NCBI GenBank assembly: GCA_964390005.1
Contig: CAYMGM010000001.1
Coordinates: 129,839 to 193,838, forward strand
Source of the DNA: an uncultured Rhodospirillaceae bacterium
GTDB taxonomy: Bacteria > Pseudomonadota > Alphaproteobacteria > UBA9219
Length of the DNA: 64,000 bases
Direction of reading: 5' to 3'
Shown: piece after piece, positions 1 to 64,000 of the stretch
Numbering within the stretch: position 1 is the stretch's first letter
Layout of the letters: each line of letters starts with the position of its first letter
Notes under the pieces: model-generated
The model's input: only the letters and a program-made list of their open reading frames with translations
What the model was told of the DNA's origin: nothing
Databases searched by the model: none
Translations under genes and position numbers: made by a program

Positions 1-31
1 TGATTCCGTCGCCGGGCGCAATCACGCGCAA

Positions 32-976
32 GTGGGGTTGGATCCGGCCAAATTGGCCGCCGAGAATAAAACGCCACTGTCGATTGCGCTGACAAAAATC
101 AACCCGGACGGAACGCCTGAGCGCGTGATGATGGACAAGTTTTCATCGCCTCAGGAAATGCATGACCGCGGAATCGATGCCTGTCGTATTATGGGAATTG
201 CAGATAATGCGACGACCCAAGGCGCGAAATTCTATGATGCGAAAATGGGTTATGCCATTCCCATTGATGGGGCGGGCAAGGCCGATACATATGTCGTTAT
301 GGGCCCCGCGCCGGAAGATAAAGGAGTCTCGCAAACATCTGTCGGCAAAATAACCGGCAAACTGATCGATAATTTTTCATGGGTGATGACCGAAGACCGC
401 GGTCAGGCGAACAAAATCATGGAATGGGGCGAAAAAACATCGGCGCAGAATGAAGCCCTTTACAACAAACTTCAGCAAGAAGGTAAAATCGTTTATTTCG
501 GCGCACCTGCAGGGGCCAAGGGGTTGGCGTCGACAGAAATGAGTTCAGAGAAAATCAACGCGCAGATGAAGGCGACCTATGAGAATATCGTTGAAAAATA
601 TGGTATTCCCGCGCTTCAAAATATGGGGTTGGCAAAAGACAACCTCGGCGCGCGGCCTCATCCTCCTGCCGCGTGGGATGCGCCTGCGAAATACGGCCAA
701 GACCAGTGGTATGACAAGGTTATGAAGGGTGGCACGCCAGAAGAAAAGGCGCTGCTCGATCGCTATGGTTTGTCCAAGGACAAGGGGAACCCTGCGGCGG
801 AGACGTCGCAAACCACTCCGCCAGGCGACGCTCAACGGCGACACGGTTATAACCAGATGAGGTTGGAAGCCGCGCATAAGGCTCCGGCGGAAGCGCCTTC
901 CGAAGGTGAAAGCCAGAAAAAAGTGGCCGAAAACGCAGCCAAACCGCGCCCCTTTGTCGCTCAGATGGGGCTGTAG
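32..976 (+). CDS. hypothetical protein, possibly 5'-truncated at the window edge
   Basis: 314-aa ORF with a GTG start at 32. The frame stays open back to position 2, so the true start may lie upstream of the window. No recognisable motifs. Confidence 0.45.
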   Translation: MGLDPAKLAAENKTPLSIALTKINPDGTPERVMMDKFSSPQEMHDRGIDACRIMGIADNATTQGAKFYDAKMGYAIPIDGAGKADTYVVMGPAPEDKGVSQTSVGKITGKLIDNFSWVMTEDRGQANKIMEWGEKTSAQNEALYNKLQQEGKIVYFGAPAGAKGLASTEMSSEKINAQMKATYENIVEKYGIPALQNMGLAKDNLGARPHPPAAWDAPAKYGQDQWYDKVMKGGTPEEKALLDRYGLSKDKGNPAAETSQTTPPGDAQRRHGYNQMRLEAAHKAPAEAPSEGESQKKVAENAAKPRPFVAQMGL

Positions 977-1085
977 AGTCCATTAACCATGAGTTTTCCT
1001 TGATGCTTTCAACAAGCATCGTCTAGAAAGAAGATCGGTCATTAAGGAAAAAAATAGTGGCGGCCGATTTATTTAAGGAAAACAT

Positions 1086-2252
1086 ATGTCTCAGCTCCCT
1101 TTATCGGAAGGCGCTTTGTCCGATGTCGCCGACATGGCGGAATTGCTTGCCGAAACGGTTCAGACTGTCGCCAAAGAATGTGGTCGCCCCCCTGATGAAG
1201 TTTTGCCTGCCATTTTAAACGAGCTGGAACGGCAAACCCGTCTGATCGTCTCGCCACCTGTTGTCGTGAGCGCGCCCGAAGCCCCTGCAAAAACGGTGCG
1301 CCCGCCCGCAGCAAAATCTGCGCCGAAACCGGTTACCCCGCAAGTTGTCGTTAAAGAAGAGGTTGTCGGTAAGAAACCGGTTTTAGAGGCCGCGAGCAAT
1401 CAAGAAAACCTGACAGAAGAAAACAGGCCCGAGATCGAAGCGCATGTCCGGCAAGCTTTTCAAGACGTGCGTCGGGCCAATCCATCCATGAATAATCGAG
1501 AATTGGCTCAAGTTTTTGGAACGAATGCGCAGATTATCGCCGGTATTTATATGACCAACGCGGCGCTGCCGCGAAGCTTAGGCGCGCGCGACGGCGGGGG
1601 GATTGCGCCTTTGTTCCGAAAGAACTTCCCGGCTGTTTATGCGCTTCATGCCGAAGCGCTGAAGGCTTTTGATTATTTGAATGCGCAAGCTTCGCAGGAA
1701 AAAGGTGCTGCGCAGAAAGTCCGTGTGACCGTTTTGGCGCCTGCCACGCGTAGCCAAGTTCAAAGGTCAGCGACTGCTTGGCGTCAAACCGTTGAATCTA
1801 TCGAGCAAGGCGGCCTTACGTTGTCTCATACACTTGATGTAGCGCGGCAAGCTGGGACAACGACGGCGGCGCGTAAGCCAGCACTTTCTCAATCCACGGA
1901 TAAAAAGGCTATGCCTTCGGCGCAGGCACCGCTGCCGCGTCCCAAGCGCCCCACGACGCCGCTTGAGGCTTTGCGGCAAGAGATGTCCGTTTTTGTCGCC
2001 GAGATCATACACAACAACGTTTTGCCTGACTTGCCCATGGGGGAAGGTGGAGCCGGAACGTTGCTTGAGGCCATCCGAAAAGGCGATCCATCCGTTTCGC
2101 TTGAAAATTGCTATCAGGTTTATCGGACGCTTTGCGATGCTTGCGGGTTGCAGCCCGATCGGAAAAGAACGGCCTTGGATATGCGTGCCTATATGATCCG
2201 CCGCACGTTTACCGACGTCGGTCGCGCTGAAGGCATCGTTTTGGGATCGTAA
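1086..2252 (+). CDS. hypothetical protein with a central Pro/Ala/Lys-rich low-complexity linker
   Basis: 388-aa ORF. A GGAAAACAT-like RBS sits upstream. A PPVVVSAPEAPAKTVRPPAAKSAPKPVTP segment separates two globular parts. No known family recognised. Confidence 0.45.
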   Translation: MSQLPLSEGALSDVADMAELLAETVQTVAKECGRPPDEVLPAILNELERQTRLIVSPPVVVSAPEAPAKTVRPPAAKSAPKPVTPQVVVKEEVVGKKPVLEAASNQENLTEENRPEIEAHVRQAFQDVRRANPSMNNRELAQVFGTNAQIIAGIYMTNAALPRSLGARDGGGIAPLFRKNFPAVYALHAEALKAFDYLNAQASQEKGAAQKVRVTVLAPATRSQVQRSATAWRQTVESIEQGGLTLSHTLDVARQAGTTTAARKPALSQSTDKKAMPSAQAPLPRPKRPTTPLEALRQEMSVFVAEIIHNNVLPDLPMGEGGAGTLLEAIRKGDPSVSLENCYQVYRTLCDACGLQPDRKRTALDMRAYMIRRTFTDVGRAEGIVLGS

Positions 2253-2255
2253 AAG

Positions 2256-2978
2256 CTATCTTTTCGCTTCAAGAGCGGCACATAGCGCGGCAAAAGTCTC
2301 GGAGACAGGGCTTGCCGCGCGGTGAGACAGATAAAAACCGCCCGTTTTGTGAAGCCAAGCCGTGACCGTTTGCGCCGGTTCTTCATCTGGCAAAAGCAAA
2401 TGCAAAAAAACAAGCTGCGGCTGAAAGGTTGTAAACAAGCGAATGCGCGCTTGCCAGGTTTCCAAATCTTTTTCACGAAAACGACTGCACAAAACCAATT
2501 GAGCGCGGCGCGGGACAGGCGATAGCGGCGGTAAGGTATCGCTTGAAACGCAAGGCGGCAGAAGCGGGGCGGCAAAAGCGCCAAACCCGCCCGCGCCAAT
2601 CATGGTGCTGGGCAGGGCGCTGTCCAGCCACATCAAACGGTCGCCGTCTTCCAGCTTTAAGCGGCCCAGGGCAAGCATCAAGGCATAGGCCTCATCCAAA
2701 AGCGCGCGCTGATCAAACAAATCGGGCGACCGCTCCAGCCAAAGGCAAAGGGTTTGGACGGCTTCGGTTTCTCTTTCGCGGACGATCAATTTGTCCGTTC
2801 GCGCCGATTGCCGCCAATCGATCAAGGTTGCCGCTTCGCCATCTTGATAGGGGCGAAAATGCCAATACCCATCATGGGGCGCAGGCGGGCGATGCGCGCG
2901 CACCGTTTGCCGAAAAATATGCGTTAGCCTTTCGGCTTCAAGCATCAAAGGATGGGTTGCGTGGGCGTCGCCTTGCAT
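2256..2978 (-). CDS. DUF58-family protein, the usual downstream partner of a MoxR ATPase
   Basis: 240 aa, lying 6 bp downstream of the MoxR-like gene on the same strand. Its size and operon position match the MoxR-DUF58 pairing. Sequence similarity is only judged by eye. Confidence 0.55.
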   Translation of the reverse strand: MQGDAHATHPLMLEAERLTHIFRQTVRAHRPPAPHDGYWHFRPYQDGEAATLIDWRQSARTDKLIVRERETEAVQTLCLWLERSPDLFDQRALLDEAYALMLALGRLKLEDGDRLMWLDSALPSTMIGAGGFGAFAAPLLPPCVSSDTLPPLSPVPRRAQLVLCSRFREKDLETWQARIRLFTTFQPQLVFLHLLLPDEEPAQTVTAWLHKTGGFYLSHRAASPVSETFAALCAALEAKR

Positions 2979-2984
2979 GTTTTC

Positions 2985-3956
2985 TTAGGCCGGGATTGTT
3001 TGTATCAGTGCATTCAAGACGTCTTTCATGGCCACGCCGTCGGCGCGAGCGCGGAAGTTTAAAGACATACGATGTTGCAGAACAGGGCGGATCAAAGCGC
3101 GCAGATCGTCAAAGGTGGGCGCAAGGCGTCCATCTAAAAGCGCGCGGGCGCGAATGCACAAAGCCAGGGCTTGCGACGCGCGCGGGCCGGGGCCCCATGC
3201 GACATAATCTTTGACGATGGGCAGGCTTGAGCCGTGCGGGCGGCCTTCGCGGACAAGCGTCAGAATGGCTTCGATGATTTTGTCGGCCACAGGCATTTGG
3301 CGAACCAAGGCCTGACAGTCTTTCAGATCTTGCGCATACAAAATGGTGCGCGGCGCAGTGTCGGCGGTCTGCATGACTGTCGTTTGCAGCATCATCTTTT
3401 CGGCTTCGCGCGACGGATAATCCATATCAATCTGAAGAAGAAAACGATCCAATTGAGCCTCGGGCAACGGATAGATGCCTTCTTGTTCCAACGGGTTTTG
3501 TGTTGCCAAGACATGGAACGGGCTGGGAAGCGCATGCTCACGCCCCGCGACGGTCACGCGGCGTTCTTGCATCGCTTGCAACAGCGCGGCTTGCGTGCGG
3601 GGGCTGGTACGGTTGATTTCATCGACCATCAGGAATTGGCTAAAAACAGGCCCCTGCACAAAACGAAACGCACGTTTGCCGTAATCGCCTTCTTCCAAAA
3701 CTTCAGCGCCGATCACATCCGATGGCATCAAATCGGGCGTGCATTGAATCCGGCGGCTTTCAAGCCCCAGAACTTTGGCCAGCGCCATAACAAGGCGCGT
3801 TTTGGCGACGCCAGGCAAACCAATCAGCAAGATATGCCCGCCCGAGACCAAGGCCGTCAGGGTATCTAAAATAGCTTGGTCTTGACCAAAGATCACACTT
3901 GCCGCTTCTTTGCGCGCATCGTTCAATTTGATGATGGCGATATCCAGCGCTTTCAT
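2985..3956 (-). CDS. MoxR-like AAA+ ATPase
   Basis: Walker A motif LLIGLPGVAKT, a Walker B region FLMVDEINRTSP, and the RVTVAG...FHVLATQNP sensor region typical of the MoxR/RavA family. The ORF track starts at 4085, but the conserved N-terminus begins at MKALDIAII (about 3956). Confidence 0.85.
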   Translation of the reverse strand: MKALDIAIIKLNDARKEAASVIFGQDQAILDTLTALVSGGHILLIGLPGVAKTRLVMALAKVLGLESRRIQCTPDLMPSDVIGAEVLEEGDYGKRAFRFVQGPVFSQFLMVDEINRTSPRTQAALLQAMQERRVTVAGREHALPSPFHVLATQNPLEQEGIYPLPEAQLDRFLLQIDMDYPSREAEKMMLQTTVMQTADTAPRTILYAQDLKDCQALVRQMPVADKIIEAILTLVREGRPHGSSLPIVKDYVAWGPGPRASQALALCIRARALLDGRLAPTFDDLRALIRPVLQHRMSLNFRARADGVAMKDVLNALIQTIPA

Positions 3957-4118
3957 CGTTTCGGCGCTTAACGGCTCGGTCGGGGAAAAATCAGACACGG
4001 AAAGACCCACCTTTGGCAAAAGAAACAACACAGAAAAACGTAGCAAACAGGTGTTAAGAAATAGCAACGAAAGCCTTTTTTTCAAGATTTACCCCTAAAA
4101 AATGATTAAGATGCATCC

Positions 4119-5345
4119 ATGACAAAGCTTAAGGATTGGCCTTTCTTACACGACCCCGATTTGGCGCAGATTTGGGACGCTGTTGAGGCGCAGCAAACAG
4201 GTGTTTTGCGCGTCGTGGGCGGCATTGTGCGCGATACGCTGCTGGGGCGGCGTTTGGGCGATTGTGATCTCGCCGTGGCTTTACCGCCGGATCAAGTCCG
4301 GGCGCTTTTGCAGGCTAAAGGGATCAAAGCCGTTCCGACAGGGCTGGCGCATGGAACGGTGACGGCTGTGTGTGGTGGGCGCGGGTTTGAAATCACCAGC
4401 TTGCGTTGCGATGTCGCCACCGATGGTCGCCACGCGCAGGTCGCCTTTACGGACGATTGGGCCGAAGATGCGGCGCGTCGCGATTTTACGATCAATGCCT
4501 TGTATGTTGATCGGGCAGGGAAGCTTTACGATTTTGTTGGCGGACAGGCCGATCTTGCCGCGCGGCGCTTACGTTTTATTGGCGTGGCACTGGCGCGCTT
4601 GACCGAAGATTATTTGCGTCTTTTGCGCTATTTTCGCTTTGCGGCCGAGCTGGACTGGCCCGCCGATGATCTCGAAGCGCTGGCGGCTTGCGCGGCAGCG
4701 CGCACGCATCTTTCCAGCCTGTCGGTTGAGCGCATTTGGCACGAGGTGAAGCGCTTATTGGGGGCAGATGCTCCCTTGGGCGTTCTGACAAAGATGGAGC
4801 AAACCGGGGTTTTAGGTACGCTTTTACCTGAAAATACAGGGGTTGAGACCCTTGCGCGCCTTTTATCGTTCGCGGCGTCGGCTCCGGCTGAAACAGATGC
4901 CTTACCGCTTGTTTTGCTGCGGCTTTTATCTCTCTTGCCGCCAGATAAAGAAGCGATCGCGGTGCTGGCGAAGCGGTGGCATTTGTCAACGCGCGAGAAA
5001 AAAACGGCTTTGGTTCTTTTCGAGGTTGCCCATCGGTTTGATCGTGCCCTTGCGCCGCGCGCAGCCCTTTATGCGGCGCGCGCGCATCCTGTGGGGGGGC
5101 TGTTATTGGCCGCCGCGCAGGGAAAAATCGCGGACCTTGCCCCTTATTGGGCCGCCTTGCAGAAAGGGCCGCTTCCCGTTTTTCCTTTGAAAGGCAAGGA
5201 TCTTCTGGCTTTAGGCATGCCGCAAGGCGCTCAGATTGCGGTGTTTTTGGCGCGTTTGGAGAGCTGGTGGATCGAGAACGACTTTAGACCCGATTTGACG
5301 GCTTGCCGTGAAAAAGCAAAAGCGTGGCTTGACGCTTCTGCTTAG
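4119..5345 (+). CDS. cca: CCA-adding tRNA nucleotidyltransferase / poly(A) polymerase family
   Basis: GGIVRDTLLGR...DCDLAV nucleotidyltransferase head motif, an RRDFTINALY motif, and the ~400-aa length typical of alphaproteobacterial CCA enzymes. Confidence 0.8.
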   Translation: MTKLKDWPFLHDPDLAQIWDAVEAQQTGVLRVVGGIVRDTLLGRRLGDCDLAVALPPDQVRALLQAKGIKAVPTGLAHGTVTAVCGGRGFEITSLRCDVATDGRHAQVAFTDDWAEDAARRDFTINALYVDRAGKLYDFVGGQADLAARRLRFIGVALARLTEDYLRLLRYFRFAAELDWPADDLEALAACAAARTHLSSLSVERIWHEVKRLLGADAPLGVLTKMEQTGVLGTLLPENTGVETLARLLSFAASAPAETDALPLVLLRLLSLLPPDKEAIAVLAKRWHLSTREKKTALVLFEVAHRFDRALAPRAALYAARAHPVGGLLLAAAQGKIADLAPYWAALQKGPLPVFPLKGKDLLALGMPQGAQIAVFLARLESWWIENDFRPDLTACREKAKAWLDASA

Positions 5346-5563
5346 TGGACGCTTGTCGGCTCCATTTCGTTTTGACGGACGGTTGCAAAGGCTGTGTCAC
5401 GCTCGGGAACCATCGCCAGCGGCGTGCCGTCGGCTGCGTAAATCGCATGAACACGCTGTCCCGCGATCTGGATCACTTTGATATAGGCCGTATCGTCAAG
5501 ACCCAACCGAAAAAACTCTTCTTTGCTCGGCGGGCGTGTCATACCTGTTAGCATTCCAACCAC
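5342..5563 (-). CDS. small hypothetical protein (73 aa)
   Basis: ORF only. It overlaps the cca stop by 4 bp on the opposite strand. No motifs. Confidence 0.25.
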   Translation of the reverse strand: MVGMLTGMTRPPSKEEFFRLGLDDTAYIKVIQIAGQRVHAIYAADGTPLAMVPERDTAFATVRQNEMEPTSVH

Positions 5564-5882
5564 CCCTTTCGTTACCCTGCTTTTTCATCGAAAAAGCGAA
5601 ACAAATAGCCGCATACTTACGAGAATAGCGAAAAGCCCATAAGAAATCCTTAATTACGAACCCGGATTGATGCTGTTTCTTAAAAAAGGCCTCTTTCTTA
5701 AAGATGGGAAGGCATGGGCGTTTTGACAAGAGGGCTTGCGGTTGATTGCGAATCAATTGAATCTTGCTAAGATGCAAACCTAACGTGATAGAAAAAGTGC
5801 GTTCATGCCTTTTGTCTTGATCGCTTGGACTGTTTCTTTTCCGGCCTTTCTCTTGGCCCCCTAACCAACGGATATCTTAACC

Positions 5883-6218
5883 ATGGCCCAGAAAATCCTT
5901 TATTGGAGCTCGATCGTTTTAGCCGGTCTGGCTCTGGTTTTGTTTTTGGCGAATGCGACGCTGATTTCGCGTAACCAAAAGATGCAAGCTGAAGTGGCTT
6001 CGCGCCAGTCGACGATGGAATTGTTTACGGTCTTGAGCCCGCTGAACCAAAATCTGGCACAGATTATGGCCCAGTCTGCCGTGAAAAATCACGACGAAGC
6101 GATGCGCGAATTGCTCGCCTCGCAGGGCATCACAATCAACAATAATGAAGCGGCAAAAGAAGCGCCGAAGGCGCCTGCCGCGCCTGCCGCCGATGCCGCG
6201 AAAACCGACAAGAAATAA
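5883..6218 (+). CDS. hypothetical membrane-anchored protein
   Basis: 111 aa. An N-terminal TM helix (ILYWSSIVLAGLALVLFLANATLI) is followed by a coiled, Ala-rich tail. It is followed 12 bp later by a second small membrane ORF. Confidence 0.4.
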   Translation: MAQKILYWSSIVLAGLALVLFLANATLISRNQKMQAEVASRQSTMELFTVLSPLNQNLAQIMAQSAVKNHDEAMRELLASQGITINNNEAAKEAPKAPAAPAADAAKTDKK

Positions 6219-6230
6219 GGGAGAGTTTCG

Positions 6231-6677
6231 ATGAGCCAAGATAAATGCACCAGCGGCGATATGCCCTGCCTGTTGCTTCCGATTTTTCTCGTCTCGCTGA
6301 CGATGGCGGGCTTTTTCGGTTTTCAGTCGTATCAGGTGTTAAAAGAAAAGACATCGCTTGAGCTGGCCTATCATCAGCAAGAAGAGCCGTTGAAAGCCGT
6401 CGATAATATGTCCAAGCAAATGGGGGGCCTGATCACCGGGATGAAAAAGCTAATGGATCAAGGCAATCCTCACGCCAAGGAAATCATGGAAAAGCTGGTC
6501 GCCGAGACTCAAATGTCGGCGCGTAGCGGTAACCGTGGCGCGATGTTCCTGCTTGATCGGATGATCTCGGGCGGTATTTTGCGCGTCGAAAAGCCGGGCG
6601 AGGCAGGTAATGCTGCCGAAAAAGCCCCTGTTCCGGCAGCGTCTGAGCCCGCCACGCGCGGGCCCGTGAAGCCATAA
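6231..6677 (+). CDS. hypothetical membrane-anchored protein
   Basis: 148 aa with one N-terminal TM helix. It forms a two-gene operon with 5883-6218 and is followed by a strong intrinsic terminator. Confidence 0.4.
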   Translation: MSQDKCTSGDMPCLLLPIFLVSLTMAGFFGFQSYQVLKEKTSLELAYHQQEEPLKAVDNMSKQMGGLITGMKKLMDQGNPHAKEIMEKLVAETQMSARSGNRGAMFLLDRMISGGILRVEKPGEAGNAAEKAPVPAASEPATRGPVKP

Positions 6678-6698
6678 GCGGCGCATGCATTCTCAGAT

Positions 6699-6729
6699 AA
6701 AGGGGGCCTTTACGGCCCCCTTTGTTTTA
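6699..6729 (+). terminator. rho-independent terminator
   Basis: Hairpin AGGGGGCC-TTTA-CGGCCCCCT followed by TTTGTTTT. Confidence 0.7.
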
Positions 6730-7027
6730 GAAAAAACGATGCCGGAAATATGAAAGGGAATACGTGCTTGAAGCCCTTTAAAAGGCATGATAGGCTTTGC
6801 CCATGATGCAGCGCCTCTCTCATGCAGCTTTTCAGGCTGCCAACGCACAGGAAGTCGGTCTTCGCCGGTCTTTCGGCGTTTTCGATGCGCGTTATGCTTT
6901 CTTTTATTGGTTCCGGTAAAACCGGATCAACGCAGCCTTTTCCCCCTTACAATTTGTTTTCCTTCTTTGCCCTTGATGGCAAGGCAGGCGTTTATCAAAC
7001 GTTGCAAGACAATCAGGAAGAAATCAA

Positions 7028-8446
7028 ATGACACTGGATCCGATGCCCCCCTTAGAGATGGAAGATTACAAGCCTGAATCTGAATGGACGCCTGCAAGTT
7101 GGCGCGGCAAAAAGGCTGGGCAACAACCGGCCTATGACGATCCTGCGGCGTTGCGCGATGCCGAAGTCCGTCTTGGCAAATTGCCGCCGCTTGTTTTTGC
7201 AGGGGAAGCACGCAAGCTGAAAAAGAATTTGGCGCGCGTGGCGGCTGGCAACGCTTTCCTGTTTATGGGGGGCGATTGCGCTGAAAGCTTTTCCGAGTTC
7301 AGCGCCAACAACATTCGCGACACGTTCCGCGTTATTTTGCAAATGTCGATCGTATTGATTTTCGGCGGCGCGACCCCGGTTATCAAAGTGGGACGCATGG
7401 CGGGCCAATTTGGCAAGCCGCGCAGCGACGACAACGAAACGCGCGATGGCGTCAGCTTGCCCAGTTATCGCGGCGACATCATCAACGATCTGGCCTTTAC
7501 GCCTGAAGCGCGGCGACCCGATCCCGAGCGTATGATTGCCGCCTATAACCAAGCGGCGGCGACGTTGAACTTGCTGCGCGCTTTTGCGCAAGGCGGCTAC
7601 GCCGATTTGCATGAGGTGCATCGTTGGAATCTGGGCTTTGTCGAGCGCAGTTTACAAGGTGCCCGTTACCGCGATATCGCGCGCCGTATCGACGAAGCGT
7701 TAGAATTCATGTCGGCTTGCGGCGTGACAAGCGAGACGACAAAGTTTATGCGCGAGACCGAGTTTTACACCGCGCATGAAGGCTTGTTGCTGCCTTACGA
7801 AGAAGCGCTAACGCGCATCGACAGCACGACGGGCGATTGGTACGACGTGTCGGCGCACATGCTGTGGGTCGGTGATCGCACGCGCGCACCCGATGGCGCG
7901 CATGTCGAGTTTTTGCGCGGCGTTAAAAATCCGATTGGTCTGAAATGTGGCCCGACGTTGCCGCCGGATGATCTCATCCGCTTGATCGATCTTTTGAACC
8001 CGCAGAACGAGCCGGGACGTCTGACATTAATCGCGCGTATGGGGGTGGACAAGGTCGGCGATTACCTGGCGCCGCTTTTGCGTAAAGTGAAGGAAGAAGG
8101 GCGGCAAGTCGTTTGGTGTTCGGACCCCATGCATGGCAATGTCGAAAAGACAAGCGTTGGGTATAAGACTCGCGATTTCGACAGAATCCTGTCCGAAGCC
8201 CGCAGCTTTTTCGAGATCTGCACAGCCGAAAACGTCTGGCCAGGCGGCATCCATCTGGAAATGACCGGTTGCGATGTGACGGAATGTGTCGGCGGCGCGG
8301 CTCAATTGACCGAAGCCGATCTTTCAAGCCGCTATCTGACGCATTGCGATCCGCGCTTGAATGCCTCTCAAGCCCTTGAAATGGCGTTTCTTGTTGCCGA
8401 TCACTTGAAAACGTTACGCGCCTGTAAACCGGCGCTTGACGACTAA
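7028..8446 (+). CDS. 3-deoxy-7-phosphoheptulonate (DAHP) synthase, class II
   Basis: 472 aa. It has the N-terminal [27 protein letters not shown] signature of class II (plant-like) DAHP synthases, a GGDCAESF metal-binding motif, and the typical length. Confidence 0.85.
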
Positions 8447-8455
8447 AAAGAACAA

Positions 8456-8512
8456 AAGACGCGTCGCTTGAAGGGCTTGGGGCCCAAAAGGCGACGCGTC
8501 TTCTCCTCGTTT
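8456..8512 (+). terminator. rho-independent terminator after the DAHP synthase gene
   Basis: Long perfect hairpin AAGACGCGTCGC...GCGACGCGTCTT followed by a CTCCTCGTTT run. Confidence 0.6.
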
Positions 8513-8636
8513 GACTATATCTCCTTGGCGTTAACGGTAAATACGTTTATGCTCGCTGAAAGCAGCGTCAGGCGGTGGGTTTTGGCCCTCGCATGGCCCC
8601 CATTTTATCCCTCGATTTAGACAAGGAGGCTTTCCT

Positions 8637-9029
8637 ATGAAGCGACAAATTTATCTTGCCGCGGCGTTTTTCGCGCTGATGACGGCTCCGGCTCTGGCAG
8701 GAACCGCGACCTATACGGACGGGACCGGCGCGTGGCGCTCGACCGGGTGCAAACCGCCCAGCCCACCGGCCGCTTATTCTTATGACCCTGAAGTTGCCGC
8801 TGAAAATTTGAACAGTACGATGCAACGGAACAATGCCTATGTCGATGCCGTGCACGACTATATGGACTGCGTCAGCAAAGAAGCGCAAAAAGATGCCGAA
8901 TCTGCGTCAAAGATGATTATCGATGCGGCCCAAGCCGATATCGTAGCCATTCAAAAACAGGCCGAAGCCGTGCAAACGCGTCTGCCTGCTGGGCCCCAGC
9001 CCGAAGCCACGAAAAAGCATAAGCGCTAA
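8637..9029 (+). CDS. secreted hypothetical protein
   Basis: 130 aa. Signal peptide MKRQIYLAAAFFALMTAPALAGTA. A GGAGG RBS lies upstream. Confidence 0.45.
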   Translation: MKRQIYLAAAFFALMTAPALAGTATYTDGTGAWRSTGCKPPSPPAAYSYDPEVAAENLNSTMQRNNAYVDAVHDYMDCVSKEAQKDAESASKMIIDAAQADIVAIQKQAEAVQTRLPAGPQPEATKKHKR

Positions 9030-9082
9030 GCGGCGTTTGTGATGACGACTGTCTTATAGGTTGATGCAAAAAGGGGGAAGCT

Positions 9083-10729
9083 ATGAAGGTCGCGCTTGCG
9101 CAGCTGGATCCTGTTGTTGGCGATGTGGCTGGCAATGTAAGCCGATTGGCTTCCCGTTGGGGCGAGGCGGCGCAAAATGGCGCCGACCTTTTGATCGCGA
9201 CCGAGCTGTATGTGACGGGCTATCCGCCTGAGGATTTGGTTTTAAAACCAAGCCTTCAGAAACTCGTTACCGACGCCGTTGAAGGGCTGGCGCGGATGAC
9301 GGCCTCGGGGCCCGCCATTTTGCTGGGCGCGCCGTGGATGATCGACGGCAAGCTGTATAACGCGGCGTTGTTGCTTGACGGCGGCGTTGTCTCGGCGGTT
9401 GTCCGCAAGCAGTTTTTGCCGAACGAAGGGCCCTTTGACGAAAAGCGGGCCTTTGTCTGCGCGCCTGAAAGCCAAGAGCCTGTCGCATGGCGCGGCATGA
9501 AGCTTGGCGTCATGATCTGCGAAGACATGTGGAAGGAAGGGCCGTCTGCGTACCTGCGCGATCAAGGGGCGCAGCTTTTGATCGTTTTGAACGGCAGTCC
9601 CTTTGAGCTTGGCAAGCAAATCCAGCGGCACAATCTGGCGATCGAGCGTGCGCGTGAGACGGGCTTGCCGCTGATTTATATCAATCATGTCGGCGGGCAG
9701 GACGAGCTTGTTTTTGAAGGCGGTTCGTTTGTTATGTCGGCAGAAGGCGAACTGGTTCTTCAAGCGCCGTTTTGGGAAGAGTCTCTTGTCCCCGTTGTCT
9801 TTCAAGAAACAGACGGCAAGCTTGTGCCCGAAAGCGGTAGCGTCGCTTCGATTCAGGATCGTGAAGAAGCGCTTTACATGGCTTTGATGACGGGGCTGCG
9901 CGACCATGTGCGGAAAAACAAGTTTTCGCGCGTGATCTTGGGGCTTTCCGGCGGGATTGATTGCGCCCTGATCGCGGCCTTGGCCGTCGATGCTTTGGGG
10001 GCCGATCTTGTGCGCTTTGTGATGATTCCCGCGCCGTCGATGCCTATTGAAAATATCGACGATGCAACGGCTGTGGCGCGCGCGCTGGGCAAGCCTTTGG
10101 CCTCGTTGCCAGCTTCGCCCGCTTTGGCTGCTTTTGATCAAATCTTGGCGGTTCAGTTTATGGGCTGTCAGCCCGATATGACGGAAATCAACATCGAAAG
10201 CCGCTGCCGTAGCGTCATGTTGATGGCTTTGGCCGATAAAAGCCATGCCTTGCTGCTGGCCTCGGTTAACAAGACCGAACTGGCGGTGGGGTTTGCGGCC
10301 TTGTACGGCGAAATGGCGGGCGCTTATGCCCCCCTTAAAGATGTCTATAAAACAGATGTCTATCGTTTAGCCCGCTGGCGTAACACACATGTTCCGGCGA
10401 CGGGGCGCGGGCCTTCCGAGACCATTTTCCCTGAATCTGTTTTGGCTAAAACGCCGTCCAGCGACCGCTATGCGATGATCGAGACCGAAGACCCCATGCC
10501 GGCCTCCAGCGAATTGGACGATATTTTGACCGGCCTTGTCGAAGACGATCTGGGCGTCGCCGAGATGGCCGAGCGCGGTATCGAGGCCTCTTTAGTGAGG
10601 CGCGTTCTGTTGCGGCTAGACCGGGCCGAATATAAACGCCGCCAAGCCCCGCCGGGGCCGAAAGTTTCACGTCGCCATTTGACGCGGGACCGCAGATATC
10701 CTATGACGAACAGATATTTGGACGACTAA
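9083..10729 (+). CDS. nadE: glutamine-dependent NAD+ synthetase
   Basis: 548 aa. An N-terminal nitrilase/CN-hydrolase domain (MKVALAQLDPVVGD...) is joined to a C-terminal NAD synthetase domain with the ATP pyrophosphatase SGGIDS motif (LGLSGGIDCALIAALAV). Confidence 0.9.
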   Translation: MKVALAQLDPVVGDVAGNVSRLASRWGEAAQNGADLLIATELYVTGYPPEDLVLKPSLQKLVTDAVEGLARMTASGPAILLGAPWMIDGKLYNAALLLDGGVVSAVVRKQFLPNEGPFDEKRAFVCAPESQEPVAWRGMKLGVMICEDMWKEGPSAYLRDQGAQLLIVLNGSPFELGKQIQRHNLAIERARETGLPLIYINHVGGQDELVFEGGSFVMSAEGELVLQAPFWEESLVPVVFQETDGKLVPESGSVASIQDREEALYMALMTGLRDHVRKNKFSRVILGLSGGIDCALIAALAVDALGADLVRFVMIPAPSMPIENIDDATAVARALGKPLASLPASPALAAFDQILAVQFMGCQPDMTEINIESRCRSVMLMALADKSHALLLASVNKTELAVGFAALYGEMAGAYAPLKDVYKTDVYRLARWRNTHVPATGRGPSETIFPESVLAKTPSSDRYAMIETEDPMPASSELDDILTGLVEDDLGVAEMAERGIEASLVRRVLLRLDRAEYKRRQAPPGPKVSRRHLTRDRRYPMTNRYLDD

Positions 10730-10758
10730 CCGCCGTTCTTCCGAAAAATGAGAGACCT

Positions 10759-11763
10759 TTGATGACAAGCCAGCAAGAAAACGCGCGCCGGACCGAAATC
10801 TTGAGCCGCATCGACGAAGTTTTGATCGACGCCGCTTTGGATGAAAACGACCCCCATTTTTATCGCGGTAAAGTCCGCGACGTTTATGATGTGCCGGGCG
10901 GGCGGCGCGTGATGGTTGCAACGGATCGCCAAAGCGCCTTTGATCAGGTGTTGGCCGCCGTTCCGTTTAAGGGCCAGGTTTTGACCGCGACCGCGCGGTT
11001 TTGGTTTGAAGCGACGCAAGACATTTTGCCCAATCATGTCATCGCTTACCCCGACCCGAATGTCTCGGTCGTCAAGTCGCTGACGATGCTGCCTGTCGAA
11101 GTCGTTGTGCGTGACTATATGACTGGCTCGACGTCGACGTCGATCTGGCCGATGTACCAAAGCGGTCGGCGCAATATGTATGGAATTTCGTTTCCCGATG
11201 GTTTGAAGAAAAACGACAAATTACCCCAAACCATCGTGACGCCGACAACCAAGGGCGGCACTGGTGAACATGATCGCCCCATTACGCCTGCCGAGATTAT
11301 CGAAGAAAAGCTTTTAACGGCGGACCAATGGGCCGAAGTTGAAAAAGCGGCGCTGGCCCTTTTTGCGCGCGGACGCGATTTGGCGGCGCGGCAAGGCTTG
11401 ATCCTTGTCGATACGAAGTATGAGTTTGGTTGGGACGAACAAGGCCATTTAACGTTGGCCGACGAAATCCATACGCCGGACAGCAGCCGTTATTGGATCG
11501 CCGAATCCTATGAAGCGCGCCGCGCCCGTGGCGAGGAGCCGGACAGTCTGGATAAAGAGTTTCTGCGTCTTTGGATTGCCGCGCGGTGCGATCCGTACAA
11601 GGATCCTATCCCCGCCATTCCGCCCGAAACCTTAGCCGATTTTAGCGCGCGTTATATTGCGCTGTATGAAAAAATCTCGGGGCAAACGTTTGTCTTGCCA
11701 CCGCGCGGGGCGGATGTGAAAGAACGTGTCTTGGCGAGCCTTAAGCCTTTTCTGGCGGCGTAA
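10759..11763 (+). CDS. SAICAR synthetase-like protein, long form (second purC paralog)
   Basis: 334 aa. YRGKVRDVYD and DTKYEFG motifs typical of the SAICAR synthetase family, with N- and C-terminal extensions. A canonical purC is also present at 13799-14596. Confidence 0.7.
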   Translation: MMTSQQENARRTEILSRIDEVLIDAALDENDPHFYRGKVRDVYDVPGGRRVMVATDRQSAFDQVLAAVPFKGQVLTATARFWFEATQDILPNHVIAYPDPNVSVVKSLTMLPVEVVVRDYMTGSTSTSIWPMYQSGRRNMYGISFPDGLKKNDKLPQTIVTPTTKGGTGEHDRPITPAEIIEEKLLTADQWAEVEKAALALFARGRDLAARQGLILVDTKYEFGWDEQGHLTLADEIHTPDSSRYWIAESYEARRARGEEPDSLDKEFLRLWIAARCDPYKDPIPAIPPETLADFSARYIALYEKISGQTFVLPPRGADVKERVLASLKPFLAA

Positions 11764-12580
11764 AGCTGGGCAGCTTGGCAACAAAATCTTTGTCGGTGGC
11801 CAGATAGCCCAAAGGGAGGCAGCGTTCGGTTGCCGCTAAAAGACGTTCGATCTGCGGCGTTGCGCGGCGGCGCGCCAGCCACAGGACAAGGCTGATCCAA
11901 AGCGGCGTTTCAGGCATCGGGTGAAACGCTTCCTCTCGGTCAAAATCGTACGGATGGGCATAGGTCCAAAGCGCCTGGTTTGCATGCGCTTTTGTAAGCC
12001 ATTTTTGGACGATGCCAAAAGGAAGCGCGTACAGATAAATCCCGCCTAAATAGGGGATCGACAGCGGACCCAGCGCGTGGACGGGCAGCGGAAACTCGAC
12101 CATCCCACAAGACCACCGAAACGGCGTTTGGGGCGCTTTGCTCATACCAAAGCGAGAAAACCGCGTCGGCATAAGGCTTGAGGAATAGGCAAAGCCAAGT
12201 TTATCCAGCTTCTCAAGCGCCCAGAGGGTCGGTTGCGCCAGCGAATAGCAGGGGGCACGAAACCCTAAAACGGGCGAGCTCGTCGTCTGCTCAAGCCTGT
12301 CCTTATCAACATAGGCTTCGCGAAAGAAAATCTCGGGGTGTTCTTTGGTCAGCGGCAAGTGCGTGTGGCTGTGATAGCCGATTTCATGACCACGCGCCGC
12401 GATATCGCGCACAAGATCCGGCGCGGCGGCGGCGATGCGTCCAACGGTAAAAAAAGTGGCCTTGACTTGATGCGCATCGCAGAAATCAAGGATGCGTCTT
12501 GTCATTGCGACATAACGCCCATCGGGTTCATAGGCAAATGTCGGATCTTCAAAATCGATGGTCAGGTGAAGGCGTGTCAC
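11741..12580 (-). CDS. polysaccharide deacetylase family protein (NodB homology / CE4)
   Basis: 279 aa. ATFFTVGRIAAAAPDLVRDIAARGHEIGYHSHTH matches the CE4 NodB motifs. Confidence 0.7.
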   Translation of the reverse strand: MTRLHLTIDFEDPTFAYEPDGRYVAMTRRILDFCDAHQVKATFFTVGRIAAAAPDLVRDIAARGHEIGYHSHTHLPLTKEHPEIFFREAYVDKDRLEQTTSSPVLGFRAPCYSLAQPTLWALEKLDKLGFAYSSSLMPTRFSRFGMSKAPQTPFRWSCGMVEFPLPVHALGPLSIPYLGGIYLYALPFGIVQKWLTKAHANQALWTYAHPYDFDREEAFHPMPETPLWISLVLWLARRRATPQIERLLAATERCLPLGYLATDKDFVAKLPSFTPPEKA

Positions 12581-13191
12581 TGTTTAATCGCCTGGACTTC
12601 CAACAGAATGGTTAAATCTTTTCCAAAACGTTCTTTGCCGCCGGTGTTTTCGGTCATTTCATAATCGTCGCGTTTCAGAGTCCCGTTGATGGAAAGCCCC
12701 ATCTCGCCGGTTGATTCATCAACTTTATTTATTTTGACGTTGATTTTAGCGTCTTTGGTAATGCGCCGCGCCGTCAATTTTCCTGAAACGACAGTAACGC
12801 CATCGTCGACCACTTGCGCAGGGTCGGTTTGAATAAACGAAACTTCGGGATAGCGCAGCATGTCCAGCATCATCTGAAACTGCGAGATATCGCCACCGAG
12901 CGTCATTTGAATGCTGTTGGCATCAATCGCAAAACGTAAATTGTTAATCGTCTTCTGTTCAGGATCATAGCTGTACGAAGCCGTCGCTTGCTTGAAGACC
13001 GTCAAAAGGTCAGACAGGCCACGATCACGTACCTTGATCATCGCCATCATTTTTTGCGGGGGAACATAGTATTTATCTTCCGAAGCGAAAGCCGCCTGCG
13101 GCGTTAAGCCCAACAGTATTAGGCACAGACAAAAAAGGCAGCCAAGGCGAGTGAGAAAAGAAAAAGAAGATGTCGCCTTGGTTTGCTTCAT
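12577..13191 (-). CDS. YceI-like periplasmic protein
   Basis: Signal peptide starting at MKQTKATSSFSFLTRLGCLFCLCLILLGLTPQAAFA, then a YceI-like beta-barrel region (VSGKLTARRITKDAKINVKINKVDE...). The start codon overlaps the stop of the upstream lipoprotein gene. Confidence 0.65.
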   Translation of the reverse strand: MKQTKATSSFSFLTRLGCLFCLCLILLGLTPQAAFASEDKYYVPPQKMMAMIKVRDRGLSDLLTVFKQATASYSYDPEQKTINNLRFAIDANSIQMTLGGDISQFQMMLDMLRYPEVSFIQTDPAQVVDDGVTVVSGKLTARRITKDAKINVKINKVDESTGEMGLSINGTLKRDDYEMTENTGGKERFGKDLTILLEVQAIKQ

Positions 13192-13493
13192 TGCCAGTAT
13201 CCTCCAACATGCGCCCAGCCATAACCGCGGCGTTCCCACCGATCATTCGACCAAACCGCCGTCGGGTTGGGGCGAACGGTCAGACGGCCCGGAACCCATG
13301 AAAAGTCGCGACCATCGTAAGACCAATAGCCTGGAACCCAAATTTCATGCACAGGATCATCAGCCAACAGTTTTTCTTCAGGCACGGGATCGGGAGGCGG
13401 GACCATTGACAGGCCGTTGAAAGACGGCGTGGGCGATCCGGCACATGCGGCCAGAACAAGGGCTGTCCCTAAAAGCAGAGAGACGTGCCCCAT
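13188..13493 (-). CDS. lipoprotein with Trp/Tyr-Gly repeat motifs
   Basis: Lipobox LVLAACAG after MGHVSLLLGTA. The mature part carries repeated W/Y-x-x-G motifs (GYWSYDGRDFSW, GYGWAHVGGYWQ). It is translationally coupled to the YceI gene. Confidence 0.5.
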   Translation of the reverse strand: MGHVSLLLGTALVLAACAGSPTPSFNGLSMVPPPDPVPEEKLLADDPVHEIWVPGYWSYDGRDFSWVPGRLTVRPNPTAVWSNDRWERRGYGWAHVGGYWQ

Positions 13494-13575
13494 ACGGGTT
13501 TTAACGAAAGAGATCATTTCAGGAACACAAATCATCGGACCAGCCAAGCATGATGAGATCGAAAGGCAAGGGCTA

Positions 13576-13815
13576 TCAAAGCACAGTTACCTTGTAATCC
13601 TCAATAACCAAATTGGCGAGAAGCTTTTCGGCCATGGCTTTGGCGGCTTCGGCGGCTTTGGCCGGGTCCGTTTCGGCAACGTCCAAGACGATGGTTTTGC
13701 CCATGCGGACTTCGCCGATGCCTGCAAAGCCCATGCCCGCCAAAGCGTGGCTGATGGCTTTGCCCTGCGGGTCCAAAACGCCTTCTTTCAACATGATATC
13801 AACGCGCAGTTTCAT
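13576..13815 (-). CDS. purS: phosphoribosylformylglycinamidine synthase subunit PurS
   Basis: 79 aa. [21 protein letters not shown] is the classic PurS N-terminus. It overlaps the purC stop in operon arrangement. Confidence 0.85.
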
Positions 13816-14596
13816 TTTTCTTCTCGCTTACGTTTAAAAGGTTGACGATCTTAACTGTTTGAGCGGCGGGGGGTTCTTGTAGAATCCCCAAGCGCCGCGC
13901 AACATCTTGATAGGCCTCTTCGACGCGGCCTAAATCTTCACGGAACCGATCCTTGTCCATCTTTTCGTTACTGAAACGGTCCCATAGGCGGCATGTGTCG
14001 GGGCTGATTTCATCGGCGACGACAATGCGCAGTTCGTCATTGTCCCACAGACGGCCAAACTCAAGCCGAATGTCGATCAAACGGATACCCGCGCCCAAGA
14101 AAAGGCCGGAAAGATAGTCATTGACGCGCAACGTTAGCGCCATGATCTCGTCCATTTCGGGCGGCGCGGCCCAGCCAAAAGCCGTGATATGCTCGTCTGT
14201 GACCATGGGATTGGCGAGGTCGTCTTTTTTATAGAAAAACTCGACAATTGAGCGCGGCAAGGGGGTGCCTTCAGGGATGCCAAGCCTTTTGGCCATCGAA
14301 CCAGCCGCCGCGTTGCGCACAACGACTTGAATGGGAATCATGTCGACTTGGCGAACCAATTGTTCGCGCATATTTAACCGGCGTATAAAATGGGTTGGAA
14401 CGCCCATTTCGCCGAGTTTGGTCATCAAAAACTCAGAAATGCGGTTGTTAAGGACGCCTTTGCCCGTAATGGTGCCTTGTTTTGTTTTATGAAACGCCGT
14501 GACGTCGTCTTTAAAATATTGAATCAACGTGCCCGGCTCAGGCCCTTCGAACAGAACTTTGGCTTTTCCTTCATAGATGCGATGCCGTCTGTTCAT
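13799..14596 (-). CDS. purC: phosphoribosylaminoimidazole-succinocarboxamide synthase
   Basis: 265 aa. [18 protein letters not shown] and DIRLEFG motifs are canonical for PurC. Confidence 0.9.
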
Positions 14597-14704
14597 ACGA
14601 AAACAACTCTTTCCAACGATTTACTCTGTTAACAAGCTTGTGTTCATGGGTATAGCAGCCAAACCCGCTAAAGACAATAAGGGCAACAGGCAGCGTTAAC
14701 CTTG

Positions 14705-16795
14705 TTAGCCCGACCGAAAAAGTCGAACAGCCGTATCTTTTTCAAAGAGATAGAGAAGCGTGCGCAAAGCCTTCCCGCGTGGCGTGACCAGTTCGGGATC
14801 TTTGTTGAGGATCAAATCGGCCTCTTGCCGCGCCATATGTAAAAGGTCTTGGTCGCGCATCAGGTCTGCCAGACGAAAAACGGGCAAGCCGCTTTGCCGC
14901 GTGCCCATCACTTCGCCGGGGCCGCGTAGGCGCAGATCTTCTTCGGCAATCCGAAAACCGTCTTCTGTCTCACGCAAAAGCTTCAACCGTTCGGTTGCAA
15001 TCTGACTTAAGGGACCTTGATAAAGCAAAAGACAGACGGAAGCCACGGCCCCCCGACCCACGCGTCCCCGCAATTGGTGTAGAGCGGCAAGGCCAAAACG
15101 TTCGGCATGCTCGATAATCATCAAGCTGGCGTTGGGGACATCGACGCCGACTTCGATGACGGTGGTCGCCACAAGAATCTTAATTTGACCGCTGGCAAAA
15201 CGCTCCATAACCGCATTTTTCTGATCCGGCGATAAGCGGCCATGAACAAGCCCCACCTGCATCGCCCCAAAACGCCGGGCGAGCAAATCGGCCCGATCCG
15301 TGGCGGCGGCCAGATCGCTTTTTTCCGATTCTTCGACGAGCGGACAAACCCAGTAGGCTTGCTTGCCCGCGCCGATGTGACGCGCCAGGCCCTCAATCAC
15401 CGCATCCAGGCGTGTCACGTCGATCAAGCGCGTGTCGATGGGCTGACGGCCTGCGGGTTTTTCCATCAAGCGTGAAACATCCATATCGCCATAAGCGGTC
15501 AAGGTTAGCGTTCGTGGGATGGGCGTTGCCGTCATCGCCAGAATATCGACGGCTTGCCCTTTTTCTGTCATCTGCAAACGTTGATGCACGCCAAAGCGGT
15601 GCTGTTCGTCCACGACGGCAAGACCAAGACGGTGAAAGACGACTTCTTCCTGAAAAAGGGCATGCGTGCCGACAACCAAAGGAAGATCGCCATGCGCCAA
15701 GGCGGTTAGGGTTTCTTTTCGTTCTTTGGCACGGCCTTTTTTGCCCAGCAGCAAACCGATCGGCAAGCCCAGTGGCTTTAGAAACGAGCTGAGCTTATCA
15801 AAATGTTGTTTGGCAAGAATCTCTGTTGGCGCCAAAAGAACCGCTTGAAAACCAGACTCGACAGCCTGCAACATTGCCATCAGCGCAACCAGTGTTTTGC
15901 CTGATCCCACATCGCCTTGTAAAAGGCGTAGCATACGGGTCGGGGCCGCCATATCGGCGCTGATTTCTTGAAATGCGGCGACTTGGGCCTTTGTCGGTTG
16001 AAAAGGAAGAGATGCCAACAGGCCTTGGTTCAGCGCTTTTGTCCCCGTCATTGAGCAGCCTGGCCGCTGCCGCGATTGCTGGCGGATTAGGGCCAAAGCC
16101 AATTGATCGGCCAAGCATTCATCATAAGCCAACCTGCGCCGCGCGGACGTGCCTTGGCCTGTTTGTTCGGCCAACAAAGGATCGTGCGCCAAAAGCAACG
16201 AATCTTTCCACGTGGGCCACCGTTCGCGGGAAAGAAGATGCTCATCGTGCCATTCTGTAAGCGCTGGCGTGCGGTCTAAAGCTTGGCGAACGCTTTTGAC
16301 AAGACCGCGGTTTGCCAGGCCTTGTGTCAGTGGATAAACGGGCTCTAAAGACGGTATCTCATTTTTTTGATCGGGCGCGACGACGAAATCGGGGTGGTTC
16401 ATGATCCATGAACCTTGGAACCTTTCTAATAATCCGCTGACAAAACGCATCTGCCCAACAGGATATAACCGAGACAGGTAATCGCCTTTTGTGTTAAAAT
16501 AAGTAATCTGAAGGGGGGCGGATCCGTCTGTCGCTTCGATATGATAGGGCTTCCCTGCGCGGGCAGGCGGTTTGTGTTCGGTGATGGATAATAAAAGCGT
16601 CGCGACGCGCCCTGATTCTGCCGCGACGAGACGCGGTGCATAACGCCGGTCGATAACGTCCTGCGGAAGGTGCCAAAGCAGATCGATCAGGCGCGTTCCG
16701 CCGCAAAGTTTTTTGTACAAGACGGCTAAACGCGGACCTATGCCTTTGAGCGTCGTCATCTCGGCAAAGAGGGGAAAAAGACATGAAGGGCGCAT
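14705..16795 (-). CDS. recG: ATP-dependent DNA helicase RecG
   Basis: 696 aa. Helicase motif I GDVGSGKT, DEAH-like VVDEQHRFG, the RecG wedge/N-terminal domain, and the typical length. Confidence 0.9.
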   Translation of the reverse strand: MRPSCLFPLFAEMTTLKGIGPRLAVLYKKLCGGTRLIDLLWHLPQDVIDRRYAPRLVAAESGRVATLLLSITEHKPPARAGKPYHIEATDGSAPLQITYFNTKGDYLSRLYPVGQMRFVSGLLERFQGSWIMNHPDFVVAPDQKNEIPSLEPVYPLTQGLANRGLVKSVRQALDRTPALTEWHDEHLLSRERWPTWKDSLLLAHDPLLAEQTGQGTSARRRLAYDECLADQLALALIRQQSRQRPGCSMTGTKALNQGLLASLPFQPTKAQVAAFQEISADMAAPTRMLRLLQGDVGSGKTLVALMAMLQAVESGFQAVLLAPTEILAKQHFDKLSSFLKPLGLPIGLLLGKKGRAKERKETLTALAHGDLPLVVGTHALFQEEVVFHRLGLAVVDEQHRFGVHQRLQMTEKGQAVDILAMTATPIPRTLTLTAYGDMDVSRLMEKPAGRQPIDTRLIDVTRLDAVIEGLARHIGAGKQAYWVCPLVEESEKSDLAAATDRADLLARRFGAMQVGLVHGRLSPDQKNAVMERFASGQIKILVATTVIEVGVDVPNASLMIIEHAERFGLAALHQLRGRVGRGAVASVCLLLYQGPLSQIATERLKLLRETEDGFRIAEEDLRLRGPGEVMGTRQSGLPVFRLADLMRDQDLLHMARQEADLILNKDPELVTPRGKALRTLLYLFEKDTAVRLFRSG

Positions 16796-16935
16796 AAAAG
16801 CCAGCGTAGCGAAAAATCAGAAAAAAGCAAAATAACACGCAGGAAGGGTGGTAAAGCAAGTTACACTGTAAAGTCCAATAGGTTATAGGCGTATGATCAT
16901 AGAGGCAAAACCTTGAATGATGTCAAGATGTTGTT

Positions 16936-17991
16936 ATGGTCAATTTTGTGTCGGCGTATCATCATGCCAATTGGCACGCTTTGGGGGGTGGTTTCTTGCT
17001 GGATCAGAATAGTCTGAAGACGGATCATTTGCGTCCCATTCTGGCTCGGAAAGCTGCAGGAACGGCAGACGCTATCGATTGTCCGGTCGGCGAAACACAG
17101 ACGCTGGGGGGGTGCAAGGACGGCTTTGTTCGTTCCGAATACCACAGCTGCGGTTTTGGTTTTGGGGTTTTTTTTGTCGATGCCCTGGTGCGGGAGCCGT
17201 ATGCTTTTCAACTGCCGTTTCCAAATGCCACCAAAGCGCTTCTTTTGCACGTTGTCACCTCGGGAAAGGGGCGTCTTATTCTTGATAAGGGAATGGCGAT
17301 TCCGGGAAGCGCCGGGGATGCTGTTTTTAGCGTACCTGAAAGCGGCGGTTATGTGGTCGAGCCAGCCCATGGCGTCAGTTATAGCATGCTGGCTTCCGTT
17401 ATGTGCGTTGAACGTTTTATCACGACGTTCTCTCAACAAATGTTGCCTGCGCCGCTGAATGAATTTTTAACGGGACGGCGTTCAAATCTCATTCGTTGCA
17501 GCGCACCGTCGCATGTCATTCAGCGGTTGACAAAAGAGATGCAGGCGAATCCCTATCGGGGCCCGGTTGCAACGCTTTACCTTGAAAGCAAGATGCTCGA
17601 GCTGCTAGCCGAAGTTATGGCTCAATTCGACAGTAACCAAGAAACATCGGCGCGTGTTTTATCGTGCGAGCGCCGTCGCGCCGTTGCCGCGCGAGACGTT
17701 CTGATCGACAATTTATCCAATCCGCCTTCCGTTTCGGCTTTGGCGCAAACGGTTGGCCTTTCGCAACGACGCTTAAACTATATTTTTCGTGAATTGTACG
17801 GCGGTACGGTCTTTTCTTGTATGACACAGTGGCGGCTTGCGCGTGCGCGCGAACTTCTTGAGGAGGGATCGCTTTCCGTCAAGCAAGTGGCCTCGACAAT
17901 GGGGTATGCACACGCGAACAATTTTATCCTAGCCTTTACGCGCAATTTTGGCGTTTCGCCTGGCAAGTGCCGTAAAGAGTATGGTGGTTGA
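16936..17991 (+). CDS. AraC-family transcriptional regulator
   Basis: C-terminal double HTH (SVSALAQTVGLSQRRLNYIFRE...VKQVASTMGYAHANNFILAFTRNFGVSPGKCR). Divergent from recG. Confidence 0.8.
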   Translation: MVNFVSAYHHANWHALGGGFLLDQNSLKTDHLRPILARKAAGTADAIDCPVGETQTLGGCKDGFVRSEYHSCGFGFGVFFVDALVREPYAFQLPFPNATKALLLHVVTSGKGRLILDKGMAIPGSAGDAVFSVPESGGYVVEPAHGVSYSMLASVMCVERFITTFSQQMLPAPLNEFLTGRRSNLIRCSAPSHVIQRLTKEMQANPYRGPVATLYLESKMLELLAEVMAQFDSNQETSARVLSCERRRAVAARDVLIDNLSNPPSVSALAQTVGLSQRRLNYIFRELYGGTVFSCMTQWRLARARELLEEGSLSVKQVASTMGYAHANNFILAFTRNFGVSPGKCRKEYGG

Positions 17992-18217
17992 AAACACATT
18001 TGTTTTTAAGGCCACGAATACAATTTTAATCTGTGGGTTTGAAGATTATAGCGCATAAGCATAGCTTTTTGGATTTTTGTCATAGCTGTTAAACCTTGTC
18101 CGATTGCATGCAACTGTGTTTTTATAATGAATCTAATCTAACTGGGCCTGTTCTGGGCAACGAATCCTAAGTATGATCTCATCGAATGTTCCAATTTCTG
18201 GCGAAAAGAGGCTGGGT

Positions 18218-19867
18218 ATGCAGGCGCATAAAAGGATTATCGGTAAAATTGCAGCTATCATTATTATTCTTGTTGGCGTTTCATTTGGTGTTAGCGGGTT
18301 AGGATTGTATGCTCTTTCAGACAGTACGCACGATACAGAAAGACTGAACGCGCAAGCATGGCTCATTCGCCTAAACGCGCAAATGTATATCCAAGCGCAG
18401 CGTATGCTTCTGGAAGCGAACCGGCAGACATTCGATGCGTCAGAGGTCTCGCCACGGCAAAACATTCAAGATGCCACGCAGAAATTCGAACATAACTTGG
18501 ATAAACTAACCCGCGATGCTTCAAAAGATTGGGGACCCGTTGTCGAGAAAATCCGCACGGCCTACGAAAGCTATCGCCCCTCCATTCTTGCCGTTTTCGA
18601 AACGACGGATCGCCCGTCGGCCTTACGCACGGTGCAAAAGCAAGCGGATGTAATTTTTTCTTTGTTGGTGCAATTGAATACGGATTTGTCGACGCAAAGC
18701 GATCAAACAGCAAACCTTGCGCGCGAACGGTATGCCTCATTTCTTAAACTTCTATGGGGGCTTTCGCTTTTGGGGGCGTTTTTAGGATCGGTCGTTGGCT
18801 ATAAAATCGCCGACAAAGGATTGATCAAACCTGTCGCAGCCCTCATTCTGTCGTTGAACGGCATAACCAAGGGCAATCTCGAATGCGATATCCCGGGAAC
18901 GCAGCGTCCTGACGAAATCGGCGATGTCGCGCGGGCCGTCGAACAGCTGCGCGACCATGAAAGACAAGCTCAAAAAGAGCGCGTTCTTCACGCCGAAGCT
19001 GAAAAAAAACGGCAAGCTCATGCCGATCATGTCGAAGGCTTGGCTCAGGGTTTTGAAAAAGACGTCTCGGGCACGCTTGATGTCGTCAGCAGTGCGACAA
19101 CCCAGCTAGAGGCCACGGCGCAATCTCTCTCGGCGACGGCAGAGGAGACGAACAGACAATCAGCGGCGGTTGCTGCTGCCTCGGAAGAATCCTCGGCCAG
19201 CGTTCAGACTGTCGCAAGTGCAGCTGAAGAATTGTCAAAATCCATCGTTGAGATTGCGCACAATATCAAACAGTCGAAAGACGCCGCCGAGACGGCCGTG
19301 ACGCGCGCGCAAGAAACCACGCAAATTGTTAAGGCGTTGGCTGAGAATTCGACGAAGATTGGCGATGTCATTAATCTGATCAACGATATTGCAGCGCAAA
19401 CAAATCTTTTGGCCCTGAATGCGACGATTGAAGCGGCGCGCGCGGGCGACGCTGGCAAAGGGTTCGCCGTTGTCGCAGGCGAGGTGAAACAATTAGCCAG
19501 CCAAACGGCGCAAGCAACGGAAGAGATTCATACGCAGGTCAGCGCCGTTCAAAGCTCGGTGACTCAGGCCATCGGCGCGATTGAAGCTGTTGTCGGACAA
19601 ATCAGCAAAGTTAACGAAATCACGACTTATGTTGCTTCATCGGTTGAAGAGCAAACGGCGGCAACCGATGAAATTGCGCGCAGCATCAGCCAAGTCGCGG
19701 CAGGCACGCAAGAGGTCGCCTCGAATATCACGGGCGTGACCCAGGCGGCTTCTGAAACGGGGTCTTCCTCAAGTCAGGTTCTTAGCGCCTCGCACAGTCT
19801 GGCGCGTGAGGCCGGAAAGTTGGAAGAGATTGTCAAGTCCTTTTTAGCTGGTGTTAGAAAAGCTTAA
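18218..19867 (+). CDS. methyl-accepting chemotaxis protein
   Basis: N-terminal TM, a periplasmic region, a second TM with a HAMP domain, and the highly conserved MCP signalling motif [37 protein letters not shown]. The ATG at 18218 has an AAGAGG RBS. The ORF track starts at 18173. Confidence 0.85.
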
Positions 19868-19930
19868 CATCTTCTTTTAGCCGGGGCTTGCACGAAAAAC
19901 CCATAGAAACGCTTTTGTTGCGCGTCGTTT

Positions 19931-20230
19931 TTGTATAAAACCGTCCGCATGGATGAAACAGACCGCTTGAGGCGCTTGCGCTTCCGCAGCTGGCATTGCG
20001 GTATGCGTGAGCTTGATTTGTTGCTTGGCTCTTTTGCCGACGCGCAGTTAGCGGCGCTGCCGCCGGAAGAGCTGGCCGCGTTTGAGGCGCTTCTTGCCGT
20101 GAGTAATCCTGACTTGTTTGCTTGGTTGACTCGTGCTGCCCCTGTGCCTTTGAGCTTTCAGGGGCCGCTCATGGATCGTCTTATGGCTTTTCTGGCAACA
20201 GCCCGCCTTGAGCCATCGGGATGCCTCTAA
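19931..20230 (+). CDS. sdhE: FAD assembly factor SdhE (Sdh5/DUF339 family)
   Basis: 99 aa. The signature RGMRELDLLLG motif (RGxxE) is present. It lies upstream of mfd, a common alphaproteobacterial arrangement. Confidence 0.75.
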   Translation: MYKTVRMDETDRLRRLRFRSWHCGMRELDLLLGSFADAQLAALPPEELAAFEALLAVSNPDLFAWLTRAAPVPLSFQGPLMDRLMAFLATARLEPSGCL

Positions 20231-20278
20231 GCCGAAGCTAGATAAGCGCCCCACGATGACAAATTGATCGATAGATAG

Positions 20279-23200
20279 ATGTTAGCTTCGTTTTTTTCTT
20301 TAGATCGTCCGAACCGAGAGACGCTTTATGGTGCGCCGTCGGGATTTGATGCGCGTGCGCTGGCGGCTTTGGCACACCGTGCCAAAGGACAGCCGGTTTT
20401 GTTTGTCGCGCAAGACGATATGCGGGCGGCTTTCATGGCCGAAGCCTTGGCTTTTTTCGACCCATCGATTGAACTGGTTTCTTTTCCCGCATGGGATTGT
20501 TTGCCGTATGACCGCATCTCGCCGCATGCCGATGTGTTAAGCCAGCGCTTGGCCGCCTTGGGGCGCGCGCGCCGTCCGTTTTCTATACCCTGCGTTTACC
20601 TGACGACTGTCGCGGGCTTGGCCCAACGAACGCTACCGCCCGAGGCTTTGGACGCTTCATTTTTGCGTCTTGAGGTGGGGAAAGAGACACCGCCGGATCG
20701 TCTGCGGTCCTTCTTGGTCGAAAGCGGCTTTATCTCTGTCGGCACGGTTCGCGAAAGCGGTGAGTTTGCCGTCCGAGGCGGGATTGTCGATCTATTCCCG
20801 GCGGGCTATGAAACGCCTTTTCGTTTAGATTTTTTTGGCGACGAGATCGACAGCATCCGCGCGTTCGATCCGCTGACGCAAACGACGATCGATAAAGTTA
20901 CGTCGCTTGATTTGCGCCCGATGTCCGAGGTTCTGTTAAATCCCCAAACGATTGCGACATTCCGCACGGGCTATCGCGCGTTGTTTGGAGCCGTAATGCA
21001 GCTTGATCCGCTTTACGAAGCGGTCTCGGCAGGGCAAAAGTTTCCGGGGCTCGAACATTGGCTCCCGCTATTTTATGCACATACGGCGGCTTTGTTCGAT
21101 TACTTGCCAAAGGCCGTTTTCGCTTTCGATTATCAAGCGCAGGAAGCCTATACGGCGCATATGCAGCAGGTTGCCGATTTTTACGCGGCGCGCCAAAGCC
21201 TCTATCAAGCGGCCACGCGCCAGACCAAGAAAAAAGGCGCGGCCCAACCGGCCCCAAGCTATAAACCCGTTCCGGTCGCGCAGCTTTATATGGAAGACGC
21301 GACCCTTCAACAACGTTTGGAAGCTTATCCCGTCGCTTTGTTTTCGCCATTTTCTGAAACGGAAAAAGAAGGCGAAGCCCCATCCGATCTGGGCGGCAGG
21401 CAGGGCCGCGACTTTGCTGAAGCACGGGCAGGCGACGATAGCGCCTTTCTCTACAAAGCCGTTGCCGCTTATGTTGCCGATGCGCAAAGCACGGGCCGCC
21501 GCGTGGCTGTCGCTTGTTATAGCAAAGGCTCGGCCGACCGCTTGGGCGGACTGTTGCGCCAACATGGTATGCAGATCCGCGACGATGTCACGCACTATGA
21601 TGTGATGCGGCGTGGCGATGTGGCTTCGGTTGCGATGATTGTTTTGGGGCTGGCGCATGGTTTTACTTCGCCTGACCTTGTCGTTTTGACCGAACAGGAC
21701 ATTTTGGGCGACCGTATGATCCGCGCGCCGCGCAAACGCCGCGCCGCCGCGCCGTTTCAGATGGAGCTTGGAAGCCTGTCGGTGGGCGATTTTGTCGTGC
21801 ATGCCGAGCATGGCATTGGGCGCTATGAAGGCCTTGAGGCCGTCAACGCTTTGGGCGCCGCGCATGATTGCGTGAAGCTGATCTATGACGGCGGGGATAA
21901 GCTTTTTGTTCCCGTTGAAAACATCGACGTTCTGAGCCGCTATGGCGGCGCGGATTGCGGCGCGGTCTTAGACAAACTGGGCGGCGTGGCTTGGCAGGCG
22001 CGTAAAGCGCGTGTGAAAAAGCGCTTGAAGGACATTGCCGATGCGTTGTTAAAAGTCGCTGCCGAACGCGCGCTCCGCAAGGGCGATATTCTGCAAGCGC
22101 CCGAGACCATGTATCAAGAGTTTGCGGCGCGCTTTCCCTATCCCGAGACAGACGATCAGTTGCGTGCGATTGAAAGTGTGTTGGATGACCTTTGCAGCGG
22201 CAAGCCGATGGATCGGCTGGTCTGTGGCGATGTCGGCTTTGGCAAAACGGAAATCGCGCTTCGCGCGGCTTTTGCGGCGGTCTTATCGGGCGTTCAAGTG
22301 GCTGTCGTCGTGCCGACAACCTTGCTGGCGCGGCAACATTACCAGAACTTCACGCAGCGCTTTGCTGGATTCCCGATCCGCATCGGCCAGCTTTCGCGCA
22401 TGGTCGGCGCGCGCGATGCCAAACTGACCAAAGAAGGCCTGAAAGACGGAACGACCCAAATCGTCGTCGGCACGCATGCGCTTTTGGCCAAGGATGTCGG
22501 TTTTGATAATCTGGGTCTTTTGATCATCGATGAAGAGCAGCATTTTGGCGTCAAACAAAAAGAGCGCCTGAAAGAATTGCGAACGGACGTGCATGTACTG
22601 ACGTTGACGGCCACGCCTATCCCGCGCACGTTGCAACTTGCCTTGGCCGGTGTGCGCGAGCTTAGCTTGATCGCGACGCCACCCGTGGATCGCCTGGCGG
22701 TGAAGACATTTGTTTTGCCTTTTGATCCGTTGGTGATCCGCGAAGCGTTGATGCGTGAACATTATCGTGGCGGCCAAAGCTTTTATGTCTGCCCGCGTCT
22801 TGAAGATTTAGACGGCGTCGCCGCAACTTTGCGCGAATTGGTCCCTGACCTCAAGGTTGTCAGCGCGCATGGGCGCATGACGCCAACGCAGCTTGAAGAC
22901 ATCATGACCGCTTTCGACGCGCGGCAATTTGATATTTTGCTCGCCACCAACATTGTCGAATCCGGCCTTGATATTCCCAACGCAAACACAATCGTTTTGC
23001 ATCGCGCCGATATGTTTGGTCTGGCGCAGCTTTATCAATTGCGCGGGCGCGTTGGGCGCGGCAAGCAGCGCGGTTATGCCTATTTTACCTATGCGCCGAC
23101 GGCCATGTTATCCTCGCAAGCGCAGCAGCGCTTAGAGGTTATTCAAACGTTGGATCAGCTTGGCGCTGGCTTCCAATTGGCGAGCCACGACATGGACATT

Positions 23201-23800
23201 CGCGGCGCTGGGAATTTGCTGGGCGAAGAACAGTCCGGCCATATTCGCGAAGTCGGGATCGAGCTTTATCAGCAAATGTTGGAAGACGCGATTGCGGCGG
23301 CCCGAACGGCGGGCGTTTCGCCCGCTGGCGATGATGTGCCCGACCGTTGGACACCGCAAATCGCCATTGGTCTGTCGGTCATGATTCCGGAAACTTATGT
23401 GCCGGATCTGAATGTCCGCCTTGGCCTTTACCGCCGCCTGGCCGAGGAGGTGGAAGCCGAAGACATTGACTCGATTGCGGCAGAGATGGTCGATCGTTTT
23501 GGCCCGCTGCCCGAGCCGGTTGAGAATCTTTTACAAACGGTCTTGATCAAGGGCCTGTGCCGCCGCGCTGGTGTCGCGCGTGTTGACGCTGGTCCCAAGG
23601 GCGGCGTTTTTGGCTTTTACCGCGACAGCTTTGCCGCGCCCGAGAAATTGCTGGCTTGGATCACGGCCCAGCAGGGCACAGCCCGTTTCAGACCAGATCA
23701 AAAAATCGTTGTCGTTCGGGCCTGGGATTCGATGGAGAATCGGTTGAAAGGGCTTCAAAACATTCTCAAAGAATGGGCGCAAATGCTTGTCATACCTTGA
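20279..23800 (+). CDS. mfd: transcription-repair coupling factor
   Basis: 1173 aa. UvrB-homology N-terminus, an RNAP-interaction domain, helicase motifs (GDVGFGKTEIALRAAF, DEEQHFGV) and a C-terminal TRG/D7 region. Confidence 0.95.
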   Translation: MLASFFSLDRPNRETLYGAPSGFDARALAALAHRAKGQPVLFVAQDDMRAAFMAEALAFFDPSIELVSFPAWDCLPYDRISPHADVLSQRLAALGRARRPFSIPCVYLTTVAGLAQRTLPPEALDASFLRLEVGKETPPDRLRSFLVESGFISVGTVRESGEFAVRGGIVDLFPAGYETPFRLDFFGDEIDSIRAFDPLTQTTIDKVTSLDLRPMSEVLLNPQTIATFRTGYRALFGAVMQLDPLYEAVSAGQKFPGLEHWLPLFYAHTAALFDYLPKAVFAFDYQAQEAYTAHMQQVADFYAARQSLYQAATRQTKKKGAAQPAPSYKPVPVAQLYMEDATLQQRLEAYPVALFSPFSETEKEGEAPSDLGGRQGRDFAEARAGDDSAFLYKAVAAYVADAQSTGRRVAVACYSKGSADRLGGLLRQHGMQIRDDVTHYDVMRRGDVASVAMIVLGLAHGFTSPDLVVLTEQDILGDRMIRAPRKRRAAAPFQMELGSLSVGDFVVHAEHGIGRYEGLEAVNALGAAHDCVKLIYDGGDKLFVPVENIDVLSRYGGADCGAVLDKLGGVAWQARKARVKKRLKDIADALLKVAAERALRKGDILQAPETMYQEFAARFPYPETDDQLRAIESVLDDLCSGKPMDRLVCGDVGFGKTEIALRAAFAAVLSGVQVAVVVPTTLLARQHYQNFTQRFAGFPIRIGQLSRMVGARDAKLTKEGLKDGTTQIVVGTHALLAKDVGFDNLGLLIIDEEQHFGVKQKERLKELRTDVHVLTLTATPIPRTLQLALAGVRELSLIATPPVDRLAVKTFVLPFDPLVIREALMREHYRGGQSFYVCPRLEDLDGVAATLRELVPDLKVVSAHGRMTPTQLEDIMTAFDARQFDILLATNIVESGLDIPNANTIVLHRADMFGLAQLYQLRGRVGRGKQRGYAYFTYAPTAMLSSQAQQRLEVIQTLDQLGAGFQLASHDMDIRGAGNLLGEEQSGHIREVGIELYQQMLEDAIAAARTAGVSPAGDDVPDRWTPQIAIGLSVMIPETYVPDLNVRLGLYRRLAEEVEAEDIDSIAAEMVDRFGPLPEPVENLLQTVLIKGLCRRAGVARVDAGPKGGVFGFYRDSFAAPEKLLAWITAQQGTARFRPDQKIVVVRAWDSMENRLKGLQNILKEWAQMLVIP

Positions 23801-23913
23801 AAAGTAACGAAATATAAGGATTATTGCGGCACAATCCCGTCCGGTTTATCATAAAAACCGTTCCGATCAGGCCGTTTGAGCCCATTTGAGCCCTTTTGAG
23901 CAAGGAGTTATCG

Positions 23914-24273
23914 ATGTCCGAAGATTACGTTGTCTCTAAAATCCGCGAAGCTATGCAAGCGACGGATCAAGACAAACGTGACGCCCAAAAGCTGTTGATT
24001 ACATGGGCTGTCCGCGATCAGGCTTTGCTTTTAGGTTTGGCCAAGCCTCATCTGAAAGGGATTGTCGCGGCCCGTATCGAAAGCCTGTTTGGGGGCGATG
24101 GGGTCGGTGCTCATGATAAAACGCATTTTTCTTTGAAAGATGCCGATGCCATGGCGGCCTCCGCGCGTCCGATGGGGGATAAACGCTCACATGTCCCACC
24201 GCCAAAATCGTCTGTTCGCCAAGCTTCTGTGATGCAGCAGTTGGCCGATGCCTATAAAAAAGGTAAAAAATAA
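23914..24273 (+). CDS. hypothetical protein
   Basis: The ATG at 23914 is preceded by a perfect AAGGAG SD. The ORF-track TTG at 23896 is less likely. 119 aa, no known motifs. Confidence 0.45.
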   Translation: MSEDYVVSKIREAMQATDQDKRDAQKLLITWAVRDQALLLGLAKPHLKGIVAARIESLFGGDGVGAHDKTHFSLKDADAMAASARPMGDKRSHVPPPKSSVRQASVMQQLADAYKKGKK

Positions 24274-24389
24274 AGACATAGTGCTTTGTTGTATAAAGAT
24301 ATTTTATCATATTTGTTTGCGGTCTTTAAAACAGTACAAATATGGTCTAATATATCTATTGTGAACAAAGTCTAGCGAGGGAGGTCAAA

Positions 24390-24644
24390 ATGACAACCTA
24401 CCATCAAGGGATGACCAAAAGCGGACGTCTTGGCGTCGCTGTCTTGCTCTTACTCTCGTTAAGCGCATGCAGTGGCATGAATAAAACCGAGCAGCGCGTT
24501 TTATCGGGCGCGGCCATCGGTACAGGGGTCGGTGCGGCGGGAACGGTGTTAACAGGCGGCTGCGTTGCTTGTGGCGCTGCCATCGGCGGTGCTGTCGGTG
24601 CTGGCACGGGCTATGTTATCGATAAGGTCGAAAAAAACAAATAA
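24390..24644 (+). CDS. glycine-zipper (YMGG-like) lipoprotein
   Basis: 84 aa. Lipobox LSLSACSG, followed by a Gly-zipper GAAIGTGVGAAGTVLTGGCVACGAAIGGAVGAGTG. A GGGAGG RBS lies upstream. Confidence 0.6.
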   Translation: MTTYHQGMTKSGRLGVAVLLLLSLSACSGMNKTEQRVLSGAAIGTGVGAAGTVLTGGCVACGAAIGGAVGAGTGYVIDKVEKNK

Positions 24645-24650
24645 GCGCAC

Positions 24651-25901
24651 CTACTTCTTGGCATGCTCCATCATGGCGTCTGTGAAATTTGCATCTTTGA
24701 GTTTGGCCTCCGAGAAGTCGGCATAGCGAAGGTCGGCGCCTGTAAAATCCGCATACATCAGGTTTGCGCCATTGAAATTGGCGTAACGCAGATTGGCCCC
24801 TCGGAAAGAGGCGGGCAGCTTGCGCCCGTTGTCAAGCTGCAAAGCCTCAAGCCGCGCATGAGCCAAATTGGCTGAGACCATATTGCAATTGTTAAAATTG
24901 CTGGCGCGAAGATCGGCAAAGGATAGGTTGGATTTTCGGAAATCGCTGCTTTCGAAGATGGCGGCTTGAAGATTGCTGTAAGACAGATCGACGCCATAAA
25001 GAACAGCATTGCGCGCGATCATCATTGTCAGATCGACGGCTTTAAATGTCTTCAAGCCGCGCAGATCGAAACCGGATAAATCCAGTTTTTTACCTTTTTT
25101 ACCTTCGCTTGTGAGCCATTGCTGATGCATGGAAACCAGCTCTTCTGGCGAATAGTCCGTTTTCTCGATCGAATGACCCTGTGGGGTATTGAGAAGCGCG
25201 CCTTCTAAATTGACGTCTTTGACTTTCTTACCCGCCAAATCCATCAATGTCCCGGCAAGATTGGCTCCGGCAAAATTAACGCCCTGCATCGAGACGTTGC
25301 TTAGGTCGGCCCCTGTTAGGTCTGCGCCTTCAAAGTTGGCGTTTTCAAGCTTGCCTTCAGAGATTTTAACGTTTTTAAGAACGGCATCTGCAAAAATCGA
25401 GTTTTGCGTTACGGCGCTTGCCATGCGGACAGATGCCAGATTTGCGCCACTCATATCCGCGCCGCCGACGCCGTCGGCCCAGGCCGAGCCTTCGCTTGAG
25501 AAGGATAAGCCTTTTTCAGGGTCGTAAGAGGCAAAATTGCCTTCGCGTAAATCGGCTTCATGCAAATTAGCGCCGACCAGAATGGCATCTTTTAATGCGG
25601 CGCCGCGTAAATCGGCGCGGACAAGTTGCGCGTTTCGAAAATTGGCTTTGCGCAGATCGCAGGCAAAGAACAAACAATAATTCAGTGTCGATTTTTCAAA
25701 ATTAGATTCATATAAAACAGATCCTGTAAAATCGGCATGAGAGAGATCTTGGCCGTGAAAATCAAGACCGGTCATATCAAAATGAGATAAAAGCGCACGC
25801 GAACCGCCACCACGCCCTTGACGAAACAAGAGATGGTGCTCGATCAAAACATCAAGCTGAGGTTGTGTCAGCTTTTTAAGCGTTTTATTGATATCTGTCA
25901 T
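24651..25901 (-). CDS. pentapeptide-repeat protein (416 aa)
   Basis: Long runs of A(D/N)LxG/A(N/D)FxG pentapeptide repeats across most of the length (for example ADFTGADLRYADFSEAKLKDANFTDA). Confidence 0.8.
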   Translation of the reverse strand: MTDINKTLKKLTQPQLDVLIEHHLLFRQGRGGGSRALLSHFDMTGLDFHGQDLSHADFTGSVLYESNFEKSTLNYCLFFACDLRKANFRNAQLVRADLRGAALKDAILVGANLHEADLREGNFASYDPEKGLSFSSEGSAWADGVGGADMSGANLASVRMASAVTQNSIFADAVLKNVKISEGKLENANFEGADLTGADLSNVSMQGVNFAGANLAGTLMDLAGKKVKDVNLEGALLNTPQGHSIEKTDYSPEELVSMHQQWLTSEGKKGKKLDLSGFDLRGLKTFKAVDLTMMIARNAVLYGVDLSYSNLQAAIFESSDFRKSNLSFADLRASNFNNCNMVSANLAHARLEALQLDNGRKLPASFRGANLRYANFNGANLMYADFTGADLRYADFSEAKLKDANFTDAMMEHAKK

Positions 25902-25941
25902 TTATGCAATTAGCTATAAGCCGTCTTTGTCCTGCGGACGA

Positions 25942-26238
25942 TTATTTGGCGTCTCCGATCAGGGGACGCGTCAGCGCACAAAGCGATCCTGTGCATGTCA
26001 CCAAAATGCCGTCGATCATAGGGGCTTTATCGTCCTGCATTTTGACTTTCTGACAGGTGACTTTATATATTGTTGGCGCATCAAGTCCAATTTTTTGGAC
26101 ATAGACTTCAATTTTTTGTGGTGAACAATTGTTTTGGCGCGCGACATCGCGCGCTTCGGCTTGTCCGGCTTGTGCTGGGGCCGAAGCAAGACAAAAGCCA
26201 AGAAATAAAACATCTAAAAACAGGCATTTTCTTAGCAT
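25942..26238 (-). CDS. small secreted Cys-containing hypothetical protein
   Basis: 98 aa. Signal peptide MLRKCLFLDVLFLGFCLASAPAQA. Six Cys in the mature part. Confidence 0.4.
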   Translation of the reverse strand: MLRKCLFLDVLFLGFCLASAPAQAGQAEARDVARQNNCSPQKIEVYVQKIGLDAPTIYKVTCQKVKMQDDKAPMIDGILVTCTGSLCALTRPLIGDAK

Positions 26239-26396
26239 GATTTCTTATACAACAATGTTGTTAAAGGCTGGTGAAGGTGGGCTATATTTGAAAGATTCTA
26301 TCTTTGAGATCAGCTTAGAAGGTTGAAGAAGAAAAGCGTTTGACGACGTATGCGGCAGATCGAAAGAATCGACCGCATGCGTCGCCAAAAATGGAA

Positions 26397-28280
26397 TTAA
26401 TCGCTTTCTTTTTTCTTTAAACTATCCAGCAGCGTCGTATCGAGGCGAACGGGATAGGCGCTTTTCAGATAGTTGGCATAAAGTTCCAAAAGATCCATGG
26501 AAAGGCTGCGGGTCAGCTGCGTACGCAGTTTTTCTTCTTGTTGTTTGTCGGCTGACGCAGGCTCAACCCGGACAAGACGGAAAACGAATTCCTTATTTTC
26601 ATCCGAGACAACGTCGATGTCCTTGTTTTTGATTGTGAAGGCGCGTTGAGCCACTTGCGGCGGCAATTCCGAATCTGCATCGCCCAATAAGGAGAGGGGC
26701 TTGGATAAGCGTACGTCGACGCCTGGCAGCGTTGCGAACTTGCTAAAGTTGGCGCCATCGCGCAGGGCTTTGGCGATTTCTTCGGCCTTCTGTCGGGCAG
26801 CTTCGGTTTGGCGTTCGGCGATAACTTTTTGAGCGACGATGGCTTTGACGGAATCAAAGGGGCGAATTTGGCTGGGCTGAACGTCGTCCGTGCGCACAAC
26901 CAAATAATTGCCCTGGCCGTCTTCGATCACGGCGCTCACGTCACTGGCCGCTTGCGAAAAAGCGGTTTTGATGACATCGCCTTTGGGCAGTTCTTCTTTC
27001 AGTTTCGATCCATCGGCGCGCAGACCTTGCGATGTCAAAAGCGGGGTTTTGATCAGACGCAATTTCAAAAGATCGGCGATATCCTCAAGGCTGTGACCGG
27101 CGGCCAATTCGTCGTCGAGTTGATTGACGGCTTTGGCGAGATAATCGGACGCCTGTTCATTTTTCAGGCTGTCGCGAATTTCGTCTTTAACCTCGGCGAG
27201 CGCCGGAAGCCCACTGGGGTGTATCTTTTTGAGTTGGACGACATGCCACCCAAGTTGGCTTTTGACCGGGGGCGCAATCTGGCCTTCGGCGATGGCAAAG
27301 ACCGAGGCATAAAGTTCATGCATCACCGATTTGTCGTCAACGCCAGCGATAGGAACAGCGGTCAGCTTCATGGCCTTGGCGGCGCTTGCAAGATCGCCTG
27401 TTTTTTGAGCTGCTTCGGCCAAGGCCTTGGCTTTGGCTTCATCCTGTAACACGACCTGAAGAATGTCGCGTTTTTCGGGGCGCTTAAGCGAGTCTTTGCG
27501 CTCGTCATAGGCGTTTTTGATCTCATCGTCGGATGGTTTGATGTTTTTCATGACGGCATCGCCGTTCAAGATAGCGACGGTCAGTGAACGGTATTCGGGG
27601 GCCGTAAATTCTTGCGCGGCCTCTTTATCATAATAAGCGCGCAATGTTTTCTCGTCGGGCTTGTCGTCAACTTTCATCGCGTTATGGCGCAGGCTTAAGA
27701 CTTCAAGAACGCGTTTATCAGCGCGTGCGCGGTAGAGGTCTTTGACCATAAGATTGGGTAAGGGCGTATTCTCGATCAGGCCTGAGATTAACAACTTGCG
27801 TCCACGGAAAGCGCGTTCCATGTCGAAAATGTTTTGCTCTGTTTGGCGCGATTCGGCAACCAGACGGCGCCATTTGGCGCGATCAAAATGACCTTGTTTG
27901 TCTTGTAATTCGGGCTGCGTGGCAAAAAATTGCAAGATAGATTTATTGGAAACGTTCAAGCCCAGCTTTTTGACTTCTTGATCGTTGGCGGCCTTTTGCA
28001 TCAGGCCGTTGAGCGTGCGGTCTAAGATGCCAATCTGGCGGGCTTCATTTTCAGTCAGTTGCGGACCGAAAACTTGACGCGCTTCGGGAAGATCTTTTTT
28101 GAAGGCTTGTTCCAATTCGCCCACGGTGATTTTGACATCGCCGACCGTTGCGACCGCTTTTTGCTGTAGATTGCCGCGGAAGATATCGCCAATGCCCCAA
28201 ATACTGAAGCTAACGACCAAAAGAAGCATAAGCCCTTTAAAGATCCATGATTGGGCGAGAACGCGCATCGATTGAAGCAT
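26397..28280 (-). CDS. ppiD: periplasmic chaperone / peptidyl-prolyl isomerase PpiD (SurA-N domain family)
   Basis: 627 aa. An N-terminal TM anchor, a SurA-like N domain, and a parvulin-like segment (GQIAPPVKSQLGWHVVQL). Confidence 0.75.
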   Translation of the reverse strand: MLQSMRVLAQSWIFKGLMLLLVVSFSIWGIGDIFRGNLQQKAVATVGDVKITVGELEQAFKKDLPEARQVFGPQLTENEARQIGILDRTLNGLMQKAANDQEVKKLGLNVSNKSILQFFATQPELQDKQGHFDRAKWRRLVAESRQTEQNIFDMERAFRGRKLLISGLIENTPLPNLMVKDLYRARADKRVLEVLSLRHNAMKVDDKPDEKTLRAYYDKEAAQEFTAPEYRSLTVAILNGDAVMKNIKPSDDEIKNAYDERKDSLKRPEKRDILQVVLQDEAKAKALAEAAQKTGDLASAAKAMKLTAVPIAGVDDKSVMHELYASVFAIAEGQIAPPVKSQLGWHVVQLKKIHPSGLPALAEVKDEIRDSLKNEQASDYLAKAVNQLDDELAAGHSLEDIADLLKLRLIKTPLLTSQGLRADGSKLKEELPKGDVIKTAFSQAASDVSAVIEDGQGNYLVVRTDDVQPSQIRPFDSVKAIVAQKVIAERQTEAARQKAEEIAKALRDGANFSKFATLPGVDVRLSKPLSLLGDADSELPPQVAQRAFTIKNKDIDVVSDENKEFVFRLVRVEPASADKQQEEKLRTQLTRSLSMDLLELYANYLKSAYPVRLDTTLLDSLKKKESD

Positions 28281-28507
28281 AAGAAGTCGATCCTGTCTGT
28301 CGGCGCATAATAATGAAGACAGAACAAAACGTCCTGCCGACTTGACGTTTTGTTGAAAGCGGCGGCATGATAAACAAGAAACGTCCCTTGCGGCAACCGG
28401 GCATTTCTTTGCCCTTGTTCCTTGTTTCCCTGTCCTTATATAGTGTAGGCGATCTTGATTCGCTTCTTTATTGTGACCCCACCCTAAGATAGCTCAAAGG
28501 TGTAACA

Positions 28508-29269
28508 ATGGCCAAAAGGCGCAAGCTTATCGCCGGAAACTGGAAAATGAACGGACGGCTGACGTCTGGTTTGACGCTTGCCAAGGCACTGGCGGATCAA
28601 GCCGATATGAACAAACCGCTTCCTTATGATTTATTGATCTGTCCGCCTGCCACGCTTATCTGGCCGATTGCCGAGACGTTGATGGGAACGCCCGTCCTTT
28701 TAGGCGCGCAAGACTGCCACACGGCCAACCACGGCGCATTCACGGGCGATATCAGTGCGGGCATGTTGGCTGATTTGGGGTGCCGCTATGTCATTTTAGG
28801 CCATTCCGAGCGGCGCGTCGGCCATGCCGAGACAAACGATTTTGTCGCCCGGAAAGTTTCTGCGGCGCAATTGGCTGGTTTGAACACGATCCTTTGCGTT
28901 GGCGAGTCTTTAGAACAGCGCGTCAGCGGCAATACCGAGCTGGCGATTGTTCAACAATTATCCGAATCGCTTCCTGAAAAGTACCAAGCCTCGCAAATGG
29001 TTGTTGCGTATGAGCCTTTATGGGCGATTGGCTCGGGGCAGCAGCCGACGTTAGACGAAATCAGGGCTGTGCACCGCCTGATCCGGCGTACGCTGGGCAA
29101 TGTCGGCGAAATGGTCCAGGTTTTGTACGGAGGCTCGGTGACGTCCGAAAATGCGGGTCCTCTTTTACAAAACAATGAAATTGACGGTGTTTTGGTCGGC
29201 GGCGCTAGCCTAAACGCTGACGCTTTTTGGGCGATTGCTCAAAAAGCCGACTTCCCGGAGGATGAATAG
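28508..29269 (+). CDS. tpiA: triose-phosphate isomerase
   Basis: 253 aa. The AGNWKMNG N-terminus and the catalytic-loop motifs YEPLWAIGSG and ILGHSERR. Confidence 0.95.
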   Translation: MAKRRKLIAGNWKMNGRLTSGLTLAKALADQADMNKPLPYDLLICPPATLIWPIAETLMGTPVLLGAQDCHTANHGAFTGDISAGMLADLGCRYVILGHSERRVGHAETNDFVARKVSAAQLAGLNTILCVGESLEQRVSGNTELAIVQQLSESLPEKYQASQMVVAYEPLWAIGSGQQPTLDEIRAVHRLIRRTLGNVGEMVQVLYGGSVTSENAGPLLQNNEIDGVLVGGASLNADAFWAIAQKADFPEDE

Positions 29270-29369
29270 TTAACGCGCCAGCAAGTCCTTTTAAAAAAAC
29301 GTGTGAAAAGCAAAGCGCGGGCTTGCAACGGCGGGCTGTGACAGTTATAAAGCCATCCTTCCAGACGGA

Positions 29370-29446
29370 CGGAGAGTAGCTCAGCCTGGTAGAGCACTGC
29401 TTTCGGGAGGCAGGGGCCGGAGGTTCGAATCCTCTCTCTCCGACCA
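29370..29446 (+). tRNA. tRNA-Pro (anticodon CGG)
   Basis: Cloverleaf folded by hand. Acceptor CGGAGAG/CTCTCCG, D-arm GCTC-AGCCTGGTA-GAGC, anticodon stem CTGCT/GGCAG with loop TTCGGGA (anticodon CGG), a T-arm with GGTTCGAATCC, discriminator A, and an encoded CCA. Confidence 0.85.
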
Positions 29447-29486
29447 GTCAAAGAAAAAGGCCCCTTTATGGGGCCTTTTTCTTTGA
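29447..29486 (+). terminator. rho-independent terminator immediately 3' of tRNA-Pro
   Basis: AAAGAAAAAGGCCCC-TTTA-TGGGGCCTTTTTCTTT hairpin with a U-tail. Confidence 0.7.
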
Positions 29487-29615
29487 CTAATTTGGTAGAG
29501 GATACGAACCGGAGAAGGAGGTTTGACCAAACAGTCTGGGAGACTGTTTGGCGCGAGGCGAAGCCGAGATCTGAGCAGCGCGAAGATCAAAAACAGACTT
29601 TAAGTTTGTTTTTGC

Positions 29616-29674
29616 AATCCTCTCTCTCCGACCAGTCAAAGAAAAAGGCCCCTTTATGGGGCCTTTTTCTTTGA
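29616..29674 (+). repeat. 59-bp perfect direct repeat of the tRNA-Pro 3' end plus terminator (a second copy of 29428-29486)
   Basis: AATCCTCTCTCTCCGACCAGTCAAAGAAAAAGGCCCCTTTATGGGGCCTTTTTCTTTGA occurs twice, 129 bp apart. This is an att-site-like scar. Confidence 0.85.
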
Positions 29675-29914
29675 AGGATCGGATGGAGGCGGTAAACCGC
29701 TATATTTGATCGCTGGGAAGGTCAAAGCCACCTTTGGGTAAGGCAGTCGTCGCATATAAAAGAACGATTGTTGGCCCCATCCTGTGCAAGCTTGTTAATA
29801 ATGTATCTTTTTGCGCCTTGTCGATAATTTTATTGTTGTGTGGGAGCCGAAATGAAGTTAGTCTTCGAATCGAATAGACCTTATTCCGAATCTTCTCAAG
29901 AAGGATGTCTTGTA

Positions 29915-30466
29915 ATGAGAATTTTAAAATTTTTAGGCATTATGACCCTTTTGATGGGGCTCTCTTCTGCCGCACAGGCTTCGACGTTAGCTTTTGATCT
30001 TTCGACAGACCCGTCGGGAAGCGGCTTGTTAGCGTCAGGCAAAGGGGCTTTGACCGACAACACGCTGACCTTGAGCTCGATGCCAAGCTACAGCCGTTTG
30101 GTTTTGACCTTCACGTTTATCCCTGCAGCTATCGGGGCAAGTGTTTCGACAGATTATAATGGAAACATTGCTGGGGTTAGCTATATGGGGCCTTCGACTC
30201 CTTACGCTTTTAAGAATACCACGTTGGACCATGGCGTCACGGGCACGCTGGAGGTTTCAAGCTCGGGGGCGGCACTTACCGTTAAAAACATGACGCATGA
30301 TCTGTATACCTTCCAGAATATGCTGGCGGTTTATTTCAGAAATTGTACAGAGGGCGTTGTCAATTATAGTTATACATTGACAGCCATTCCGCTTCCTGCC
30401 GTTTTGCCGCTGTTTGCGGTTGGCGTCTTGGGCTTGGGCGCTGCCAAGAAGCGCCGCAAAGCTTAA
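29915..30466 (+). CDS. secreted protein with a VPLPA-CTERM-type (PEP-CTERM-like) C-terminal sorting signal
   Basis: Signal peptide MRILKFLGIMTLLMGLSSAAQA. The extreme C-terminus is IPLPAVLPLFAVGVLGLGAAKKRRKA, that is, a (V/I)PLPA motif, a TM helix and a basic cluster. The ORF track starts at 29840, but the ATG at 29915 has an RBS. Confidence 0.55.
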   Translation: MRILKFLGIMTLLMGLSSAAQASTLAFDLSTDPSGSGLLASGKGALTDNTLTLSSMPSYSRLVLTFTFIPAAIGASVSTDYNGNIAGVSYMGPSTPYAFKNTTLDHGVTGTLEVSSSGAALTVKNMTHDLYTFQNMLAVYFRNCTEGVVNYSYTLTAIPLPAVLPLFAVGVLGLGAAKKRRKA

Positions 30467-30482
30467 GGCTTTGGGAATTAAA

Positions 30483-30516
30483 AAAAGGGGGCCACCGGCC
30501 CCCTTTTTTGTTTTTA
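30483..30516. terminator. bidirectional rho-independent terminator between convergent genes
   Basis: AAAAGGGGGCC-ACCG-GCCCCCTTTTTTGTTTTT. A-run on one side and T-run on the other. Confidence 0.7.
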
Positions 30517-30524
30517 TGTTGGGC

Positions 30525-31748
30525 TTAACGTCGCGGGAAAAGCCGCGCATCCTCTGGCGTCGGATCGGCGGGGATCTGCGCGCGCGCGTGGCAGTCTTGC
30601 GCCTCGGTTAAAAGGTTCTCAAGAAGGTCCGTGAACAGAACAGGTTTCTCGGCCGCTTCCCACAGGAAAAAGCCAAACGAGCCAGGGCATGGGTTGGCTT
30701 CGTTAAACCAGACATCGCCTGTCACTTCGTTGCAGAGAAAATCAAGGCGCGGGACGCCTGTGCCGCCTGTCGTTTCAAACACCGTTGCCGCCCAAGCGCG
30801 GATATGCGCCTCCATTTCTGGGGCGATTTGCGGGTTGATTTCGCGCGTCAGCGATAACATCCCTTCGCTGGGTTTGGCACCGGGGGTTTTAGATCCGCCC
30901 ATTTTGGGGCTGCCATCCTTTGTGCCGCCTGCGCAATATTTCGTGCGGAAGTCTAAAAGCTCGGTCGAGCGCTTGGGCTTTTCAATCGCCGAGGTTTGGA
31001 TAAGGCCGTTGATGCGGCGCACGGCCACGTTATATTCGACCATGTTCTCGACAAAAGGCTCGAGCAGGGCCGTGTCGTCGAAACGGAAAATACCCGGCAA
31101 GACGTCGGCAACTTCTTGAAAATTATCGACACGTGCCACACCGATGCTGCTTCCCAAATGGGCTGGTTTGATGCAGCAAGGAAAGGCGACATCGCCCATC
31201 AGTGCTTCCAATTCGGCGGCGGTCAGCATAAGCCCCTCTAGCGGGCGTTTGATTTCAAGGAAAGGAAGTTGCGGAACGTCTGTTGCGGCGATCATGCGCT
31301 TGGTCGCGGCTTTGTCCATCAAAACCGCCGAGGCCAGTTGGCGCATGCCGGTATAGGGGACGTTGGCCGTCTCGAACAGGCCCTGAATGCGGCCATCTTC
31401 GCCGACAAGCCCATGAAAAGCCAGAAAAGCGATATCAAAGGGGATCAGGCGCGTTTTGCCGAAAACCCCTTGGGGCATCGTGCGCAGGCAAGGCGTCTCG
31501 GACGGGCCGATATGAAGCGTCACCTGCGTACAGGCCCGCATCGCCTCGCCATTCGGAATATAGAAAGAGCGGTCGCGCAAAGCCTCGCCAATCAGCCAAG
31601 CGCCATTGGGGGCGATATACAAGGGCTGGGCGTCGTAGCGGGCCGGGTCCAAAGCGTCCAAGGCTTGAAGCCCCGTGATGATGCTGACATCATGTTCGGG
31701 CGAACGTCCGCCGAAAAGGACAAGGACTCTTGTTTTTTGACCGGTCAT
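30525..31748 (-). CDS. D-alanine--D-alanine ligase family ATP-grasp enzyme (divergent, with a long omega-loop insertion)
   Basis: N-terminal VLVLFGGRSPEHDVS, a central ATP-grasp region, and the C-terminal RLDFLCNEVTGDVWFNEANPCPG motif, all typical of Ddl. An extra ~35-aa insertion (KYCAGGTKDGSPKMGGSKTPGAKPSEGM) sits before the C-terminal motif. The start is placed at MTGQKTRVLV (31748), whereas the ORF track gives 31826. Confidence 0.8.
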   Translation of the reverse strand: MTGQKTRVLVLFGGRSPEHDVSIITGLQALDALDPARYDAQPLYIAPNGAWLIGEALRDRSFYIPNGEAMRACTQVTLHIGPSETPCLRTMPQGVFGKTRLIPFDIAFLAFHGLVGEDGRIQGLFETANVPYTGMRQLASAVLMDKAATKRMIAATDVPQLPFLEIKRPLEGLMLTAAELEALMGDVAFPCCIKPAHLGSSIGVARVDNFQEVADVLPGIFRFDDTALLEPFVENMVEYNVAVRRINGLIQTSAIEKPKRSTELLDFRTKYCAGGTKDGSPKMGGSKTPGAKPSEGMLSLTREINPQIAPEMEAHIRAWAATVFETTGGTGVPRLDFLCNEVTGDVWFNEANPCPGSFGFFLWEAAEKPVLFTDLLENLLTEAQDCHARAQIPADPTPEDARLFPRR

Positions 31749-31868
31749 GTGAATAATCCGCTTGATGAGACAAAGCCTTGTTGCGCTTTGTCGGTCGAGA
31801 AAAATCAGGGGCCAGCATGCCCCCAATGGCAGAAAATTGTCAAGTCAGCCCATAGGTAAGGCTTTTCG

Positions 31869-32663
31869 TTGCAGCAAAATCCTGTGCATAACGGGCCCCC
31901 GGGCCTCATCGCTCATTCTTTTGACGGCGTGCCTTTGGGGCAATCGCCGTTTCTGATCGTTTGGGGGCATGGCTGGGGACATAATCGGTCTGTCTTTGCG
32001 CCGTTCGCCGCTTCTTTGTCGCGGCAGGCTTCGCATCTGTTGATCGATTTTCCCGGCTTTGGCGCGTCGCCCATGCCGCCGGAGGTTTGGGATACCGCCG
32101 CTTATGCCGATGCTGTGGCCTCTTTGCTCGCGCCGCTGCGCGAACAGGTGCCATTTATCGTGTGGGTGGGGCATTCCTTTGGCTGCCGCGTCGGCATTCA
32201 ACTGGCGGCGCGTCATCCCAAGCTGGTTGATGCGATGGCTTTGATGGCCGGGGCGGGGTTGCCGCGCCATCGCTCGCTTGCGCAGCGTCTTCGTATCAAA
32301 GGCCGCATTCTGTTCTTTAAACTTTGTAAGAAATTGGCCCCGCTGGTCGGGATCAGCGTCGAGGATTTGCGCAACAAATTTGGCAGCGCCGATTATCGTC
32401 AAGCTGGCGCGATGCGCCCGATTTTTTTGAAAACGATCAGCGAAGATCTAACGCCGCAGGCGCGTCAAGTCGCGTGCCCGACGCTTTTACTGTACGGCGA
32501 GCAAGACACCGAAACGCCGCCCGAGATTGGGCAACGTTTGGCCACCTTGATAAAGGGCAGTGAGCTGACCCTTTTGCCGGGGCTGGATCACTACACAATT
32601 TTAGATCGCGGGCGGGCTCTCGTTTTGAAACGCCTGACCGCTTTGATGGAGCGCCTGTCATGA
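31869..32663 (+). CDS. alpha/beta-hydrolase fold protein
   Basis: HGWGHN oxyanion region and a GHSFG nucleophile elbow. 264 aa. TTG start, with an alternative GTG at 31884. Its stop overlaps the start of the next gene (ATGA). Confidence 0.7.
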   Translation: MQQNPVHNGPPGLIAHSFDGVPLGQSPFLIVWGHGWGHNRSVFAPFAASLSRQASHLLIDFPGFGASPMPPEVWDTAAYADAVASLLAPLREQVPFIVWVGHSFGCRVGIQLAARHPKLVDAMALMAGAGLPRHRSLAQRLRIKGRILFFKLCKKLAPLVGISVEDLRNKFGSADYRQAGAMRPIFLKTISEDLTPQARQVACPTLLLYGEQDTETPPEIGQRLATLIKGSELTLLPGLDHYTILDRGRALVLKRLTALMERLS

Positions 32664-34261
32664 CTTCTTTTGGCACGTTGTTGTCGTTGGCTTTCTTTTT
32701 GTATTTTTTAAGCCGTCGCTTGCCGCGTCTTTTGCATATTTTTCAGCAAGAGGAATATGACGGCGCGCGTTTTCTGGCGTGGATTTTGCGCACCTTGGCG
32801 TTCGATCGCCGCGTTTCGGCGCTTTTGCTGGTGGCCGGTGTGGTGGGGGCGCTTTCGCCCGGCGATGTCAAAGCTTATTTGCCTGCCGTTGTGCTGGGGC
32901 TTTCGGCGCGGTACGAACCTGATCCCCGCCAAAGCGCCAAAAAGAAACTGGCGATGACGGCGCGCGCGTCGCGCATTTATTATGTTTCTTTGATTTTGGC
33001 CGGTTTGGCCGCTTGGGGCGGGCTGGCGCTGGGGCACAGTTTTGGCGCAGTGGTCGTGATGCAGCTTTTGCCGCTGACCCTTGTGATCGGCAATGGGCTG
33101 CTCGCGCCCTATGAAACCATGCTGCAAGCCCGTATTCGCCGCCAAGCGATGCAGCATTTGCAGGAAATAGCGCCGCGCGTCGTGGGCATTACGGGGTCTT
33201 TTGGTAAGACGTCGGTCAAACATATTCTGGGCCATGTGTTGACGCTGAACGCGCCTACGCTTTTTACGCCGGGCAGCGTCAATACGTTGATGGGAATCTC
33301 GCGCGTGATCCGCGAAAATCTGCGCAAAGGCTGTAAGTTTTTCCTCGTTGAAATGGGGGCCTATGGCGAAGGCTCGATTGCGCGTTTGTGCGGGTTGACG
33401 CCGCCTTCGGCTGGTATTGTCACGGCTTTGGGCGCGGCGCATTACGAACGGTTTGGCTCGCTGGACGCCGTGGCGCATGCCAAGTTCGAATTAGCCGACG
33501 CTGTTTTAAAGGCCCAAGACGGTTTCGTTGTCGTCCATGAACAAGTTTTGCAGCAGCCCTATGCGCGCGACTATGTCGCCGCGCACCGCGCGCAATTTGT
33601 CGTTTGCGGTGTCGAGGCCGATGCCGATTTGCGTTATGAAGCGCCGCTTCAGACTCCAAACGGTCTTGAGGTCGCGGTGGCGTGGCAAGGACAAAACTAC
33701 ACCCTTTTTGCCCCGCTTTATGGGGTGCAGCATGGCGGGAATATGGCGCTGGCCTTCGCTTGCGCGGCGAAGCTTGGCATCGCGCCCGATCGCATTGTGG
33801 CCGCTTTGCGCAGTACGCCGCAAATCACGCATCGTTTAGAGGTCAAGAATCTGAACGAGCCATCGGTAATGATTGATGATGCCTATAATTCAAACCCGGC
33901 TGGTTTTCAGGCGGCGCTGGGCATTTTGGACATGCTGGGGCAGCATAAAAAAGCCCGCCGCGTTTTAGTGACACCGGGCGTGACCGAGCTTGGCGTTCAA
34001 CATGACGCTGTTCACAAAACCTTGGGGGAAGAGGCGGCGGCGCGGACGGATATTGCGCTGGTTGTCCGGCCCGATGTTTTGAAGTCCTTTATCGAAGGCT
34101 ATGAAAGCGCTAGCGGCACTGGAAAAGTCGTGCCTGTCGCCGATTTGACAGCGGCGCGGGCGTGGCTTGCGGCCCACCCGGCGGCAGCGCCGTTTACAGG
34201 CGATGTCGTTTTGTTCGAAAACGATTTGCCGGATGTTCTTGAGCGCCGTTTGAGCCTTTAA
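32660..34261 (+). CDS. membrane-anchored Mur ligase family protein (MurF-like)
   Basis: An N-terminal ~170 aa with about 4 predicted TM helices is followed by the Mur ligase P-loop GITGSFGKTSVKHIL, a central domain, and the C-terminal DDAYNSNP motif as in MurF. 533 aa. Confidence 0.75.
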   Translation: MTSFGTLLSLAFFLYFLSRRLPRLLHIFQQEEYDGARFLAWILRTLAFDRRVSALLLVAGVVGALSPGDVKAYLPAVVLGLSARYEPDPRQSAKKKLAMTARASRIYYVSLILAGLAAWGGLALGHSFGAVVVMQLLPLTLVIGNGLLAPYETMLQARIRRQAMQHLQEIAPRVVGITGSFGKTSVKHILGHVLTLNAPTLFTPGSVNTLMGISRVIRENLRKGCKFFLVEMGAYGEGSIARLCGLTPPSAGIVTALGAAHYERFGSLDAVAHAKFELADAVLKAQDGFVVVHEQVLQQPYARDYVAAHRAQFVVCGVEADADLRYEAPLQTPNGLEVAVAWQGQNYTLFAPLYGVQHGGNMALAFACAAKLGIAPDRIVAALRSTPQITHRLEVKNLNEPSVMIDDAYNSNPAGFQAALGILDMLGQHKKARRVLVTPGVTELGVQHDAVHKTLGEEAAARTDIALVVRPDVLKSFIEGYESASGTGKVVPVADLTAARAWLAAHPAAAPFTGDVVLFENDLPDVLERRLSL

Positions 34262-34437
34262 ACATCGCGCCAAGCATTGTGCATCGCAGCGTAAAAGAGG
34301 CCATAATTTTGCTGCGCCGCAACATGGTTAATATTTCTTGTAAGGCCGTTTTTCTTGTGCTTTTCTGAGCGCTTCGGAGCTTCTTGTTCAAGAAGAGGAT
34401 CCGTTTTGTTTGTCTCAAAGAAAGAACGCAACCGATT

Positions 34438-34689
34438 ATGTGTGCTTTGCAACAAGAAAAACTTCGCGCCTGTTTCACAGAAGCCTTAGTTTTGCCCGCC
34501 GAGACGGATTTAGAAACGCTGCGCTATCAATCCATACCGGCGTGGGATTCGATTGGGCACATGCGTTTGATCGCGGCGATCGAAGGCGCGTTTAACATCA
34601 TGCTGACAACGGACCAGATTTTGGATCTCAGTTCGTATGCCAAAGCGTGCGAGATTTTGGGGGCTCATGGTGTCGCTAGCGAGTCCTGA
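34438..34689 (+). CDS. acyl carrier protein
   Basis: 84 aa from MCALQQ. The phosphopantetheine-attachment context is WDSIGHMRLIAAIEGAFNI (DSI/DSL motif with the Ser). Confidence 0.7.
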   Translation: MCALQQEKLRACFTEALVLPAETDLETLRYQSIPAWDSIGHMRLIAAIEGAFNIMLTTDQILDLSSYAKACEILGAHGVASES

Positions 34690-35425
34690 TCCATCTGACG
34701 TGCGTCCCGTCGCCGTCGTCACTGGCGCTTCGCGCGGGATTGGCGCGGCCATCGCGCGGTGCTTGGCGCGTGATGGCTATCGCTTGGCGCTGACCGCACG
34801 CGGACATGACGCGCTCATCGCTTTGCAAAACGATCTGGGAAGCGAAGACGTTTTTGTCATGGCGGGCGATGTTGCCGATACGGCTTTTGTGCAAAGCTTT
34901 TATCAAGCGGTGCAAACCCGCTTTGGCCGGATTGATGTGTTGGTGGCCAATGCCGGACAATTGGCCAATGCGCCGCTTGGCCTGATTGCGCCCGAGATGG
35001 CGGACAAGGCTTTTGATGTCAACGTGCTTGGCGTTCTTTCTCACATGCAGATGGCCGCGCGTTTTATGCGCCGTACGAAACAAGGCGCGATGATTTTGAT
35101 GGGCAGTATTATCGGCACGCAGGGCGGCATTGGCCAGACCGTTTACGCGGCGACCAAAGCCGCTTTGGTTGGCATGGCGCTTTCCGCGGTGAAAGAGCTG
35201 GGGCCGGACGGGATCACCGTCAATGTCATTGCGCCCGGCATGATCGATACCGACATGTTGGCCGATTTGTCTGACGCGAAGATTGCGGCGCGTCTTGAGC
35301 AGGTGGCCCTGCGCCGCGTCGGCCAACCGCAGGAAGTTGCGGATCTCGTCTCTTTTCTGGCGTCTGACAAGGCGCGCTATATCACAGGCCAAGTCATTGG
35401 CATTGACGGAGGAATGGTGATTTAA
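34667..35425 (+). CDS. SDR-family oxidoreductase (3-oxoacyl-ACP reductase-like)
   Basis: TGASRGIG cofactor motif, an NAG motif and YAATKAAL (catalytic YxxxK). About 252 aa. It overlaps the ACP stop. Confidence 0.8.
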   Translation: MVSLASPDPSDVRPVAVVTGASRGIGAAIARCLARDGYRLALTARGHDALIALQNDLGSEDVFVMAGDVADTAFVQSFYQAVQTRFGRIDVLVANAGQLANAPLGLIAPEMADKAFDVNVLGVLSHMQMAARFMRRTKQGAMILMGSIIGTQGGIGQTVYAATKAALVGMALSAVKELGPDGITVNVIAPGMIDTDMLADLSDAKIAARLEQVALRRVGQPQEVADLVSFLASDKARYITGQVIGIDGGMVI

Positions 35426-36835
35426 ATGATCGTTTTCACACTGCCTTTTCTGCCCAATACCGTGTTGCATCGCGCGCTTGTTCCCGACGATACACCTGCC
35501 TTGTTCGATGACAAATCGGTCGCGTGGACGACCTATGGCGAGGTGCGTGAGAAAATCGACGCCATGCAGGTTTGTTTTGCCGCGCTTGAAAAAGATCTGA
35601 TCTTCTGCGTCGCGCCGCGAACGGTCGATGGCGCTGTGGCCTATATGGGGGCAACGGCTTCAGGCCATGCTGTCGCGCTGGTCGATCCTTCTATGACGCA
35701 TTTGCGCGGCGTTGTTGCCGCGTACCGTCCGCGCTGGATCATGGCACCGCTGGATCATGCGTATCAAGGCTATGGCAAGGTCGAAGATTTTCCTTTGACG
35801 GGGATGGCGCTTTGGAAACGCTTTGGCGAAGCGGGCGGCTTTATCCATCCGCGCCTTTATTTGATTTTGCTGACATCGGGATCGACCGGCAGCAGCAAAG
35901 GCGTGCGCCTTTCTTATGCAAATGTGGCCAGCAACACGTCGGCGGTGATCGAAAGCCTGTCGATGGAGGGCGGCGTTTGCGCGGTGGGGCATTTGCCTTT
36001 GTCTTATTCCTTTGGGCTCTCGGTTCTTAACACGGCGATGGCTGTGGGCGGGCGCGTTTTGCTGACAGAAGAGGGGATGATGAGCCCCGCTTTCTGGTCG
36101 CGTGCCCGCGCGCAAGAAGCCAATCTGTTCCCCGGCGTTCCGTATCATTTTGAGATGCTGCTGCGCCTGTCGCTGGAAGGGCTGAAGATTCCGTCGCTGA
36201 AAACCTTTTTGCAGGCTGGCGGTAAAATGCCGGTTCCCATGACGCAAAAAGTTCTTGAGGCGGTCATGGCGCGGCAAGGCGGGCTTTACATCATGTATGG
36301 CCAAACAGAAGCCAGCCCGCGCATTTCATCGTTTCCGCTTCACTTGCATCCAGAAAAAATCGGCTCATCAGGTATCCCCATGTCGGGCGGCCATGTCGAG
36401 ATCGTCGATAACGAGATTATCTATCACGGACCGAACGTGATGATGGGCTATGCGATCACGCGCGAAGATTTGTGCAAAGGCGACGGCATGCATGGGCGCT
36501 TGCCGACGGGCGATCACGGCTCTGTGGATGCTGACGGTTATTTGACCGTTTTGGGCCGCGAAAAACGCATTGCCAAGCTTTACGGTCAGCGCGTGGCGTT
36601 GGACGATCTGGAAAAGTTTGCGGCAGCATTGGCCCCCGTCGTTGCGATTGAGCGCGATCAGCAAATCTTGCTGATTACCACGGCGGCAGAAGAAAGCCTG
36701 CGCGACCGGATCAAAGCCTTGGTGATGAGCGAAACGGGCTTGCCGCCGACATGGCTTGAGGTGCGCTCGGTTGCCGATATTCCGCACCAGCCGAACGGCA
36801 AGGTCGATTACCAGCGCCTCCGAGCCGAAGCGTGA
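35426..36835 (+). CDS. AMP-dependent synthetase/ligase (acyl-CoA or acyl-ACP synthetase-like)
   Basis: AMP-binding motif LTSGSTGSSKGV and a YGQTEA motif. 469 aa. It starts 1 nt after the SDR stop. Confidence 0.8.
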   Translation: MIVFTLPFLPNTVLHRALVPDDTPALFDDKSVAWTTYGEVREKIDAMQVCFAALEKDLIFCVAPRTVDGAVAYMGATASGHAVALVDPSMTHLRGVVAAYRPRWIMAPLDHAYQGYGKVEDFPLTGMALWKRFGEAGGFIHPRLYLILLTSGSTGSSKGVRLSYANVASNTSAVIESLSMEGGVCAVGHLPLSYSFGLSVLNTAMAVGGRVLLTEEGMMSPAFWSRARAQEANLFPGVPYHFEMLLRLSLEGLKIPSLKTFLQAGGKMPVPMTQKVLEAVMARQGGLYIMYGQTEASPRISSFPLHLHPEKIGSSGIPMSGGHVEIVDNEIIYHGPNVMMGYAITREDLCKGDGMHGRLPTGDHGSVDADGYLTVLGREKRIAKLYGQRVALDDLEKFAAALAPVVAIERDQQILLITTAAEESLRDRIKALVMSETGLPPTWLEVRSVADIPHQPNGKVDYQRLRAEA

Positions 36836-37929
36836 GCCAGCAAGAGGGAACAGCGCTCGACGCTTTGTTCGCGCTTCCCTATGCCAGCCTTGCCCAAGCG
36901 GAAAAAGAGCGGCAACTGTTTCCGCTGCTGCGCGATGGGCTTGCCTATCACCGCGCGGCTTGCCCTGCTTTTGATCGGATTGTCGCGCGCGCTTTTCCGG
37001 ACGAGCCTGTGGGGCTCGATACCTTGCCCTATCTTCCGATCTCGCTGTTCAAGGACCGGCGTTTGCTTAGCGTGCCCGCGACGGAGGTGCGCGTGGCGGT
37101 TCAGTCCAGCGGCACCAGCGCCAGCGGGCTTAGTCAGGTTGCTTTAACGGCGGATGATGCGCGGCGTACCGCGCGGTCGCTCGCCTCGATCTTAAAGACG
37201 GTTTTAGGGCCTGTGCGCTTGCCCATGCTGTTCATCGACACGCCAGATGTTCTGAAAGGTGGGGGCGCTGTCGGGGCGCGTGCGGCGGCGATTTTGGGTT
37301 TAATGCCTTATGGCCGCGATCACCGTTTTGTCCTGAACGAAGCTTGGGAATTGGATGAAAATGCGCTGCTTGATTTTCTTGCCAAGAACGGGAGTAAGCC
37401 TTTTGTGATTTATGGTTTTACTTTTCTTGTTTGGCAGGCGCTGGCGCCTTTTTGCGCATCGCACCGCGTGGATCTTTCGAACGCGCTTTTGCTGCATAGC
37501 GGCGGGTGGAAAAAACTGCAAAGCCTTGCCGTTGATAATGCCGCTTTTCGCCATGCTTTTGCCGCGCAGGCTGGGCTGACACACATTGTCAATTTTTACG
37601 GCATGGCTGAAATGCCGGGTGTTGTTTTTCTGGAAAACGCAGACGGTCTTTTTTATCCGCCAAGCTTTGCCGACGTTTTGATCCGCGATCCGGTGACGCT
37701 TGCGCCGCTGCCTGTGGGGCAAGCGGGGCTGGTGCAGTGGATCAATCCACTGCCGCGCAGCTATCCCGGCCTTTCCGTTTTGACCGAAGACCTTGGCATT
37801 GTTGAAACCATCGATAGCAATGTCAGTGGTTGGAAAGGCCAAGCGCTTCGTCTGATCGGGCGCGCCCCAAAGGCTGAAATGCGCGGCTGCAGCGATGTGT
37901 TGGCGCAAAAAATAAGCGGGGAGGTCTGA
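36832..37929 (+). CDS. LuxE-family acyl-protein synthetase
   Basis: VQSSGTSASG, LHSGGWKKL and VLTEDLG correspond to the FTSSGTNG, ITGGGWK and IVTDDVG motifs of Vibrio LuxE. 365 aa. 4-bp overlap with the upstream gene. Confidence 0.7.
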   Translation: MSQQEGTALDALFALPYASLAQAEKERQLFPLLRDGLAYHRAACPAFDRIVARAFPDEPVGLDTLPYLPISLFKDRRLLSVPATEVRVAVQSSGTSASGLSQVALTADDARRTARSLASILKTVLGPVRLPMLFIDTPDVLKGGGAVGARAAAILGLMPYGRDHRFVLNEAWELDENALLDFLAKNGSKPFVIYGFTFLVWQALAPFCASHRVDLSNALLLHSGGWKKLQSLAVDNAAFRHAFAAQAGLTHIVNFYGMAEMPGVVFLENADGLFYPPSFADVLIRDPVTLAPLPVGQAGLVQWINPLPRSYPGLSVLTEDLGIVETIDSNVSGWKGQALRLIGRAPKAEMRGCSDVLAQKISGEV

Positions 37930-39128
37930 TGATCCAGTTTCATTTTGCCGCCACGCCACTAAAGGATTTAGAAGATCTTCGTAACGCCTGCCTTGCCGCG
38001 AAAGCGCAGCCTTTGGCTTTTGCCGACCCTAGCGTGCAGGCCTTTGCCCGCGCTTTGTCGGCGGGGTTGCTACAGGATCCTTTGGCCAAAGCTTTTCCGG
38101 CTTGCACGGCCTTTGGGTTTTGGCTGCGGGCCGCTGCGCTGGATGATTTAACGGCGCGTGTGCAAGCGGGATCGGTTGGACGCGCGCCTGCCGGGGCTGT
38201 CTTTTTAATGCCCCCTTCCAACGTGACAACGCTTTTTGCTTACACGGCGCTTTTATCACTTTTATGCGGCAATGTGACGCTGGTTCGCCTGCCGCAGACG
38301 CCCAGCGCGGCGCAAGATTATCTGCTGAGCCATTTTCTACGGGCGCTGGACCAAGCCCCGGATGCATTACGGCAGAAGCTGTTTCTTTTAGGTTATGGTC
38401 ACGATGACGCGATCACCACGGCCTTATCGGCGCTTGCAGACAGGCGTTTTGTCTGGGGGGCTGATGAAACAATTGCGCATATCGGCTCGTTGCCTTTGCC
38501 AGCGGGGGCGCATCATATCGGTTTTGGCGATCGCTTTTCCGCTGCGACCATCGGCGCAGAGGGTTATTTGGCTTTAGACGATCAGGCCAAAGATCATCTG
38601 GCGCGTCTGATGGCCGCCGATATTTACAGCTTTGATCAATTGGCTTGTTCGTCGCCGCGTGCGCTGTTTTGGATTGGCAGCGCCGATACGGTGCAAAAAG
38701 CGCGCGCCGATTATTACCCGCGTCTGACCGCAGCGGCTGAAGCGCGCGGCTATGCGCTTGACGCGGCTCAAGCCATTGCGCGCCGCCGCGCGGCTTTTCT
38801 GGCGCTTCATGATCTTCAAACGCAGTTCTATTGGGGGGCGTCAAAGGCGTTGGCCGTGATCGGCTTGGCGACAGCTGAAGAATTAGAGCCTTTTAAAACA
38901 GTATCTTATGGTTTTGGCCTTTTGCTTGATGCCTGTTGCCCCTCGCTTGAGGCTGTTCTATCAATAGCCAGCGCGCGCGATCAAACGCTAAGCTATGCTT
39001 GCCTGCCTGCGGTGCCGACCGAGCAAACAGCGTATGATCGAATGGTCCCGGTTGGCCGCGCGCTAGATTTTGACGTGAGATGGGACCGCATAGATTTGAT
39101 CGAGGCGATGACACGCCAGCAAGGATGA
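37929..39128 (+). CDS. LuxC-family acyl-CoA reductase-like protein
   Basis: 399 aa. It is the immediate partner of the LuxE-like gene, with a Cys-containing DQLACSSP motif in the position expected for a LuxC catalytic Cys. The family call rests partly on context. Confidence 0.5.
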   Translation: MIQFHFAATPLKDLEDLRNACLAAKAQPLAFADPSVQAFARALSAGLLQDPLAKAFPACTAFGFWLRAAALDDLTARVQAGSVGRAPAGAVFLMPPSNVTTLFAYTALLSLLCGNVTLVRLPQTPSAAQDYLLSHFLRALDQAPDALRQKLFLLGYGHDDAITTALSALADRRFVWGADETIAHIGSLPLPAGAHHIGFGDRFSAATIGAEGYLALDDQAKDHLARLMAADIYSFDQLACSSPRALFWIGSADTVQKARADYYPRLTAAAEARGYALDAAQAIARRRAAFLALHDLQTQFYWGASKALAVIGLATAEELEPFKTVSYGFGLLLDACCPSLEAVLSIASARDQTLSYACLPAVPTEQTAYDRMVPVGRALDFDVRWDRIDLIEAMTRQQG

Positions 39129-39134
39129 AGCAAG

Positions 39135-39776
39135 ATGTCAAAACTAATCATTGTAGGCGCGGGGGGCTTTGGCCTTGAGGTCGCCGCCTATGCCGAGGAC
39201 GCGCGCGCGGCACAAGCCGCGCAGCCCGAAATCATCGGCTTCTGCGATGACACAAAACCCAAAGGTGCGCAGCATGCGGGCTATCCCGTCATCGCGAACA
39301 CGGATGATCCCATTGATCCCACCGCGCTTTATATCTTGGCGGTTGGCTTTCCGGCTGCGCGGCGCGCGTTGGCTGAAAAACTGGCGGCTAAAGGGGCCCA
39401 GTTTCATACGCTGATCCACCCGCAAAGCTATGTCGCGCGGACGGCACGCCTTGCGCCGGGATGTATAGTTGTTCCGTTCGCGACGGTGGGGCCGATGGCC
39501 GTTTTGGGTCCGCACACAATGCTGAATTACCATGCGGTCTTTGGCCACGAAGCGCAGGCTGGTGATTTTTGCGTTTTATGCCCGTATGCCTGCGTCCACG
39601 GCACGGCTGTTTTAGAAGACGATGTCTTTATTGGCAGCGGCGGTTATGTCACGCGCGGCTTGCGTATTGGGCAAGGCTCGAAAATTGCCGCAAACGCTGT
39701 CGTTTATAATGATATCCCGCCGGGCGCGTTGGCGCTTGGCAATCCCGCCGTTTGCAGGAAGGAGCCGAACGCATGA
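39135..39776 (+). CDS. NeuD/PglD-family hexapeptide-repeat N-acyltransferase
   Basis: An N-terminal Rossmann-like IIVGAGGFGLEV is followed by left-handed beta-helix hexapeptide repeats (VFIGSGGYV, IGQGSKIAANAVV). 213 aa. Confidence 0.75.
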   Translation: MSKLIIVGAGGFGLEVAAYAEDARAAQAAQPEIIGFCDDTKPKGAQHAGYPVIANTDDPIDPTALYILAVGFPAARRALAEKLAAKGAQFHTLIHPQSYVARTARLAPGCIVVPFATVGPMAVLGPHTMLNYHAVFGHEAQAGDFCVLCPYACVHGTAVLEDDVFIGSGGYVTRGLRIGQGSKIAANAVVYNDIPPGALALGNPAVCRKEPNA

Positions 39777-40411
39777 AATATTCTTTTTCCATTTTGGCGG
39801 CTTTGGTTTTTCTGACGTCTCCGGCGTTCGCTCAGGGCACGACGGCAGCCGATCCTGAGGCGCGCCTGGCCGCTTGTCTGCAACGCGCCGAAGCCTTGCC
39901 CGATCAAACGAAGGTTGAAGCCGATGCATGGCTTAAGAAAGGCGGCGGCGATCGCGCGCAATTGTGCCGGGCTTATGCGCAGCTGCATCGCGGCGATTAT
40001 GTCTCGGCGGCGCAGGGGTTTTTGTTCCTTGCGCAAAAGCGCCCAAAAACAGACCATGTGCAGCGCGCGAAATTGCTTGAACAAGCAGGGCTTGCCTATA
40101 TGCAGGCGCATGAAGCTGGCCATGCCGAAAGTTCCTTTGCGGCGGCTTTGAAAGAAACGCCAGGGCAGGGGGATCTGCTTTACGACCGCGCCAACGCGCG
40201 CGCCGCTGGCGACAAGCTGTGGGAAGCTTTGGACGATCTGAAACTTGTTTTGAAGAAAGAACCCGAAAGGGTCGATGCCTTGCGCCTTTCGGGACATACT
40301 TGGATCAAGCTGGGGTACGAAAGCAAAGGCAAAGCCGATTTGCTGTTGGCCGAGCAATTGGCAACGGGCGGCGATCCGCGCGACAAAAAACAGGATAAGT
40401 CCGCGCCATGA
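39773..40411 (+). CDS. periplasmic TPR-like repeat protein
   Basis: Signal peptide MKYSFSILAALVFLTSPAFAQG, then helical TPR-like repeats. Its start ATGA overlaps the acyltransferase stop. The ORF track starts at 39752. Confidence 0.5.
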   Translation: MKYSFSILAALVFLTSPAFAQGTTAADPEARLAACLQRAEALPDQTKVEADAWLKKGGGDRAQLCRAYAQLHRGDYVSAAQGFLFLAQKRPKTDHVQRAKLLEQAGLAYMQAHEAGHAESSFAAALKETPGQGDLLYDRANARAAGDKLWEALDDLKLVLKKEPERVDALRLSGHTWIKLGYESKGKADLLLAEQLATGGDPRDKKQDKSAP

Positions 40412-41247
40412 TCGTGACGCGCTTTGCGCCAAGCCCGACGGGATATCTGCATCTCGGGCACGCTTATTCGGCTTGTCTGGCCTATGACTTGGCGCAGGAA
40501 AAGGGCGGGCGTTTTATCTTAAGGATTGAAGATATCGACCCCACGCGCTGCAAAGACATCTACGTCCAAGCGTTGCTTGAGGATTTAGCCTGGCTCGGCC
40601 TTGCTTGGGAGACGCCCGTTCGCCGCCAATCCGAACACCTGGCCGATTACGGCGCGGCGCTTGATCGTTTACAGGCGATGGGGCTTTTGTATCCGTGTTT
40701 TTGCACGCGCCAAGATATTCGCGCCGAGGTCGCGGCGGCTTTATCCGCGCCCCAAGGCCCCGATGGCCCTGTTTATCCCGGCGCTTGCAAGCCTTTGTCT
40801 CCCGATGAGGTTGCTGCGCGGCAGCAAGCCGGTATCCCTTTTTCGTGGCGGCTTGATATGGCGCGCGCCTGCCGGATGGCCCCCAGCCTGTCGTGGCAGG
40901 AAGAAAACCAAGGCCCGATTGCGGCGCGCCCCGAAGCTTTTGGCGATATTGTTTTGGCGCGTAAAGAATGCCCCACCAGCTATCACCTAAGCGTGACGGT
41001 TGACGATGCGCTTCAAGGCGTGACCGATATTGTCCGTGGCCAAGATTTGTTCGCGGCCACGGCCATCCATCGTTTGTTGCAGGTTTTGTTGGATCTTCCC
41101 GCGCCGCGCTATCATCATCACCGACTTTTATGCGGGCCCGACGGCAAACGCCTTGCCAAACGCGATCACGCCAAAGCCTTGCGCACATTACGCGCCGAAG
41201 GCCTGACACCCAGCGATGTTCGGCAGCTTTTCGTTACGGCAAAATAA
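40408..41247 (+). CDS. gluQ: glutamyl-Q tRNA(Asp) synthetase (truncated GluRS paralog)
   Basis: HLGH motif in TRFAPSPTGYLHLGHAYSA, an RIEDID motif and a KLAKRD (KMSKS-like) motif. 279 aa, with no anticodon-binding domain. Confidence 0.85.
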   Translation: MIVTRFAPSPTGYLHLGHAYSACLAYDLAQEKGGRFILRIEDIDPTRCKDIYVQALLEDLAWLGLAWETPVRRQSEHLADYGAALDRLQAMGLLYPCFCTRQDIRAEVAAALSAPQGPDGPVYPGACKPLSPDEVAARQQAGIPFSWRLDMARACRMAPSLSWQEENQGPIAARPEAFGDIVLARKECPTSYHLSVTVDDALQGVTDIVRGQDLFAATAIHRLLQVLLDLPAPRYHHHRLLCGPDGKRLAKRDHAKALRTLRAEGLTPSDVRQLFVTAK

Positions 41248-41255
41248 GCTTGCGC

Positions 41256-42131
41256 TTATTCGATCGGATCGCCCTTCAGCGGCGCTAACGCCGCTTCGAT
41301 CGCGGCAAAGCCGGGATGCGAAGACGTCAAAATGCCGTGCCGGATCAGAAAATCGATCAGAACAAGATTGCAGTTGAACTTGAACTTGTCTGAATCATGC
41401 ACAATGGCCGCGACTTCTTTGGCGGGCATCAGATAAAAACCGGCAACTTCGCCATCTTTGTTCCGCGGCAAGAAATCTTCCGGCAGCTTCAAATCAAAGA
41501 CAGCCAGCGTGTCATAGCGCAAGCCGTTCTGGCGGTCGATTTTATAGGTCAGCGTGCCAGCGGCTTTGGCGGTTTTGGCCAAACGTTCATCCATGCCCGC
41601 TTCTTCATAGGCTTCCTTGGCCAGATTATCGCGCATGGAAAGGCCCATCGGCACGCCGCCCGCGATGATATGATCTAACAGGCCGGGATCCAGCGGACGG
41701 TCTTTGGCGCGTTCGCCAATCCAGATATAAAGGCCGTCTTCTTTGTGAACATAGCCGTTCACATGCAACCCATAGGCATGAACGCCAAAATACGGCACGG
41801 CGGCGCGGTCTAACTTGGCCACCGGCTCGTCGCCCCAGTTTTGATAAACGGGGTACATTTCGTTGCGTTCGCGCGTGCCATAATGCTGGGTCAGCTTGTC
41901 GGTCGCGCGCGCCAAAGCGCGGCTGCGGCTAAAGAAATCGTTGTGCGCGTCGGCCAACGAGACAGCGCTGTCGCTGACGTCGAAATCTTGTGGCATTTGC
42001 GCCAATTGCGCTGCCGTTTCCGCCGTGACAGAGCCATAAACTGTGCCGTCGATTAAAAAGGGCCGAAAGGCCGCGTCATCATGAGCGGTGCAGGCTTGAA
42101 TGTGGCGCAGGAAGCTTTTCTCCTGAGTCAT
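41256..42131 (-). CDS. NUDIX-domain hydrolase (DUF4743-NUDIX type)
   Basis: 291 aa. A Nudix box-like segment GGVPMGLSMRDNLAKEAYEEAGM (GX5EX7REUXEEXGU-like). Confidence 0.55.
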   Translation of the reverse strand: MTQEKSFLRHIQACTAHDDAAFRPFLIDGTVYGSVTAETAAQLAQMPQDFDVSDSAVSLADAHNDFFSRSRALARATDKLTQHYGTRERNEMYPVYQNWGDEPVAKLDRAAVPYFGVHAYGLHVNGYVHKEDGLYIWIGERAKDRPLDPGLLDHIIAGGVPMGLSMRDNLAKEAYEEAGMDERLAKTAKAAGTLTYKIDRQNGLRYDTLAVFDLKLPEDFLPRNKDGEVAGFYLMPAKEVAAIVHDSDKFKFNCNLVLIDFLIRHGILTSSHPGFAAIEAALAPLKGDPIE

Positions 42132-42159
42132 ATGTTTCTCTCCCTTGATCTTACGTTCG

Positions 42160-42942
42160 TTATCCGACGCGGTGCGCCATTAATTTTTTTAATTCGGCTA
42201 TGGCTTTAGCAGGATTTAGGCCCTTTGGGCAAGTGTTGGTGCAATTGAGAATAGTATGGCACCTGAAAGCTTGGAACGGATCTTCCAATTGGTCAAGTCT
42301 TTCGGCGGCATTGTCGTCACGGCTATCGACGACCCAGCGATAAGCCTGCAGCATGACGGCGGGCCCAAGATAGCGGTCGCCATTCCAGAAATAGCTGGGG
42401 CAACTGGTCGAGCAGCACATGCAGAAAATGCATTCATAAAGGCCGTCCAGCAAGGCGCGCTCTTCCGGCGATTGCAGACGTTCTTGATCCGGCGGGGGCG
42501 TGGTGTCGTTTTGCAGCCAAGGCTTGATCGAGGCCAACTGGGCGTAAGCATGGTTCATATCCGGAACCAGATCCTTGACCACCTTCATGTGCGGCAAGGG
42601 ATAGATGCGCACATCGCCGCGCACGCTGTCGATAGGCTTGGTGCAAGCCAGCGTGTTGGTGCCGTCGATATTCATGGCGCACGATCCGCAAATGCCTTCG
42701 CGGCACGATTTGCGGAAGGTCAAAGTCCCGTCGATCTGGCCTTTGATATAAATCAAAGCGTCCAGTACCATCGGCCCGCATTTATCCAGATCAATCGTAT
42801 AGCTGTCGAGGCGCGGTTGATCGCCAAAATCGGGCGACCAACGATAGATTTTAAAGGTCTTCGAACGCTTAGCGCCTTCCGAGGCGTCGATGACGCGACC
42901 TTTAACAATTTTTGAATTGGCGGGAAGAAGAAACTCGACCAT
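42160..42942 (-). CDS. sdhB: succinate dehydrogenase iron-sulfur subunit
   Basis: [11 protein letters not shown] ([2Fe-2S]) plus two Cys clusters, [12 protein letters not shown] and [13 protein letters not shown]. 260 aa. Confidence 0.95.
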
Positions 42943-42961
42943 CTATCAATCCTGTTTCGGC

Positions 42962-44725
42962 TTAGTAAACGCGGGCTTCGGGTTGGATCGTCTCGATCTC
43001 GTCCGACAGAGGGCGCAGTTGAACGGGGCGATAGCCGATGGCTGTGCTGCCATCGCTACCGACTTGAATCAGCGTGTGCTTCATCCAATTGGCATCGTCG
43101 CGCTGCGGGAAATCTTCGCGCGCATGCGCCCCGCGCGATTCCGTGCGTGACGCAGCGGCATCGACGGTCGCCAAGGCTTGGTAAAGCAAATTGTCCAGCT
43201 CAAGCGTCTCCAGCAGTTCCGAATTCCAAACCATCGACCGGTCGGAAAGGCCCAGATCCACTTTCTTGGCAAAAGCGGTGCGGATTTGCGCTTGCGCTTT
43301 TTCCAAAATGGGACCGGTGCGGAAAACGCTGCATTCAGTTTGCATGATCTGCTGCATCTCTTGACGCAGATCGGCGGGTTTGACGGGGCCTTTGGCGGTC
43401 CGATAAAAATCGAGACGCGCGACAGCTTCGTCGCCTGCGCCTTGCGGCAAATCGGCATGCGGCGCGCCCGGCGCGATCAGCTCGGCAGCGCGCTGCGCCG
43501 CGGCACGGCCAAACACAATGATATCCAGCAGCGAGTTCGATCCCAAACGGTTGGCGCCATGAACCGACACGCAAGCCGTCTCGCCAATCGCCATCAAGCC
43601 CGGCACGTCAGGCACTTCGCCATGCAGGCTCGATGGAATGCCGCCCATGCAATAATGCACCGTCGGCACAATAGGAATAGGCGCTTTGGTCACATCGACG
43701 CCCGCAAAAATCTGAGACGTCTCTGTAATGCCGGGCAGGCGCTCTTGGATAATCTTGGGGTCCAGATGCTCGATGTGCAAATGCATGTGGTCTTTGTTGG
43801 GGCCGCAACCGCGGCCTTCGCGGATCTCAATCGTCATCGCGCGGCTGACCACGTCGCGGCTGGCCAAATCTTTGGCTTTAGGTGCGTAACGCTCCATAAA
43901 GCGCTCGCCCAGCGCATTGGTGATATAGCCGCCTTCGCCGCGCACGCCTTCGGTGATCAAGCAACCCGTGCCATAAAGGCCGGTGGGGTGGAATTGAACA
44001 AACTCCATATCCTGAAGTGGCAGACCAGCGCGCAAAACCATGCCGTTGCCGTCGCCGGTGCAGGTGTGCGCCGCTGTGGTCGAAGCAAAAGCGCGGCCAT
44101 AGCCGCCCGTCGCCAAAACGGTTTGATGCGCGCGGAAGCGGTGAAGCGTGCCGTCGTCAAGATTCCAAGCCATCACGCCGCGGCAAACGCCATCGGCATC
44201 GATGATAAGATCCAAAACAAAATATTCGATAAAGAAGGTCGTGCCATGCTTCAGCGCCTGCTGATACAGCGTATGCAAAATCGCATGACCTGTGCGGTCG
44301 GCGGCGGCGCAGGTGCGCTTGGCCGTGTGCTTGCCATAATGCGTCGTCATACCGCCAAAGGCGCGCTGATAAATCCGGCCTTCCGGCGTGCGGCTGAAGG
44401 GTACGCCGTAATGTTCCAATTCAATGACGGCGGGGATAGCCTCGCGGCACATATATTCAATCGCGTCTTGATCGCCTAGCCAATCGGACCCTTTGACCGT
44501 GTCGTATACGTGCCAACGCCAATCGTCTTCGCCCGCATTGCCAAAAGCCGCGCCAATACCGCCTTGCGCCGCGACCGTGTGGCTGCGCGTCGGAAAGATC
44601 TTGGACAGACAGGCCGTCTTTAATCCTTTTTCCGCCATGCCAAAGGCTGCGCGTAACCCAGCGCCGCCCGCGCCCACGACGACGACATCGAAAGTGTGAT
44701 CGATAATGGTATAGGCTTGCGTCAC
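42962..44725 (-). CDS. sdhA: succinate dehydrogenase flavoprotein subunit
   Basis: FAD-binding [14 protein letters not shown], the covalent-FAD His region [10 protein letters not shown], and an HGANRLG motif. 587 aa. Confidence 0.95.
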
Positions 44726-44729
44726 GGGA

Positions 44730-45140
44730 TCAGGCTCCTACAAAAACTTTGATAACAGCCAAAAGGCTTGAAAAGGCGATAAGGACAGCGGCAAACCGAA
44801 CGGCCAAAACTGCCAAAAGGTTAAGGGCCGGATCATGCACATAATCTTCGACAATGCCCAAAATGCCGTTCGCGCCGTGCCAAATGCCGACAAAGATCAT
44901 CAGCAGCAAGAACAAAGCATTCGGCCCGAATTGCAACCAAGCCACGGCGTCGTCATAGCCGCTGCCCAGCAGCACTTGATGGACAAAGCTGAAAAGGCTG
45001 TACAAAACAAGCGGGATCAAGGCGACAGACAAATATTGCTGCGTCAGCCAATGATGCGTGCCACTGCGGGCCGAGCCGCGGCCTTTGGCGCGGGTTAGGG
45101 GATCTTGGCGGCTTGTGGCGGGATTGGGTATCAGGGCCAT
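44730..45140 (-). CDS. sdhD: succinate dehydrogenase membrane anchor subunit
   Basis: Three TM helices with a heme-ligand His context (HHW...). It is positioned between sdhC and sdhA. The start is placed at MALIPNP, whereas the ORF track gives 45173. Confidence 0.65.
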
Positions 45141-45580
45141 GAGATCACCCCATTGAGAAAGATAAAGGCCCAAAGGCCAAGCGTCGCCAAAGCCGAAACG
45201 GCGGCGGCGATATAACCAGATTTATAAATGGCGGGGAGTGTCAGACAAGCGCCAACGTCCCACAGCAAATGGCGGACGCCGCAGCACATATGATAGAACA
45301 GCCCCCAGCTCCAAGCCGCGATGAACAGAACGGCGATAGGATGAGATAAAATCTTGGCATAGGTGGCATAAGCTTCAGGCCCCATGGCGATAGAGATCAG
45401 CCAAGAAACCAACAGCGCAATGCCCCCCGCCAAACAAAATCCGGTCACGCGATGAATGATCGACATCAGCGAGGTCAGCTGCGGTTTATAGATGCTCAGG
45501 TGAGGCGACAAAGGCCGATCGGTTTGTTTGACGCGCGGCAAGGGCAGCGGCTGAGGCGCCTGTTCATCAAGAGGAGGCAT
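45131..45580 (-). CDS. sdhC: succinate dehydrogenase cytochrome b556 subunit
   Basis: RPLSPHLSIYKPQLTSLMSIIHRVTG is the SdhC signature. Three TM helices. It is the first gene of sdhCDAB. Confidence 0.8.
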   Translation of the reverse strand: MPPLDEQAPQPLPLPRVKQTDRPLSPHLSIYKPQLTSLMSIIHRVTGFCLAGGIALLVSWLISIAMGPEAYATYAKILSHPIAVLFIAAWSWGLFYHMCCGVRHLLWDVGACLTLPAIYKSGYIAAAVSALATLGLWAFIFLNGVISWP

Positions 45581-45677
45581 AGGGGGTCTCTATGTTAAAG
45601 GCGCGGCCAGCGCGCCCGATTGGATTCGATTGACCGGCATCCTAAGGAAACATCGGCTTGATCGCAAGTTTATTGAT

Positions 45678-45718
45678 CAAAAGACAAGAAAAACAAACGG
45701 CCACGTCAAGACGTGGCC
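45678..45718 (-). terminator. rho-independent terminator (minus strand)
   Basis: Hairpin GGCCACGTC-TTG-ACGTGGCC followed on the minus strand by GTTTGTTTTTCTTGTCTTTTG. Confidence 0.65.
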
Positions 45719-45744
45719 GCTGCAAAACGCAAGACAAACCAAGA

Positions 45745-45930
45745 TTAAGCGGTGATATCCACTTGTGATCCGCGGCCCGTTTCGGCGGGTGGCGGCGTCG
45801 GCTCTTCTTTAACTTCGACAGGCTCAGGCCTCGGTTGCTGTTGAGAAGCCGTTTCTTGCTGACGGCGGATTGTCTCAAGCTGGCCCGAGACGGCCCCTTG
45901 TGAAGAGCTAATATTCGATAGTCCAGCCAT
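45745..45930 (-). CDS. small YjfB-like (putative motility) protein
   Basis: 61 aa. The MAGLSNISSS N-terminus, a Gln-rich middle and a GSQVDITA C-terminus resemble the YjfB family pattern. It has its own terminator. Low confidence. Confidence 0.35.
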   Translation of the reverse strand: MAGLSNISSSQGAVSGQLETIRRQQETASQQQPRPEPVEVKEEPTPPPAETGRGSQVDITA

Positions 45931-46178
45931 GAGACCCCTCCCTAGCTTTGTTACAGTTACCTATTATCCACCATTTCTCTTACGAAATGAATAAGAGAAC
46001 ATAAGTCATGCCTAGCCATTTGTAAAATAATGATATTTTTCAATATCAAAACACACATTTGTTGGTAAAAGCTGCGTGAATCAGGTTTAAAGCCCATGAT
46101 TCCTTGCGAAAAAAGGCGTTTTGTGCCAAAAAGTTGCTTGAAAAGGCTCCAGCAAAAAACAAAGAAAAAGGGAATTTC

Positions 46179-47285
46179 ATGAAAGTCGCCGTCGTTCACG
46201 AATGGCTGACCACAAAAGCGGGATCAGAATCTGTCATTGAACAAATACTGACCTTGTATCCGGAAGCCGATTTGTTTGTTTTAGTTGATTTTTTGCCCGA
46301 AGCGGATCGCGCTTTTCTGGCTGGCCACAGGATCAAAACATCTTTCATCCAGAACTTACCTTTTGCGCACAAAAAATACCGTTCTTATTTGCCGCTGATG
46401 CCGCTGGCGGTTGAGCAGTTTGATTTGTCGGGCTACGACCTTGTTATCAGCTCGTCGCATGCGGTGGCCAAAGGGGTGCTGACAGGCCCCGATCAAGTTC
46501 ATATTTCCTATGTTCACAGTCCCATTCGCTATGCGTGGGATCTTCAACACATCTATTTGCGCGAGTCAGGGCTTACCAAAGGCCTGCGCGGTATCTTGGC
46601 TAAATTGATTTTACATTATATGCGCCTGTGGGATTGCCGTACCGCTTGTGGCGTCGATCAGTTTGTCGCGAACTCAAACTACATCGCGCGGCGGATTAAA
46701 AAGGTCTATGGCAGGTCGGCGCAAGTTGTTTATCCGCCGGTCCATTTAGATAAGTATATTGCTGGCACGCAGCCGCGCGAAGATTTTTATTTGGCGGTGT
46801 CGCGCTTTGTGCCTTACAAAAAGATGTCGTTGATCGTCGAAGCTTTCACGCGCTTGCCTGATCGGCGCTTGATCGTCATCGGCGACGGCCCAGATTTGAA
46901 AAGCGCAAAAGAGCAAGCGAGCGCAAACGTGACCTTTCTTGGCTACCAAGCGCAAGATGTTGTGATCGATCACATGCAACGCGCCAAAGCCTTTGTCTTT
47001 GCGGCCGAAGAAGATTTTGGCATCGCCCCGGTCGAGGCGCAAGGCTGCGGCACGCCCGTGATAGCCTTTGGCCGCGGCGGCGCAACCGAAACGGTCGTTG
47101 ATGGTCAAACAGGCGTGTTGTTTCCCGAGCAAACGCCTGAATCCCTGATCGAGGCGATTAAAAAGTTTGAGGTCCTCGCGCCGCAACTCAAGGCGACAAC
47201 CATCCGTGAAAATGCCGAGCGTTTCAGCGTCGCACGTTTCAAGGAAGGCATTCAAAAGATCGTCGACGAAGCGATGAAAGCGTAA
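46179..47285 (+). CDS. glycosyltransferase family 4
   Basis: GT-B fold. The C-terminal EDFGIAPVEAQGCGTPVIA motif (E-x7-E). The start is placed at MKVAVVHEWL, whereas the ORF track gives 46104. Confidence 0.8.
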   Translation: MKVAVVHEWLTTKAGSESVIEQILTLYPEADLFVLVDFLPEADRAFLAGHRIKTSFIQNLPFAHKKYRSYLPLMPLAVEQFDLSGYDLVISSSHAVAKGVLTGPDQVHISYVHSPIRYAWDLQHIYLRESGLTKGLRGILAKLILHYMRLWDCRTACGVDQFVANSNYIARRIKKVYGRSAQVVYPPVHLDKYIAGTQPREDFYLAVSRFVPYKKMSLIVEAFTRLPDRRLIVIGDGPDLKSAKEQASANVTFLGYQAQDVVIDHMQRAKAFVFAAEEDFGIAPVEAQGCGTPVIAFGRGGATETVVDGQTGVLFPEQTPESLIEAIKKFEVLAPQLKATTIRENAERFSVARFKEGIQKIVDEAMKA

Positions 47286-47294
47286 CGGCCCCTT

Positions 47295-48380
47295 ATGCGT
47301 CTTCCCCTTTACATCAATGCGCGTTTTCTTGGCAAACCGATCACGGGCACGCAGCGTTTTGCGCATGAGATTATAGCTGCCCTCGATAAAAAAATAGGTG
47401 AGGGCGCACAAGTTTTCTCGAAGGTCGTGTTACTGGCGCCTTCTGGGACGCCGCAGCCGACGGGGCTTGAGCCTATTGGCTTTCAAACATGCGGCCATCT
47501 ACAAGGCCATTTGTGGGAGCAATGGGATTTGTGGCGTGCCAGCCATGACGGCCTGCTGCTCAGCCTGACGAATAGCGGCCCCGTGTGCCACCCGCGGCAT
47601 TTGGTCGTCATTCATGATGCGTTGGTTTACCGGTTGCCCGAAAACTACGCTTGGGCCTATCGCTTGTTTCACCAGAATCTTGGGCGTCTTTTGGCGCGTC
47701 GCGCGCGCGTTGGCACGGTCTCGGCCTTTTCGGCCTCTGAACTAGCCGCCGTCTTTCACGGCCAATCATCGGACTACCCCGTTTTTTACGATGGCTTCGA
47801 TCACATTCTGCGCCTGACGGAAGAGCCCGCCATCCTTGATCGCCTGAACCTGCGCGGTAAACGCTTTTTCCTTTTTGTCGGCTCGCACGTTCCCAACAAA
47901 AACCTAGCCCGCGCGATCCAAGCGTTTATGGCGCTGAAAGACGACACGCTTTCATTTGTGATTGTCGGCTCAACACAATCAAAGGTTTTTGCCGCGACGC
48001 AACTTCAACTACCACCGACGGTCTTGATGCCGGGGCGCTTGACGGATGGCGAGATCGTCGCGCTTTATCGTCATGCTTATGCGCTGGTTTTTCCAAGCTT
48101 GTACGAAGGTTTTGGTATTCCGCCGTTGGAAGCGTTGACGTTGGGCTGCCCCGTGATTGCCTCGCGCATCGCGCCGGTCCAAGAAGTGTGCGGCGAGGCT
48201 GCCAAATATTTTGATCCGTTAGATACCGCGGATATGGCGGCGCAACTGCGCGCGAGTCTTAATGATCCCGCCTGGCGCACAGCCTGTGTGGCAAAGGGTA
48301 AGCAGCGCTTGCCAAACTTCACATGGCGCGCAAGCGCCGAGAAAATATGGCAAGAATTGCTATTCATGAAGAAGGATTGA
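47295..48380 (+). CDS. glycosyltransferase family 4
   Basis: EGFGIPPLEALTLGCPVIAS, the GT4 E-x7-E motif. 361 aa. Confidence 0.8.
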   Translation: MRLPLYINARFLGKPITGTQRFAHEIIAALDKKIGEGAQVFSKVVLLAPSGTPQPTGLEPIGFQTCGHLQGHLWEQWDLWRASHDGLLLSLTNSGPVCHPRHLVVIHDALVYRLPENYAWAYRLFHQNLGRLLARRARVGTVSAFSASELAAVFHGQSSDYPVFYDGFDHILRLTEEPAILDRLNLRGKRFFLFVGSHVPNKNLARAIQAFMALKDDTLSFVIVGSTQSKVFAATQLQLPPTVLMPGRLTDGEIVALYRHAYALVFPSLYEGFGIPPLEALTLGCPVIASRIAPVQEVCGEAAKYFDPLDTADMAAQLRASLNDPAWRTACVAKGKQRLPNFTWRASAEKIWQELLFMKKD

Positions 48381-48385
48381 TGGTG

Positions 48386-49435
48386 ATGAAAAAAGAATTC
48401 ACTGGTGCCCGGTATGGTTTTATTGATGCCATTCGCGGGATAGCGGCCTTGCTCGTGATGCTACAACACTCGCTTTATTCCAGTGGCTTGCTTGGTGACA
48501 TCCATGGCCCTTTAACAGGCTTTATTCCAACGATGCTTGAGTTGGGCGAGACGGGGGTCGTTGCCTTTTTTCTTGTCTCAGGGTTTGTTATTCCGCTCAG
48601 TTTAGAAAAAACGGCAAACTTTAAAATGTTCTGGATACACCGTATTTTGCGTATTTATCCGCTGTATCTGTGCGTCTATTTTGTCAGTTTGGTTTTGCAC
48701 CTTGGAACTTTTGATATCTCAGGCTTTTCAGCGCACGTCGTCAATTTTCTATCGCATCTATTAATGATCCAGGAATATGTCAAACAACCTAATCTTGTCG
48801 GCGGGTCGTGGACGCTTTCGATTGAAATGATCTGGTATATCGGTCTTTCAGTTTTATTCTTGTTGGCCTTGAATAAAAAGCCGCGTTTGCTTGTCGCTTT
48901 AGCCGTTGCCGCTTCATTTTTGGCATGTGTCGTTTGCGCGTTTGGGCCTCACCTTCCTATGGGAAGACTTTCAATGCTGGTTTGTTGTGTGTTGGGTTTC
49001 GTTTGTTACCGTTATGGGAAAAGCGATTTATCCAGCCGCGAATTTTGCTTTTTGGCAGGGCTTTTAATCATTGCGATTGTTACAAACCTGATGACTGGAT
49101 TTTTGTTGTTTCCATCGGCATATCCCACAGCCAGTTTTGCAATGGTTCGAGGTTCTTGGTCTTTAGGTATTTTGATTTTTTTTATACCTTTTCTCTTCCG
49201 TCAATCGTCCATCTGGGACAACAGCCTTTTGTCTTTCCTTGGGAAAATAAGTTATTCGATCTATTTGGGGCACGGTGTTGTCTTGCACCTGCTTGAAGAT
49301 AGCCCGCTAACAGGGTGGTGGTTTATTGCCGCTGTTTTTGTATCGACAATTCTTGTTGCGAGTCTGTCCTACCGCTATATTGAGCAACCGCCCATTCAAT
49401 TCGGTAAAAAACTGAACTCTTTAAGGCAACTCTAG
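48386..49435 (+). CDS. acyltransferase family 3 membrane O-acyltransferase
   Basis: About 10 TM helices. The N-terminal FIDAIRGIAALLVMLQH motif is typical of acyltransferase-3 (OatA/OafA-like). Lower GC than the flanking genes. Confidence 0.75.
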   Translation: MKKEFTGARYGFIDAIRGIAALLVMLQHSLYSSGLLGDIHGPLTGFIPTMLELGETGVVAFFLVSGFVIPLSLEKTANFKMFWIHRILRIYPLYLCVYFVSLVLHLGTFDISGFSAHVVNFLSHLLMIQEYVKQPNLVGGSWTLSIEMIWYIGLSVLFLLALNKKPRLLVALAVAASFLACVVCAFGPHLPMGRLSMLVCCVLGFVCYRYGKSDLSSREFCFLAGLLIIAIVTNLMTGFLLFPSAYPTASFAMVRGSWSLGILIFFIPFLFRQSSIWDNSLLSFLGKISYSIYLGHGVVLHLLEDSPLTGWWFIAAVFVSTILVASLSYRYIEQPPIQFGKKLNSLRQL

Positions 49436-49556
49436 GTAAAATCGGAGTCTATGACGTCGGCAGGGCGCGGCCATAGCCAAGCGCGGTTACGTGGCGTTCG
49501 CTTTATAAATAAGGAACGATGACGGATATTTTTCTTCGATCGTTTTTTCTATATCT

Positions 49557-50492
49557 CTAACTTTCAAAGGAAGCTTTTTCTAAGATTTTGCTTGGGTGGC
49601 CTTTACCGCAAAGCTTGTCGCCTATGGCCATAAAATTTCCGCGTAAGCGCCCCCAATAATCGATATCGGGCCGCGGCGGACGAATGGATTTGATAATATT
49701 GGCCGCAAAGTTTCGTGCAATTTGCCGCAAAGCGGCTTTGGTGGGCATTGTCCCTTTTCCCATCAAATAAAGAGGATTGGCAACTTGGGAATACCCGAAC
49801 CGAAGGCCACTTGTTCGTCCCCCTGAGACCCCCATGTGAACGCCGCGGCAGTTTGGCGTTCGTACGACAGGGCCAAAGGCCAAGGCTTGGCCGGTATAGT
49901 CATAGTCTTCTTGCCAGCTATAAAGCGGAAGGTTTTCATCAAAACGACATTGCCGGATAACGGTATGGTTAAAAGCCATGTTGCAGCCATAGGCACAATC
50001 GACAAAAGATTCTTTTGTTGTATTGGCCCAGTGCTTTTCAGGAACGATGGTCCCGGCCAGATAGTTTGTCGCTTGTTCTTCGCTAAGGCCGCCAGTCATG
50101 ACGCCGTCAGCTAAGACACGTCCTGTCAGGCCGACGATATCGCCTTTGGCAAAACGATCAGCAGCCTTTTCGAGCCAGTCGTCGGCAGGGCGAAAATCGT
50201 CGTCAAAAAAAGCGCAAAAGAAGTCGCCTTTTGTCTCATCCAGAAAGCCGCGTTGACGTAAGGTCTGAATCCCATAATTGCGCTGGCATGTCAGACCGGC
50301 AACAGGAGAAAGAACGATGTTTCCAGCAAGATGCTTAAAAGCGGGATGGTCGCGGCATTCGAAGACATCCCTTTCTTCGCTGCCAACGACAACGACGCCA
50401 TGCGGAGCAAGTGTCTGGCGTTGTAGGTAATCCAGCAGGGTGCCCGTCTCTTTGGCACGTCCTTTGGTCGCGATAATAACGAAAGCGCGCAT
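49557..50492 (-). CDS. glycosyltransferase (GT-A fold, family 2-like)
   Basis: 311 aa. The N-terminus MRAFVIIATKGRAKE resembles GT-A, and FFDDDF is a DxD-like motif. Confidence 0.55.
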   Translation of the reverse strand: MRAFVIIATKGRAKETGTLLDYLQRQTLAPHGVVVVGSEERDVFECRDHPAFKHLAGNIVLSPVAGLTCQRNYGIQTLRQRGFLDETKGDFFCAFFDDDFRPADDWLEKAADRFAKGDIVGLTGRVLADGVMTGGLSEEQATNYLAGTIVPEKHWANTTKESFVDCAYGCNMAFNHTVIRQCRFDENLPLYSWQEDYDYTGQALAFGPVVRTPNCRGVHMGVSGGRTSGLRFGYSQVANPLYLMGKGTMPTKAALRQIARNFAANIIKSIRPPRPDIDYWGRLRGNFMAIGDKLCGKGHPSKILEKASFES

Positions 50493-50636
50493 AGTGCCGT
50501 CTCGATCTTTTGTTTCAGTATTTCTTATGTTATGAACAGGATCATCCGAGATGGCAAGTTCTCACTTTTCGAATGAAGATAAAAAGCGTGTCTTCAAAGA
50601 TTTTGGTTAATATTTTGTCCTTCGCTTAGACAAAAA

Positions 50637-52175
50637 TTGTGGATAATACAGATGCAACCCGAAATAAAACCTAAATTATCGCATCAAGTCGCGAAGGCAG
50701 GCAGCCTGACAGTCTTGGGGAAATTGTTGGGACGCGGGCTCGATTTTATCACGTTGATCGTCTTATCTCACATATTAACGCCCAGCGATTTTGGCTTAAC
50801 GGCCCTTGCGATGACGTCAGTGACAATTGCTGAAAGCGTGACATCGTTACCGTTGACGGCGGTTTTAGTTCGAGAAGAGGCGCCAACCAAGGCCATGTTT
50901 GATACGGCCTTTACCTTGGCTTTTCTCCGCGGGTGCGTTCTGGCTGCTTTTCTAAGCGGCATTGCTTTTGTCATGGCACAGATTTATGGCGAGCCTCGCT
51001 TGACGCCCTTGGTCTGCGCCTTGTCGTTCGCGCCGATTTTTCGAGGCCTTCAAAGTCCGCATATGGTGCGCTTTGTAAAGGACATGGATTTTAGACGTGA
51101 TGCCTCGCTAGAGATTGTGGGGAAAGCGGGGGCTTTGATCGTTGCATCGACGCTTGCCTTGTCAACACGTAGCTATTGGTCGATTGCGATGGCGACAATA
51201 ACGACGCCATTTATTATGAATGTTCTTTCATATTTTTATGCGCCCTATAAACCCGCCTTTAGCCTAGCCGAATGGCCGCTTTTTCGCGCGATCGTCGGGT
51301 GGAACAGTTTGACGCAGCTTATTCTCTCATTAACCTGGCAATCTGATAGGTTGTTGCTTGGCTACTTTATCCCGAAGGCTAATCTTGGTCGCTATACAAT
51401 GGCCAACGATTTGTCCAGCATAGGGATTCAGGCTCTTGTCGTTCCATTGGATCAGCCGCTTCTCGTGGCTTTTTCCAAACGTTTTGATGATGCAAAAGAA
51501 ACGCTTGCCGCAACATATTTAAAAAGCACAAATGCAGTCCTGACAATAGCCGGCCCCTTTTTTCTTGGTCTTTCTCTATTAGCACAACCCATTGTACGTC
51601 TTGTGCTCGGCGAAGCGTGGAGCGAAACCGGACGGTGGTTGCACTGGATCGCACTTTTGAACCTTTCGTTGCTTCCTTTTTATCATATGAACAGCTTGGC
51701 TCTCGCCGTTGATCAGGCCCGTATGACAACAAGGCGTACCTTTGGCGAATTTCTTGTTCAAATACCAGTTGTCTTATGGGGAAGTAGATATTTGGGTGTC
51801 ACGGGGGCTCTGATCGGGCGCAGCATAACGCGCGCCGTTTCTATTCTTATCAGCCTTATAACAGTGCGTGAATTGATTGACGTTTCGATAAAAGGTCAAC
51901 TGATGGCCATGCATCGAACCATGATTGCTTTGTTGACGATGAGCGGCGTTCTTCTTTTAACGCGTGATTTTGTAGCGACGTCGTCAACAGTCATGATGGT
52001 TTTGTCGCTTGGCGTCGTTGCGGTTATCTCGGGCCTCTCATATTATTTGTGCCTTTACGCTTTATGGTTGGCAGAGGGGCGACCAGACGGTTGTGAGAAA
52101 ATTGCGGTTTCGCGGTTGTTAAGTCTTGTCTCTTATCTTTCGAGCAAATGTCTTAAAAAGCGCAAATTATTATAA
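50637..52175 (+). CDS. polysaccharide biosynthesis flippase (Wzx/MOP superfamily)
   Basis: 512 aa and about 12-14 TM helices. The N-terminus (KAGSLTVLGKLLGRGLDFITLIVLSHIL) is typical of the MOP exporter family. Confidence 0.75.
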   Translation: MWIIQMQPEIKPKLSHQVAKAGSLTVLGKLLGRGLDFITLIVLSHILTPSDFGLTALAMTSVTIAESVTSLPLTAVLVREEAPTKAMFDTAFTLAFLRGCVLAAFLSGIAFVMAQIYGEPRLTPLVCALSFAPIFRGLQSPHMVRFVKDMDFRRDASLEIVGKAGALIVASTLALSTRSYWSIAMATITTPFIMNVLSYFYAPYKPAFSLAEWPLFRAIVGWNSLTQLILSLTWQSDRLLLGYFIPKANLGRYTMANDLSSIGIQALVVPLDQPLLVAFSKRFDDAKETLAATYLKSTNAVLTIAGPFFLGLSLLAQPIVRLVLGEAWSETGRWLHWIALLNLSLLPFYHMNSLALAVDQARMTTRRTFGEFLVQIPVVLWGSRYLGVTGALIGRSITRAVSILISLITVRELIDVSIKGQLMAMHRTMIALLTMSGVLLLTRDFVATSSTVMMVLSLGVVAVISGLSYYLCLYALWLAEGRPDGCEKIAVSRLLSLVSYLSSKCLKKRKLL

Positions 52176-53098
52176 CCCCACATCAGGATCAGTCGACCGG
52201 TGATCGCTGGCGACGAAGAAAAAGACCCTTTTAAAATATGAACTATAGCTTGTAGAGATTGTCGAAGATCAAATCTTTTCAAAGCCTGATTGCGCCGAAA
52301 AACGCGCAGTAAAATGTAGCCTTCTTTGGTCGCCGGAGATAGGCGAAGCTGACGAAGCTTGTTCTCAAGCAAGTACTTGTTCACCTCGATAATTTCCGAT
52401 GAAACGGCGCTGCGTTCTTGCTCTTCTGTGCGCGTCATTGAAATGTTTGCCCCGTGCAGACGATATTTCAGAACAGGAACATTGATGTCGTGGATAAGGC
52501 CGTAGCGACTGATGCGAATGTACATGTCATAATCTTCGGCATGAGGATAGGCTGATGAATACCCTCCCGCTTTTTTCAAAGCATCGGTGCGCAGCATGAC
52601 AAGGGGGTGAAGAGCAGTTTTGATAATCGGCGGAAACACAGTCAAATCTGTCTGTTCATGCTGTTGTCGCGGACTTTTAAAGTCGGCCTTTGAGGCAGGT
52701 TGGGTTTGTCCGTTTGCGTCAATCGTGATCGGCTTTCCGCCGACAAGAACGACATCGGGGTGTTCTTTTAGATAAGAAACTTGGACGGCGAACCTGTCTG
52801 GCAGTGAAATATCGTCAGCATCCATGCGAGCCGTAAAGGTTCCGCGTGCGATGGCCAAGCCAGCATTTAGCGCTGCGACGATACCGGCGTTTTCCTGTGA
52901 TAAAACGCGAATGCGTTTGTCCCGCTTTTGATAGTCATCGATAATTTTATCTGAACCGTCCGTACTTCCATCGTTAACAATAATGAGTTCAAAATCATCA
53001 AGCGATTGATCAAGAATAGATTGAATGCTTTCGGCTAAATAGGCCTGACCATTATAAACAGGAAGCAAGCATGAGACAGTGATCGTGGGCGATGTCAT
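52133..53098 (-). CDS. glycosyltransferase family 2
   Basis: VSCLLPVYNGQAYLAESIQSILDQS...LIIVNDGSTDGS...RMDADDIS are the classic GT2 motifs. The start is placed at MTSPTITVS, whereas the ORF track gives 53263. Confidence 0.8.
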   Translation of the reverse strand: MTSPTITVSCLLPVYNGQAYLAESIQSILDQSLDDFELIIVNDGSTDGSDKIIDDYQKRDKRIRVLSQENAGIVAALNAGLAIARGTFTARMDADDISLPDRFAVQVSYLKEHPDVVLVGGKPITIDANGQTQPASKADFKSPRQQHEQTDLTVFPPIIKTALHPLVMLRTDALKKAGGYSSAYPHAEDYDMYIRISRYGLIHDINVPVLKYRLHGANISMTRTEEQERSAVSSEIIEVNKYLLENKLRQLRLSPATKEGYILLRVFRRNQALKRFDLRQSLQAIVHILKGSFSSSPAITGRLILMWGYNNLRFLRHLLER

Positions 53099-53241
53099 GA
53101 CAAAGATCGTTAATGTTTTTGCTCTCTTGGAGGGCGAAGATAACAAATAATATATTGCACTTAGCCATTGAATAGGCAATCTTGTTTTGTGGATTTGAAG
53201 GGATTTTATATTCCTTCTTTTTATTGTAAGGGAGTAAGCAG

Positions 53242-54186
53242 ATGAATATGCAGGATTTGTCAATGCAATTGGACCATTGCACAGATCTATTAGAAGGGCC
53301 TGTCGTTTATCTTGATTATCCCGTTCATAATAATATTGGCGATATCCTCATTTGGCTTGGGGCGCAGAAACTATTAAAAAGAAATCATATACAAGTGCTG
53401 GGCTCTTTTGAGCTGCGCTTAGGTTTCTATGCGAAACATTTATTGTCGTCTTGTACGACGATATGTATGCATGGGGGAGGGAATCTTGGTGATCTCTATC
53501 CGCGGCACCAGTCTTTTCGTGAAAAGATCATTCAAAAATATCCGGATAAAAAAATTGTCATTTTTCCTCAGACTGCCTGTTTTAGTAGTGCAGAGGCTCT
53601 ACAGAAAACAGCCGACATCTTTTTAGCGCACAAAAATCTCCATATTTTTCTAAGAGATCAAAACTCGTTTCAAACGTTGCAAGAGAAGGGAATTCCGAAC
53701 CTCCATCTTTCTCCTGATACAGCCCATGCTCTTTGGCCAATACGCCTTGGCGCGTTTTATCAAAAGGACAGCAAGCTCTATTTTTTCAGGCGCGACAAGG
53801 AAAAGACGCAAACGCCTTTTGATTGCGATGAGAAAGATGCATTCGATTGGAAAGACTGTATTCGTGGGTTCGACGAAGCTTTATTTAATTTTGGTCTTCA
53901 GTATCATCGTGTCGATGCGCGTTTGGCGGGCAGTCTTTTGAAGTCGAGTTGCCTATGGAATTATGTCTCGCAACGTCTTCTCGCCTCTGCTGCCGGGGTT
54001 TATGCAAACCACGAAACCGTCATTACAAACCGCCTGCATGGGATGATTTTTGCGGCGCTCACCGGAACAAAATGCATAGCCTTTGATAATTCGTACGGTA
54101 AGCTGTCTAGCTATTACGACCTTTGGCTTAAAGACATAGATAACCTTAGCTTTATCCAATCAGGTGGGGTTCAACCGCGTCTTTGA
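53242..54186 (+). CDS. polysaccharide pyruvyl transferase family protein
   Basis: NIGDILIW, GGGNLGD and NRLHGMIFAALTGTKCIAFDNSYGK match the CsaB/WcaK pyruvyl-transferase family. 314 aa. Low GC. Confidence 0.7.
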   Translation: MNMQDLSMQLDHCTDLLEGPVVYLDYPVHNNIGDILIWLGAQKLLKRNHIQVLGSFELRLGFYAKHLLSSCTTICMHGGGNLGDLYPRHQSFREKIIQKYPDKKIVIFPQTACFSSAEALQKTADIFLAHKNLHIFLRDQNSFQTLQEKGIPNLHLSPDTAHALWPIRLGAFYQKDSKLYFFRRDKEKTQTPFDCDEKDAFDWKDCIRGFDEALFNFGLQYHRVDARLAGSLLKSSCLWNYVSQRLLASAAGVYANHETVITNRLHGMIFAALTGTKCIAFDNSYGKLSSYYDLWLKDIDNLSFIQSGGVQPRL

Positions 54187-55624
54187 TCGTTGGGGCCAAA
54201 TGGTTTTATCTCTCTTAGCTTTTCTGATCATCTTGTGCGGACTGGCCTCGGATGGGCTTGTGGTGCGTCTTTTGTTTATTATGCCATCGTTTGCTGCGAT
54301 GGCCGTTCTTCCGCCATCTTGGCTGGGGGGCGTCAATATAACGCCAGGCAGTATGACTGCATTGATCTTTTCCTTGCGTTACATGACAAAGCCAGGCGCG
54401 TTTCATGGTGCCGTCGCCGCTTGCTTGAATAGAAAAAAACTGGGCTGGCTTTTCGTCTTTTACCTGGTCGCTTTTGCCGGAGCCCTTTTTCTTCCCCGGT
54501 TGTTCGCGGGGCGCATTCTAACTTATCAGCTCAGTACGGCAAAACTCAGCTATGTGATGCCAACAGGAACAAATTTCACACAAGCCTTGTATCTATTTTT
54601 GTCAGTTATGACGGCCATCATGGTATCCGTGACGATTACAAAACGTCCAAAATTCGGAGATTTGTTGTTGAAAGGGTTTTATGCTGGCGGTTTGGCCGTT
54701 ATTGGGACAGGGCTTCTTGATATTACGGCCAACCTGCTTGGACAAGGGGCTTTGCTGAAGGCTTTTTACACAGCCGAATATGGGTATTCAGCCGGGGCCA
54801 TTAATGGGTCACGCCGTGTCTTAGGGTTGACGCCTGAGCCTTCTACCTTTGGTTCGCACGCTGTCGCTTTTGCGGCGTTGCTTCTTTTCTTCGGACCGGC
54901 GTATGCAACAAAAATAGAAAAGCGCAACGCGTTTCTTTGTGGCCTTGGGTGCGCGGTAATGGCGTTTCTTTCGCTTTCATCGACAGCGTATGCCGCGATG
55001 TCTGTCGCTTTAGGTTTGTTCGCCCTTTACAGTGTTAAAGGTTATTCGAGCGATGGCAAAATTATTCGGCAATCCGTCGCCAACAAGCTGCTTATGGGGC
55101 TCTTTGTTTTTGTGTTGGTGGGGCTGTTCGTTTTGAGCTTCAGTGGCGCGTTCGACTATATGATGAATATGTTCGATACGCTGCTTTTTAAAAAGCAGTA
55201 CACCACGTCATATTTAGAAAGATCAAGTTGGACGACGACGGGGCTAGAAGCTTTTTTTCAGTCATGGGGGGTGGGCGTTGGCGTCGGATCTGTCCTTACC
55301 TCTAATTTTTTTGTTAATATTCTTGCAAGTACTGGCATTTTGGGCGCGATGCTATTTGCTCTTTTCTTGATGTCCTTTTTCACGGCGCGCGTCCCCATGA
55401 ACAATGGGCGAGCATCGATTTTTATCGGTGCGGCTAAAAGAAGTTATCTGCCCATTATGGTTGGCGCCTTTTTTGCGGGAACGACACCTGATTTTGGCAT
55501 TGTTCCCGCTGTGCTGTTCGGCTTGGTTTCTGGCTTTATAACCCCTATTGGTGGAGATTCTCATCGGTCTTTGCCGTTGCAAAAAAACAAAACTTATTTG
55601 CGAAAACCGTTAGAGAGAAAATAG
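54164..55624 (+). CDS. polytopic membrane protein, Wzy-type polymerase or O-antigen-ligase-like
   Basis: 486 aa with more than 10 TM helices and a larger loop. It lies in a polysaccharide locus between the pyruvyl transferase and GT genes. The family is not confirmed. Confidence 0.45.
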   Translation: MGFNRVFDRWGQMVLSLLAFLIILCGLASDGLVVRLLFIMPSFAAMAVLPPSWLGGVNITPGSMTALIFSLRYMTKPGAFHGAVAACLNRKKLGWLFVFYLVAFAGALFLPRLFAGRILTYQLSTAKLSYVMPTGTNFTQALYLFLSVMTAIMVSVTITKRPKFGDLLLKGFYAGGLAVIGTGLLDITANLLGQGALLKAFYTAEYGYSAGAINGSRRVLGLTPEPSTFGSHAVAFAALLLFFGPAYATKIEKRNAFLCGLGCAVMAFLSLSSTAYAAMSVALGLFALYSVKGYSSDGKIIRQSVANKLLMGLFVFVLVGLFVLSFSGAFDYMMNMFDTLLFKKQYTTSYLERSSWTTTGLEAFFQSWGVGVGVGSVLTSNFFVNILASTGILGAMLFALFLMSFFTARVPMNNGRASIFIGAAKRSYLPIMVGAFFAGTTPDFGIVPAVLFGLVSGFITPIGGDSHRSLPLQKNKTYLRKPLERK

Positions 55625-55644
55625 GCGTTCTTGATTTCTAGAGA

Positions 55645-55920
55645 TCAAGCAAAAACCCCGACGACGGACATTCCTACCTCTGGCGAAACAATAGCTATCG
55701 TCGTGGGGAGGTCGTTTGAAAAATCACTGTCGCTGCGAATGCAAGTGTAATAAAGACTTGGATCGCCAGCTCCTGGCAACAGGCTTTCGTTGCCGTTTTC
55801 GTCCGTTATGGTTTGTTCGGCGCGACCCTTTTGGATCGGGATATAATTTTTAAAACTTGCCACGAAGTTTTCTAAAAGAGCTTCATTATCACAAGATAAA
55901 TATGTGTCGATATAAGCCAT
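55645..55920 (-). CDS. hypothetical protein (AT-rich, phage-like triplet member)
   Basis: 91 aa. It is the last of three tightly packed minus-strand ORFs with GC clearly below the surrounding genes. Confidence 0.3.
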   Translation of the reverse strand: MAYIDTYLSCDNEALLENFVASFKNYIPIQKGRAEQTITDENGNESLLPGAGDPSLYYTCIRSDSDFSNDLPTTIAIVSPEVGMSVVGVFA

Positions 55921-55927
55921 CTTTCAC

Positions 55928-56911
55928 CTAAACGCTTTGGATTCTTTTAAGACAGAGTCTGTTTAAAACAGAAGGATCAACGGTATAGGATCCACTGCTG
56001 ACGCTTATGTCTTGGGTGCTGTCATCGTCAAACGTGCAGCGTATCGTTGAAATACCCGATGGGATTGTAAAGGAAAGCTGATCTGTGGCACGTGTGACGG
56101 CGCTTCCATTTGTGGGAATGTATGATGTGGCAACAGAGCCAACTTCATACTGCTCTCCCCATATATTTATGTTACCTGATGATCCTAGATATGACGGTAA
56201 AGAGCCGTTGGTATCTAAATTATTTGTCAGGGCGTTATAGAAAGTAGAATGGTTTCCTGAAGTGTTTTCTTTGGCCTTTACTGAAATTCTATAATTTGAA
56301 TTTCCTACCGCTTCAATGCTTGGTACAGCAACTGTAAAAGCGTTGTGGCCGACCACACCGGCACTAACATCAAAATTTGCATAATAAAGTTCAGTGTACG
56401 ACCCTGCATATGCTTTCATTTGCAGAATATACTCAGAACCCGCTCTTGCAAACACGCTCATGATTATATCATTGTAGTTCATAGCTATAAGCGGCGGTTT
56501 TGCATAGTGAACTGAAGACCCTGTTCCTTCATTAAGATTTTTGAAATAGGTCATCCCGTCTGGAGAAAGCAGAGACGAATCTGACGCGGTAACGCCAGAA
56601 AGGGCCCAATTCGTAGGAGGATTTGAGTTTGTAAATAAGTTTGTTCTTTGAGGCTCAATCAGTAACCCGCTAGCTTCCCACAATCCCGTCGAGGTATTGT
56701 AGTCATAATTAAATCTAGGCGTATCTACCGAAGCGGTCCGCATGACGCCGCTACTGTCGAAATAGGTTCCCGTGCTGGCGCGAGAGAAGCGACAATCGGT
56801 CGGCAGGATTCCGCTTGTAAAGGACAGATCCAACGCAGGCGGTTGGGGCGCGGCGCTCTTATGCGTCTTGTCAAGTAAAAGAAGCATCGCCATATTAAAC
56901 CGCGCGGACAA
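55928..56911 (-). CDS. phage tail-fibre-like protein
   Basis: 327 aa, Ser/Thr/Asn/Gly-rich. The LIEPQRTNLFTNSN and YIPTNGSAVTRATDQLSF motifs resemble conserved segments of phage tail-fibre / host-specificity proteins. No signal peptide. Confidence 0.4.
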   Translation of the reverse strand: MSARFNMAMLLLLDKTHKSAAPQPPALDLSFTSGILPTDCRFSRASTGTYFDSSGVMRTASVDTPRFNYDYNTSTGLWEASGLLIEPQRTNLFTNSNPPTNWALSGVTASDSSLLSPDGMTYFKNLNEGTGSSVHYAKPPLIAMNYNDIIMSVFARAGSEYILQMKAYAGSYTELYYANFDVSAGVVGHNAFTVAVPSIEAVGNSNYRISVKAKENTSGNHSTFYNALTNNLDTNGSLPSYLGSSGNINIWGEQYEVGSVATSYIPTNGSAVTRATDQLSFTIPSGISTIRCTFDDDSTQDISVSSGSYTVDPSVLNRLCLKRIQSV

Positions 56912-57260
56912 TCAATTTCAGGGTCGAAGCTGTCGCCTGCAAGACGGGGCTTGCTGCCGTACCTGACCTGATTTTCAGGTACTGCAAGGACGCAAAGCCT
57001 TTAGGATCAAGCATGATGCAACTAGAGGCGGTGGGAACGGCTGTAATTTCGCTACCGTCCTGGTCAATAAGGCTGTACCAGTTGGTGCCATTATCAGGGG
57101 ACATTTGAAAAGTCAAAGAAGCGTTTGTCCAGTTGGCGGGAATGGCAACGCCAAACAAACGCAATCCGCCAAGATCGATCGTGTTTGTTATGGATGCGCT
57201 GGCGTTGATCGTAACGGGAAGCGCTTCCCAAGCGGAGACGCAGGTGTCTTTCAGTGACAT
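56895..57260 (-). CDS. hypothetical phage-structural-like protein
   Basis: About 121 aa from MSLKDTCVS. It overlaps the tail-fibre-like gene start by 17 bp. AT-rich. Confidence 0.3.
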   Translation of the reverse strand: MSLKDTCVSAWEALPVTINASASITNTIDLGGLRLFGVAIPANWTNASLTFQMSPDNGTNWYSLIDQDGSEITAVPTASSCIMLDPKGFASLQYLKIRSGTAASPVLQATASTLKLIVRAV

Positions 57261-57466
57261 TTGAAATCCTTTCCAAGCATAAAAAAAGCGGCCCCTGAAA
57301 AGGGCCGCGTGCCGCGAGATATTTTTGTTTTTGTTCCTGTAAGTGTTCCGAATGCGCGTCAAAGCAAAAAAGGCGCAAGGAACCTGTCTTTAGTCAATAC
57401 GCGAAAGCGCGGATCTCGTCAAGGGAAAAATCCTACATTTAGACGAATGTTCAGAAAAATTCTACT

Positions 57467-58612
57467 TTAAACGAGTGCCTTGGCATAAATGGCTTGCTGA
57501 TGATCGGGGGCGCATGTTTCCCATCCGGCTTTGGCTATCGCGTCGAAAAAACGTGGGTTCTCATACAATTGCCGCATAGCTTTGGCGGTCGCATCAATGT
57601 CGGGATCGGCCCATGTGACTGTGCCATAGATACCGCTTTGATCCTTCATGGTAACAAGCTGATAGGGAACAAGAAGAGCATTCTCAGGCGACATAAAGTC
57701 CATATTGCCAGACCAAGCCGTTGCAATCGTCGCAAGACCAGCGATACGGGCCTCAAGAAGAGGAAGGCCAAAACCTTCGGCGCGGTGTAGCGACACATAG
57801 ACATGGGCATCGGTCATGATTTTTTCGATTTCGGCGCGCGTCAAGGTTTCGCGGATAAGATGGATGCGATCATCGCCAGCAACGGATTCGATGAATTGCG
57901 CTATTTCAGGTATTGTTGATTGGCCTTGTAACTTCACGACAAGGCGAGCGTTGTCTTCTTTTGAAAACGCTTTTTGAAAAGCCGCGACGACGGCAGCTGG
58001 ATTCTTTCGCGTGAGGCCTGATCGTGCATCGGCCATGGTCAAAAAGCATAAAGGCTCTTGATCGGCATGCCATTGACGGGGAGACGGGCCGCGATCCATG
58101 CGGACATGAGGCACAACGCGGATCGGATCGGCGTAAAGTTTGCCAAGTCCAAGGGCCGCAAAACGGCTCGGCGTCCAAATTTCATCCCAAATGCCTGTAT
58201 AGACGGGCCATCCGGCAGGCGGATCGGGCAGTTCCCAAGCAAAGTATCCAATACGCCTTTGGTTTTTTAAAACCTTTCGCAAAGGCCAGGCCAGTTGCAG
58301 AAACTCGGGGGCTGCGCAGTGAAAGATAAAAATGCCATCCTTTGGACAATCAATCTGTTTAAAGGGGTTGCGAATAGCTGACGAAATATCGACTTTACGA
58401 ACCTTATAGCCCAACCGTTCAAAAGCAATTGCATGATAGTTGGCCCCATTGGTTAATCCGTTTTGGACCGCAAAACGGCAAACGATGTTAATGGGGGTAT
58501 CAAGTGTTAGGGGAAGTGCGGCGGGGCTTGGCCGTTGTAGCTTTGACAAGGCGATCCGATTAAAAATGGAAAAATAGAGGCCCTTGGCCCATTTTTTTAA
58601 TTGTGACATCAA
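57467..58612 (-). CDS. glycosyltransferase family 4
   Basis: RAEGFGLPLLEARIAGLATIAT is the E-x7-E motif. 381 aa. Confidence 0.7.
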   Translation of the reverse strand: MMSQLKKWAKGLYFSIFNRIALSKLQRPSPAALPLTLDTPINIVCRFAVQNGLTNGANYHAIAFERLGYKVRKVDISSAIRNPFKQIDCPKDGIFIFHCAAPEFLQLAWPLRKVLKNQRRIGYFAWELPDPPAGWPVYTGIWDEIWTPSRFAALGLGKLYADPIRVVPHVRMDRGPSPRQWHADQEPLCFLTMADARSGLTRKNPAAVVAAFQKAFSKEDNARLVVKLQGQSTIPEIAQFIESVAGDDRIHLIRETLTRAEIEKIMTDAHVYVSLHRAEGFGLPLLEARIAGLATIATAWSGNMDFMSPENALLVPYQLVTMKDQSGIYGTVTWADPDIDATAKAMRQLYENPRFFDAIAKAGWETCAPDHQQAIYAKALV

Positions 58613-58712
58613 ATAAGTCCATTTCTATGGTTTTGTTAGCGCTTTAGACGCCTTGACCTTGGCGTTATCTTGGCACAGCATAAAGAAAAAGCCAATTCGG
58701 AAAGGCCTCACA

Positions 58713-60041
58713 ATGAAAACGACAGTTCAACGTATTTCAATTTACGCTTTTTTTGTTTTTAGTCTTTTGAGCGCCAGTTCTGTTTGGGCAGCCGAGCCCG
58801 TGCGCGCTCTTAGCGCCGATGCTTTTTTGAATTCTCTCGGGGTCATTACGCATGTGGCGCAAGGGTATAATCCCCGCCTTTATATTGACCCCCTGCGTTT
58901 TCTTGGTGTCCGACAAATTCGCGATGGTTCCAAAAATCTTTCAGGCATCGTCACGTTGCATGAGAAAACGGGGGTGCGCGTTGCCCTTATCGGGGCAAAG
59001 ATTCCAGAAGTGATTAGTTCAGCCCGTACGTTGGCGGCGCGGGATATGTTGCTTGCGATTGAAGGCCCGAACGAACCGAACAATTTTCCTATCACTTATC
59101 AGAATAGCGTTGGTGGAGGAAAGACGGGCTCATGGGCACCGGTCGCTTTTTATCAGCGCGACCTGTATGCAGCCGTCAAAGCGGATCCTGTTTTAAAGGA
59201 TTATCCCGTTTTTCATGTATCGGAAGGCGGCGCGGAAATAGACAATGTTGGCTTGCAGTTTTTGACGATACCTGAAAACGCGGGCACTTTATTGCCAGCA
59301 GGAACTATTTTTGCCGATTATGCGAACGCGCATAACTATGTTTGTGGAAACGGCAATCGTTATGATGACAATCAAGCATGGAATGCGGCCGATCCTGTTT
59401 TAAACGCACGTTGGGATGGGCTGTATGGCTTGTATGGCCGGACGTGGCTTCGCCATTATACAGGTTATACAAATGAACAGTTGATGACGTTACCGCGCGT
59501 TACGACAGAGACGGGATGGGGAACGGGCCCTCGGGGGGCGAGCGAAGACGTGCAAGGCAAAGTTCTTGTGAATACCTATTTGGCTCAGTTCAAACGCGGC
59601 TGGACTTATACCTTTGTTTATGAACTTGGCGAAGGTGAAGGCGGCGGTGGCAATTATGGGCTGTTCCATAAAGATTGGACGCCAAAATTAGCTGCGACCT
59701 ATATTCACAACATGACGTCGATTTTAGCCGATACAAAACCGGTCTTGAAGCCAGGAAGTTTGGCTTACAGCTTATCCAATCAACCCGCGACGGTTCACGA
59801 TCTTCTTTTGCAAAAAAGCGATGGGGTCTTTTATTTGGTTGTTTGGGGCGAAAAAGTCTCAGGCAGCGACGAGGTACGCGTTACTTTGGATAAGCCCGCG
59901 GCTGTTATCGATGTTTTTGATGTTACGCTGAGCGACGGTCCGCAGCAGCGTCTTAAGAACCAGTCTGAGGTTCCCTTAACGCTATCGGATCACGCGCTGA
60001 TTTTAAAGATTTCGAACAGCAAGAGCACGCCGAGCAAATAA
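58713..60041 (+). CDS. secreted glycoside-hydrolase-like protein
   Basis: Signal peptide MKTTVQRISIYAFFVFSLLSASSVWA. TIM-barrel-like conserved acidic positions (LAIEGPNEPNN, TTETGWG) are reminiscent of GH clan A enzymes. Confidence 0.45.
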   Translation: MKTTVQRISIYAFFVFSLLSASSVWAAEPVRALSADAFLNSLGVITHVAQGYNPRLYIDPLRFLGVRQIRDGSKNLSGIVTLHEKTGVRVALIGAKIPEVISSARTLAARDMLLAIEGPNEPNNFPITYQNSVGGGKTGSWAPVAFYQRDLYAAVKADPVLKDYPVFHVSEGGAEIDNVGLQFLTIPENAGTLLPAGTIFADYANAHNYVCGNGNRYDDNQAWNAADPVLNARWDGLYGLYGRTWLRHYTGYTNEQLMTLPRVTTETGWGTGPRGASEDVQGKVLVNTYLAQFKRGWTYTFVYELGEGEGGGGNYGLFHKDWTPKLAATYIHNMTSILADTKPVLKPGSLAYSLSNQPATVHDLLLQKSDGVFYLVVWGEKVSGSDEVRVTLDKPAAVIDVFDVTLSDGPQQRLKNQSEVPLTLSDHALILKISNSKSTPSK

Positions 60042-60042
60042 A

Positions 60043-60306
60043 CAGGCGCATACAGCAAAGTTGCAGAGCTAAAAAGAATGACCGCGGTGCAAAACCGCAC
60101 TGAGCAAGCAAACAGGCGCATACAGTTAAGTTGCAGGGCTTAAAAGAATGGCTGCGGTGCCACGCCGCACTGAGCAAGCAAACAGGCGCATACAGTTAAG
60201 TTGCAGAGCTTAAAAGAATGGCTGCGGTGCCACCGCACTGAGCAAGCAAACAGGCGCATACAGTTAAGTTGCAGGGCTTGAAAGAATGGCCGCGGCGCCA
60301 CGCCGC
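60043..60306. repeat. about 3.8 tandem copies of a 68-70-bp repeat
   Basis: The units begin with CAGGCGCATACAG at 60043, 60113, 60183 and 60251. They are more than 90% identical, and the last unit is truncated by the tRNA-derived repeat. Confidence 0.9.
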
Positions 60307-60334
60307 TGGTTGGGGCGGGAGGGATCGAACCTCC
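60307..60334 (-). repeat. 28-bp direct repeat of the tRNA-Gln 3' end (partial tRNA copy, att-like)
   Basis: TGGTTGGGGCGGGAGGGATCGAACCTCC is identical to 60391-60418. It is followed by the hairpin TGTCGGCC-TTT-GGCCGACA. No 5' half of a tRNA is present. Confidence 0.85.
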
Positions 60335-60390
60335 TGTCGGCCTTTGGCCGACAACTAAATTTAGCGGAGGTTCTACGGATGGTTGGGCTT

Positions 60391-60465
60391 TGGTTGGGGC
60401 GGGAGGGATCGAACCTCCGCATGGCGGAATCAAAATCCGCTGCCTTACCGCTTGGCTACGCCCCA
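60391..60465 (-). tRNA. tRNA-Gln (anticodon UUG)
   Basis: The reverse complement reads UGGGGCGUAGCCAAGCGGUAAGGCAGCGGAUUUUGAUUCCGCCAUGCGGAGGUUCGAUCCCUCCCGCCCCAACCA. This is the characteristic tRNA-Gln sequence with a U1-A72 pair and anticodon loop UUUUGAU. Confidence 0.85.
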
Positions 60466-60742
60466 ATATCACATCGGCCGATTCATAAATGACAACGACG
60501 GTTGCGAGGGTCGGGACAATAACTTGCCTTATCCCAAAGAGCAATCCCTCTTTTCAGGCTATTTGAAAAAAATTATCCAGCGTAATCAATAAGGCAGCCC
60601 CTTATGCATGTTGACGCTGTTTTTAGGGGCTTGGGCTGTTCCAAACGGTAAAGCTTTGTTTGATCGCGATAAACTTGTTTTTAACACTCTAGGGCGTAAG
60701 TCATGGGGGAGACCATCATTTTTGACGAAAAAGGATTGCCCC

Positions 60743-61228
60743 ATGAGCAAAAGCGCAACGCTCTTAGACCGCACGTTCGATGAAGGCGTTGCCTTGACGA
60801 TCGAGGCACGAAACTACATTTCCTATCACGAACAAGCCGACCGCCGGACCTTTGACCTGCCGCAGTGCTTGAATGTCGGGTACCACCATACGCGGGTCTC
60901 GGCGCGGCTGATCCAGATTATGACGTGGCTGCTGGCGATGAAAGCGCTGCTGGCTGGCGAGATCTCACCCGAGCAGTTTAACTCTCCCGAATACGCCTTG
61001 GCTGGCGGTGAGGAATGCGAAAGCGACATGGGGCCCGAGCTTGGCGATCTGCCGCAAGGCCTGCAAAGCTTGCTTGAGCGTTCGCATGCGCTTTATGCGC
61101 GTATTCTGCGCCTTGATGCGATGGTCCGCAGCAAATTGGATGCGGGCGAGGTCCCTAATTTCGGGATGATCCAAGGGATCAAGATCATCGATGAAGAACC
61201 GGCGCAAGATTATAACGGGCGCTATTAA
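60743..61228 (+). CDS. hypothetical protein (possibly DUF1465-like)
   Basis: About 161 aa from MSKSATLLDR, with a GATT-like RBS region. The ORF track begins at 60608. Acidic C-terminus. Weak family assignment. Confidence 0.35.
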   Translation: MSKSATLLDRTFDEGVALTIEARNYISYHEQADRRTFDLPQCLNVGYHHTRVSARLIQIMTWLLAMKALLAGEISPEQFNSPEYALAGGEECESDMGPELGDLPQGLQSLLERSHALYARILRLDAMVRSKLDAGEVPNFGMIQGIKIIDEEPAQDYNGRY

Positions 61229-61250
61229 GACCGTATTTTTGAACCCAACA

Positions 61251-61292
61251 AAAAACCCTTCTTTCATTTGAAAGAAGGGTTTTTTGTAAGGG
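61251..61292. terminator. bidirectional rho-independent terminator
   Basis: AAAAACCCTTCTTTC-ATTT-GAAAGAAGGGTTTTTTG between convergent genes. Confidence 0.75.
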
Positions 61293-61319
61293 CAACAGAG
61301 ACCCAAAGAAAAGGAGGCG

Positions 61320-61628
61320 TTAGGCCTTCTTCTTTTCTTTCTTGGCGCCAGTTGTCACTTTGATCTTTTCTTCGGCAGCTTCGGGCTTGGCTTCGGCAGC
61401 CTTGTCCTTCGAGCCCGTCAAGCCAGCAAAACGCTTGTTGAACTTGGCCAACTGACCGCCGCGATCGACCATACGATGTTGACCCGTCCAAGCCGGATGC
61501 GTCTTGGGGTCGATATCAAGCTGCAAACGATCACCTTCTTTGCCGTAGGTGCTGCGGGTCTTGATTTCGGTCCCGTCTGTCATGATGACGGTGATTTCGT
61601 GATAATCGGGATGAATGTCCTGCTTCAT
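61320..61628 (-). CDS. rpmE: 50S ribosomal protein L31
   Basis: [49 protein letters not shown] is canonical L31. The ORF track starts further upstream at 61724, which is unlikely. Confidence 0.9.
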
Positions 61629-61833
61629 TTTGCGCTTCTTTCTCGCGTATCGGGCCCTATAAGAGGGCCTTTTGGTCATAAACTCTCTGGCTCCGGGGCG
61701 CGGATCGCGCGGACGCGGAATCAATGCGTCTTTCTAGGGAAAAGCTAAGGTAAATGCAAGATCTTCCGTTTTTTTTTATTTCGGGCAAGCCTTTGGGTGA
61801 AAAATGCATCTCTAACACATTGAAAAACAATAA

Positions 61834-62586
61834 CTAACTTGCCGCGGCAACAACGGACAGAAACTGAAAGAGCCTCTCGGAGGTTGGATTCTTTAAAATA
61901 TCGGGCCCGCCGCGCTCAACAATTTCGCCGCCAGCCATAAATAGGACTTGGTCCGCCGTGTGGCGGGCAAAGCCCAAAAGATGGGTAATCAGGAAGATGC
62001 CGATGCCTTTATTTCGCAAGGCTTTGAGATAGGCCAGAATATTGGCGACCTGTTCGACATCAAGGGCCGAGGTGATTTCATCAAGCAGTAAATAGCGCGG
62101 CTGCAACAGAACGGCACGCGCCAAAGCGGCGCGTTGGCGCTGACCCAGAGAAACCTCATTCGGATAGCGGTCGATAAACGAGGCCATGTCGAAAGCTTCA
62201 ATCATCTCGGCCAAGCCATCCATCGCCCCGCCGCGCAAACGCACGGGCAAGAGGATATTTTCCCGCAGCGTCAGATGCGGCCACAGGAACAATTGCTGAA
62301 AGACGGTTGTGACCAACGGCCACGGCGGCACAAAAGGCGTATCGGCGGCCAGCGGAAAAGAAAAGCTTTGATCATCGACACAGATCGTGCCGCTGGCGGG
62401 CGGATCCAGTAAAGCCAAGCAGCGCAAAAGCGTTGTTTTGCCGGTGCCGCTGGGGCCGATAAGAACCGAGATTTCGCCCGGACGTATCGCAAGATCAATC
62501 GCTGAAAAAACGGGCACGCCGTCGTCATAAGCGAAGGAAAGATCGCGTGCTTGCAAAGCGGGGGAAGAGGGGGGCTGATCCGTCAT
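61834..62586 (-). CDS. ABC transporter ATP-binding protein (polar amino acid type)
   Basis: Walker A GPSGTGKTT, LSGGQ-like LSLGQRQRAALARA, and Walker B LLLDEITSALD. 250 aa. Confidence 0.85.
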   Translation of the reverse strand: MTDQPPSSPALQARDLSFAYDDGVPVFSAIDLAIRPGEISVLIGPSGTGKTTLLRCLALLDPPASGTICVDDQSFSFPLAADTPFVPPWPLVTTVFQQLFLWPHLTLRENILLPVRLRGGAMDGLAEMIEAFDMASFIDRYPNEVSLGQRQRAALARAVLLQPRYLLLDEITSALDVEQVANILAYLKALRNKGIGIFLITHLLGFARHTADQVLFMAGGEIVERGGPDILKNPTSERLFQFLSVVAAAS

Positions 62587-62589
62587 TGT

Positions 62590-63255
62590 CTAGCGTTCGG
62601 AATAATCGCGTGTGGCGCGTTTTTTCAGCCAAGCCGCGAAAAGGTTGATGGGCAAGCAAACCATAAGGAAGAAGACAGCCAAGGCCGTATAGATTTCGAT
62701 AGGGCGATAGATCAAACTGTTGATGCGCTGCGCGACGCGAAAGATTTCTTCGACCGAGATCAAGCTAGCAAAAAGCGAGGCATGCAGAACGCCAACTTGC
62801 AGCACCAACAAACTTGGCAGCAATTGTTGGAACAAAATAGGCAGTTGGATATAGCGAATAATCTGCCGCCCCGACATGCCCGAGACGCGGCCTGCCGTGA
62901 CATATTGCTTGGGAAAATCGACCATGGCCTGTCGAACGGTTTCGGCGACGGCGAAAAGATTGACGAGCCCCAAGGTCAGCGAAGCCGTATAGAAAGGATC
63001 GATCACAACGCCGAACAGGGCTTGCGCCGGATAATGCAGCCAAAACAGCACAACCAGCGCCGGAATAGCCGAAAAGGCGAATGAAGCGCCGCGTATAAAC
63101 CGCCCCCACGTCTGCCGCCTATAAGCGCCGATGGCGCCCAAAGCGATCCCGCCTGAAAGACCGAAAAACCAAACGACGCCGCAAAGCGCAAGCGTCACGC
63201 GCAAGCCTTGCAGAAAGGCGATGTGATAATTGATCAGAATGTCAAAGACGGACAT
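62590..63255 (-). CDS. amino-acid ABC transporter permease
   Basis: Five TM helices with the EAA-like loop region (VAETVRQAMVDFPKQYVTAGRVSGMS) of HisM/GlnP-type permeases. The start is placed at MSVFDIL. Confidence 0.8.
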   Translation of the reverse strand: MSVFDILINYHIAFLQGLRVTLALCGVVWFFGLSGGIALGAIGAYRRQTWGRFIRGASFAFSAIPALVVLFWLHYPAQALFGVVIDPFYTASLTLGLVNLFAVAETVRQAMVDFPKQYVTAGRVSGMSGRQIIRYIQLPILFQQLLPSLLVLQVGVLHASLFASLISVEEIFRVAQRINSLIYRPIEIYTALAVFFLMVCLPINLFAAWLKKRATRDYSER

Positions 63256-63268
63256 AAAATCCCCGTTG

Positions 63269-64000
63269 TTACGGCGCGCCTTCATAGGGCGCGCGCAGGC
63301 GTAGATAGGTGCCGGGGACTTCTTCCCACTTGTCGATGATACGATCCCACTTGCCGGTGTTGACAATATCGTCGATCATCGCGTTAAAGAAATCGCGCAA
63401 GCCCCATTCGTTTAATGGAACGACCATTTCAAACGGCATGACCTTCAGCGGTTTTGTCAGCGCGATTTTCTTAATCTTGCCGGGGTTGTTTTTGCTGTAT
63501 TGAATAAAGCCGTTCATATCCCAAAGGACGACATCGGCTTTTTTGTCGATCACGTCTTGCAGCAAAAGCCCATAATCGGCTGAAGCGGGCTCTTCGATAA
63601 TCGTCACGTTTGAAAACCATTCGCGAGCAAGCGCGGCGGTAACATTGCCTTCTTGAACGACCATGCGGACGTCTTTTTTATCTAAATCGTGCCAGTCAGC
63701 GCCAAAGCGCGTTTCGTCGGCGCGCACAAAAGGATAGATCCCAGAATACAGCATCGGCTTTGAAAACAGAACGGCGCGGTTTTGCGCGGCGTCGGGCCAC
63801 ATCGGGGCGCAGACGGCATCAAAACGCCCCGTTTGCAAAGCGGGGACCCAGTTGCCAAAACTAACTTCTTCGGTCCATTCGACCTTGATGCCTGTTTTCT
63901 GCGCAAAATAATCCATCATATCGACGACGATCCCGGACATGTGGCCGTCTTTTTGATCGCGCATAACAAAGGGCGGGAAGATATAATAGCCGCAGCGCAG
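63269..64000 (-). CDS. ABC transporter substrate-binding protein (family 3), N-terminus beyond the window
   Basis: SBP_bac_3-like sequence. No signal peptide is visible at the ATG at 63964, and the frame stays open to the window edge, so the gene is 5'-truncated here. Confidence 0.65.
   Translation of the reverse strand: MRCGYYIFPPFVMRDQKDGHMSGIVVDMMDYFAQKTGIKVEWTEEVSFGNWVPALQTGRFDAVCAPMWPDAAQNRAVLFSKPMLYSGIYPFVRADETRFGADWHDLDKKDVRMVVQEGNVTAALAREWFSNVTIIEEPASADYGLLLQDVIDKKADVVLWDMNGFIQYSKNNPGKIKKIALTKPLKVMPFEMVVPLNEWGLRDFFNAMIDDIVNTGKWDRIIDKWEEVPGTYLRLRAPYEGAP

Follow-up and report, generated by a model that had tools for sequence, protein, structure and literature searches.

Locus and gene structure

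The 64-kb stretch of DNA that we analyzed (the window) contains at 29915-30466, on the plus strand, an open reading frame (ORF) of 183 codons followed by TAA; read from the window sequence, the ORF, its coordinates and its C terminus are exactly as the original prediction gave them. The gene also lies where that prediction placed it, between a possible att-like tRNA scar and a cluster of ligase-like genes. Comparisons with a close relative refer to L002, a 1303-nt contig that bears an orthologue and comes from a ~95%-identical relative. The features of the locus are as follows.

29370-29446 (+): tRNA-Pro(CGG), identified by ARAGORN
29616-29674 (+): second copy of the tRNA-Pro 3' end with its terminator hairpin (first copy 29428-29486; first ~59 nt identical)
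29900-29905 (+): Shine-Dalgarno-like GAAGGA with a 9-nt spacer to the ATG; motif and spacing also in L002
29915 (+): start codon ATG, read from the sequence
29915-29980 (+): Sec signal peptide (SPase I), residues 1-22, MRILKFLGIMTLLMGLSSAAQA; predicted cut after AQA
29981-30385 (+): passenger domain of an uncharacterized family, residues 23-157 (~135 aa), predicted ten-strand beta-sandwich
30386-30400 (+): motif IPLPA of VPLPA-CTERM type, residues 158-162, aligned with 78 foreign tails
30401-30445 (+): hydrophobic transmembrane segment VLPLFAVGVLGLGAA, residues 163-177, with the conserved pattern LPLF plus G-x-x-G-L-G
30446-30466 (+): basic cluster KKRRK (residues 178-182), then A and TAA; the family consensus here is R-R-R-K
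30464-30466 (+): stop codon TAA, read from the sequence
30481-30509 (+): strong hairpin terminator, a 13-bp stem followed by a T-run, kept in L002

The deposited version of the protein (P0001, 204 aa) begins 21 codons 5' of position 29915, and its upstream ATG adds an extension at 29852-29914 behind which the signal peptide would be buried. L002 carries an in-frame stop within the region of this extension, and its own gene starts with the same MRILKF at the same Shine-Dalgarno spacing. Because of this stop and the shared Shine-Dalgarno/ATG arrangement at MRILKF, 29915 is the better start; it is likely the true one, and the start of P0001 is probably a mis-annotation placed 21 codons too far upstream. 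Judged by sequence features alone, residues 1-22 form a signal peptide with a basic n-region, a hydrophobic core, an A-x-A motif and no lipobox Cys, with predicted cleavage between MRILKFLGIMTLLMGLSSAAQA and ST (SSAAQA, then ST). This layout is kept across the family alignment (AAQA or ANA, then A-T), and residues 3-17 form a helix in the structure model, at the position of the signal peptide. The presence of Sec signal peptide features agrees with the proposal that the protein is secreted. At the 3' end, the hairpin separates the stop at 30466 from the convergent Ddl-like gene, and the gene is thus a single-gene unit.

On the tRNA side, the gene follows directly on tRNA-Pro(CGG). The direct repeat here comprises the 3'-terminal 19 nt of this tRNA and the hairpin, with the two copies 188 nt apart. 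The second copy is degenerate in L002, and the 64-kb window holds no third tRNA-end copy that would delimit an island containing the gene; the repeat may be either an att-like scar or the product of a local duplication. On the other side, the ligase cluster (30525-39128) encodes a Ddl-like ATP-grasp protein (206 bits, under the Ddl cut-offs), a MurF-like Mur ligase with ~3 N-terminal TM helices (176 bits; cut-off 288), an alpha/beta hydrolase, an SDR, an AMP-forming ligase, a LuxE-like acyl-protein synthetase and a 399-aa protein without a family match, all members of the cluster being sub-threshold for named families. We considered the AMP-forming ligase as an "exosortase A system-associated" protein (TIGR03098) and rejected this assignment, as its score of 94.9 bits, far under the cut-off of 592, reflects generic similarity.

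Further along the window, an exopolysaccharide cluster of lower G+C (0.44-0.52) at 46104-60041 encodes three GT4 and two GT2 transferases, an acyltransferase_3, a Wzx-like flippase, a pyruvyl transferase and a weakly Wzy-like membrane protein of 486 aa. Inside this cluster, the minus-strand ORF at 55928-56911 is an odd neighbor for glycosyltransferase genes: it scores 116 bits (cut-off 36) with NF048003, the "GTA/phage head spike fiber domain". As to the organism itself, SdhA (42962-44725), SdhB (42160-42942) and PurC (13799-14596) each stand alone when ~15 billion proteins are clustered at 90% identity, and a cluster look-up of 13 window proteins found no 90% relatives. Because these three proteins and others are singletons at this identity, the source lineage is isolated and poorly sampled.

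The C-terminal tail and its family

The last 26 residues of the protein read IPLPA-VLPLFAVGVLGLGAA-KKRRK-A-stop, where VLPLFAVGVLGLGAA is an uncharged hydrophobic stretch and residues 163-182 form a helix in the structure model. The original prediction had described a (V/I)PLPA motif, a TM helix and an Arg/Lys cluster, which we recover as IPLPA, VLPLFAVGVLGLGAA and KKRRK; the tripartite tail is defined in Haft 2023 (bioRxiv 10.1101/2023.06.07.544157). The HMM search with TIGR03370 (VPLPA-CTERM) that had been proposed as a check fell short, giving 14.0 bits against a cut-off of 25.35 (E 0.037) for a match that is full-length but weak, spanning profile positions 1-25. The general PEP-CTERM model PF07589 gave 14.3 bits against a cut-off of 20.7, and TIGR02595 gave no match to the window protein at E<=10. 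The tail alone also had weak matches to the PEP-CTERM protein families floc_PepA (19.6 bits), EDSAP-1 (16.2 bits) and TLD_A (14.5 bits), and TIGR03370 was the only sorting-domain model of the library to report the tail. An orthologue, P0002, is likewise under the TIGR03370 cut-off at 15.2 bits, and the window protein has the lowest TIGR03370 score among all sequences tested. An annotation pipeline would leave this tail unnamed because the curated cut-offs are not reached.

A custom HMM was built from 78 nonredundant VPLPA tails of other organisms, with the window protein and its orthologue left out. With this model the window protein scores 37.1 bits and the runner-up among 917 window ORFs 6.3; the training sequences themselves reach 41 to 62 bits. 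Of the 15 columns best conserved in the 78 tails, the window tail departs from the consensus in one. It matches the consensus at P, L, P, A, L, P, L, F, G, G, L, G, R, R and K. The P, L, P and A of the motif occupy columns conserved in 70 to 78 of the 78 tails, and its first position is I rather than V in 7 of them. The exception is the V directly after the motif, which replaces a near-invariant A and occurs in none of the 78 other tails; the end of the tail is, in addition, Lys-rich rather than Arg-rich.

The tail is the only one of its kind in the window, where a six-frame regex scan of stop-to-stop ORFs of >=50 aa for P-x-P, a hydrophobic stretch and a basic C terminus found no second ORF with such an end. 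The exact tail PLPAVLPLFAVG, searched as codons in a metagenome scan, gave 0 matches, and the same scan with [VI]PLPAVLPLF gave 74 stretches, 6 of which came through a loose tail filter; two of these six are true tails (L086 and L158), neither of this lineage. A search of the 40-aa tail against a set of 5.8 billion proteins returned no candidate with three common 5-mers.

High-identity relatives were limited to the window protein itself and P0002 (177 aa, 59% identical, tail VPLPAVLPLFAVGVLGLGVAKKRRKA, motif VPLPA). A profile of these two proteins, searched against 1.84 billion cluster representatives, returned 28 proteins at E<1e-3 and identified 27 further proteins, nearly all ending VPLPAALPLF…G…RRRK. 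Many of the matches are full-length and of similar size (e.g., P0006, E 1.6e-12, and P0007, E 4.8e-9), and the tails of the homologues, [VIT]P[LVI]PA-A-LP[LM][FML]-x-x-G-…-[RK]3-5, stand in exact register with the window tail. Besides the orthologue, nine of these proteins were scored with TIGR03370; four pass (P0006 at 30.5, P0007 at 27.8, P0012 at 27.4 and P0013 at 26.0 bits), and the other five, which have canonical VPLPAALPLF tails, fall below the cut-off at 20.9 to 24.8 bits. This indicates that the cut-off is conservative even for canonical tails.

The same tail also occurs on unrelated passengers, among them P0025, which has an Npun_F0296 exosortase-dependent surface protein domain, and Methylophaga proteins of 419 to 498 aa. 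A sorting signal is defined by just this modularity, in which many passengers share a single tail (Haft 2023, bioRxiv 10.1101/2023.06.07.544157). We scanned GTDB, with one genome per species, using the pattern [AS][VI]PLPA[AV]LPL and a 6-tail alignment, and of the 455 stretches found, 150 were confirmed and 79 loci kept; the species of the window is absent from this collection, and the top tail identity to the window tail is 65%. The hosts include Sneathiella (many loci, several per genome), Methylophaga, metagenome-assembled genomes (MAGs) of Rhodospirillaceae and Thalassospiraceae, and Bdellovibrionales, with single genomes of Nitrospira, Desulfobacterales and Sulfotelmatobacter. The tail had been described as a variant of some alphaproteobacteria, but its range is wider and extends to Methylophaga, Bdellovibrionales, Nitrospira, Desulfobacterales and Sulfotelmatobacter. 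ORFs with complete tails in these loci number 53, with a median length of 225 aa, and tandem tails are frequent (three in L005, four in L020 and five in L055).

The VPLPA-CTERM class and its enzyme XrtD are curated knowledge already, and our literature search found no experimental study of either. Membership of the window protein in this class is supported, with all architectural features present and the curated HMM threshold missed. The original assignment to an exosortase-type VPLPA-CTERM signal thus gains support from the homologue tails, from the modularity of the tail and from the XrtD genes that adjoin such tails elsewhere.

Passenger domain and divergent segment

AlphaFold, run with a 17-sequence family alignment, predicts the passenger domain as a ten-strand beta-sandwich (pLDDT 77.7) that stands between an N-terminal helix, corresponding to the signal peptide, and a C-terminal helix, corresponding to the tail. 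A model based on a 2-sequence alignment (pLDDT 59.8) was too poor and was set aside. Such a fold suits a binding or matrix module, and nothing in it suggests catalysis. Family members have in common the motif LPSxSxITFTY, an x-N-L-S whose Asn is invariant, and Y-x-V-x-A immediately ahead of the tail. We note that N125 (window 30287-30295, N-M-T) is the sole invariant residue of the passenger and is nearly always followed by x-S/T (NLS, NMT, NFT, NYS and others); a glycosylation sequon and a structural Asn are both possible readings of this residue.

Alignment with L002 delimits one further feature, in a pattern that rests on two sequences:

29606-30384 (no strand): divergent island of ~780 bp, with a sliding identity to L002 of 0.35 to 0.72 and with indels

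The island covers the second tRNA-end repeat, the upstream region, the core of the signal peptide and the whole passenger domain. Beside it, identity to L002 is 0.83 to 0.98 on the tRNA side, 0.90 in the tail and 0.93 to 0.98 in the Ddl-like gene, the 3' end of which has 94.7% DNA identity. The two sequences differ in the Ddl-like gene by 1 nonsynonymous and 13 synonymous changes in 95 codons, and in the passenger by 59 nonsynonymous and 34 synonymous changes in 127 aligned codons, with 7 gap codons in addition. Half of the passenger codons in which the amino acid is conserved carry a synonymous change (34/68, or 50%), against 14% of all codons in the neighboring gene. This difference argues for recombinational exchange of an old divergent allele rather than point mutation alone, and the overall picture resembles allelic replacement or diversification of a surface protein.

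The tail has 25 of 27 residues identical to those of P0002, while the passenger is about half identical. We considered whether the 12 DNA-identical codons of the tail amount to unusual conservation and rejected this, as the flanks in L002 are 93 to 98% identical and the tail is simply background. A tail at background level has not diversified in the way the passenger has, which is different from being under extra constraint. An exposed surface protein would be expected to look like this, with the export signal and the tail conserved and the part between them hypervariable.

Candidate partner exosortase and competing readings

The original prediction stated that no cognate sortase is encoded in the window, and we confirm this for exosortases: Pfam and NCBIfam searches of the polytopic ORFs found none, and tblastn with three XrtD proteins against the 64-kb window gave a best E of 0.2. 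The polytopic ORFs of the window are the acyltransferase_3, the Wzx-like flippase and the weakly Wzy-like protein. Exosortase systems typically accompany exopolysaccharide loci (Haft 2023, bioRxiv 10.1101/2023.06.07.544157), and the exopolysaccharide cluster at 46104-60041 encodes no exosortase. In other genomes, genes passing the model for the "VPLPA-CTERM-specific exosortase XrtD" (TIGR04152, cut-off 400 bits) lie <=10 kb from a VPLPA-tailed gene at L016, L010 and L068 (533, 495 and 472 bits), and all three carry a fused EpsI domain. Of the two enzyme types named in the original prediction, exosortase and rhombosortase, the partner of such tails is the exosortase (XrtD), not a rhombosortase. 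Such proximity is the exception: XrtD lies <=10 kb from the tail at 3 of the 79 foreign loci, so that its absence from the window is uninformative.

Ten polytopic ORFs near VPLPA genes had been taken for exosortases and none proved to be one (0/10); a CSG-motif regex gave the real ones. A profile of the three XrtD proteins retrieved 7793 exosortase homologues at E<1e-30, of which the best 120 all have PF09721 plus PF11984, many being named XrtD by NCBI or JGI, and none of these 120 could be tied to the source genome. The two singletons that were the most plausible XrtD of the source genome belong to other samples. We also observed that two unrelated genomes share the order acyltransferase_3, GT2, XrtD and an ~800-aa TPR protein (L083:2042-6970 and L084:2048-6941), with XrtD overlapping the GT2 stop in both; this may be a conserved XrtD operon.

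We hypothesize, with a probability of roughly 75%, that the gene encodes a small envelope or surface protein with a divergent VPLPA-CTERM signal and that its cognate enzyme is the exosortase XrtD. The protein shares with the VPLPA-CTERM/XrtD system the (V/I)PLPA motif, x-LPLF, the Gly-spaced hydrophobic helix and the basic extreme C terminus, as well as a signal peptide at the N terminus and a secreted passenger of small size (~200 aa), and relatives of its passenger domain pass TIGR03370. It differs in scoring 14.0 rather than 25.35 bits, in having V for the near-invariant A and a Lys-rich end, and in having neither XrtD nor a second substrate within its 64 kb. The PEP-CTERM/XrtA system of floc-forming PepA proteins (Zoogloea, Aquincola; PMC9850573, PMC9012009) has the same tripartite tail, an enzyme of the same superfamily and likewise small Ser/Thr/Asn-rich secreted proteins; the weak tail-only match to floc_PepA (19.6 bits) and the exopolysaccharide cluster 16 kb off in the window add to the likeness. 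The window motif, however, is PLPA and not PEP, PF07589 stays at 14.3 against 20.7 bits and TIGR02595 does not report the protein, and no genes for XrtA, EpsI, PrsK/PrsR or PrsT are present among the window ORFs examined.

Two further systems serve as analogies. The archaeosortase ArtA of Haloferax volcanii belongs to a homologous enzyme family and acts on PGF-CTERM proteins, whose C-terminal helix is removed and which are then re-anchored; ArtA is the sole member of the superfamily with biochemical support (Haft 2023, bioRxiv 10.1101/2023.06.07.544157), but it is archaeal, with another motif and a lipid acceptor, and the analogy is one of mechanism alone. LPXTG proteins and sortase A of Gram-positive bacteria have an analogous tripartite signal and the same surface-anchoring logic, but with an unrelated fold, another motif and a peptidoglycan acceptor, which makes them inapplicable to a diderm alphaproteobacterium-like genome.

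Under the proposed XrtD reading, the N-terminal signal peptide would direct Sec export over the inner membrane and be cut after AQA, and the C-terminal helix (VLPLF…GLGAA) would keep the protein inserted in the inner membrane, with KKRRK facing the cytoplasm, as the architecture implies. On the precedent of ArtA/PGF-CTERM and of XrtA/PEP-CTERM genetics, an XrtD-type polytopic Cys/Arg/His exosortase, encoded elsewhere, would recognize (V/I)PLPA at the periplasmic face and remove the helix and basic tail, and the beta-sandwich would probably be handed to an acceptor and so reach the cell surface or the extracellular polysaccharide matrix. The exposed beta-sandwich of ~135 aa may then be a module for binding or for the matrix; that it diverges so extremely between genomes that are nearly identical would fit exposure to phage, predator or host.

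The main competing explanation, which we regard as unlikely, is that the tail is an orphan in a genome without the cognate exosortase, in which case it would remain an uncleaved transmembrane anchor with the beta-sandwich periplasmic on the inner membrane. The lack of an exosortase within 64 kb, the single tail of the window, the lowest TIGR03370 score of the tested sequences and the unique A-to-V change beside the motif are all compatible with this, but such an absence is normal for these loci, given XrtD <=10 kb away in only 3 of 79. A plain anchor, moreover, needs neither P-L-P-A-x-L-P-L-F nor the G-x-x-G-L-G spacing, and the motif is kept in both known alleles despite ~50% divergence elsewhere in the protein.

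A more speculative scenario, to which we give little credence, starts from the divergent island: the ~780-bp segment at 29606-30384, comprising the upstream region and the passenger, would be swapped by recombination between strains as a variable surface-protein cassette, with the conserved tRNA-side sequence and the sorting-tail DNA as anchors. Alternatively or additionally, the tail, with its A-to-V change and Lys-rich end, would be orphan or retargeted in a lineage without XrtD and be read by an undescribed sorting enzyme.

It is improbable that the signal is read by another exosortase subclass (XrtA, XrtW or another) or by an unrelated protease instead of XrtD. The tail does fall under the VPLPA-specific cut-off and has equally weak matches to floc_PepA, EDSAP-1 and TLD_A (19.6, 16.2 and 14.5 bits), and the subclasses are close, since the XrtW and XrtA models score XrtD proteins well too. 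Against these points, the motif is PLPA and not PEP, the VPLPA consensus is matched at nearly every conserved column, TIGR03370 alone among the sorting-domain models of the library reports the tail, and the relatives by passenger domain are true TIGR03370 proteins. A chance resemblance, in which a hydrophobic C terminus happens to end in a few lysines, is compatible with the sub-threshold curated HMM scores but is effectively refuted by the profile search, the family alignment and the custom HMM, given the 30-bit gap to all other window ORFs, the full-length homology to a family that consistently bears the tail, and the presence of a signal peptide.

On the XrtD reading, P0001, a protein nameless in the databases, can be labeled a putative XrtD-type exosortase substrate, and a poorly sampled lineage is predicted to have an XrtD system. 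The results also show that the curated VPLPA-CTERM cut-off passes over evident members, and they define a small uncharacterized beta-sandwich family that is consistently VPLPA-tailed. If the divergence of the passenger recurs in more strains, the protein would be a candidate for a surface protein that is exposed to phages, predators or hosts.

Follow-up and report, generated by a model that had tools for sequence, protein, structure and literature searches.

Side-by-side location of a putative peptidoglycan-precursor module and a putative sugar-acylation cassette in an uncultured alphaproteobacterium: probably two independent gene modules

The region 30525-41247 of the analysed window (the whole stretch of DNA, 64,000 nucleotides) probably comprises two independent gene modules placed side by side, together with two unrelated genes, the gene of a TPR protein and gluQ (Table 1). 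Module A consists of three genes (30525-34261), and Module B (34438-39776) encodes an acyl carrier protein (ACP), an SDR, an AMP-dependent ligase, LuxE-like and LuxC-like proteins and a NeuD/PglD transferase. The joint reading that we favour, at somewhat better than even confidence and on the grounds of sequence comparison, is that Module A would provide a variant of peptidoglycan precursor synthesis and that Module B would N-acylate an amino sugar. All 11 genes listed by the original prediction are present and the domains were called correctly, since Pfam and NCBIfam assignments agree with them. In line with its statement that the organism's murC-F/ddl locus is not in the window, no Mur-ligase or Ddl genes were found there besides the two of Module A.

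The original prediction had joined all these genes into one coupled pathway, in which the acyl-ACP/Lux module would give a fatty acyl group and the Ddl and Mur ligases would join it to amino acids at the membrane, to yield a lipo-amino-acid or lipopeptide. Such a pathway would agree with the co-directional and tightly packed genes from the hydrolase through gluQ, with the membrane-embedded Mur ligase and with the envelope being a common concern of both modules. However, the gene-neighbourhood conservation check, which covered 83 + 83 independent loci, never placed Module A and Module B within a shared locus elsewhere: ACP, AMP-ligase, LuxE, LuxC and NeuD genes are absent within 10 kb of the Mur-ligase family (0/83 loci), and Ddl-like, hydrolase and membrane Mur-ligase genes are absent at LuxE-like loci (0/83 foreign loci). 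The single-pathway thesis fails by the prediction's own test for refutation, as relatives do not keep these genes together. The conserved contexts are separate as well, i.e., the dcw cluster and penicillin-binding proteins (PBPs) in one case and amino-sugar and glycosyltransferase genes in the other, and gluQ would need to be a member of the pathway too. The missing conservation refutes the one-pathway model for the most part, and we regard such a pathway as extremely unlikely.

The gene junctions point in the same direction. The tight packing of the proposed 10-gene operon was confirmed, as overlaps of 4 bp (hydrolase/Mur ligase, AMP-ligase/LuxE, NeuD/TPR and TPR/gluQ) or 1 bp (LuxE/LuxC) and gaps of 0 bp (SDR/AMP-ligase) or 6 bp (LuxC/NeuD) were found, but one clear break had been missed. 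It is a 176-bp spacer of low GC content (0.45 vs 0.57 in the genes) that separates the Mur ligase from the ACP, at the very place where comparative genomics sets the module boundary, and it also speaks against a single pathway, although the modules may still be co-transcribed across it. Neither a Rfam match nor a consensus terminator or promoter was found in it, and no consensus promoter was found in the divergent region upstream of the hydrolase and Ddl-like genes either. Next to the cassette, the TPR gene and gluQ were found in this organism's own contigs only, and gluQ was never linked to Module A or Module B in other organisms (83 Mur-ligase and 83 foreign LuxE loci). It closes the array as a housekeeping passenger; both genes merely follow Module B in the same orientation. 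The TPR protein gave no Pfam match.

Table 1. Features of the region 30525-41247 (positions in the window).
Feature	Positions	Strand	Basis and remarks
Module A: long Ddl-family ATP-grasp ligase, 407 aa	30525..31748	-	PF01820 + PF07478 (Ddl N and C domains); divergent from hydrolase
Divergent intergenic region, Ddl-like gene/hydrolase	31749..31883	.	135 bp
Module A: cytoplasmic alpha/beta-fold serine hydrolase, 259 aa	31884..32663	+	Pfam/NCBIfam; longest ORF from 31869
Module A: membrane-anchored MurF-like ligase, 533 aa	32660..34261	+	Mur_ligase_M + Mur_ligase_C; best NCBIfam match murF
Non-coding spacer between modules	34262..34437	.	176 bp, GC 0.45
Module B: acyl carrier protein, 83 aa	34438..34689	+	PF00550, 20.2 bits; WDSIGH serine motif
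Module B: FabG-type SDR	34667..35425	+	adh_short_C2, 192 bits; longest ORF from 34637
Module B: AMP-dependent (adenylate-forming) ligase	35426..36835	+	PF00501
Module B: LuxE-like acyl-protein synthetase	36832..37929	+	PF04443, 151 bits
Module B: LuxC-like acyl reductase (ALDH-type)	37929..39128	+	PF05893, 85.6 bits
Module B, optional member: NeuD/PglD-family hexapeptide N-acyltransferase	39135..39776	+	TIGR03570, 166.8 bits (cutoff 160.8); PglD_N + Hexapep
Secreted TPR protein, 212 aa, outside both conserved modules	39773..40411	+	Signal peptide ending ...AFA/QG; weak TPR-type NCBIfam matches
gluQ, glutamyl-Q tRNA(Asp) synthetase (GluQ-RS)	40408..41247	+	PF00749, 178 bits

The start of the Ddl-like gene at the ATG at 31748 is backed by homologues (the longest ORF extends to 31826), and the 407-aa product is already recorded as a called gene. 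The protein shares both Ddl domains with DdlA/DdlB and the S. aureus enzyme (2I80) and matches PDB Ddl entries down to E 1e-35; with the best NCBIfam Ddl models it reaches 203-206 bits, under their cutoffs of 245-262. In the alignment with 59 orthologues the Ddl catalytic motifs are retained, with equivalents of E15, H63, S150, K215-Y216, R255, D257, E270 and N272 (numbered after E. coli DdlB), and a conserved insert of ~25 aa follows the omega-loop KY. In contrast to canonical Ddl, the Module A protein is about 405 aa long, its insert contains a GM motif and its C-terminal substrate loop has the sequence PGS..LWE in place of the canonical serine-containing one. The insert is also missing from H. 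pylori Ddl (2PVP). The hydrolase has the EstV family as its best NCBIfam match, yet it reaches 104 bits vs the cutoff of 300 and is therefore not an EstV equivalog. EstV of H. pylori is HP0739, located between ddlA and murF.

The membrane anchoring of the Mur ligase had been predicted correctly. Residues 1 to ~165 form a helical, membrane-spanning part (hydrophobic helices in the AF2 model; no Pfam match in residues 1-160), and residues 166-533 carry the MurF-type central and C-terminal domains, in which the P-loop, the Mg ligands, the DDxYNxNP motif and a Lys, by position the one expected to be carbamylated, are invariant in the family. It differs from MurF (E. coli 1GG4, A. baumannii 4QDI) in that the N-terminal UDP-binding PF01225 is replaced by the multi-helix membrane domain of ~165 aa with its own invariant motifs, and in that an alpha/beta hydrolase gene invariably accompanies its own. 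The missing UDP-MurNAc-binding N-domain and the scores of both ligases, under the curated MurF and Ddl cutoffs, count against the proposed role of Module A in peptidoglycan precursor synthesis.

The gene context argues for this role. The trio is horizontally scattered and was found across at least six phyla (83 Mur-ligase-family loci); only three protein families are regular neighbours of the Mur ligase (77, 66 and 59 loci), and the next commonest one was found in 7. In Micavibrio-like alphaproteobacteria the trio is located inside the dcw cell-wall cluster, with the Ddl-like gene in the ddl slot. Three of these loci (L006, L011, L013) have the order murE-[152-aa ORF]-mraY-murD-ftsW-murG-murC-murB-(membrane Mur ligase, hydrolase)-Ddl-like-ftsQ-ftsA-ftsZ-lpxC, except that murB was not seen in the dcw stretch of L006, and three others (L010, L012, L021) cover a part of the same arrangement. 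Within the arrangement covered no canonical murF or ddl was found, and no murF between murE and mraY. The earlier statement that none of the genes is needed for housekeeping peptidoglycan synthesis may be wrong. At another locus (L004) canonical Ddl, canonical MurF and an M15 dipeptidase precede the hydrolase and the membrane Mur ligase, with a PBP1A gene 1.5 kb downstream; since canonical MurF stands beside the membrane ligase in this gene row, the latter need not be isofunctional with MurF. Class B PBP genes are located downstream at L072 and L074, and an M15 VanX-like gene was found in 7/83 Mur-ligase loci.

Homology, the retained catalytic motifs, the synteny between phyla and the location inside dcw clusters allow Module A to be viewed as a putative self-contained 'D-Ala-D-X branch' variant of peptidoglycan precursor synthesis, of which we infer the dipeptide and the acceptor. 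The ATP-grasp enzyme would make a D-aminoacyl dipeptide, and the MurF-type ligase, anchored by its helical family-specific domain to the cytoplasmic face of the membrane, would couple it, via an acyl-phosphate intermediate, to a muramyl-peptide precursor at its free carboxylate, presumably with the translationally coupled serine hydrolase as an obligatory partner. Portable sets of an alternative Ddl-family ligase and an extra MurF-type ligase, sometimes with a VanX-family M15 dipeptidase, are found in clusters of the glycopeptide-resistance type (vanHAX, with murF2 in some actinomycetes). In contrast to those, VanH and VanX are absent from the window, the Ddl-like protein keeps the omega-loop Lys-Tyr as D-Ala-D-Ala ligases do, the M15 proteins associated with Module A score far under the VanX/DdpX cutoffs and no regulator is conserved. 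A similar hydrolase-murF-ddl neighbourhood, compared by gene order as described, is present in C. jejuni, where the alpha/beta hydrolase gene Cj0796c has murF (Cj0795c) as its neighbour and ddl (Cj0798c) a short way upstream; no deletion of Cj0796c could be obtained, and the gene is possibly essential and was suggested to have a role in peptidoglycan synthesis (PMC5530802).

Module B has a five-gene core, ACP-SDR-AMP-ligase-LuxE-LuxC, the order and spacing of which are kept in almost all sufficiently long loci (83 foreign). Relative to LuxE, the AMP-ligase is directly upstream in 76/85 loci, LuxC directly downstream in 75/85 and an ACP orthologue 2.3-2.4 kb upstream in 51/85, while the SDR position is conserved in 54/85; NeuD/PglD occurs within 6 kb of the cassette in 24/85, usually flanking it directly. 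The SDR start (about 34667) was set to match the situation in L122, where ACP and SDR overlap by 23 bp; the protein scores 217 bits with TIGR01830, under the 297.75 cutoff, and no NCBIfam model reached its cutoff for the AMP-ligase. The C-terminal Arg-Gly-Cys of the LuxE-like protein (R351, G352, C353) is invariant and located 12 residues from the C-terminus, and in LuxE the C-terminal motif is TRxxKGCxLS with Cys364 (PMC9157457). Elsewhere the cassette often neighbours amino-sugar and glycan genes, i.e., those of DegT aminotransferases, GT4s, Bac_transf and PglF-like dehydratases. No amino-sugar genes were found next to Module B in the window, where one has to go about 5 kb further, past the sdh genes, to reach the nearest polysaccharide locus, and this absence counts against sugar acylation as its function.

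From the conserved gene order and the glycan-gene neighbours we infer the chemistry of Module B, that is N-acylation of an amino sugar. Adenylation of an acid and its loading onto the dedicated ACP would be accompanied by tailoring, probably to a hydroxyacyl group, through the SDR and the LuxE/LuxC pair (adenylation, Cys-thioester, reduction to aldehyde), and the PglD/NeuD-type transferase would pass the acyl to a nucleotide-linked amino sugar, at its amino group. Of the products guessed initially, the N-acylated amino sugar fits the acyl module, but a lipo-conjugate joining both modules does not hold. The tetronate of V. cholerae O1 is synthesized and transferred to perosamine by rfbKLMNO, presumably coding for ACP, AMP-ligase, dehydrogenase, LuxC/LuxE-like protein and hexapeptide acyltransferase, so that a hydroxyacyl group N-acylates an amino sugar. 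The likeness to Module B is one of gene types, and the dehydrogenase is of a different kind, as Module B has an SDR. The O1 antigen itself is tetronate-acylated perosamine (PMC6479008). The cassette ACP/3-oxoacyl-ACP reductase/AMP-dependent synthetase/luxE/luxC was described in flagellin glycosylation islands of Aeromonas group II and of enterobacteria (PMC7874193, with the genes named orf1, orf2, orf3, luxE and luxC; PMC4875605). All five gene types and their order are shared with Module B; however, pse and flagellin genes are absent from the window, and Module B ends in the NeuD/PglD transferase, away from glycosyltransferase genes. The earlier remark that no characterised pathway is matched holds for the membrane Mur ligase.

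Other functions of either module have to be weighed. Module A may modify a lipid-linked peptidoglycan precursor, attaching a residue or dipeptide to the stem-peptide carboxylate, rather than replace MurF. Here MurT/GatD would serve as a model, in which a Mur-type ligase without the N-domain acts on lipid II and a hydrolase partner supplies or prepares the nucleophile; we consider this possible by analogy, though rather unlikely. A product outside peptidoglycan, such as a poly-amino-acid of the cyanophycin-synthetase-like or poly-gamma-glutamate-like kind or a lipid peptide head group, seems doubtful: cyanophycin synthetase likewise combines ATP-grasp and Mur-ligase chemistry, but the trio is repeatedly found with peptidoglycan genes (dcw clusters, PBPs, canonical Ddl/MurF), the similarity to MurF is far above that to CphA, FolC or MurT, and no conserved exporter or polymer-processing gene was found near the Mur ligase. 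As for Module B, the LuxE and LuxC Pfam domains, i.e., the folds shared with LuxCDE of luminous bacteria, and the conserved cysteine, acylated within the flexible C-terminal motif of LuxE, could indicate a genuine LuxCDE-like fatty-acid reductase, which would give fatty aldehyde or alcohol for wax or lipid metabolism. Yet the LuxE and LuxC equivalog scores (62 vs 550 and 15.7 vs 750 bits) are far under the cutoffs, luxD and luxAB are absent, and the cassette always has its own ACP and AMP-ligase and is often found with the PglD/NeuD sugar N-acyltransferase in glycan loci (PMC7874193), which makes such a reductase highly improbable.

Module B is probably a sugar-acylation cassette, of a kind already met in the surface-glycan gene clusters of other bacteria. 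The interesting part of the region is the apparently uncharacterised Module A, a widespread and unstudied trio akin to the final cytoplasmic steps in the making of cell-wall precursors.

All genes named by the original prediction were recovered by ORF listing and translation, followed by Pfam and NCBIfam scans, on which the gene calls are based. The tight junctions it described were also found, since the genes overlap or are separated by gaps of 6 bp or less, with one exception that had gone unreported, namely a 176-bp spacer between the Mur ligase and the ACP gene, with a GC content of 0.45 vs. 0.57 in the flanking genes. Rfam as well as promoter and terminator scans of the spacers returned only a tRNA and sub-threshold matches. 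As had been stated, the window contains no murC-F/ddl locus, and these two genes are its only Mur ligase and Ddl. The region is flanked by housekeeping genes, i.e., a ppiD-like gene, tpiA and tRNA-Pro on one side and a NUDIX gene and sdhBA on the other, and the PADLOC defence models gave zero matches for eight of its proteins.

Coordinates of the genes of the region, of neighbouring features in the window and of features in loci (L-numbers) fetched from other genomes
Feature	Locus	Coordinates	Strand	Remark
Pentapeptide-repeat protein, 416 aa	window	24651-25901	-	
tRNA-Pro(CGG)	window	29370-29446		
74-nt direct repeat	window	29428-29501 and 29616-29689		91% identical; within 29370-29689
Secreted protein, 208 aa	window	29840-30466	+	
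Ddl-family ATP-grasp ligase	window	30525-31748	-	start ATG at 31748 according to homologues and recorded gene call
Alpha/beta hydrolase	window	31884-32663	+	
Mur-family ligase, 533 aa	window	32660-34261	+	
Spacer, 176 bp	window	34262-34437		between Mur ligase and ACP
ACP, 83 aa	window	34438-34689	+	
FabG-type SDR	window	about 34667-35425	+	
AMP-dependent ligase	window	35426-36835	+	
LuxE-like protein	window	36832-37929	+	
LuxC-like protein	window	37929-39128	+	
NeuD/PglD-family acyltransferase	window	39135-39776	+	
TPR protein with signal peptide	window	39773-40411	+	
gluQ	window	40408-41247	+	end of array
Polysaccharide locus	window	46104-58612		GC 0.44-0.49; beyond sdh genes
ORF of 152-156 aa	L006	19372-19830	-	
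ORF of 152-156 aa	L011	9474-9932	-	
ORF of 152-156 aa	L013	19415-19885	-	
ORF of 152-156 aa	L021	20449-20913	-	
Gene row with canonical MurF	L004	4434-11548		
Trio with M15 dipeptidase and class B PBP	L072, L074	9232-16820		Pseudalkalibacillus
Class A beta-lactamase	L169	11640-12464		2.2-Mb contig
Polysaccharide deacetylase + DUF3473	L090	5086-5925		
Module B next to dcw start	L088	8341-21095		

On the tRNA side of the region, a 74-nt direct repeat is composed of the last 19 nt of tRNA-Pro(CGG) and a perfect hairpin with a 19-bp stem; it may be either an att-like scar or a terminator that was duplicated. A genomic island bounded by the tRNA was ruled out, because the tRNA-Pro 3′ repeat is present in two copies only, 188 bp apart; as the window has no further copy, the repeat does not mark the bounds of an island around Modules A and B. 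The neighbouring secreted protein has no Pfam or NCBIfam match and no homologue in related loci; its C-terminus, IPLPAVLPLFAVGVLGLGAAKKRRKA, resembles a PEP-CTERM/VPLPA-CTERM sorting tail, a hint that the source organism may have an exosortase system. The pentapeptide-repeat protein is encoded among housekeeping genes (mfd, ppiD-like).

The eleven genes had been predicted to form one coupled lipo-conjugate pathway. With the Mur ligase as a probe, 83 loci including 10 kb of flank on either side were collected (80 from species-representative genomes, three by exact-protein look-up) and searched by tblastn with all eleven window proteins. The hydrolase was found in 71 and the Ddl-like gene in 65 of these loci, while ACP, AMP-ligase, LuxE, LuxC, NeuD and gluQ were found in none of the 83 within these 10-kb flanks. 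All-against-all clustering of the ORFs from the same loci gave three recurrent families alone, i.e., the ligase (77 loci), the hydrolase (66) and the Ddl-like protein (59), the next commonest neighbour occurring in seven. The LuxE-like protein as a probe yielded 85 loci, two of which are the source organism's own contigs. AMP-ligase accompanies it in 76, LuxC in 75, SDR in 54 and ACP in 51 of them, the shortfalls being mostly due to short contigs, and the offsets from LuxE are the same as in the window (about −1.35 kb for AMP-ligase, +1.1 kb for LuxC, −2.1 kb for SDR and −2.35 kb for ACP). In 24/85 loci the cassette has a NeuD/PglD gene no more than 6 kb away, usually as its direct flank; the TPR gene and gluQ stand beside Module B solely in the source organism's own contig (L084). 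Neither the Ddl-like gene nor the hydrolase nor the membrane Mur ligase occurs in any of the 83 foreign LuxE loci. Both modules thus never occur together in these loci (0/83 and 0/83), which, by the prediction's own criterion of conservation in relatives, largely refutes the single coupled pathway: the region consists of two modules and passengers, so that the observation behind the original prediction was largely right and its unifying interpretation was not. A Module B cassette can come to lie near Mur ligases by chance, as in locus L088, where the cassette, with a PglD-like gene, is placed between galactofuranosyl-transferase/Glf genes and a canonical dcw start (mraZ...murE, murF, mraY).

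The combination of genes was said to match no characterised pathway; the acyl module in itself is a cassette that is on record. The group II flagellin glycosylation islands of Aeromonas list the same core as orf1, orf2, orf3, luxE and luxC (PMC7874193), and the cassette is also found among the fatty-acid-synthesis-like genes of enterobacterial flagellin glycosylation islands (PMC4875605); a lipid-like decoration of the glycan was suggested by the authors of both studies (PMC7874193; PMC4875605). The window holds the five gene types (ACP, FabG, AMP-ligase, LuxE, LuxC) in the order of the flagellin islands. Related Module B loci do lie in flagellin, pseudaminic-acid or polysaccharide-type loci, unlike that of the window, where no such locus surrounds Module B, no sugar genes adjoin it, and its flanks are Module A on one side and the TPR gene, gluQ, the NUDIX gene and sdh on the other. 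In the fetched loci the cassette is surrounded by genes for amino sugars and glycans, among them DegT aminotransferases (10 loci), GT4 transferases (7) and Bac_transf; galactofuranosyl transferases with Glf (L088); and a full PglF/PglE/PglC-like set, accompanied by a flippase, that immediately follows the PglD-like gene (L109). A polysaccharide deacetylase with DUF3473 recurs in L090 and three other loci, and the second-best NCBIfam match of the AMP-ligase is an exosortase-A-associated acyl-CoA ligase; on these two grounds a link of the cassette to PEP-CTERM/exosortase exopolysaccharide systems is possible.

In the luminescence LuxE a flexible Cys364 motif carries the acyl group to LuxC (PMC9157457). 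The LuxE-like family resembles the LuxCDE fatty-acid reductase in this respect, since an invariant Arg-Gly-Cys, 12 residues from the C-terminus, matches the Cys364 motif, but the window proteins score far below the luminescence models (62 vs. 550 bits for NF052244, LuxE; 15.7 vs. 750 bits for NF052251, LuxC), and the eleven genes called in the region include no luxD and no luciferase/luxAB-type gene. The NeuD/PglD protein matches PF17836 and PF00132 and exceeds the cutoff of TIGR03570 (NeuD/PglB/VioB family; 166.8 vs. 160.8 bits). Most likely, Module B synthesizes a tailored acyl group and transfers it to a nucleotide amino sugar: the acyl group would be tailored, probably hydroxylated, on the dedicated ACP, and the PglD/NeuD enzyme would then move it to the amino group of the sugar. 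The closest characterised analogue is, we assume, the tetronate cassette rfbKLMNO of V. cholerae O1. The polysaccharide genes nearest to Module B form a low-GC locus beyond the sdh genes, with three GT4 and two GT2 glycosyltransferases, an Acyl_transf_3 O-acyltransferase, a Wzx-like flippase and a pyruvyl transferase; that this locus supplies the recipient of the acyl group is speculation. Module B matters less here, being a known cassette, of unsolved biochemistry, that provides the surface sugars of bacteria with unusual N-acyl groups.

It is the trio of Module A that is worth following, as it is widespread and in some lineages is located where murF and ddl should be. For the trio the claim of novelty held: a literature search found no publication on a membrane MurF or on a Mur-ligase/ATP-grasp/hydrolase neighbourhood, and databases label the proteins merely as "MurF", "Mur ligase family protein" or "alpha/beta hydrolase". 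Residues 166-533 of the ligase are MurF-like by every measure used. They score 176.3 bits with TIGR01143 (murF) and about 50 bits with the MurE, MurD and MurC models of NCBIfam, the MurF scores being below the cutoffs (288.6 bits for TIGR01143; 91.6 vs. 544 bits for PRK14093, alphaproteobacterial MurF), and the family profile matches E. coli MurF (1GG4, E 1e-40). The central ATPase and C-terminal domains of MurF are present with their catalytic motifs, and 24 homologues share without exception the P-loop, Mg ligands, DDxYNxNP motif and a lysine where the carbamylated residue would be. The UDP-MurNAc-binding N-domain (PF01225) gave no Pfam match in the ligase; alignments begin at model position 63 of TIGR01143 and at residue 95 of 1GG4, and residues 1-165 form instead a helical, hydrophobic membrane domain with an invariant motif LHIFQQ(E/D)EY and basic stretch K94-K95...R102...R105. 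This domain alone was searched against 1.84 billion representative proteins; it is N-terminal in every one of the 278 matches, and the full-length ones are about 500-565 aa, the size of the membrane Mur ligase family, so that the domain appears specific to this family. The Lipocone (VanZ-type) superfamily was considered as its home and rejected, as the paper on that superfamily yielded no link to Mur ligases. The ATP-grasp and Mur-ligase modules are not closest to CphA, as they would be in a cyanophycin-synthetase-like polymerase.

The Ddl-like protein (PF01820, PF07478) has the N and C (ATP-grasp) domains of Ddl with their catalytic residues, and the catalytic motifs are conserved across an alignment of 59 orthologues. 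It keeps the equivalents of DdlB E15, H63, S150, K215-Y216, R255, D257, E270 and N272 and scores 203-206 bits, below the curated NCBIfam cutoffs of 245-262. It departs from the canonical omega-loop and C-terminal substrate-loop geometry by a conserved insert of about 25 aa after the omega-loop KY and by a C-terminal loop PGS..LWE vs. the canonical serine-containing loop. VanH dehydrogenase and VanX dipeptidase are both absent from the window, so no VanHAX-type cluster is present there. The alignments identify the two enzymes as predicted Ddl-type and MurF-type ligases with intact catalytic machinery. In the hydrolase, which has no signal peptide and a generic esterase/lipase fold, the invariant Ser98 (in GHSFG), Asp208 and His236 are read as a putative catalytic triad. 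Among the NCBIfam models, the hydrolase matches the EstV lipase family best (104 bits vs. cutoff 300), and EstV of H. pylori, which we take to be HP0739, presumably lies between ddlA and murF. Likewise, in C. jejuni the gene of an alpha/beta-fold hydrolase, Cj0796c, adjoins the housekeeping murF (Cj0795c) and is closely preceded by ddl (Cj0798c); Cj0796c resisted deletion, and the authors of that study proposed for it a role in peptidoglycan synthesis (PMC5530802).

The two ligases and the serine hydrolase constitute a unit that is conserved across phyla and repeatedly embedded in peptidoglycan gene sets. In 62 of 77 intact cases the hydrolase immediately precedes the ligase on the same strand. 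The Ddl-like gene lies upstream in divergent orientation in Alphaproteobacteria, Acidobacteriota and Bdellovibrio-like MAGs, and directly downstream in Bacteroidota, Firmicutes and Actinomycetota. The chromosomal position of the trio varies by lineage, and several of its settings suggest a link with peptidoglycan. Loci of Micavibrio-like alphaproteobacteria carry it within the division/cell-wall (dcw) cluster. The fullest of these (L006, L011, L013) read murE, an ORF of 152-156 aa, mraY, murD, ftsW, murG, murC and murB (the last not seen in L006), followed by the ligase and hydrolase on the opposite strand, the Ddl-like gene abutting ftsQ, and then ftsA, ftsZ and lpxC; L010, L012 and L021 cover part of this arrangement. 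The Ddl-like gene thus occupies the canonical ddl slot, and no canonical murF was found between murE and mraY in the Micavibrio-like clusters that carry the trio. Their Ddl-like proteins share 51-53% and their ligases 42-47% identity with those of the window, similar to other alphaproteobacterial copies. The ORF in the usual place of murF is conserved, has no Pfam match and was absent when sought in the window.

Other contexts are of a similar kind. In L004 the hydrolase and the membrane Mur ligase come after an 810-aa tandem double-Ddl, a canonical MurF (333 bits, above cutoff) and an M15 VanX-family protein in the same gene row, with a PBP1A gene 1.5 kb downstream, which shows that the membrane ligase can coexist with canonical MurF. 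M15 genes accompany the trio in 7/83 Mur-ligase loci; the order hydrolase, membrane Mur ligase, Ddl-like gene, M15 dipeptidase and class B PBP in L072 and L074 resembles an alternative cell-wall module that is complete in itself. In L169 the trio is directly followed by a gene for a class A beta-lactamase.

We propose, from the conserved Lys-Tyr of the omega loop, that the Ddl-like enzyme would make D-Ala-D-Ala or a D-Ala-D-X dipeptide; the membrane ligase would join it, via an acyl phosphate, to the muramyl-tripeptide carboxylate at the inner membrane face, the acceptor being UDP-MurNAc-tripeptide or a lipid-linked precursor. It is the genomic context, i.e., dcw embedding with an empty murF slot, that suggests addition of D-Ala-D-Ala to UDP-MurNAc-tripeptide. 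The ligase may then substitute for MurF, for which the empty slot and also the missing UDP-binding domain speak, or may perform a distinct step in the manner of MurT/GatD, to which the coexistence with canonical MurF in L004, and probably also in most alphaproteobacteria, points. The fullest form of the idea is that the trio, a horizontally mobile set that has gone unrecognised, provides another way to perform the canonical Ddl and MurF steps, in which a membrane-embedded ligase without a UDP-binding domain adds D-Ala-D-X and requires a serine-hydrolase partner, and that the trio has displaced murF and ddl from the Micavibrio-like dcw; we offer it as a tentative and rather unlikely reading, under which the ligase may use a lipid-linked tripeptide precursor beside MraY.

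The essential enzymes MurF and Ddl, which have long been considered invariant, are targets of antibiotics (D-cycloserine, glycopeptides, MurF inhibitors). A widespread MurF-type membrane ligase that has no nucleotide-binding domain, invariably comes with a serine hydrolase and sometimes stands in the cell-wall cluster instead of the canonical genes would change this picture. If the trio is a true functional alternative, it would represent a second architecture for the last cytoplasmic step of peptidoglycan precursor synthesis and would give a testable role to the possibly essential hydrolase beside murF in Campylobacter and Helicobacter.

Follow-up and report, generated by a model that had tools for sequence, protein, structure and literature searches.

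Gene content of the locus

The window, which is the whole stretch of 64,000 nucleotides analysed here, holds a set of three genes, which encode a ligase of the D-Ala-D-Ala type, a serine hydrolase and a MurF-type ligase with a membrane domain. The features of this set are as follows.

30481–30509: strong GC-rich hairpin, flanked on either side by runs of T and A (13 pairs, 7 of them GC, in a terminator scan)
30525–31748, minus strand: Ddl-like ATP-grasp ligase, 407 aa (Pfam and NCBIfam matches)
31749–31868: divergent intergenic region of 120 bp between the Ddl-like and the hydrolase gene (read from the sequence)
31869–32663, plus strand: alpha/beta-fold serine hydrolase, 264 aa (Abhydrolase_6, Abhydrolase_1, Hydrolase_4)
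32660–34261, plus strand: MurF-type ligase, 533 aa (Mur_ligase_M and Mur_ligase_C)
32660–33154, plus strand: N-terminal membrane domain of the MurF-type ligase, residues 1–165 (hydropathy, AlphaFold)
33155–34261, plus strand: linker helix, MurF-type ATP-binding middle domain and C-terminal domain, residues 166–533 (alignment to 1GG4, Foldseek)

A first-pass annotation of this DNA had reported the Ddl-type ATP-grasp gene and the MurF-like gene, and both proved to be real. They had been described as adjacent, but the hydrolase gene, which had been missed, separates them. This gene runs divergently to the Ddl-like gene and into the MurF-type gene, the stop codon of the one and the start codon of the other overlapping in ATGA. 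The intergenic region is presumed to carry promoters for the Ddl-like and the hydrolase genes; since a consensus scan gave no sigma-70-like site within 31749–31868, we only infer this function. The hairpin separates the module from a PEP-CTERM-type gene, and on its other side the module is flanked by an acyl-sugar cluster. No cell-wall genes were found near the module in the window, and VanX, VanH, VanT and M15 genes were absent from the window.

The MurF-type ligase

Pfam assigned residues 177–369 of the MurF-type ligase, hereafter called membrane MurF, to Mur_ligase_M (PF08245, E 4e-27) and residues 391–518 to Mur_ligase_C (PF02875). The top NCBIfam model was murF TIGR01143, which led the murE, murD and murC models by more than 120 bits and scored 176.3 bits against a cut-off of 288.6; the MurF equivalog models reached 113 and 92 bits against cut-offs of 551 and 544. 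A family profile matched E. coli MurF (1GG4) with an E-value of 8e-42, query residues 169–472 lying on MurF residues 94–391. The motifs TGSxGKTS (P-loop), E-x-GA, AHxE-F, AK-E, DD-YN-NP and ELG...H were aligned, and the P-loop and DxYNxNP regions, whose alignment had been proposed as a check, line up with 1GG4. In the middle domain, T178-G-S-F-G-K-T/S185, E231-M-G-A, A260-H261 and K275 were invariant in 118 sequences and correspond to the P-loop, the Mg-binding Glu and His, and the conserved Lys of MurF. The C-terminal domain has D406-D407-A-Y-N410-S-N412-P, E443-L-G445 and H452. The structures 4QF5, 4ZIY and 1GG4, all MurF, were the top Foldseek matches of the model. At the level of sequence, the MurF catalytic apparatus of membrane MurF is shown to be intact.

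The N-terminal part is different. Residues 1–165 matched no Pfam family, the UDP-MurNAc-binding domain Mur_ligase (PF01225) is absent, and the alignment to 1GG4 begins at MurF residue 94. Hydropathy averaged over 118 homologues gave five hydrophobic cores at approximately residues 3–14, 55–64, 73–82, 108–121 and 129–146, and an AlphaFold model (pLDDT 92.7, pTM 0.90) contained the same helices. The first-pass annotation had counted about four helices, so its polytopic anchor stands and its number does not. By a positive-inside count, the loops 20–51, 85–105 and 151–175 carry 5–7.5 Lys+Arg each and the other loops nearly none; because of this distribution and the five cores, a topology of five helices with the N-terminus outside and the C-terminus inside is predicted. 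Invariant residues include R20, Q30, Y33, W41, D49, K94, K95, T100, R102, A103, P138 and E152. The cytoplasmic loops hold the invariant charges and have many polar and basic residues that never vary. At E<=1e-3, a profile of the membrane domain matched 1194 cluster representatives. In the 150 best of these, matches of 490–634 aa nearly all carry the domain N-terminally, shorter ones look like fragments, and no other architecture with the domain was seen. The five-helix domain stands in place of the UDP-binding domain of MurF. The earlier view that such an anchor is foreign to canonical MurF was correct.

The likeness to MurF (TIGR01143; PDB 1GG4, 4QF5, 4CVK) thus comprises the middle and C-terminal domains with their motifs, the best sequence and fold matches, the pairing with Ddl and, in relatives, a dcw location. 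Unlike MurF, the protein has TPG for GDM before ELG and ENDLPD for the C-terminal KGS(R), scores under the curated cut-off and has a hydrolase gene ahead of it in most loci. In a small tree, the family formed its own clade beside canonical MurF and not inside it (bootstrap 71% for the clade and 32% for the sister relation). The first-pass annotation had named a placement inside housekeeping MurF, in a genome with no other murF, as evidence against its idea; the tree separates the two, yet the protein looks like the working MurF in the Micavibrio-like dcw loci described below.

A Mur ligase that has no UDP-binding domain and acts on lipid II is already known in MurT of the MurT/GatD complex, for which it has been argued that this domain would clash with the membrane (PMC6113224). 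MurT resembles membrane MurF in being Mur-type, in having MurF as its nearest structural relative, in using a lipid-linked precursor at the membrane and in having an obligatory partner encoded alongside (PMC6113224). In contrast, MurT is soluble, amidates D-Glu and has a zinc ribbon as well as a C-terminal DUF1727 domain, and its partner GatD is a glutaminase and not an alpha/beta hydrolase. The MurT model scored 24.9 bits on membrane MurF against a cut-off of 800 (NCBIfam), and DUF1727 was absent (Pfam).

The Ddl-like ligase and the hydrolase

The Ddl-like protein contains Dala_Dala_lig_N (E 9e-28) and Dala_Dala_lig_C (E 5e-26). In NCBIfam it matched Ddl and Van ligase models only; the top models were D-Ala-D-Ala ligases, under their curated cut-offs (206.1 against 262 and 203.4 against 245.65 bits), and these exceeded the VanG, VanC and VanA models by 75–135 bits. 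Van ligase models gave 68–130 bits against cut-offs of 495–775. The protein belongs to a long DdlA-type subfamily. With the DdlA-type D-Ala-D-Ala ligases (PRK01966; PDB 7U56, 2I80, 3I12) it shares both Ddl domains and all catalytic motifs, and in Micavibrio-like dcw clusters its counterpart takes the ddl slot. The family keeps GGxSxEH, HGxxGEDG, GSSxG, KY, RxDF and NExNxxPG, which in the window protein read GGRSPEHDVS, HGxxGEDG, GSSIGV, KY, RLDF and NEANPCPG.

DdlA-type enzymes differ from this family in two loops, which are exactly the two that shape the second-substrate site. A family-specific Gly/Lys-rich insertion of 15–30 residues follows straight after the omega-loop Lys-Tyr and ends with SEGMxSLxRExxP, and four residues are deleted from the loop after PG. 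The insertion splits the alignment to solved DdlA-type enzymes into two blocks, with a break at residues 273–304. The Lys-Tyr pair itself is kept in every context, dcw-embedded and M15-associated copies having the same motif. The window protein is 50–68% identical to the copies next to membrane MurF (about 68 of 83 loci). We infer that it makes D-Ala-D-Ala or a close analogue.

The closest named relatives of the hydrolase are lipases and esterases. Its top NCBIfam match was the EstV lipase family (104 bits against a cut-off of 300), and PlaF (6I8W) was matched with an E-value of 3e-11. HGWG, Ser103 (GHSxG), Asp213 and His241 were conserved in sets of 71 and 59 homologues, and an active enzyme is predicted. 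No signal peptide was visible, the protein is probably cytoplasmic, and its gene is translationally coupled to that of membrane MurF. The textbook peptidoglycan pathway has no role for such a hydrolase.

Distribution and genomic context

Membrane MurF was compared across 83 loci from at least eight phyla or groups, namely Alphaproteobacteria, Acidobacteriota, Bdellovibrionota, Planctomycetota, Chlamydiales, Chloroflexi, Bacteroidota and Firmicutes. Labrys okinawensis and Blastochloris sulfoviridis are carriers that can be cultured. The hydrolase gene lies directly upstream in about 79 of them (71 loci were grouped by ORF clustering), and a Ddl-like gene is found within 5 kb in about 68, as it is in the window. 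ORF clustering of the 83 loci revealed no further gene family common to the trio, and none of the window's neighbour genes recurred. The contexts that do recur are the dcw cluster, murA, canonical ddl/murF and PBP1A. Chloroflexi have operons of the order murA-hydrolase-membrane MurF-Ddl-like, and in about 17 loci the module shares an operon with a VanX-like M15 D-Ala-D-Ala dipeptidase gene that has the SxHxxGxAxD and ExxH zinc motifs. At one locus (L006), canonical Ddl and MurF are followed by the module in one operon adjoining a PBP1A gene, with a gene for an HTH protein beside it; another (L003) has histidine kinase and response regulator genes beside the module. The trio is a widespread, conserved cell-wall module, and apparently an undescribed one, as the literature searched held no description of it.

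In Micavibrio-like Alphaproteobacteria the module lies inside the dcw cluster. In about 14 loci, and in L084–L087 with called genes, this cluster has the order ftsI-murE-[remnant]-mraY-murD-ftsW-murG-murC-murB-(membrane MurF, hydrolase)-Ddl-like-ftsQ-ftsA-ftsZ, so that the Ddl-like gene occupies the ddl slot. The murF slot holds either a 158-aa protein without a family match or a conserved MurF derivative of 419–437 aa, in which domain 1 is retained while the P-loop, the Glu and His of catalysis, DDxYNxNP and GDMxELG are gone. This dcw murF is predicted to be catalytically dead or a truncated remnant, and membrane MurF therefore looks like the working MurF of these genomes. The nearest lineages with canonical MurF (L088, L089) have a standard dcw cluster and a short Ddl of 328–335 aa, and neither hydrolase nor membrane MurF lies between their murB and ddl. 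Judged from the dcw loci, the module seems to have displaced canonical MurF and Ddl, normally essential enzymes, in the Micavibrio-like bacteria. In other lineages the module and the canonical enzymes probably operate in parallel.

Proposed pathway

With moderate confidence, the trio is taken to be an alternative branch in the synthesis of peptidoglycan precursors, one that would add D-Ala-D-Ala on the inner side of the cytoplasmic membrane. In its favour are the MurF motifs and fold of the ligase, the conservation of the trio and the recurrent peptidoglycan contexts; the confident AlphaFold model, the invariant charges of the cytoplasmic loops and the precedent of MurT speak for a site at the membrane. 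The Ddl-like enzyme would supply D-Ala-D-Ala or a close analogue. Membrane MurF, whose substrate is suggested by the genomic context, would use ATP to phosphorylate the stem tripeptide (MurNAc-L-Ala-D-Glu-mDAP) at its free carboxylate, to which the dipeptide is then joined. The five-helix domain would bring the acceptor site to the surface of the membrane, and the conserved basic loops could hold a diphosphate there; from this placement, the acceptor may be UDP-MurNAc-tripeptide handed over beside MraY or, about equally likely, an undecaprenyl-diphosphate-linked tripeptide. As a best guess, the co-translated hydrolase frees or edits the acceptor C-terminus, for example by turning a tetrapeptide or an unwanted terminus into the tripeptide.

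Several findings count against this branch. The module of the window lies away from any cell-wall gene, the invariable presence of the hydrolase is unexplained by the textbook pathway, both second-substrate loops of the Ddl-like enzyme are changed, and the curated MurF and Ddl models all stay under their cut-offs. In addition, the VanX-like dipeptidase of about 17 loci would be futile if the product were plain D-Ala-D-Ala.

A more tentative proposal, and a somewhat doubtful one, is that the membrane step precedes the addition, or the exchange, of the final two stem-peptide residues. Membrane MurF would then act on undecaprenyl-diphosphate-linked MurNAc-tripeptide (lipid I or II), the lipid diphosphate and not UDP would be bound by its membrane domain and basic loops, and the hydrolase would strip the terminus back to the tripeptide. 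If true, the pathway would be re-ordered or would swap termini, and would have made soluble MurF and ordinary Ddl dispensable in Micavibrio-like bacteria. The first-pass suggestion of D-Ala-D-X addition to a membrane-embedded acceptor is compatible with the evidence if that acceptor is a lipid-linked peptidoglycan precursor.

Alternative explanations

Exchange of the peptide terminus after the manner of Van clusters (VanH/VanA/VanX/VanY) is an unlikely alternative to the D-Ala-D-Ala branch. The Ddl-like enzyme would make D-Ala-D-X, with X other than Ala (e.g., D-Ser, D-lactate or Gly), the VanX-like enzyme, where present, would destroy D-Ala-D-Ala, the hydrolase would remove precursor termini, and membrane MurF would attach the new dipeptide, as the sole route in Micavibrio-like bacteria. 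Some relatives do join a Ddl-family ligase, a VanX-like M15 enzyme and a further hydrolase, sometimes with a two-component system nearby, and the regulator genes at L003 and L006 fit this picture, as do the omega-loop insertion and the four-residue deletion. The canonical pair side by side with the module at L006 suggests that the two use different substrates. However, the M15 gene is missing from the window, ORF clustering of the loci gave no conserved VanH-like or racemase-like supplier of D-X (VanH and VanT do not belong to the module), and the ligase is nearer to Ddl than to VanA, VanC or VanG and keeps the Lys-Tyr pair typical of D-Ala-D-Ala ligases in dcw and M15 contexts alike. The carriers of the module are mostly Gram-negative, where glycopeptide pressure is not obvious. 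Van clusters have no dedicated membrane MurF.

Two further explanations lead away from peptidoglycan. It is improbable that the dipeptide is placed on the carboxylate of another membrane molecule (an aminolipid, a lipid-linked glycan or a protein C-terminus), with the hydrolase as turnover enzyme as in aminoacyl-phosphatidylglycerol systems; this corresponds to the broader idea of the first-pass annotation. Such a product would suit the envelope-polysaccharide and acyl-sugar genes beside the window module, the missing UDP-binding domain and the lipase-like hydrolase. These neighbours recur at none of the 83 loci, though, the contexts that recur belong to the cell wall, and it would otherwise be difficult to see why catalytic MurF is lost at the very place where the module joins the dcw cluster. 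Still more remote, to a degree that makes it highly improbable, is a cyanophycin- or polyglutamate-like polymerase, in which the Mur-type ligase would repeatedly extend a peptide chain exported via the membrane domain and the hydrolase could serve as depolymerase. There are precedents for Mur-type ligases outside the canonical soluble pathway: PgsB/CapB is membrane-anchored, and CphA combines ATP-grasp and Mur-like domains. However, no PgsB/CapB model matched at E<=0.01 (NCBIfam), and PgsC-like, PgsA-like and cyanophycinase-like genes, or any small membrane partner gene, were not conserved nearby in the ORF clustering of the loci.

The pair had been read by the first-pass annotation as a disassembled cyanophycin synthetase, which the data do not support. 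The ligase scored 15.2 bits with cyanophycin synthetase TIGR02068 (cut-off 850) against 176 bits with murF, and the ATP-grasp protein paired with it keeps every Ddl motif and is a Ddl, not CphA-type. Peptidoglycan synthesis ordinarily pairs Ddl with MurF. The module of other genomes lies in the dcw cluster or by murA, never with polymer genes, and the closest solved sequences and folds of the ligase are those of MurF.

Gene organisation of the module

The module occupies three genes in the window, and its left end is closed by a strong hairpin:

30481-30509: perfect 13-bp GC-rich hairpin with A and T runs at its flanks, a bidirectional terminator
30525-31748, minus strand: Ddl-like protein of 407 aa with both D-Ala-D-Ala ligase domains
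31869-32663, plus strand: alpha/beta hydrolase of 264 aa, encoded between the Ddl-like and ligase genes
32660-34261, plus strand: MurF-type ligase of 533 aa with Mur ligase middle and C-terminal domains

A 120-bp spacer separates the hydrolase gene from the divergent Ddl-like gene, and the hydrolase stop codon overlaps the ligase start in an ATGA. The first-pass annotation had correctly recognised the Ddl-type ATP-grasp gene. It had also described this gene and the MurF-like gene as adjacent; both exist, but the intervening hydrolase gene was overlooked. The best curated model for the Ddl-like protein was Ddl, with 206 bits and thus below the cut-off of 262, and for the ligase it was murF (176 bits, below the cut-off of 288.6), followed by murE, murD, and murC with about 50 bits each. 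The earlier idea of a cyanophycin-synthetase-like architecture was not supported, as the ligase reached only 15 bits on that model. Curated model scores also spoke against the ligase being a relative of PgsB, MurT, or Van ligases. No cell-wall gene context of the module was found within the window. A role in anti-phage defence was rejected, as none of the three module proteins was matched in PADLOC.

A MurF-type core on a membrane domain

A profile of 118 ligase homologues matched E. coli MurF (1GG4) with an E value of 8e-42, and on the MurF side this match is confined to residues 94-391, which form the middle and C-terminal domains. The motifs P-loop, E-x-GA, AH, AK-E, DDxYNxNP, and ELG...H are invariant in these homologues and align to 1GG4, which includes the P-loop and DDxYNxNP region that had already been proposed for comparison with MurF. 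The closest structural matches of the AlphaFold model (pLDDT 92.7, pTM 0.90) were MurF enzymes. Judged by its sequence, the catalytic core is of the MurF type and intact. The ligase probably works like MurF, although its domain architecture differs and its score lies below the curated cut-off. In a small and crude neighbour-joining tree, the ligase family came out as a separate clade (71% bootstrap) next to canonical MurF, to which it was sister with weak bootstrap (32%).

Residues 1-165 of the ligase stand in the place of the UDP-binding domain of MurF. Family-averaged hydropathy identified five membrane helices in this part, so that the polytopic N-terminal domain of the first-pass annotation was retained and its number of about four helices was not. 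The positive-inside rule gave an N-out, C-in topology. R20, Q30, Y33, W41, D49, K94, K95, T100, and R102 are invariant in two cytoplasmic loops, and H26, Q29, E86, D88, and R105 in these loops are near-invariant. The membrane domain is rigidly attached to the core, and its polar cytoplasmic loops are conserved. Searched against 1.84 billion proteins, a profile of the membrane domain alone found 1194 cluster representatives. Of the 150 best matches, nearly all those of 490-634 aa carry the domain N-terminally, the shorter ones resemble fragments, and no other architecture was seen; the domain therefore seems exclusive to the ligase family.

The hydrolase and the Ddl-like partner

The HGWG oxyanion motif and the Ser103/Asp213/His241 triad of the hydrolase were kept in all 59-71 homologues examined, and the enzyme looks active. 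No signal peptide was found in it, and the closest relatives with a name or a solved structure are generic esterases and lipases only. A hydrolase-ligase fusion in Labrys (a 727-aa open reading frame in locus L022) was dismissed as artefactual: the two genes lie in different frames, and the GC-rich DNA leaves one frame open.

In Ddl enzymes, the second-substrate site is shaped by the loops after Lys-Tyr and after PG. The Ddl-like protein retains all Ddl catalytic motifs, including the omega-loop Lys-Tyr. Immediately after Lys-Tyr, the family has a specific insertion of 15-30 residues that is rich in Gly and Lys and terminated by a conserved SEGMxSLxRE motif, and four residues are deleted after the PG motif.

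Distribution and conserved neighbours

The ligase family has thousands of full-length members at about 50% identity, all of which are named MurF by annotation pipelines. At least 568 species-representative genomes are carriers. Alphaproteobacterial carriers include Hyphomicrobiales (e.g. Labrys and Blastochloris), Kordiimonas, Micavibrio, and Rickettsiales MAGs; further ones belong to Acidobacteriota, Bdellovibrionota, Planctomycetota, Desulfovibrio, Omnitrophota, Chlamydiales, Chloroflexi, Prevotella, Alistipes, and a clostridial MAG. The hydrolase gene lies immediately 5' of the ligase in about 79 of 83 loci, and a Ddl-like orthologue is found within 5 kb in about 68 of them, in divergent, co-directional, or downstream position. 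Hydrolase and Ddl are obligate genomic partners of the ligase. A VanX-like M15 dipeptidase gene is inserted in about 17 of the 83 loci. Clustering of all open reading frames in these loci revealed lineage-specific neighbours only and no fourth conserved gene, and in distant phyla the genes after the Ddl-like gene are mutually unrelated (C39-like, DUF1579, SRAP, radical SAM, CDF transporter).

In Dichotomicrobium thermohalophilum (L003:5032-8306, minus strand), a PilS-type histidine kinase and a response regulator follow the Ddl-like gene on the same strand, which hints at regulation of the module in some hosts.

The module in cell-wall gene clusters

Across phyla, the module is found in a peptidoglycan context. 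In Micavibrio-like Alphaproteobacteria, it lies within the division and cell wall (dcw) cluster, which reads ftsI-murE-X-mraY-murD-ftsW-murG-murC-murB and continues with (ligase, hydrolase, opposite strand)-Ddl-like-ftsQ-ftsA-ftsZ-lpxC. The Ddl-like gene therefore occupies the housekeeping ddl slot. X, the gene in the murF slot, occurs in two forms. One is a protein of 158-160 aa in the murE/mraY interval without a family match, which is derived from the MurF C-terminal domain and, being well conserved between genomes, may still be functional (L085:19101-19577, L087:19051-19527, and L036 at about 16923-17405, all minus strand). The other, a pseudo-MurF of 419-437 aa, is a conserved family of at least 14 clusters with 36-78% identity (e.g. 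L084:20271-21548, minus strand, and proteins P0388-P0404). It has kept MurF domain 1, and the P-loop, NNxWGVP, the catalytic Glu and His segments, DDxYNxNP, and GDMxELG are deleted or replaced. This protein may serve as a partner that presents substrate or acts as a scaffold.

The closest lineages with intact MurF (L088 and L089) have a textbook dcw cluster with a short Ddl of 328-335 aa, and murB directly precedes ddl with no gene between. More than any other evidence, this complementary pattern of the module versus intact MurF and short Ddl indicates that MurF and Ddl activities both come from the module, and the canonical pair appears to be replaceable by it.

Chloroflexi operons have the order murA-hydrolase-ligase-Ddl-like. 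In two gut alphaproteobacterial MAGs (L059 and L064), the dcw cluster is mraZ-rsmH-ftsL-ftsI-mraY-murD, with neither murE nor murF in the ftsI-mraY interval, and the hydrolase-ligase pair lies upstream of mraZ (about 1.7 kb in L059 and 1.3 kb in L064). In a Bdellovibrionales MAG (L006:2434-9548, plus strand), one operon encodes a tandem Ddl-Ddl fusion of 810 aa, canonical MurF, a VanX-like M15 protein, the hydrolase, and the membrane ligase, with an HTH regulator and a PBP1A gene downstream. Both MurF types can therefore coexist.

Proposed mechanism and alternatives

Functional statements on the module are based on comparative genomics. The Ddl-like enzyme would make the dipeptide, at the membrane the ligase would join this dipeptide to the stem tripeptide, and the hydrolase is proposed to free or edit the C-terminus of the acceptor. 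This acceptor may be lipid-linked or UDP-linked. Membrane helices have taken the place of the UDP-binding domain, and the diphosphate in MurF complexes sits at the boundary of the N-terminal and middle domains, both of which argue for a lipid-linked acceptor, as does MurT, which acts on lipid II and likewise has no UDP-binding domain (PMC6113224). The dead MurF kept with an intact UDP-binding domain 1 in many Micavibrio-like genomes points to a UDP-linked acceptor, as this domain could still present a nucleotide substrate; however, other Micavibrio-like genomes retain only the 158-aa remnant. With a VanX-like gene present in some modules and both second-substrate loops altered in the Ddl-like enzyme, a Van-like role in making an alternative dipeptide is still a candidate.

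In the usual view of cell-wall synthesis, the steps of MurF and Ddl are universal, essential, and soluble; both enzymes are antibiotic targets (Ddl for D-cycloserine, MurF for inhibitors in development). If the replacement is true, the last cytoplasmic steps would have no fixed order or location, a separate enzyme class would be concealed under automatic MurF annotations, and in some bacteria the D-Ala-D-Ala terminus may be bypassed or edited by a built-in route. Pseudo-MurF would be a natural example of how an essential enzyme decays to a conserved pseudoenzyme. Literature on MurF variants, membrane MurF, and dcw/Micavibrio, incompletely covered, held no description of the module, which is absence of evidence only.

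Other features of the window

Six co-directional genes at 34384-39776 (plus strand) encode ACP-like, FabG-type SDR, AMP-dependent ligase, LuxE-like, LuxC-like, and NeuD/PglB-type proteins, the last being a hexapeptide N-acyltransferase (167 bits, above the model cut-off). They resemble pathways in which an amino sugar receives an unusual N-acyl group, e.g. Vibrio cholerae O1 RfbK-O. This set is unlinked to the module in other genomes, and a shared operon was rejected because none of these genes was near the module in the 83 other loci. A polysaccharide biosynthesis cluster at 46104-58612 contains three GT4 and two GT2 glycosyltransferases, an Acyl_transf_3 protein, a Wzx-type flippase, and a pyruvyl transferase, and its GC content is about 0.44-0.49 compared with 0.55-0.58 nearby. 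Next to the hairpin, 29840-30466 (plus strand) encodes a secreted protein of 208 aa with a weak PEP-CTERM-type C-terminus. At 24651-25901 (minus strand), a 416-aa protein consists nearly entirely of pentapeptide-like repeats (A[DN]Lxx pattern, by eye).

Follow-up and report, generated by a model that had tools for sequence, protein, structure and literature searches.

The window analysed here, a 64,000-nt stretch of DNA from an uncultured Rhodospirillaceae bacterium, contains six tightly coupled plus-strand genes spanning positions 34438-39776 (Table 1). We give a probability of roughly 55% to the reading that this cassette builds a short hydroxyacyl group on an acyl carrier protein (ACP) of its own, for attachment to an amino sugar in a glycan of the cell surface (LPS, EPS, or protein-linked). 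The preliminary description had placed an ACP, a ligase, a reductase, and a NeuD-type transferase together with the LuxE- and LuxC-like genes, and all six are indeed found in a common operon at the positions listed in Table 1. Because neighbouring genes either overlap or are separated by no more than 6 nt (35425/35426, 36835/36832, 37929/37929, and 39128/39135), the arrangement fits a single operon. The start of the short-chain dehydrogenase/reductase (SDR) gene overlaps the stop of the ACP gene, as it also does in the related locus L086, and an alternative SDR start lies at 34637. An Rfam search of the window found no RNA element in the 176-nt leader and only two tRNAs, both located elsewhere, and a scan for promoters and terminators gave nothing above chance. 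A seventh gene, coding for a TPR-like protein, is translationally coupled both to the transferase gene, through an ATGA overlap, and to the downstream gluQ-RS gene. Its gene call is concordant with locus L001, its matches to TPR-type NCBIfam models are weak, and an adjoining homologue was present in none of the 74 other cassette loci. It is doubtful that this protein is a member of the system.

Table 1. Genes of the cassette and the adjoining TPR-like gene, in window positions.
Gene product	Position	Strand	Characteristic
ACP, 83 aa	34438-34689	+	Motif WDSIGHM
FabG-type SDR	34667-35425	+	adh_short_C2 match
AMP-binding (ANL) ligase, stand-alone	35426-36835	+	PF00501
LuxE-family protein	36832-37929	+	PF04443
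LuxC-family protein	37929-39128	+	PF05893
NeuD/PglB/VioB-family N-acyltransferase	39135-39776	+	TIGR03570, PglD_N + Hexapep
Secreted TPR-like protein	39773-40411	+	Signal peptide MKYSFSILAALVFLTSPAFA

The profile searches that had been suggested for the LuxE- and LuxC-like proteins bore out both assignments. The LuxE-like protein matched PF04443 with an E-value of 4.5e-44 (151 bits against a cut-off of 24.9), and the LuxC-like protein matched PF05893 with an E-value of 4.2e-24 (85.6 bits against a cut-off of 21), both being strong matches. The three LuxE motifs reported earlier, SSGTSASG, SGGWKK, and LTEDLG, all occur in the LuxE-like translation. This protein aligns over 345 residues with the LuxE chain of the LuxC-LuxE complex (7XC6_E, E 7.7e-15), with its RGCSD placed on KGCS, and Cys353 is invariant in 35 homologues. 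Judged from these alignments, the LuxE-like protein would adenylate a carboxylate and then carry the acyl group on the C-terminal Cys353. A direct sequence search of the PDB with the LuxC-like protein gave no match, and a family profile and a predicted structure were therefore needed. The family profile matches LuxC in 7XC6_A at an E-value of 1.7e-10, with DQlACsS placed on DQQACFS, and Cys240 and Asn115 are invariant in 33 homologues. The AlphaFold model has a pLDDT of 95, and its top Foldseek match is 7XC6_A, followed by aldehyde dehydrogenases (ALDHs). We propose that the LuxC-like protein is a thioester reductase-like enzyme of ALDH fold that makes an aldehyde, in which Cys240 of DQLACSS would be the catalytic residue.

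The ligase (PF00501, E 1.8e-33) carries the A3 TSGSTG, A5 YGQTE, A7 TGD, and A10 NGK motifs, and its best solved relatives, VinN (3WVN, E 3.9e-23) and DltA (3FCC, E 1.9e-18), load carrier proteins. The Asp found in VinN SWDFGL and DltA FSFDLS, which we take to bind the amino group, aligns with a Ser in the SYSFGLS motif of the window ligase, and this motif is conserved in 131 homologues. Relatives of the ligase act on small polar acids (VinN, DltA) or on dicarboxylates (MenE, the 2-oxoglutaryl-ACP ligase AmcH, and oxalate/malonate ligases). We propose that the ACP receives a non-amino carboxylic acid from this ligase. The ACP scores 20.2 bits against PF00550, slightly below the cut-off of 20.8, and conservation of its W36-D37-S38 and H41 reaches 95% or more across 120 cassette homologues; Ser38 of the WDS motif is presumed to be the phosphopantetheine site. 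The SDR matches adh_short_C2 (E 1.3e-56) and the FabG model TIGR01830 (E 2.6e-64, yet under its cut-off of 297), and it keeps the NAG and Y-x3-K motifs that are conserved in its homologues. Its proposed function is the reduction of a carrier-bound aldehyde or oxo group to an alcohol.

The last cassette gene codes for a transferase that passes the NeuD/PglB/VioB model TIGR03570 (166.8 bits, cut-off 160.8) and consists of an N-terminal PglD_N domain (PF17836, E 2.2e-11) and a Hexapep beta-helix. Its best solved relatives are VioB (7TXP, E 6.5e-19), a Neisseria pilin glycosylation protein (4M98), and a perosamine N-acetyltransferase (4EA7). The His of its FGHEA motif aligns with the His of VioB LSHGV, and the GH pair is conserved in homologues. 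The window protein thus has the family model, the PglD_N domain, the beta-helix, and the aligned VioB His in common with VioB, PglD, and PerB. However, the characterised members take acetyl-CoA, whereas the window transferase is genetically linked to a private ACP. By analogy with LpxA and LpxD, this link suggests an acyl-ACP donor, and we propose that the transferase passes the ACP-bound acyl group on to the amine of a sugar.

The preferred pathway can be set out as follows. The ligase would adenylate a small non-amino acid, most likely a dicarboxylic one such as malate, malonate, or succinate, and thioesterify it to the ACP. The LuxE-like protein would then adenylate the remaining free carboxylate and transfer the acyl group to its own C-terminal cysteine, from which the LuxC-like protein would receive it on its own cysteine and, with NAD(P)H, reduce it to an aldehyde. 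Conversion of this aldehyde to an alcohol by the FabG-type SDR would give an omega-hydroxyacyl-ACP, and the NeuD/VioB-type transferase would pass the acyl group to the amine of a nucleotide-linked amino sugar, whose biosynthetic genes would lie in another part of the genome. The protein families, the conserved catalytic residues, the operon layout, and the retained gene order and neighbourhood are observed. We infer the substrate, the order of the steps, and the acceptor, and the reduction could also take place on the free acid before loading. The dicarboxylate model gives all five cassette genes a use. FabG-type enzymes usually reduce C3 ketones, a preference compatible with malonate semialdehyde, although it does not count as evidence for this intermediate. 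The earlier proposal was that the cassette delivers a (hydroxy)acyl or aldehyde group. Delivery of a hydroxyacyl group to a sugar amine is the best supported form of it, given the flanking acyltransferases and DegT neighbours at related loci, while a free fatty aldehyde is unlikely to be the end product. No sugar aminotransferase (DegT), sugar dehydratase, or nucleotidyltransferase was found in the 64-kb window, although such genes are frequent at related loci.

The order ACP-SDR-ligase-LuxE-LuxC, with the ACP gene first, is kept in 83 of the 97 related loci that had enough flank, and the order in the window is identical. Ordered cassettes were found in Acidobacteriota, Actinomycetota, Bacteroidota, Alphaproteobacteria, Campylobacterota, Myxococcota, and Deinococcota, and the cassette is spread over hundreds of genomes in at least 7 phyla. 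The nearest relatives in both collection scans reach at most 51% identity, and a plasmid search returned annotated cassettes, none above 46% identity. A search for homologous cassettes in O-antigen or capsule loci with N-acyl amino sugars had been recommended; amino-sugar genes and N-acyltransferases recur beside the cassette. Directly next to it, about 50 loci carry a hexapeptide acyltransferase gene (11 after LuxC and 42 before the ACP gene); within 9 kb, such an acyltransferase occurs in 38/74 loci and a DegT sugar aminotransferase in 40/74. Four loci with the same six-gene layout lie in glycan surroundings. In L010 (Telmatospirillum), the cassette and NeuD gene have flagellin, DegT, 4,6-dehydratase, and methyltransferase genes around them. 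L171, a Deinococcus plasmid, encodes glycosyltransferases nearby, along with EpsG and a sugar transferase. The neighbours in L121 are a sugar nucleotidyltransferase together with a GHMP kinase and a GT9-like protein, and in L013 DegT. Some close relatives are trimmed, with L083 lacking the SDR and L085 and L086 lacking LuxC, and therefore the five enzymes need not act as one fixed line.

The preliminary description had called the LuxE and LuxC genes orphans and had noted the absence of luxAB. The latter observation holds, but the label does not. The Pfam scan covered every ORF of at least 180 aa taken as a gene except tpiA, gluQ-RS, and sdhB, which were identified by eye or through precomputed Pfam matches of L001; neither the scanned ORFs nor these three genes include luxA, luxB, or luxD. 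In relatives, the LuxE and LuxC genes of the present subfamily normally occur without luciferase, so constant association with luciferase genes is not what was found. The window cassette is an ordinary example of a widespread and already described system.

Among the closest described systems is the set VC0248-VC0252 (rfbK-O, wbeK-O) of Vibrio cholerae O1, which has been assigned to the putative pathway for the tetronate (2,4-dihydroxybutanoyl) that N-acylates perosamine; in wbeL, wbeM, and wbeN mutants, the O1 antigen or the sensitivity to phage is lost (PMC3441752, PMC9915646, PMC9201469, PMC12208996). Compared by published composition only, the rfbKLMNO set has in common with the window a dedicated carrier protein, an adenylating ligase, proteins with LuxE- and LuxC-type functions, and a hexapeptide N-acyltransferase. 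The V. cholerae product, a 3-deoxy-L-glycero-tetronyl group, is a short hydroxyacyl amide on perosamine, and the product proposed for the window is of like type. There are also differences. LuxE and LuxC are separate proteins in the window, whereas both annotations fall on one V. cholerae gene, RfbN (2478 nt), which we read as a LuxE-LuxC fusion. Each set has a reductase that may form the alcohol, but it is an SDR in the window and an iron-containing alcohol dehydrogenase in V. cholerae (PMC9915646). The window transferase is of the NeuD/PglD/VioB type, unlike the V. cholerae set, and, unlike in V. cholerae rfb, the cassette in the window has no linked genes for perosamine or another amino sugar.

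Genes for an ACP, a 3-oxoacyl-ACP reductase, an AMP-dependent synthetase, luxE, and luxC have also been described in flagellin glycosylation islands of Aeromonas group II (PMC7874193) and of enterobacteria (PMC4875605). The Aeromonas group II islands contain the five families in the order of the window (PMC7874193). These islands lie between pse genes or beside flagellin genes, whereas genes for flagella or nonulosonic acids are missing from the window, and luxC is followed by a GT2 glycosyltransferase gene (fgi-1) in Aeromonas but by the NeuD-type transferase gene here. In both studies, the five genes were interpreted as fatty acid synthesis (PMC7874193, PMC4875605), and literature searches on the biochemistry of the cassette gave only genomic descriptions. 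With the LuxCDE system (7XC6), the window proteins have their folds in common, and the C-terminal Cys of LuxE and the active-site Cys of LuxC align; the chemistry from carboxylate through acyl-AMP and thioester to aldehyde is probably the same. However, the identity with LuxC in the fold alignment is about 14%, and the LuxC-like protein is smaller by about 80 residues. LuxD and LuxAB are missing, and the partners of the two Lux-like proteins are the ACP, ligase, SDR, and sugar N-acyltransferase.

It is possible, at a considerably lower probability than the dicarboxylate pathway, that the ligase charges the ACP with acetoacetate or a different 3-oxo acid and that the SDR forms 3-hydroxybutanoyl-ACP for the NeuD/VioB-type transferase, with LuxE and LuxC in a side role such as making or recycling the acid. 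The SDR is nearest to 3-oxoacyl-ACP reductases, and 3-hydroxybutanoyl, the most frequent of the unusual N-acyl groups that bacterial amino sugars carry, occurs on viosamine of Pseudomonas syringae flagellin. The neighbourhood in L010 is likewise of viosamine type, with a 4,6-dehydratase, DegT, a VioB-type transferase, and a methyltransferase beside flagellin. However, the P. syringae system employs a FabH-like synthase, and no such enzyme is encoded here. Moreover, the 3-oxo acid route leaves no job for LuxE and LuxC, the two most conserved genes, although they stay together with the other genes in 83 of the 97 loci. Assigning these two proteins to the reduction of long-chain fatty acids to aldehydes or alcohols for a lipid, wax, or 'liposugar', a role put forward in the flagellin-island papers, is very improbable. 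It agrees with their family membership, the retained acyl-carrying cysteines, and the fatty acid synthesis reading of the flagellin-island authors (PMC7874193, PMC4875605). Yet both proteins fall far under the NCBIfam equivalog cut-offs (62.1 bits against 550 for LuxE, NF052244; 15.7 against 750 for LuxC, NF052251), LuxD, luciferase, and chain-elongating KS, DH, and ER are missing, the ligase resembles loaders of small polar acids rather than FadD, and the neighbours are amino-sugar genes and N-acyltransferases.

An alternative that involves the region upstream of the cassette is a peptide acceptor, with the transferase N-acylating a D-amino-acid peptide or cell-wall precursor in concert with Ddl-like, hydrolase, and membrane MurF-like genes; we regard this as quite improbable. 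The two modules adjoin in the window (30525-34261 and 34438-39776), sugar-amine genes are missing from it, and in L004 the cassette and NeuD gene lie directly upstream of mraZ-mraW-ftsL-ftsI. Against it, the closest solved relatives of the transferase all work on nucleotide sugars, and a gap of 176 nt separates the ACP gene from the hydrolase/MurF-like pair. The hydrolase gene (31869-32663) shares a 4-nt overlap with the MurF-like ligase gene that follows it, and so pairs with that gene rather than opening the operon as previously described. In all 3 other genomes looked up, the hydrolase accompanies Ddl-like and membrane MurF-like genes without the cassette, and no homologue of the hydrolase, or of the module, occurs within 9 kb of the cassette in any of 74 loci. 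The Ddl/hydrolase/MurF-like genes are a separate conserved module, and a functional tie to the cassette is unlikely. A LuxD-like acyl-transfer role had also been suggested for the hydrolase; we reject it, since the protein matches generic Abhydrolase families and not the LuxD family and travels with the Ddl/MurF-like genes. A variant with an equally slim chance is that the cassette was recruited from sugars to hydroxyacylating a D-amino-acid peptide or envelope precursor of the adjacent module, giving an envelope lipopeptide-like compound, because the usual amino-sugar partners have been lost, the Ddl-like/hydrolase/membrane-anchored MurF-like module, which is conserved in Alphaproteobacteria, lies alongside, and a periplasmic TPR protein is co-transcribed.

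The cassette is routinely labelled 'fatty acid synthesis' and even, through a GO term, 'bioluminescence', and the window adds one more example to it, here without acceptor genes. If the dicarboxylate-to-hydroxyacyl model is true, it would account for the way in which bacteria furnish O antigens and flagellin glycans with tetronate-like N-acyl decorations. Such decorations affect phage receptors and antigenicity, as in the wbeL, wbeM, and wbeN mutants of V. cholerae O1. For the flagellin of Aeromonas piscicola, the model also suggests a reading of the '102 Da moiety' and of the 376-Da pseudaminic acid: C4H6O3 has a mass of 102.03 Da, and 316.13 - 42.01 + 102.03 = 376.15.

The operon is real and well formed. 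It adds one member to a cassette family that is widespread and has been noticed before, with a putative role in glycan hydroxyacylation. Seven successive plus-strand reading frames (34438-40411) overlap or lie at most 6 nt apart, and the gene for the TPR-like protein and that for glutamyl-Q tRNA(Asp) synthetase, gluQ-RS (39773-41247), are translationally coupled to the end of the operon by ATGA overlaps at 39773 and 40408. The TPR-like protein was absent from the 74 other cassette loci. The profile scores are decisive for family assignment and bear out the LuxE and LuxC identities proposed in the preliminary description; the three LuxE motifs listed there were all found in the LuxE translation. 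As also described there, no luciferase was found among the window ORFs scanned against Pfam, and the same scan gave no LuxD-type protein.

Features of the cassette region and the wider window
Feature	Position	Strand	Evidence or remark
SAICAR synthetase paralogue	10759-11763	+	
SAICAR synthetase paralogue	13799-14596	-	
tRNA-Pro(CGG)	29370-29446		just upstream of cassette region
Secreted protein, 208 aa	29840-30466		no Pfam match
Ddl-like gene, about 408 aa	30525-31751	-	insertion of about 40 aa; divergent from hydrolase/MurF-like pair
Alpha/beta hydrolase	31869-32663	+	generic hydrolase family matches
MurF-like ligase, 533 aa	32660-34261	+	overlaps hydrolase gene by 4 nt
Carrier protein, 83 aa	34438-34689	+	reading frame; motif WDSIGHM
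FabG-type SDR	34667-35425	+	SDR profile, E 1.3e-56
AMP-binding ligase	35426-36835	+	AMP-binding profile, E 1.8e-33
LuxE-family protein	36832-37929	+	PF04443, E 4.5e-44
LuxC-family protein	37929-39128	+	PF05893, E 4.2e-24
NeuD/PglB/VioB-family hexapeptide transferase	39135-39776	+	TIGR03570 NeuD_NnaD, 166.8 bits (cut-off 160.8)
Secreted TPR-like protein	39773-40411	+	reading frame
Polysaccharide locus	46104-60041		GC 0.44-0.49
tRNA-Gln	60391-60465	-	end of polysaccharide locus

The LuxE-like protein aligned over 345 residues with the LuxE chain of the solved Photobacterium LuxC-LuxE complex (7XC6_E, E 7.7e-15), with its RGCSD placed on the KGCS near the C-terminus, which we take to be the acylation site. 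Its Cys353 was invariant in 35 homologues. At 100% identity, this protein was found only in one NCBI contig and two SRA assemblies; beyond these, the nearest relative shared 58%. The LuxC-like protein gave no match in a direct PDB search; a profile from 33 homologues matched the LuxC chain (7XC6_A, E 1.7e-10), with DQlACsS on DQQACFS, and Cys240 and Asn115 were invariant in the 33 homologues. For its confident AlphaFold model (pLDDT 95), the top Foldseek match was 7XC6_A, followed by aldehyde dehydrogenases.

The best solved relatives of the ligase were VinN and DltA, enzymes that charge free-standing carrier proteins with small polar acids. The conserved ligase motif SYSFGLS has Ser where VinN (SWDFGL) and DltA (FSFDLS) have Asp, a residue that binds the substrate amino group, suggesting that the substrate is likely a non-amino acid. 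The transferase was most similar, among solved proteins, to VioB, a Neisseria pilin glycosylation protein and a perosamine N-acetyltransferase, and the His of its FGHEA motif aligned with the His of VioB LSHGV, which we assume to be catalytic.

Relatives were sought with a LuxE alignment in JGI metagenomes and in a set with one genome per species; each scan returned more than 540, and the loci of the best 80 from each were fetched. In 83 of the 97 loci with enough flank, the ACP, SDR, ligase, LuxE and LuxC genes shared one strand and followed precisely this order; in most of the remaining 14, only the short ACP match or the SDR was missing. The hosts include Acidobacteriota, many Actinomycetota, Bacteroidota, Alphaproteobacteria, Campylobacterota, Myxococcota and a Deinococcus plasmid. 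A hexapeptide acyltransferase gene adjoined the cassette immediately 3' of LuxC in 11 loci and immediately 5' of the ACP gene in 42. Within 9 kb of the cassette, genes for a DegT sugar aminotransferase (40 of 74 loci), an acyltransferase (38) and a Gfo/Idh/MocA oxidoreductase (25) were frequent, and those for a 4,6-dehydratase (8), GT4 (6) and flagellin (2) were rarer. The six-gene layout of the window recurred in Telmatospirillum (flagellin, DegT, cassette, NeuD, 4,6-dehydratase, methyltransferase), on the Deinococcus plasmid (with glycosyltransferases, EpsG and a sugar transferase), on a metagenome contig (nucleotidyltransferase, GHMP kinase, GT9-like protein), in Actinoplanes (DegT) and in a Rhodospirillaceae MAG, where mraZ-mraW-ftsL-ftsI follow. 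The first four of these settings are glycan contexts. The closest LuxE relatives (55-58% identity) belong to trimmed cassettes, namely ACP-ligase-LuxE-LuxC without SDR, with DegT and glycosyltransferases nearby (GCA_963852305.1), and ACP-SDR-ligase-LuxE without LuxC, adjoining an Elm1-type (PF06258) gene, on two metagenome contigs; the cassette enzymes may therefore be used in differing combinations. The LuxC-like gene of the Deinococcus EPS locus (Deinococcus sp. NW-56 plasmid NZ_CP026517.1, 8877-10133) carries the RefSeq GO term 'bioluminescence', an example of the systematic mis-annotation of this subfamily. The cassette family as a whole is systematically mis-annotated.

The comparisons above show family membership, catalytic residues and genomic association; the substrate, order of steps and acceptor are inferred, in a model that uses every cassette gene. 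The ligase would thioesterify a short dicarboxylic acid to the private ACP, and the LuxE-like enzyme would adenylate and carry the free carboxylate. The LuxC-like cysteine would then take over the acyl group for reduction to an aldehyde, the SDR would reduce the aldehyde to an alcohol, and the NeuD/VioB-type enzyme would transfer the omega-hydroxyacyl group to a sugar amine. In the putative tetronate pathway for perosamine N-acylation of V. cholerae O1, encoded by rfbKLMNO (VC0248-VC0252, wbeK-O), a dicarboxylic precursor would be reduced at its distal carboxyl. The enzyme set of the window matches this pathway function for function, with an SDR as the candidate counterpart of its iron alcohol dehydrogenase. 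Morona et al. (Gene 166:19, 1995, cited in PMC12208996) put the V. cholerae pathway forward on the basis of sequence. The ligase RfbL is thought to join the acid to either CoA or RfbK, the carrier protein (PMC12208996), VC0250 is the iron alcohol dehydrogenase and VC0252 an acetyltransferase (PMC9201469, PMC9915646), and mutations in wbeL, wbeM and wbeN abolish O antigen or phage sensitivity (PMC3441752, PMC9915646).

The five genes are also found in the same order in Aeromonas group II polar flagellin glycosylation islands (orf1, ACP; orf2, reductase; orf3, AMP-dependent synthetase; luxE; luxC), with the putative label 'fatty acid synthesis' (PMC7874193), and have been described, with putative function, in several enterobacterial flagellin island types (PMC4875605). 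The flagellin glycan of the cassette carrier Aeromonas piscicola AH-3 contains both a pseudaminic acid derivative of 376.14 Da and an 'unknown 102 Da moiety' (PMC7874193). By our own arithmetic, which is not a claim of that paper, C4H6O3 (dihydroxybutanoyl, a tetronate-type residue) has a mass of 102.03 Da, and Pse5Ac7Ac (316.13 Da) with one acetyl swapped for C4H6O3 gives 376.15 Da. These matches suggest that the A. piscicola cassette makes the 102-Da dihydroxybutanoyl group, which fits the dicarboxylate model.

The favoured role of the operon is N-acylation of an amino sugar in a glycan by a carrier-protein-dependent route (probability about 0.7). The specific dicarboxylate route is more tentative, with somewhat less than even odds, and the explanation as a whole has a slightly better than even chance of being right. 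The preliminary description had allowed for delivery of either a (hydroxy)acyl or an aldehyde group; our results favour a hydroxyacyl group on a sugar amine and disfavour a free fatty aldehyde as the end product. A lux-system remnant and a fatty aldehyde factory were both rejected for the window operon. Acylation of a peptide instead of a sugar would bring in the trio adjoining the cassette, which comprises the Ddl-like gene, the hydrolase and the MurF-like ligase. The hydrolase gene is translationally coupled to that of the MurF-like ligase, whose first 160 or so residues, at the position of the MurF N-terminal domain, are largely hydrophobic and probably form membrane helices. The trio, which is often accompanied by a VanX-type M15 peptidase, was present in all three other alphaproteobacterial genomes looked up, one of them Dichotomicrobium, but the cassette was absent from all three, and none of the 74 cassette loci had trio homologues within 9 kb, making peptide acylation very improbable. 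The hydrolase had been put forward as a possible LuxD-like opener of the operon; this was not upheld, as its gene overlaps the MurF-like gene instead, its matches are to generic hydrolase families and not to LuxD, and it has no counterpart within 9 kb of the cassette in the 74 loci. Because the trio and the cassette occur without each other and the hydrolase is not LuxD, their adjacency is due to chance or a lineage-specific event. The Ddl/hydrolase/MurF-like module has more than 4000 homologues at E<1e-10, and we know of no described function for it.

The cassette is flanked by housekeeping genes, with tpiA and tRNA-Pro upstream and gluQ-RS and sdhCDAB downstream. The polysaccharide locus 6 kb further on, which is low in GC (against about 0.55), is probably an EPS or O-antigen island gained by horizontal transfer. 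Its glycosyltransferases are three of GT4 and two of GT2 type, and it also codes for a Wzx-type flippase, a weak Wzy-like protein, a pyruvyl transferase and an Acyl_transf_3 O-acyltransferase. No amino-sugar genes were found in this locus, and the acceptor pathway must lie elsewhere in the genome. On the 3' side of tRNA-Pro, the 208-aa secreted protein has a C-terminus (VLPLFAVGVLGLGAAKKRRKA) resembling a PEP-CTERM-type sorting tail. A polysaccharide deacetylase/DUF3473 gene and a YceI-like gene separate the two SAICAR synthetase paralogues, which fall within 4 kb of sequence.
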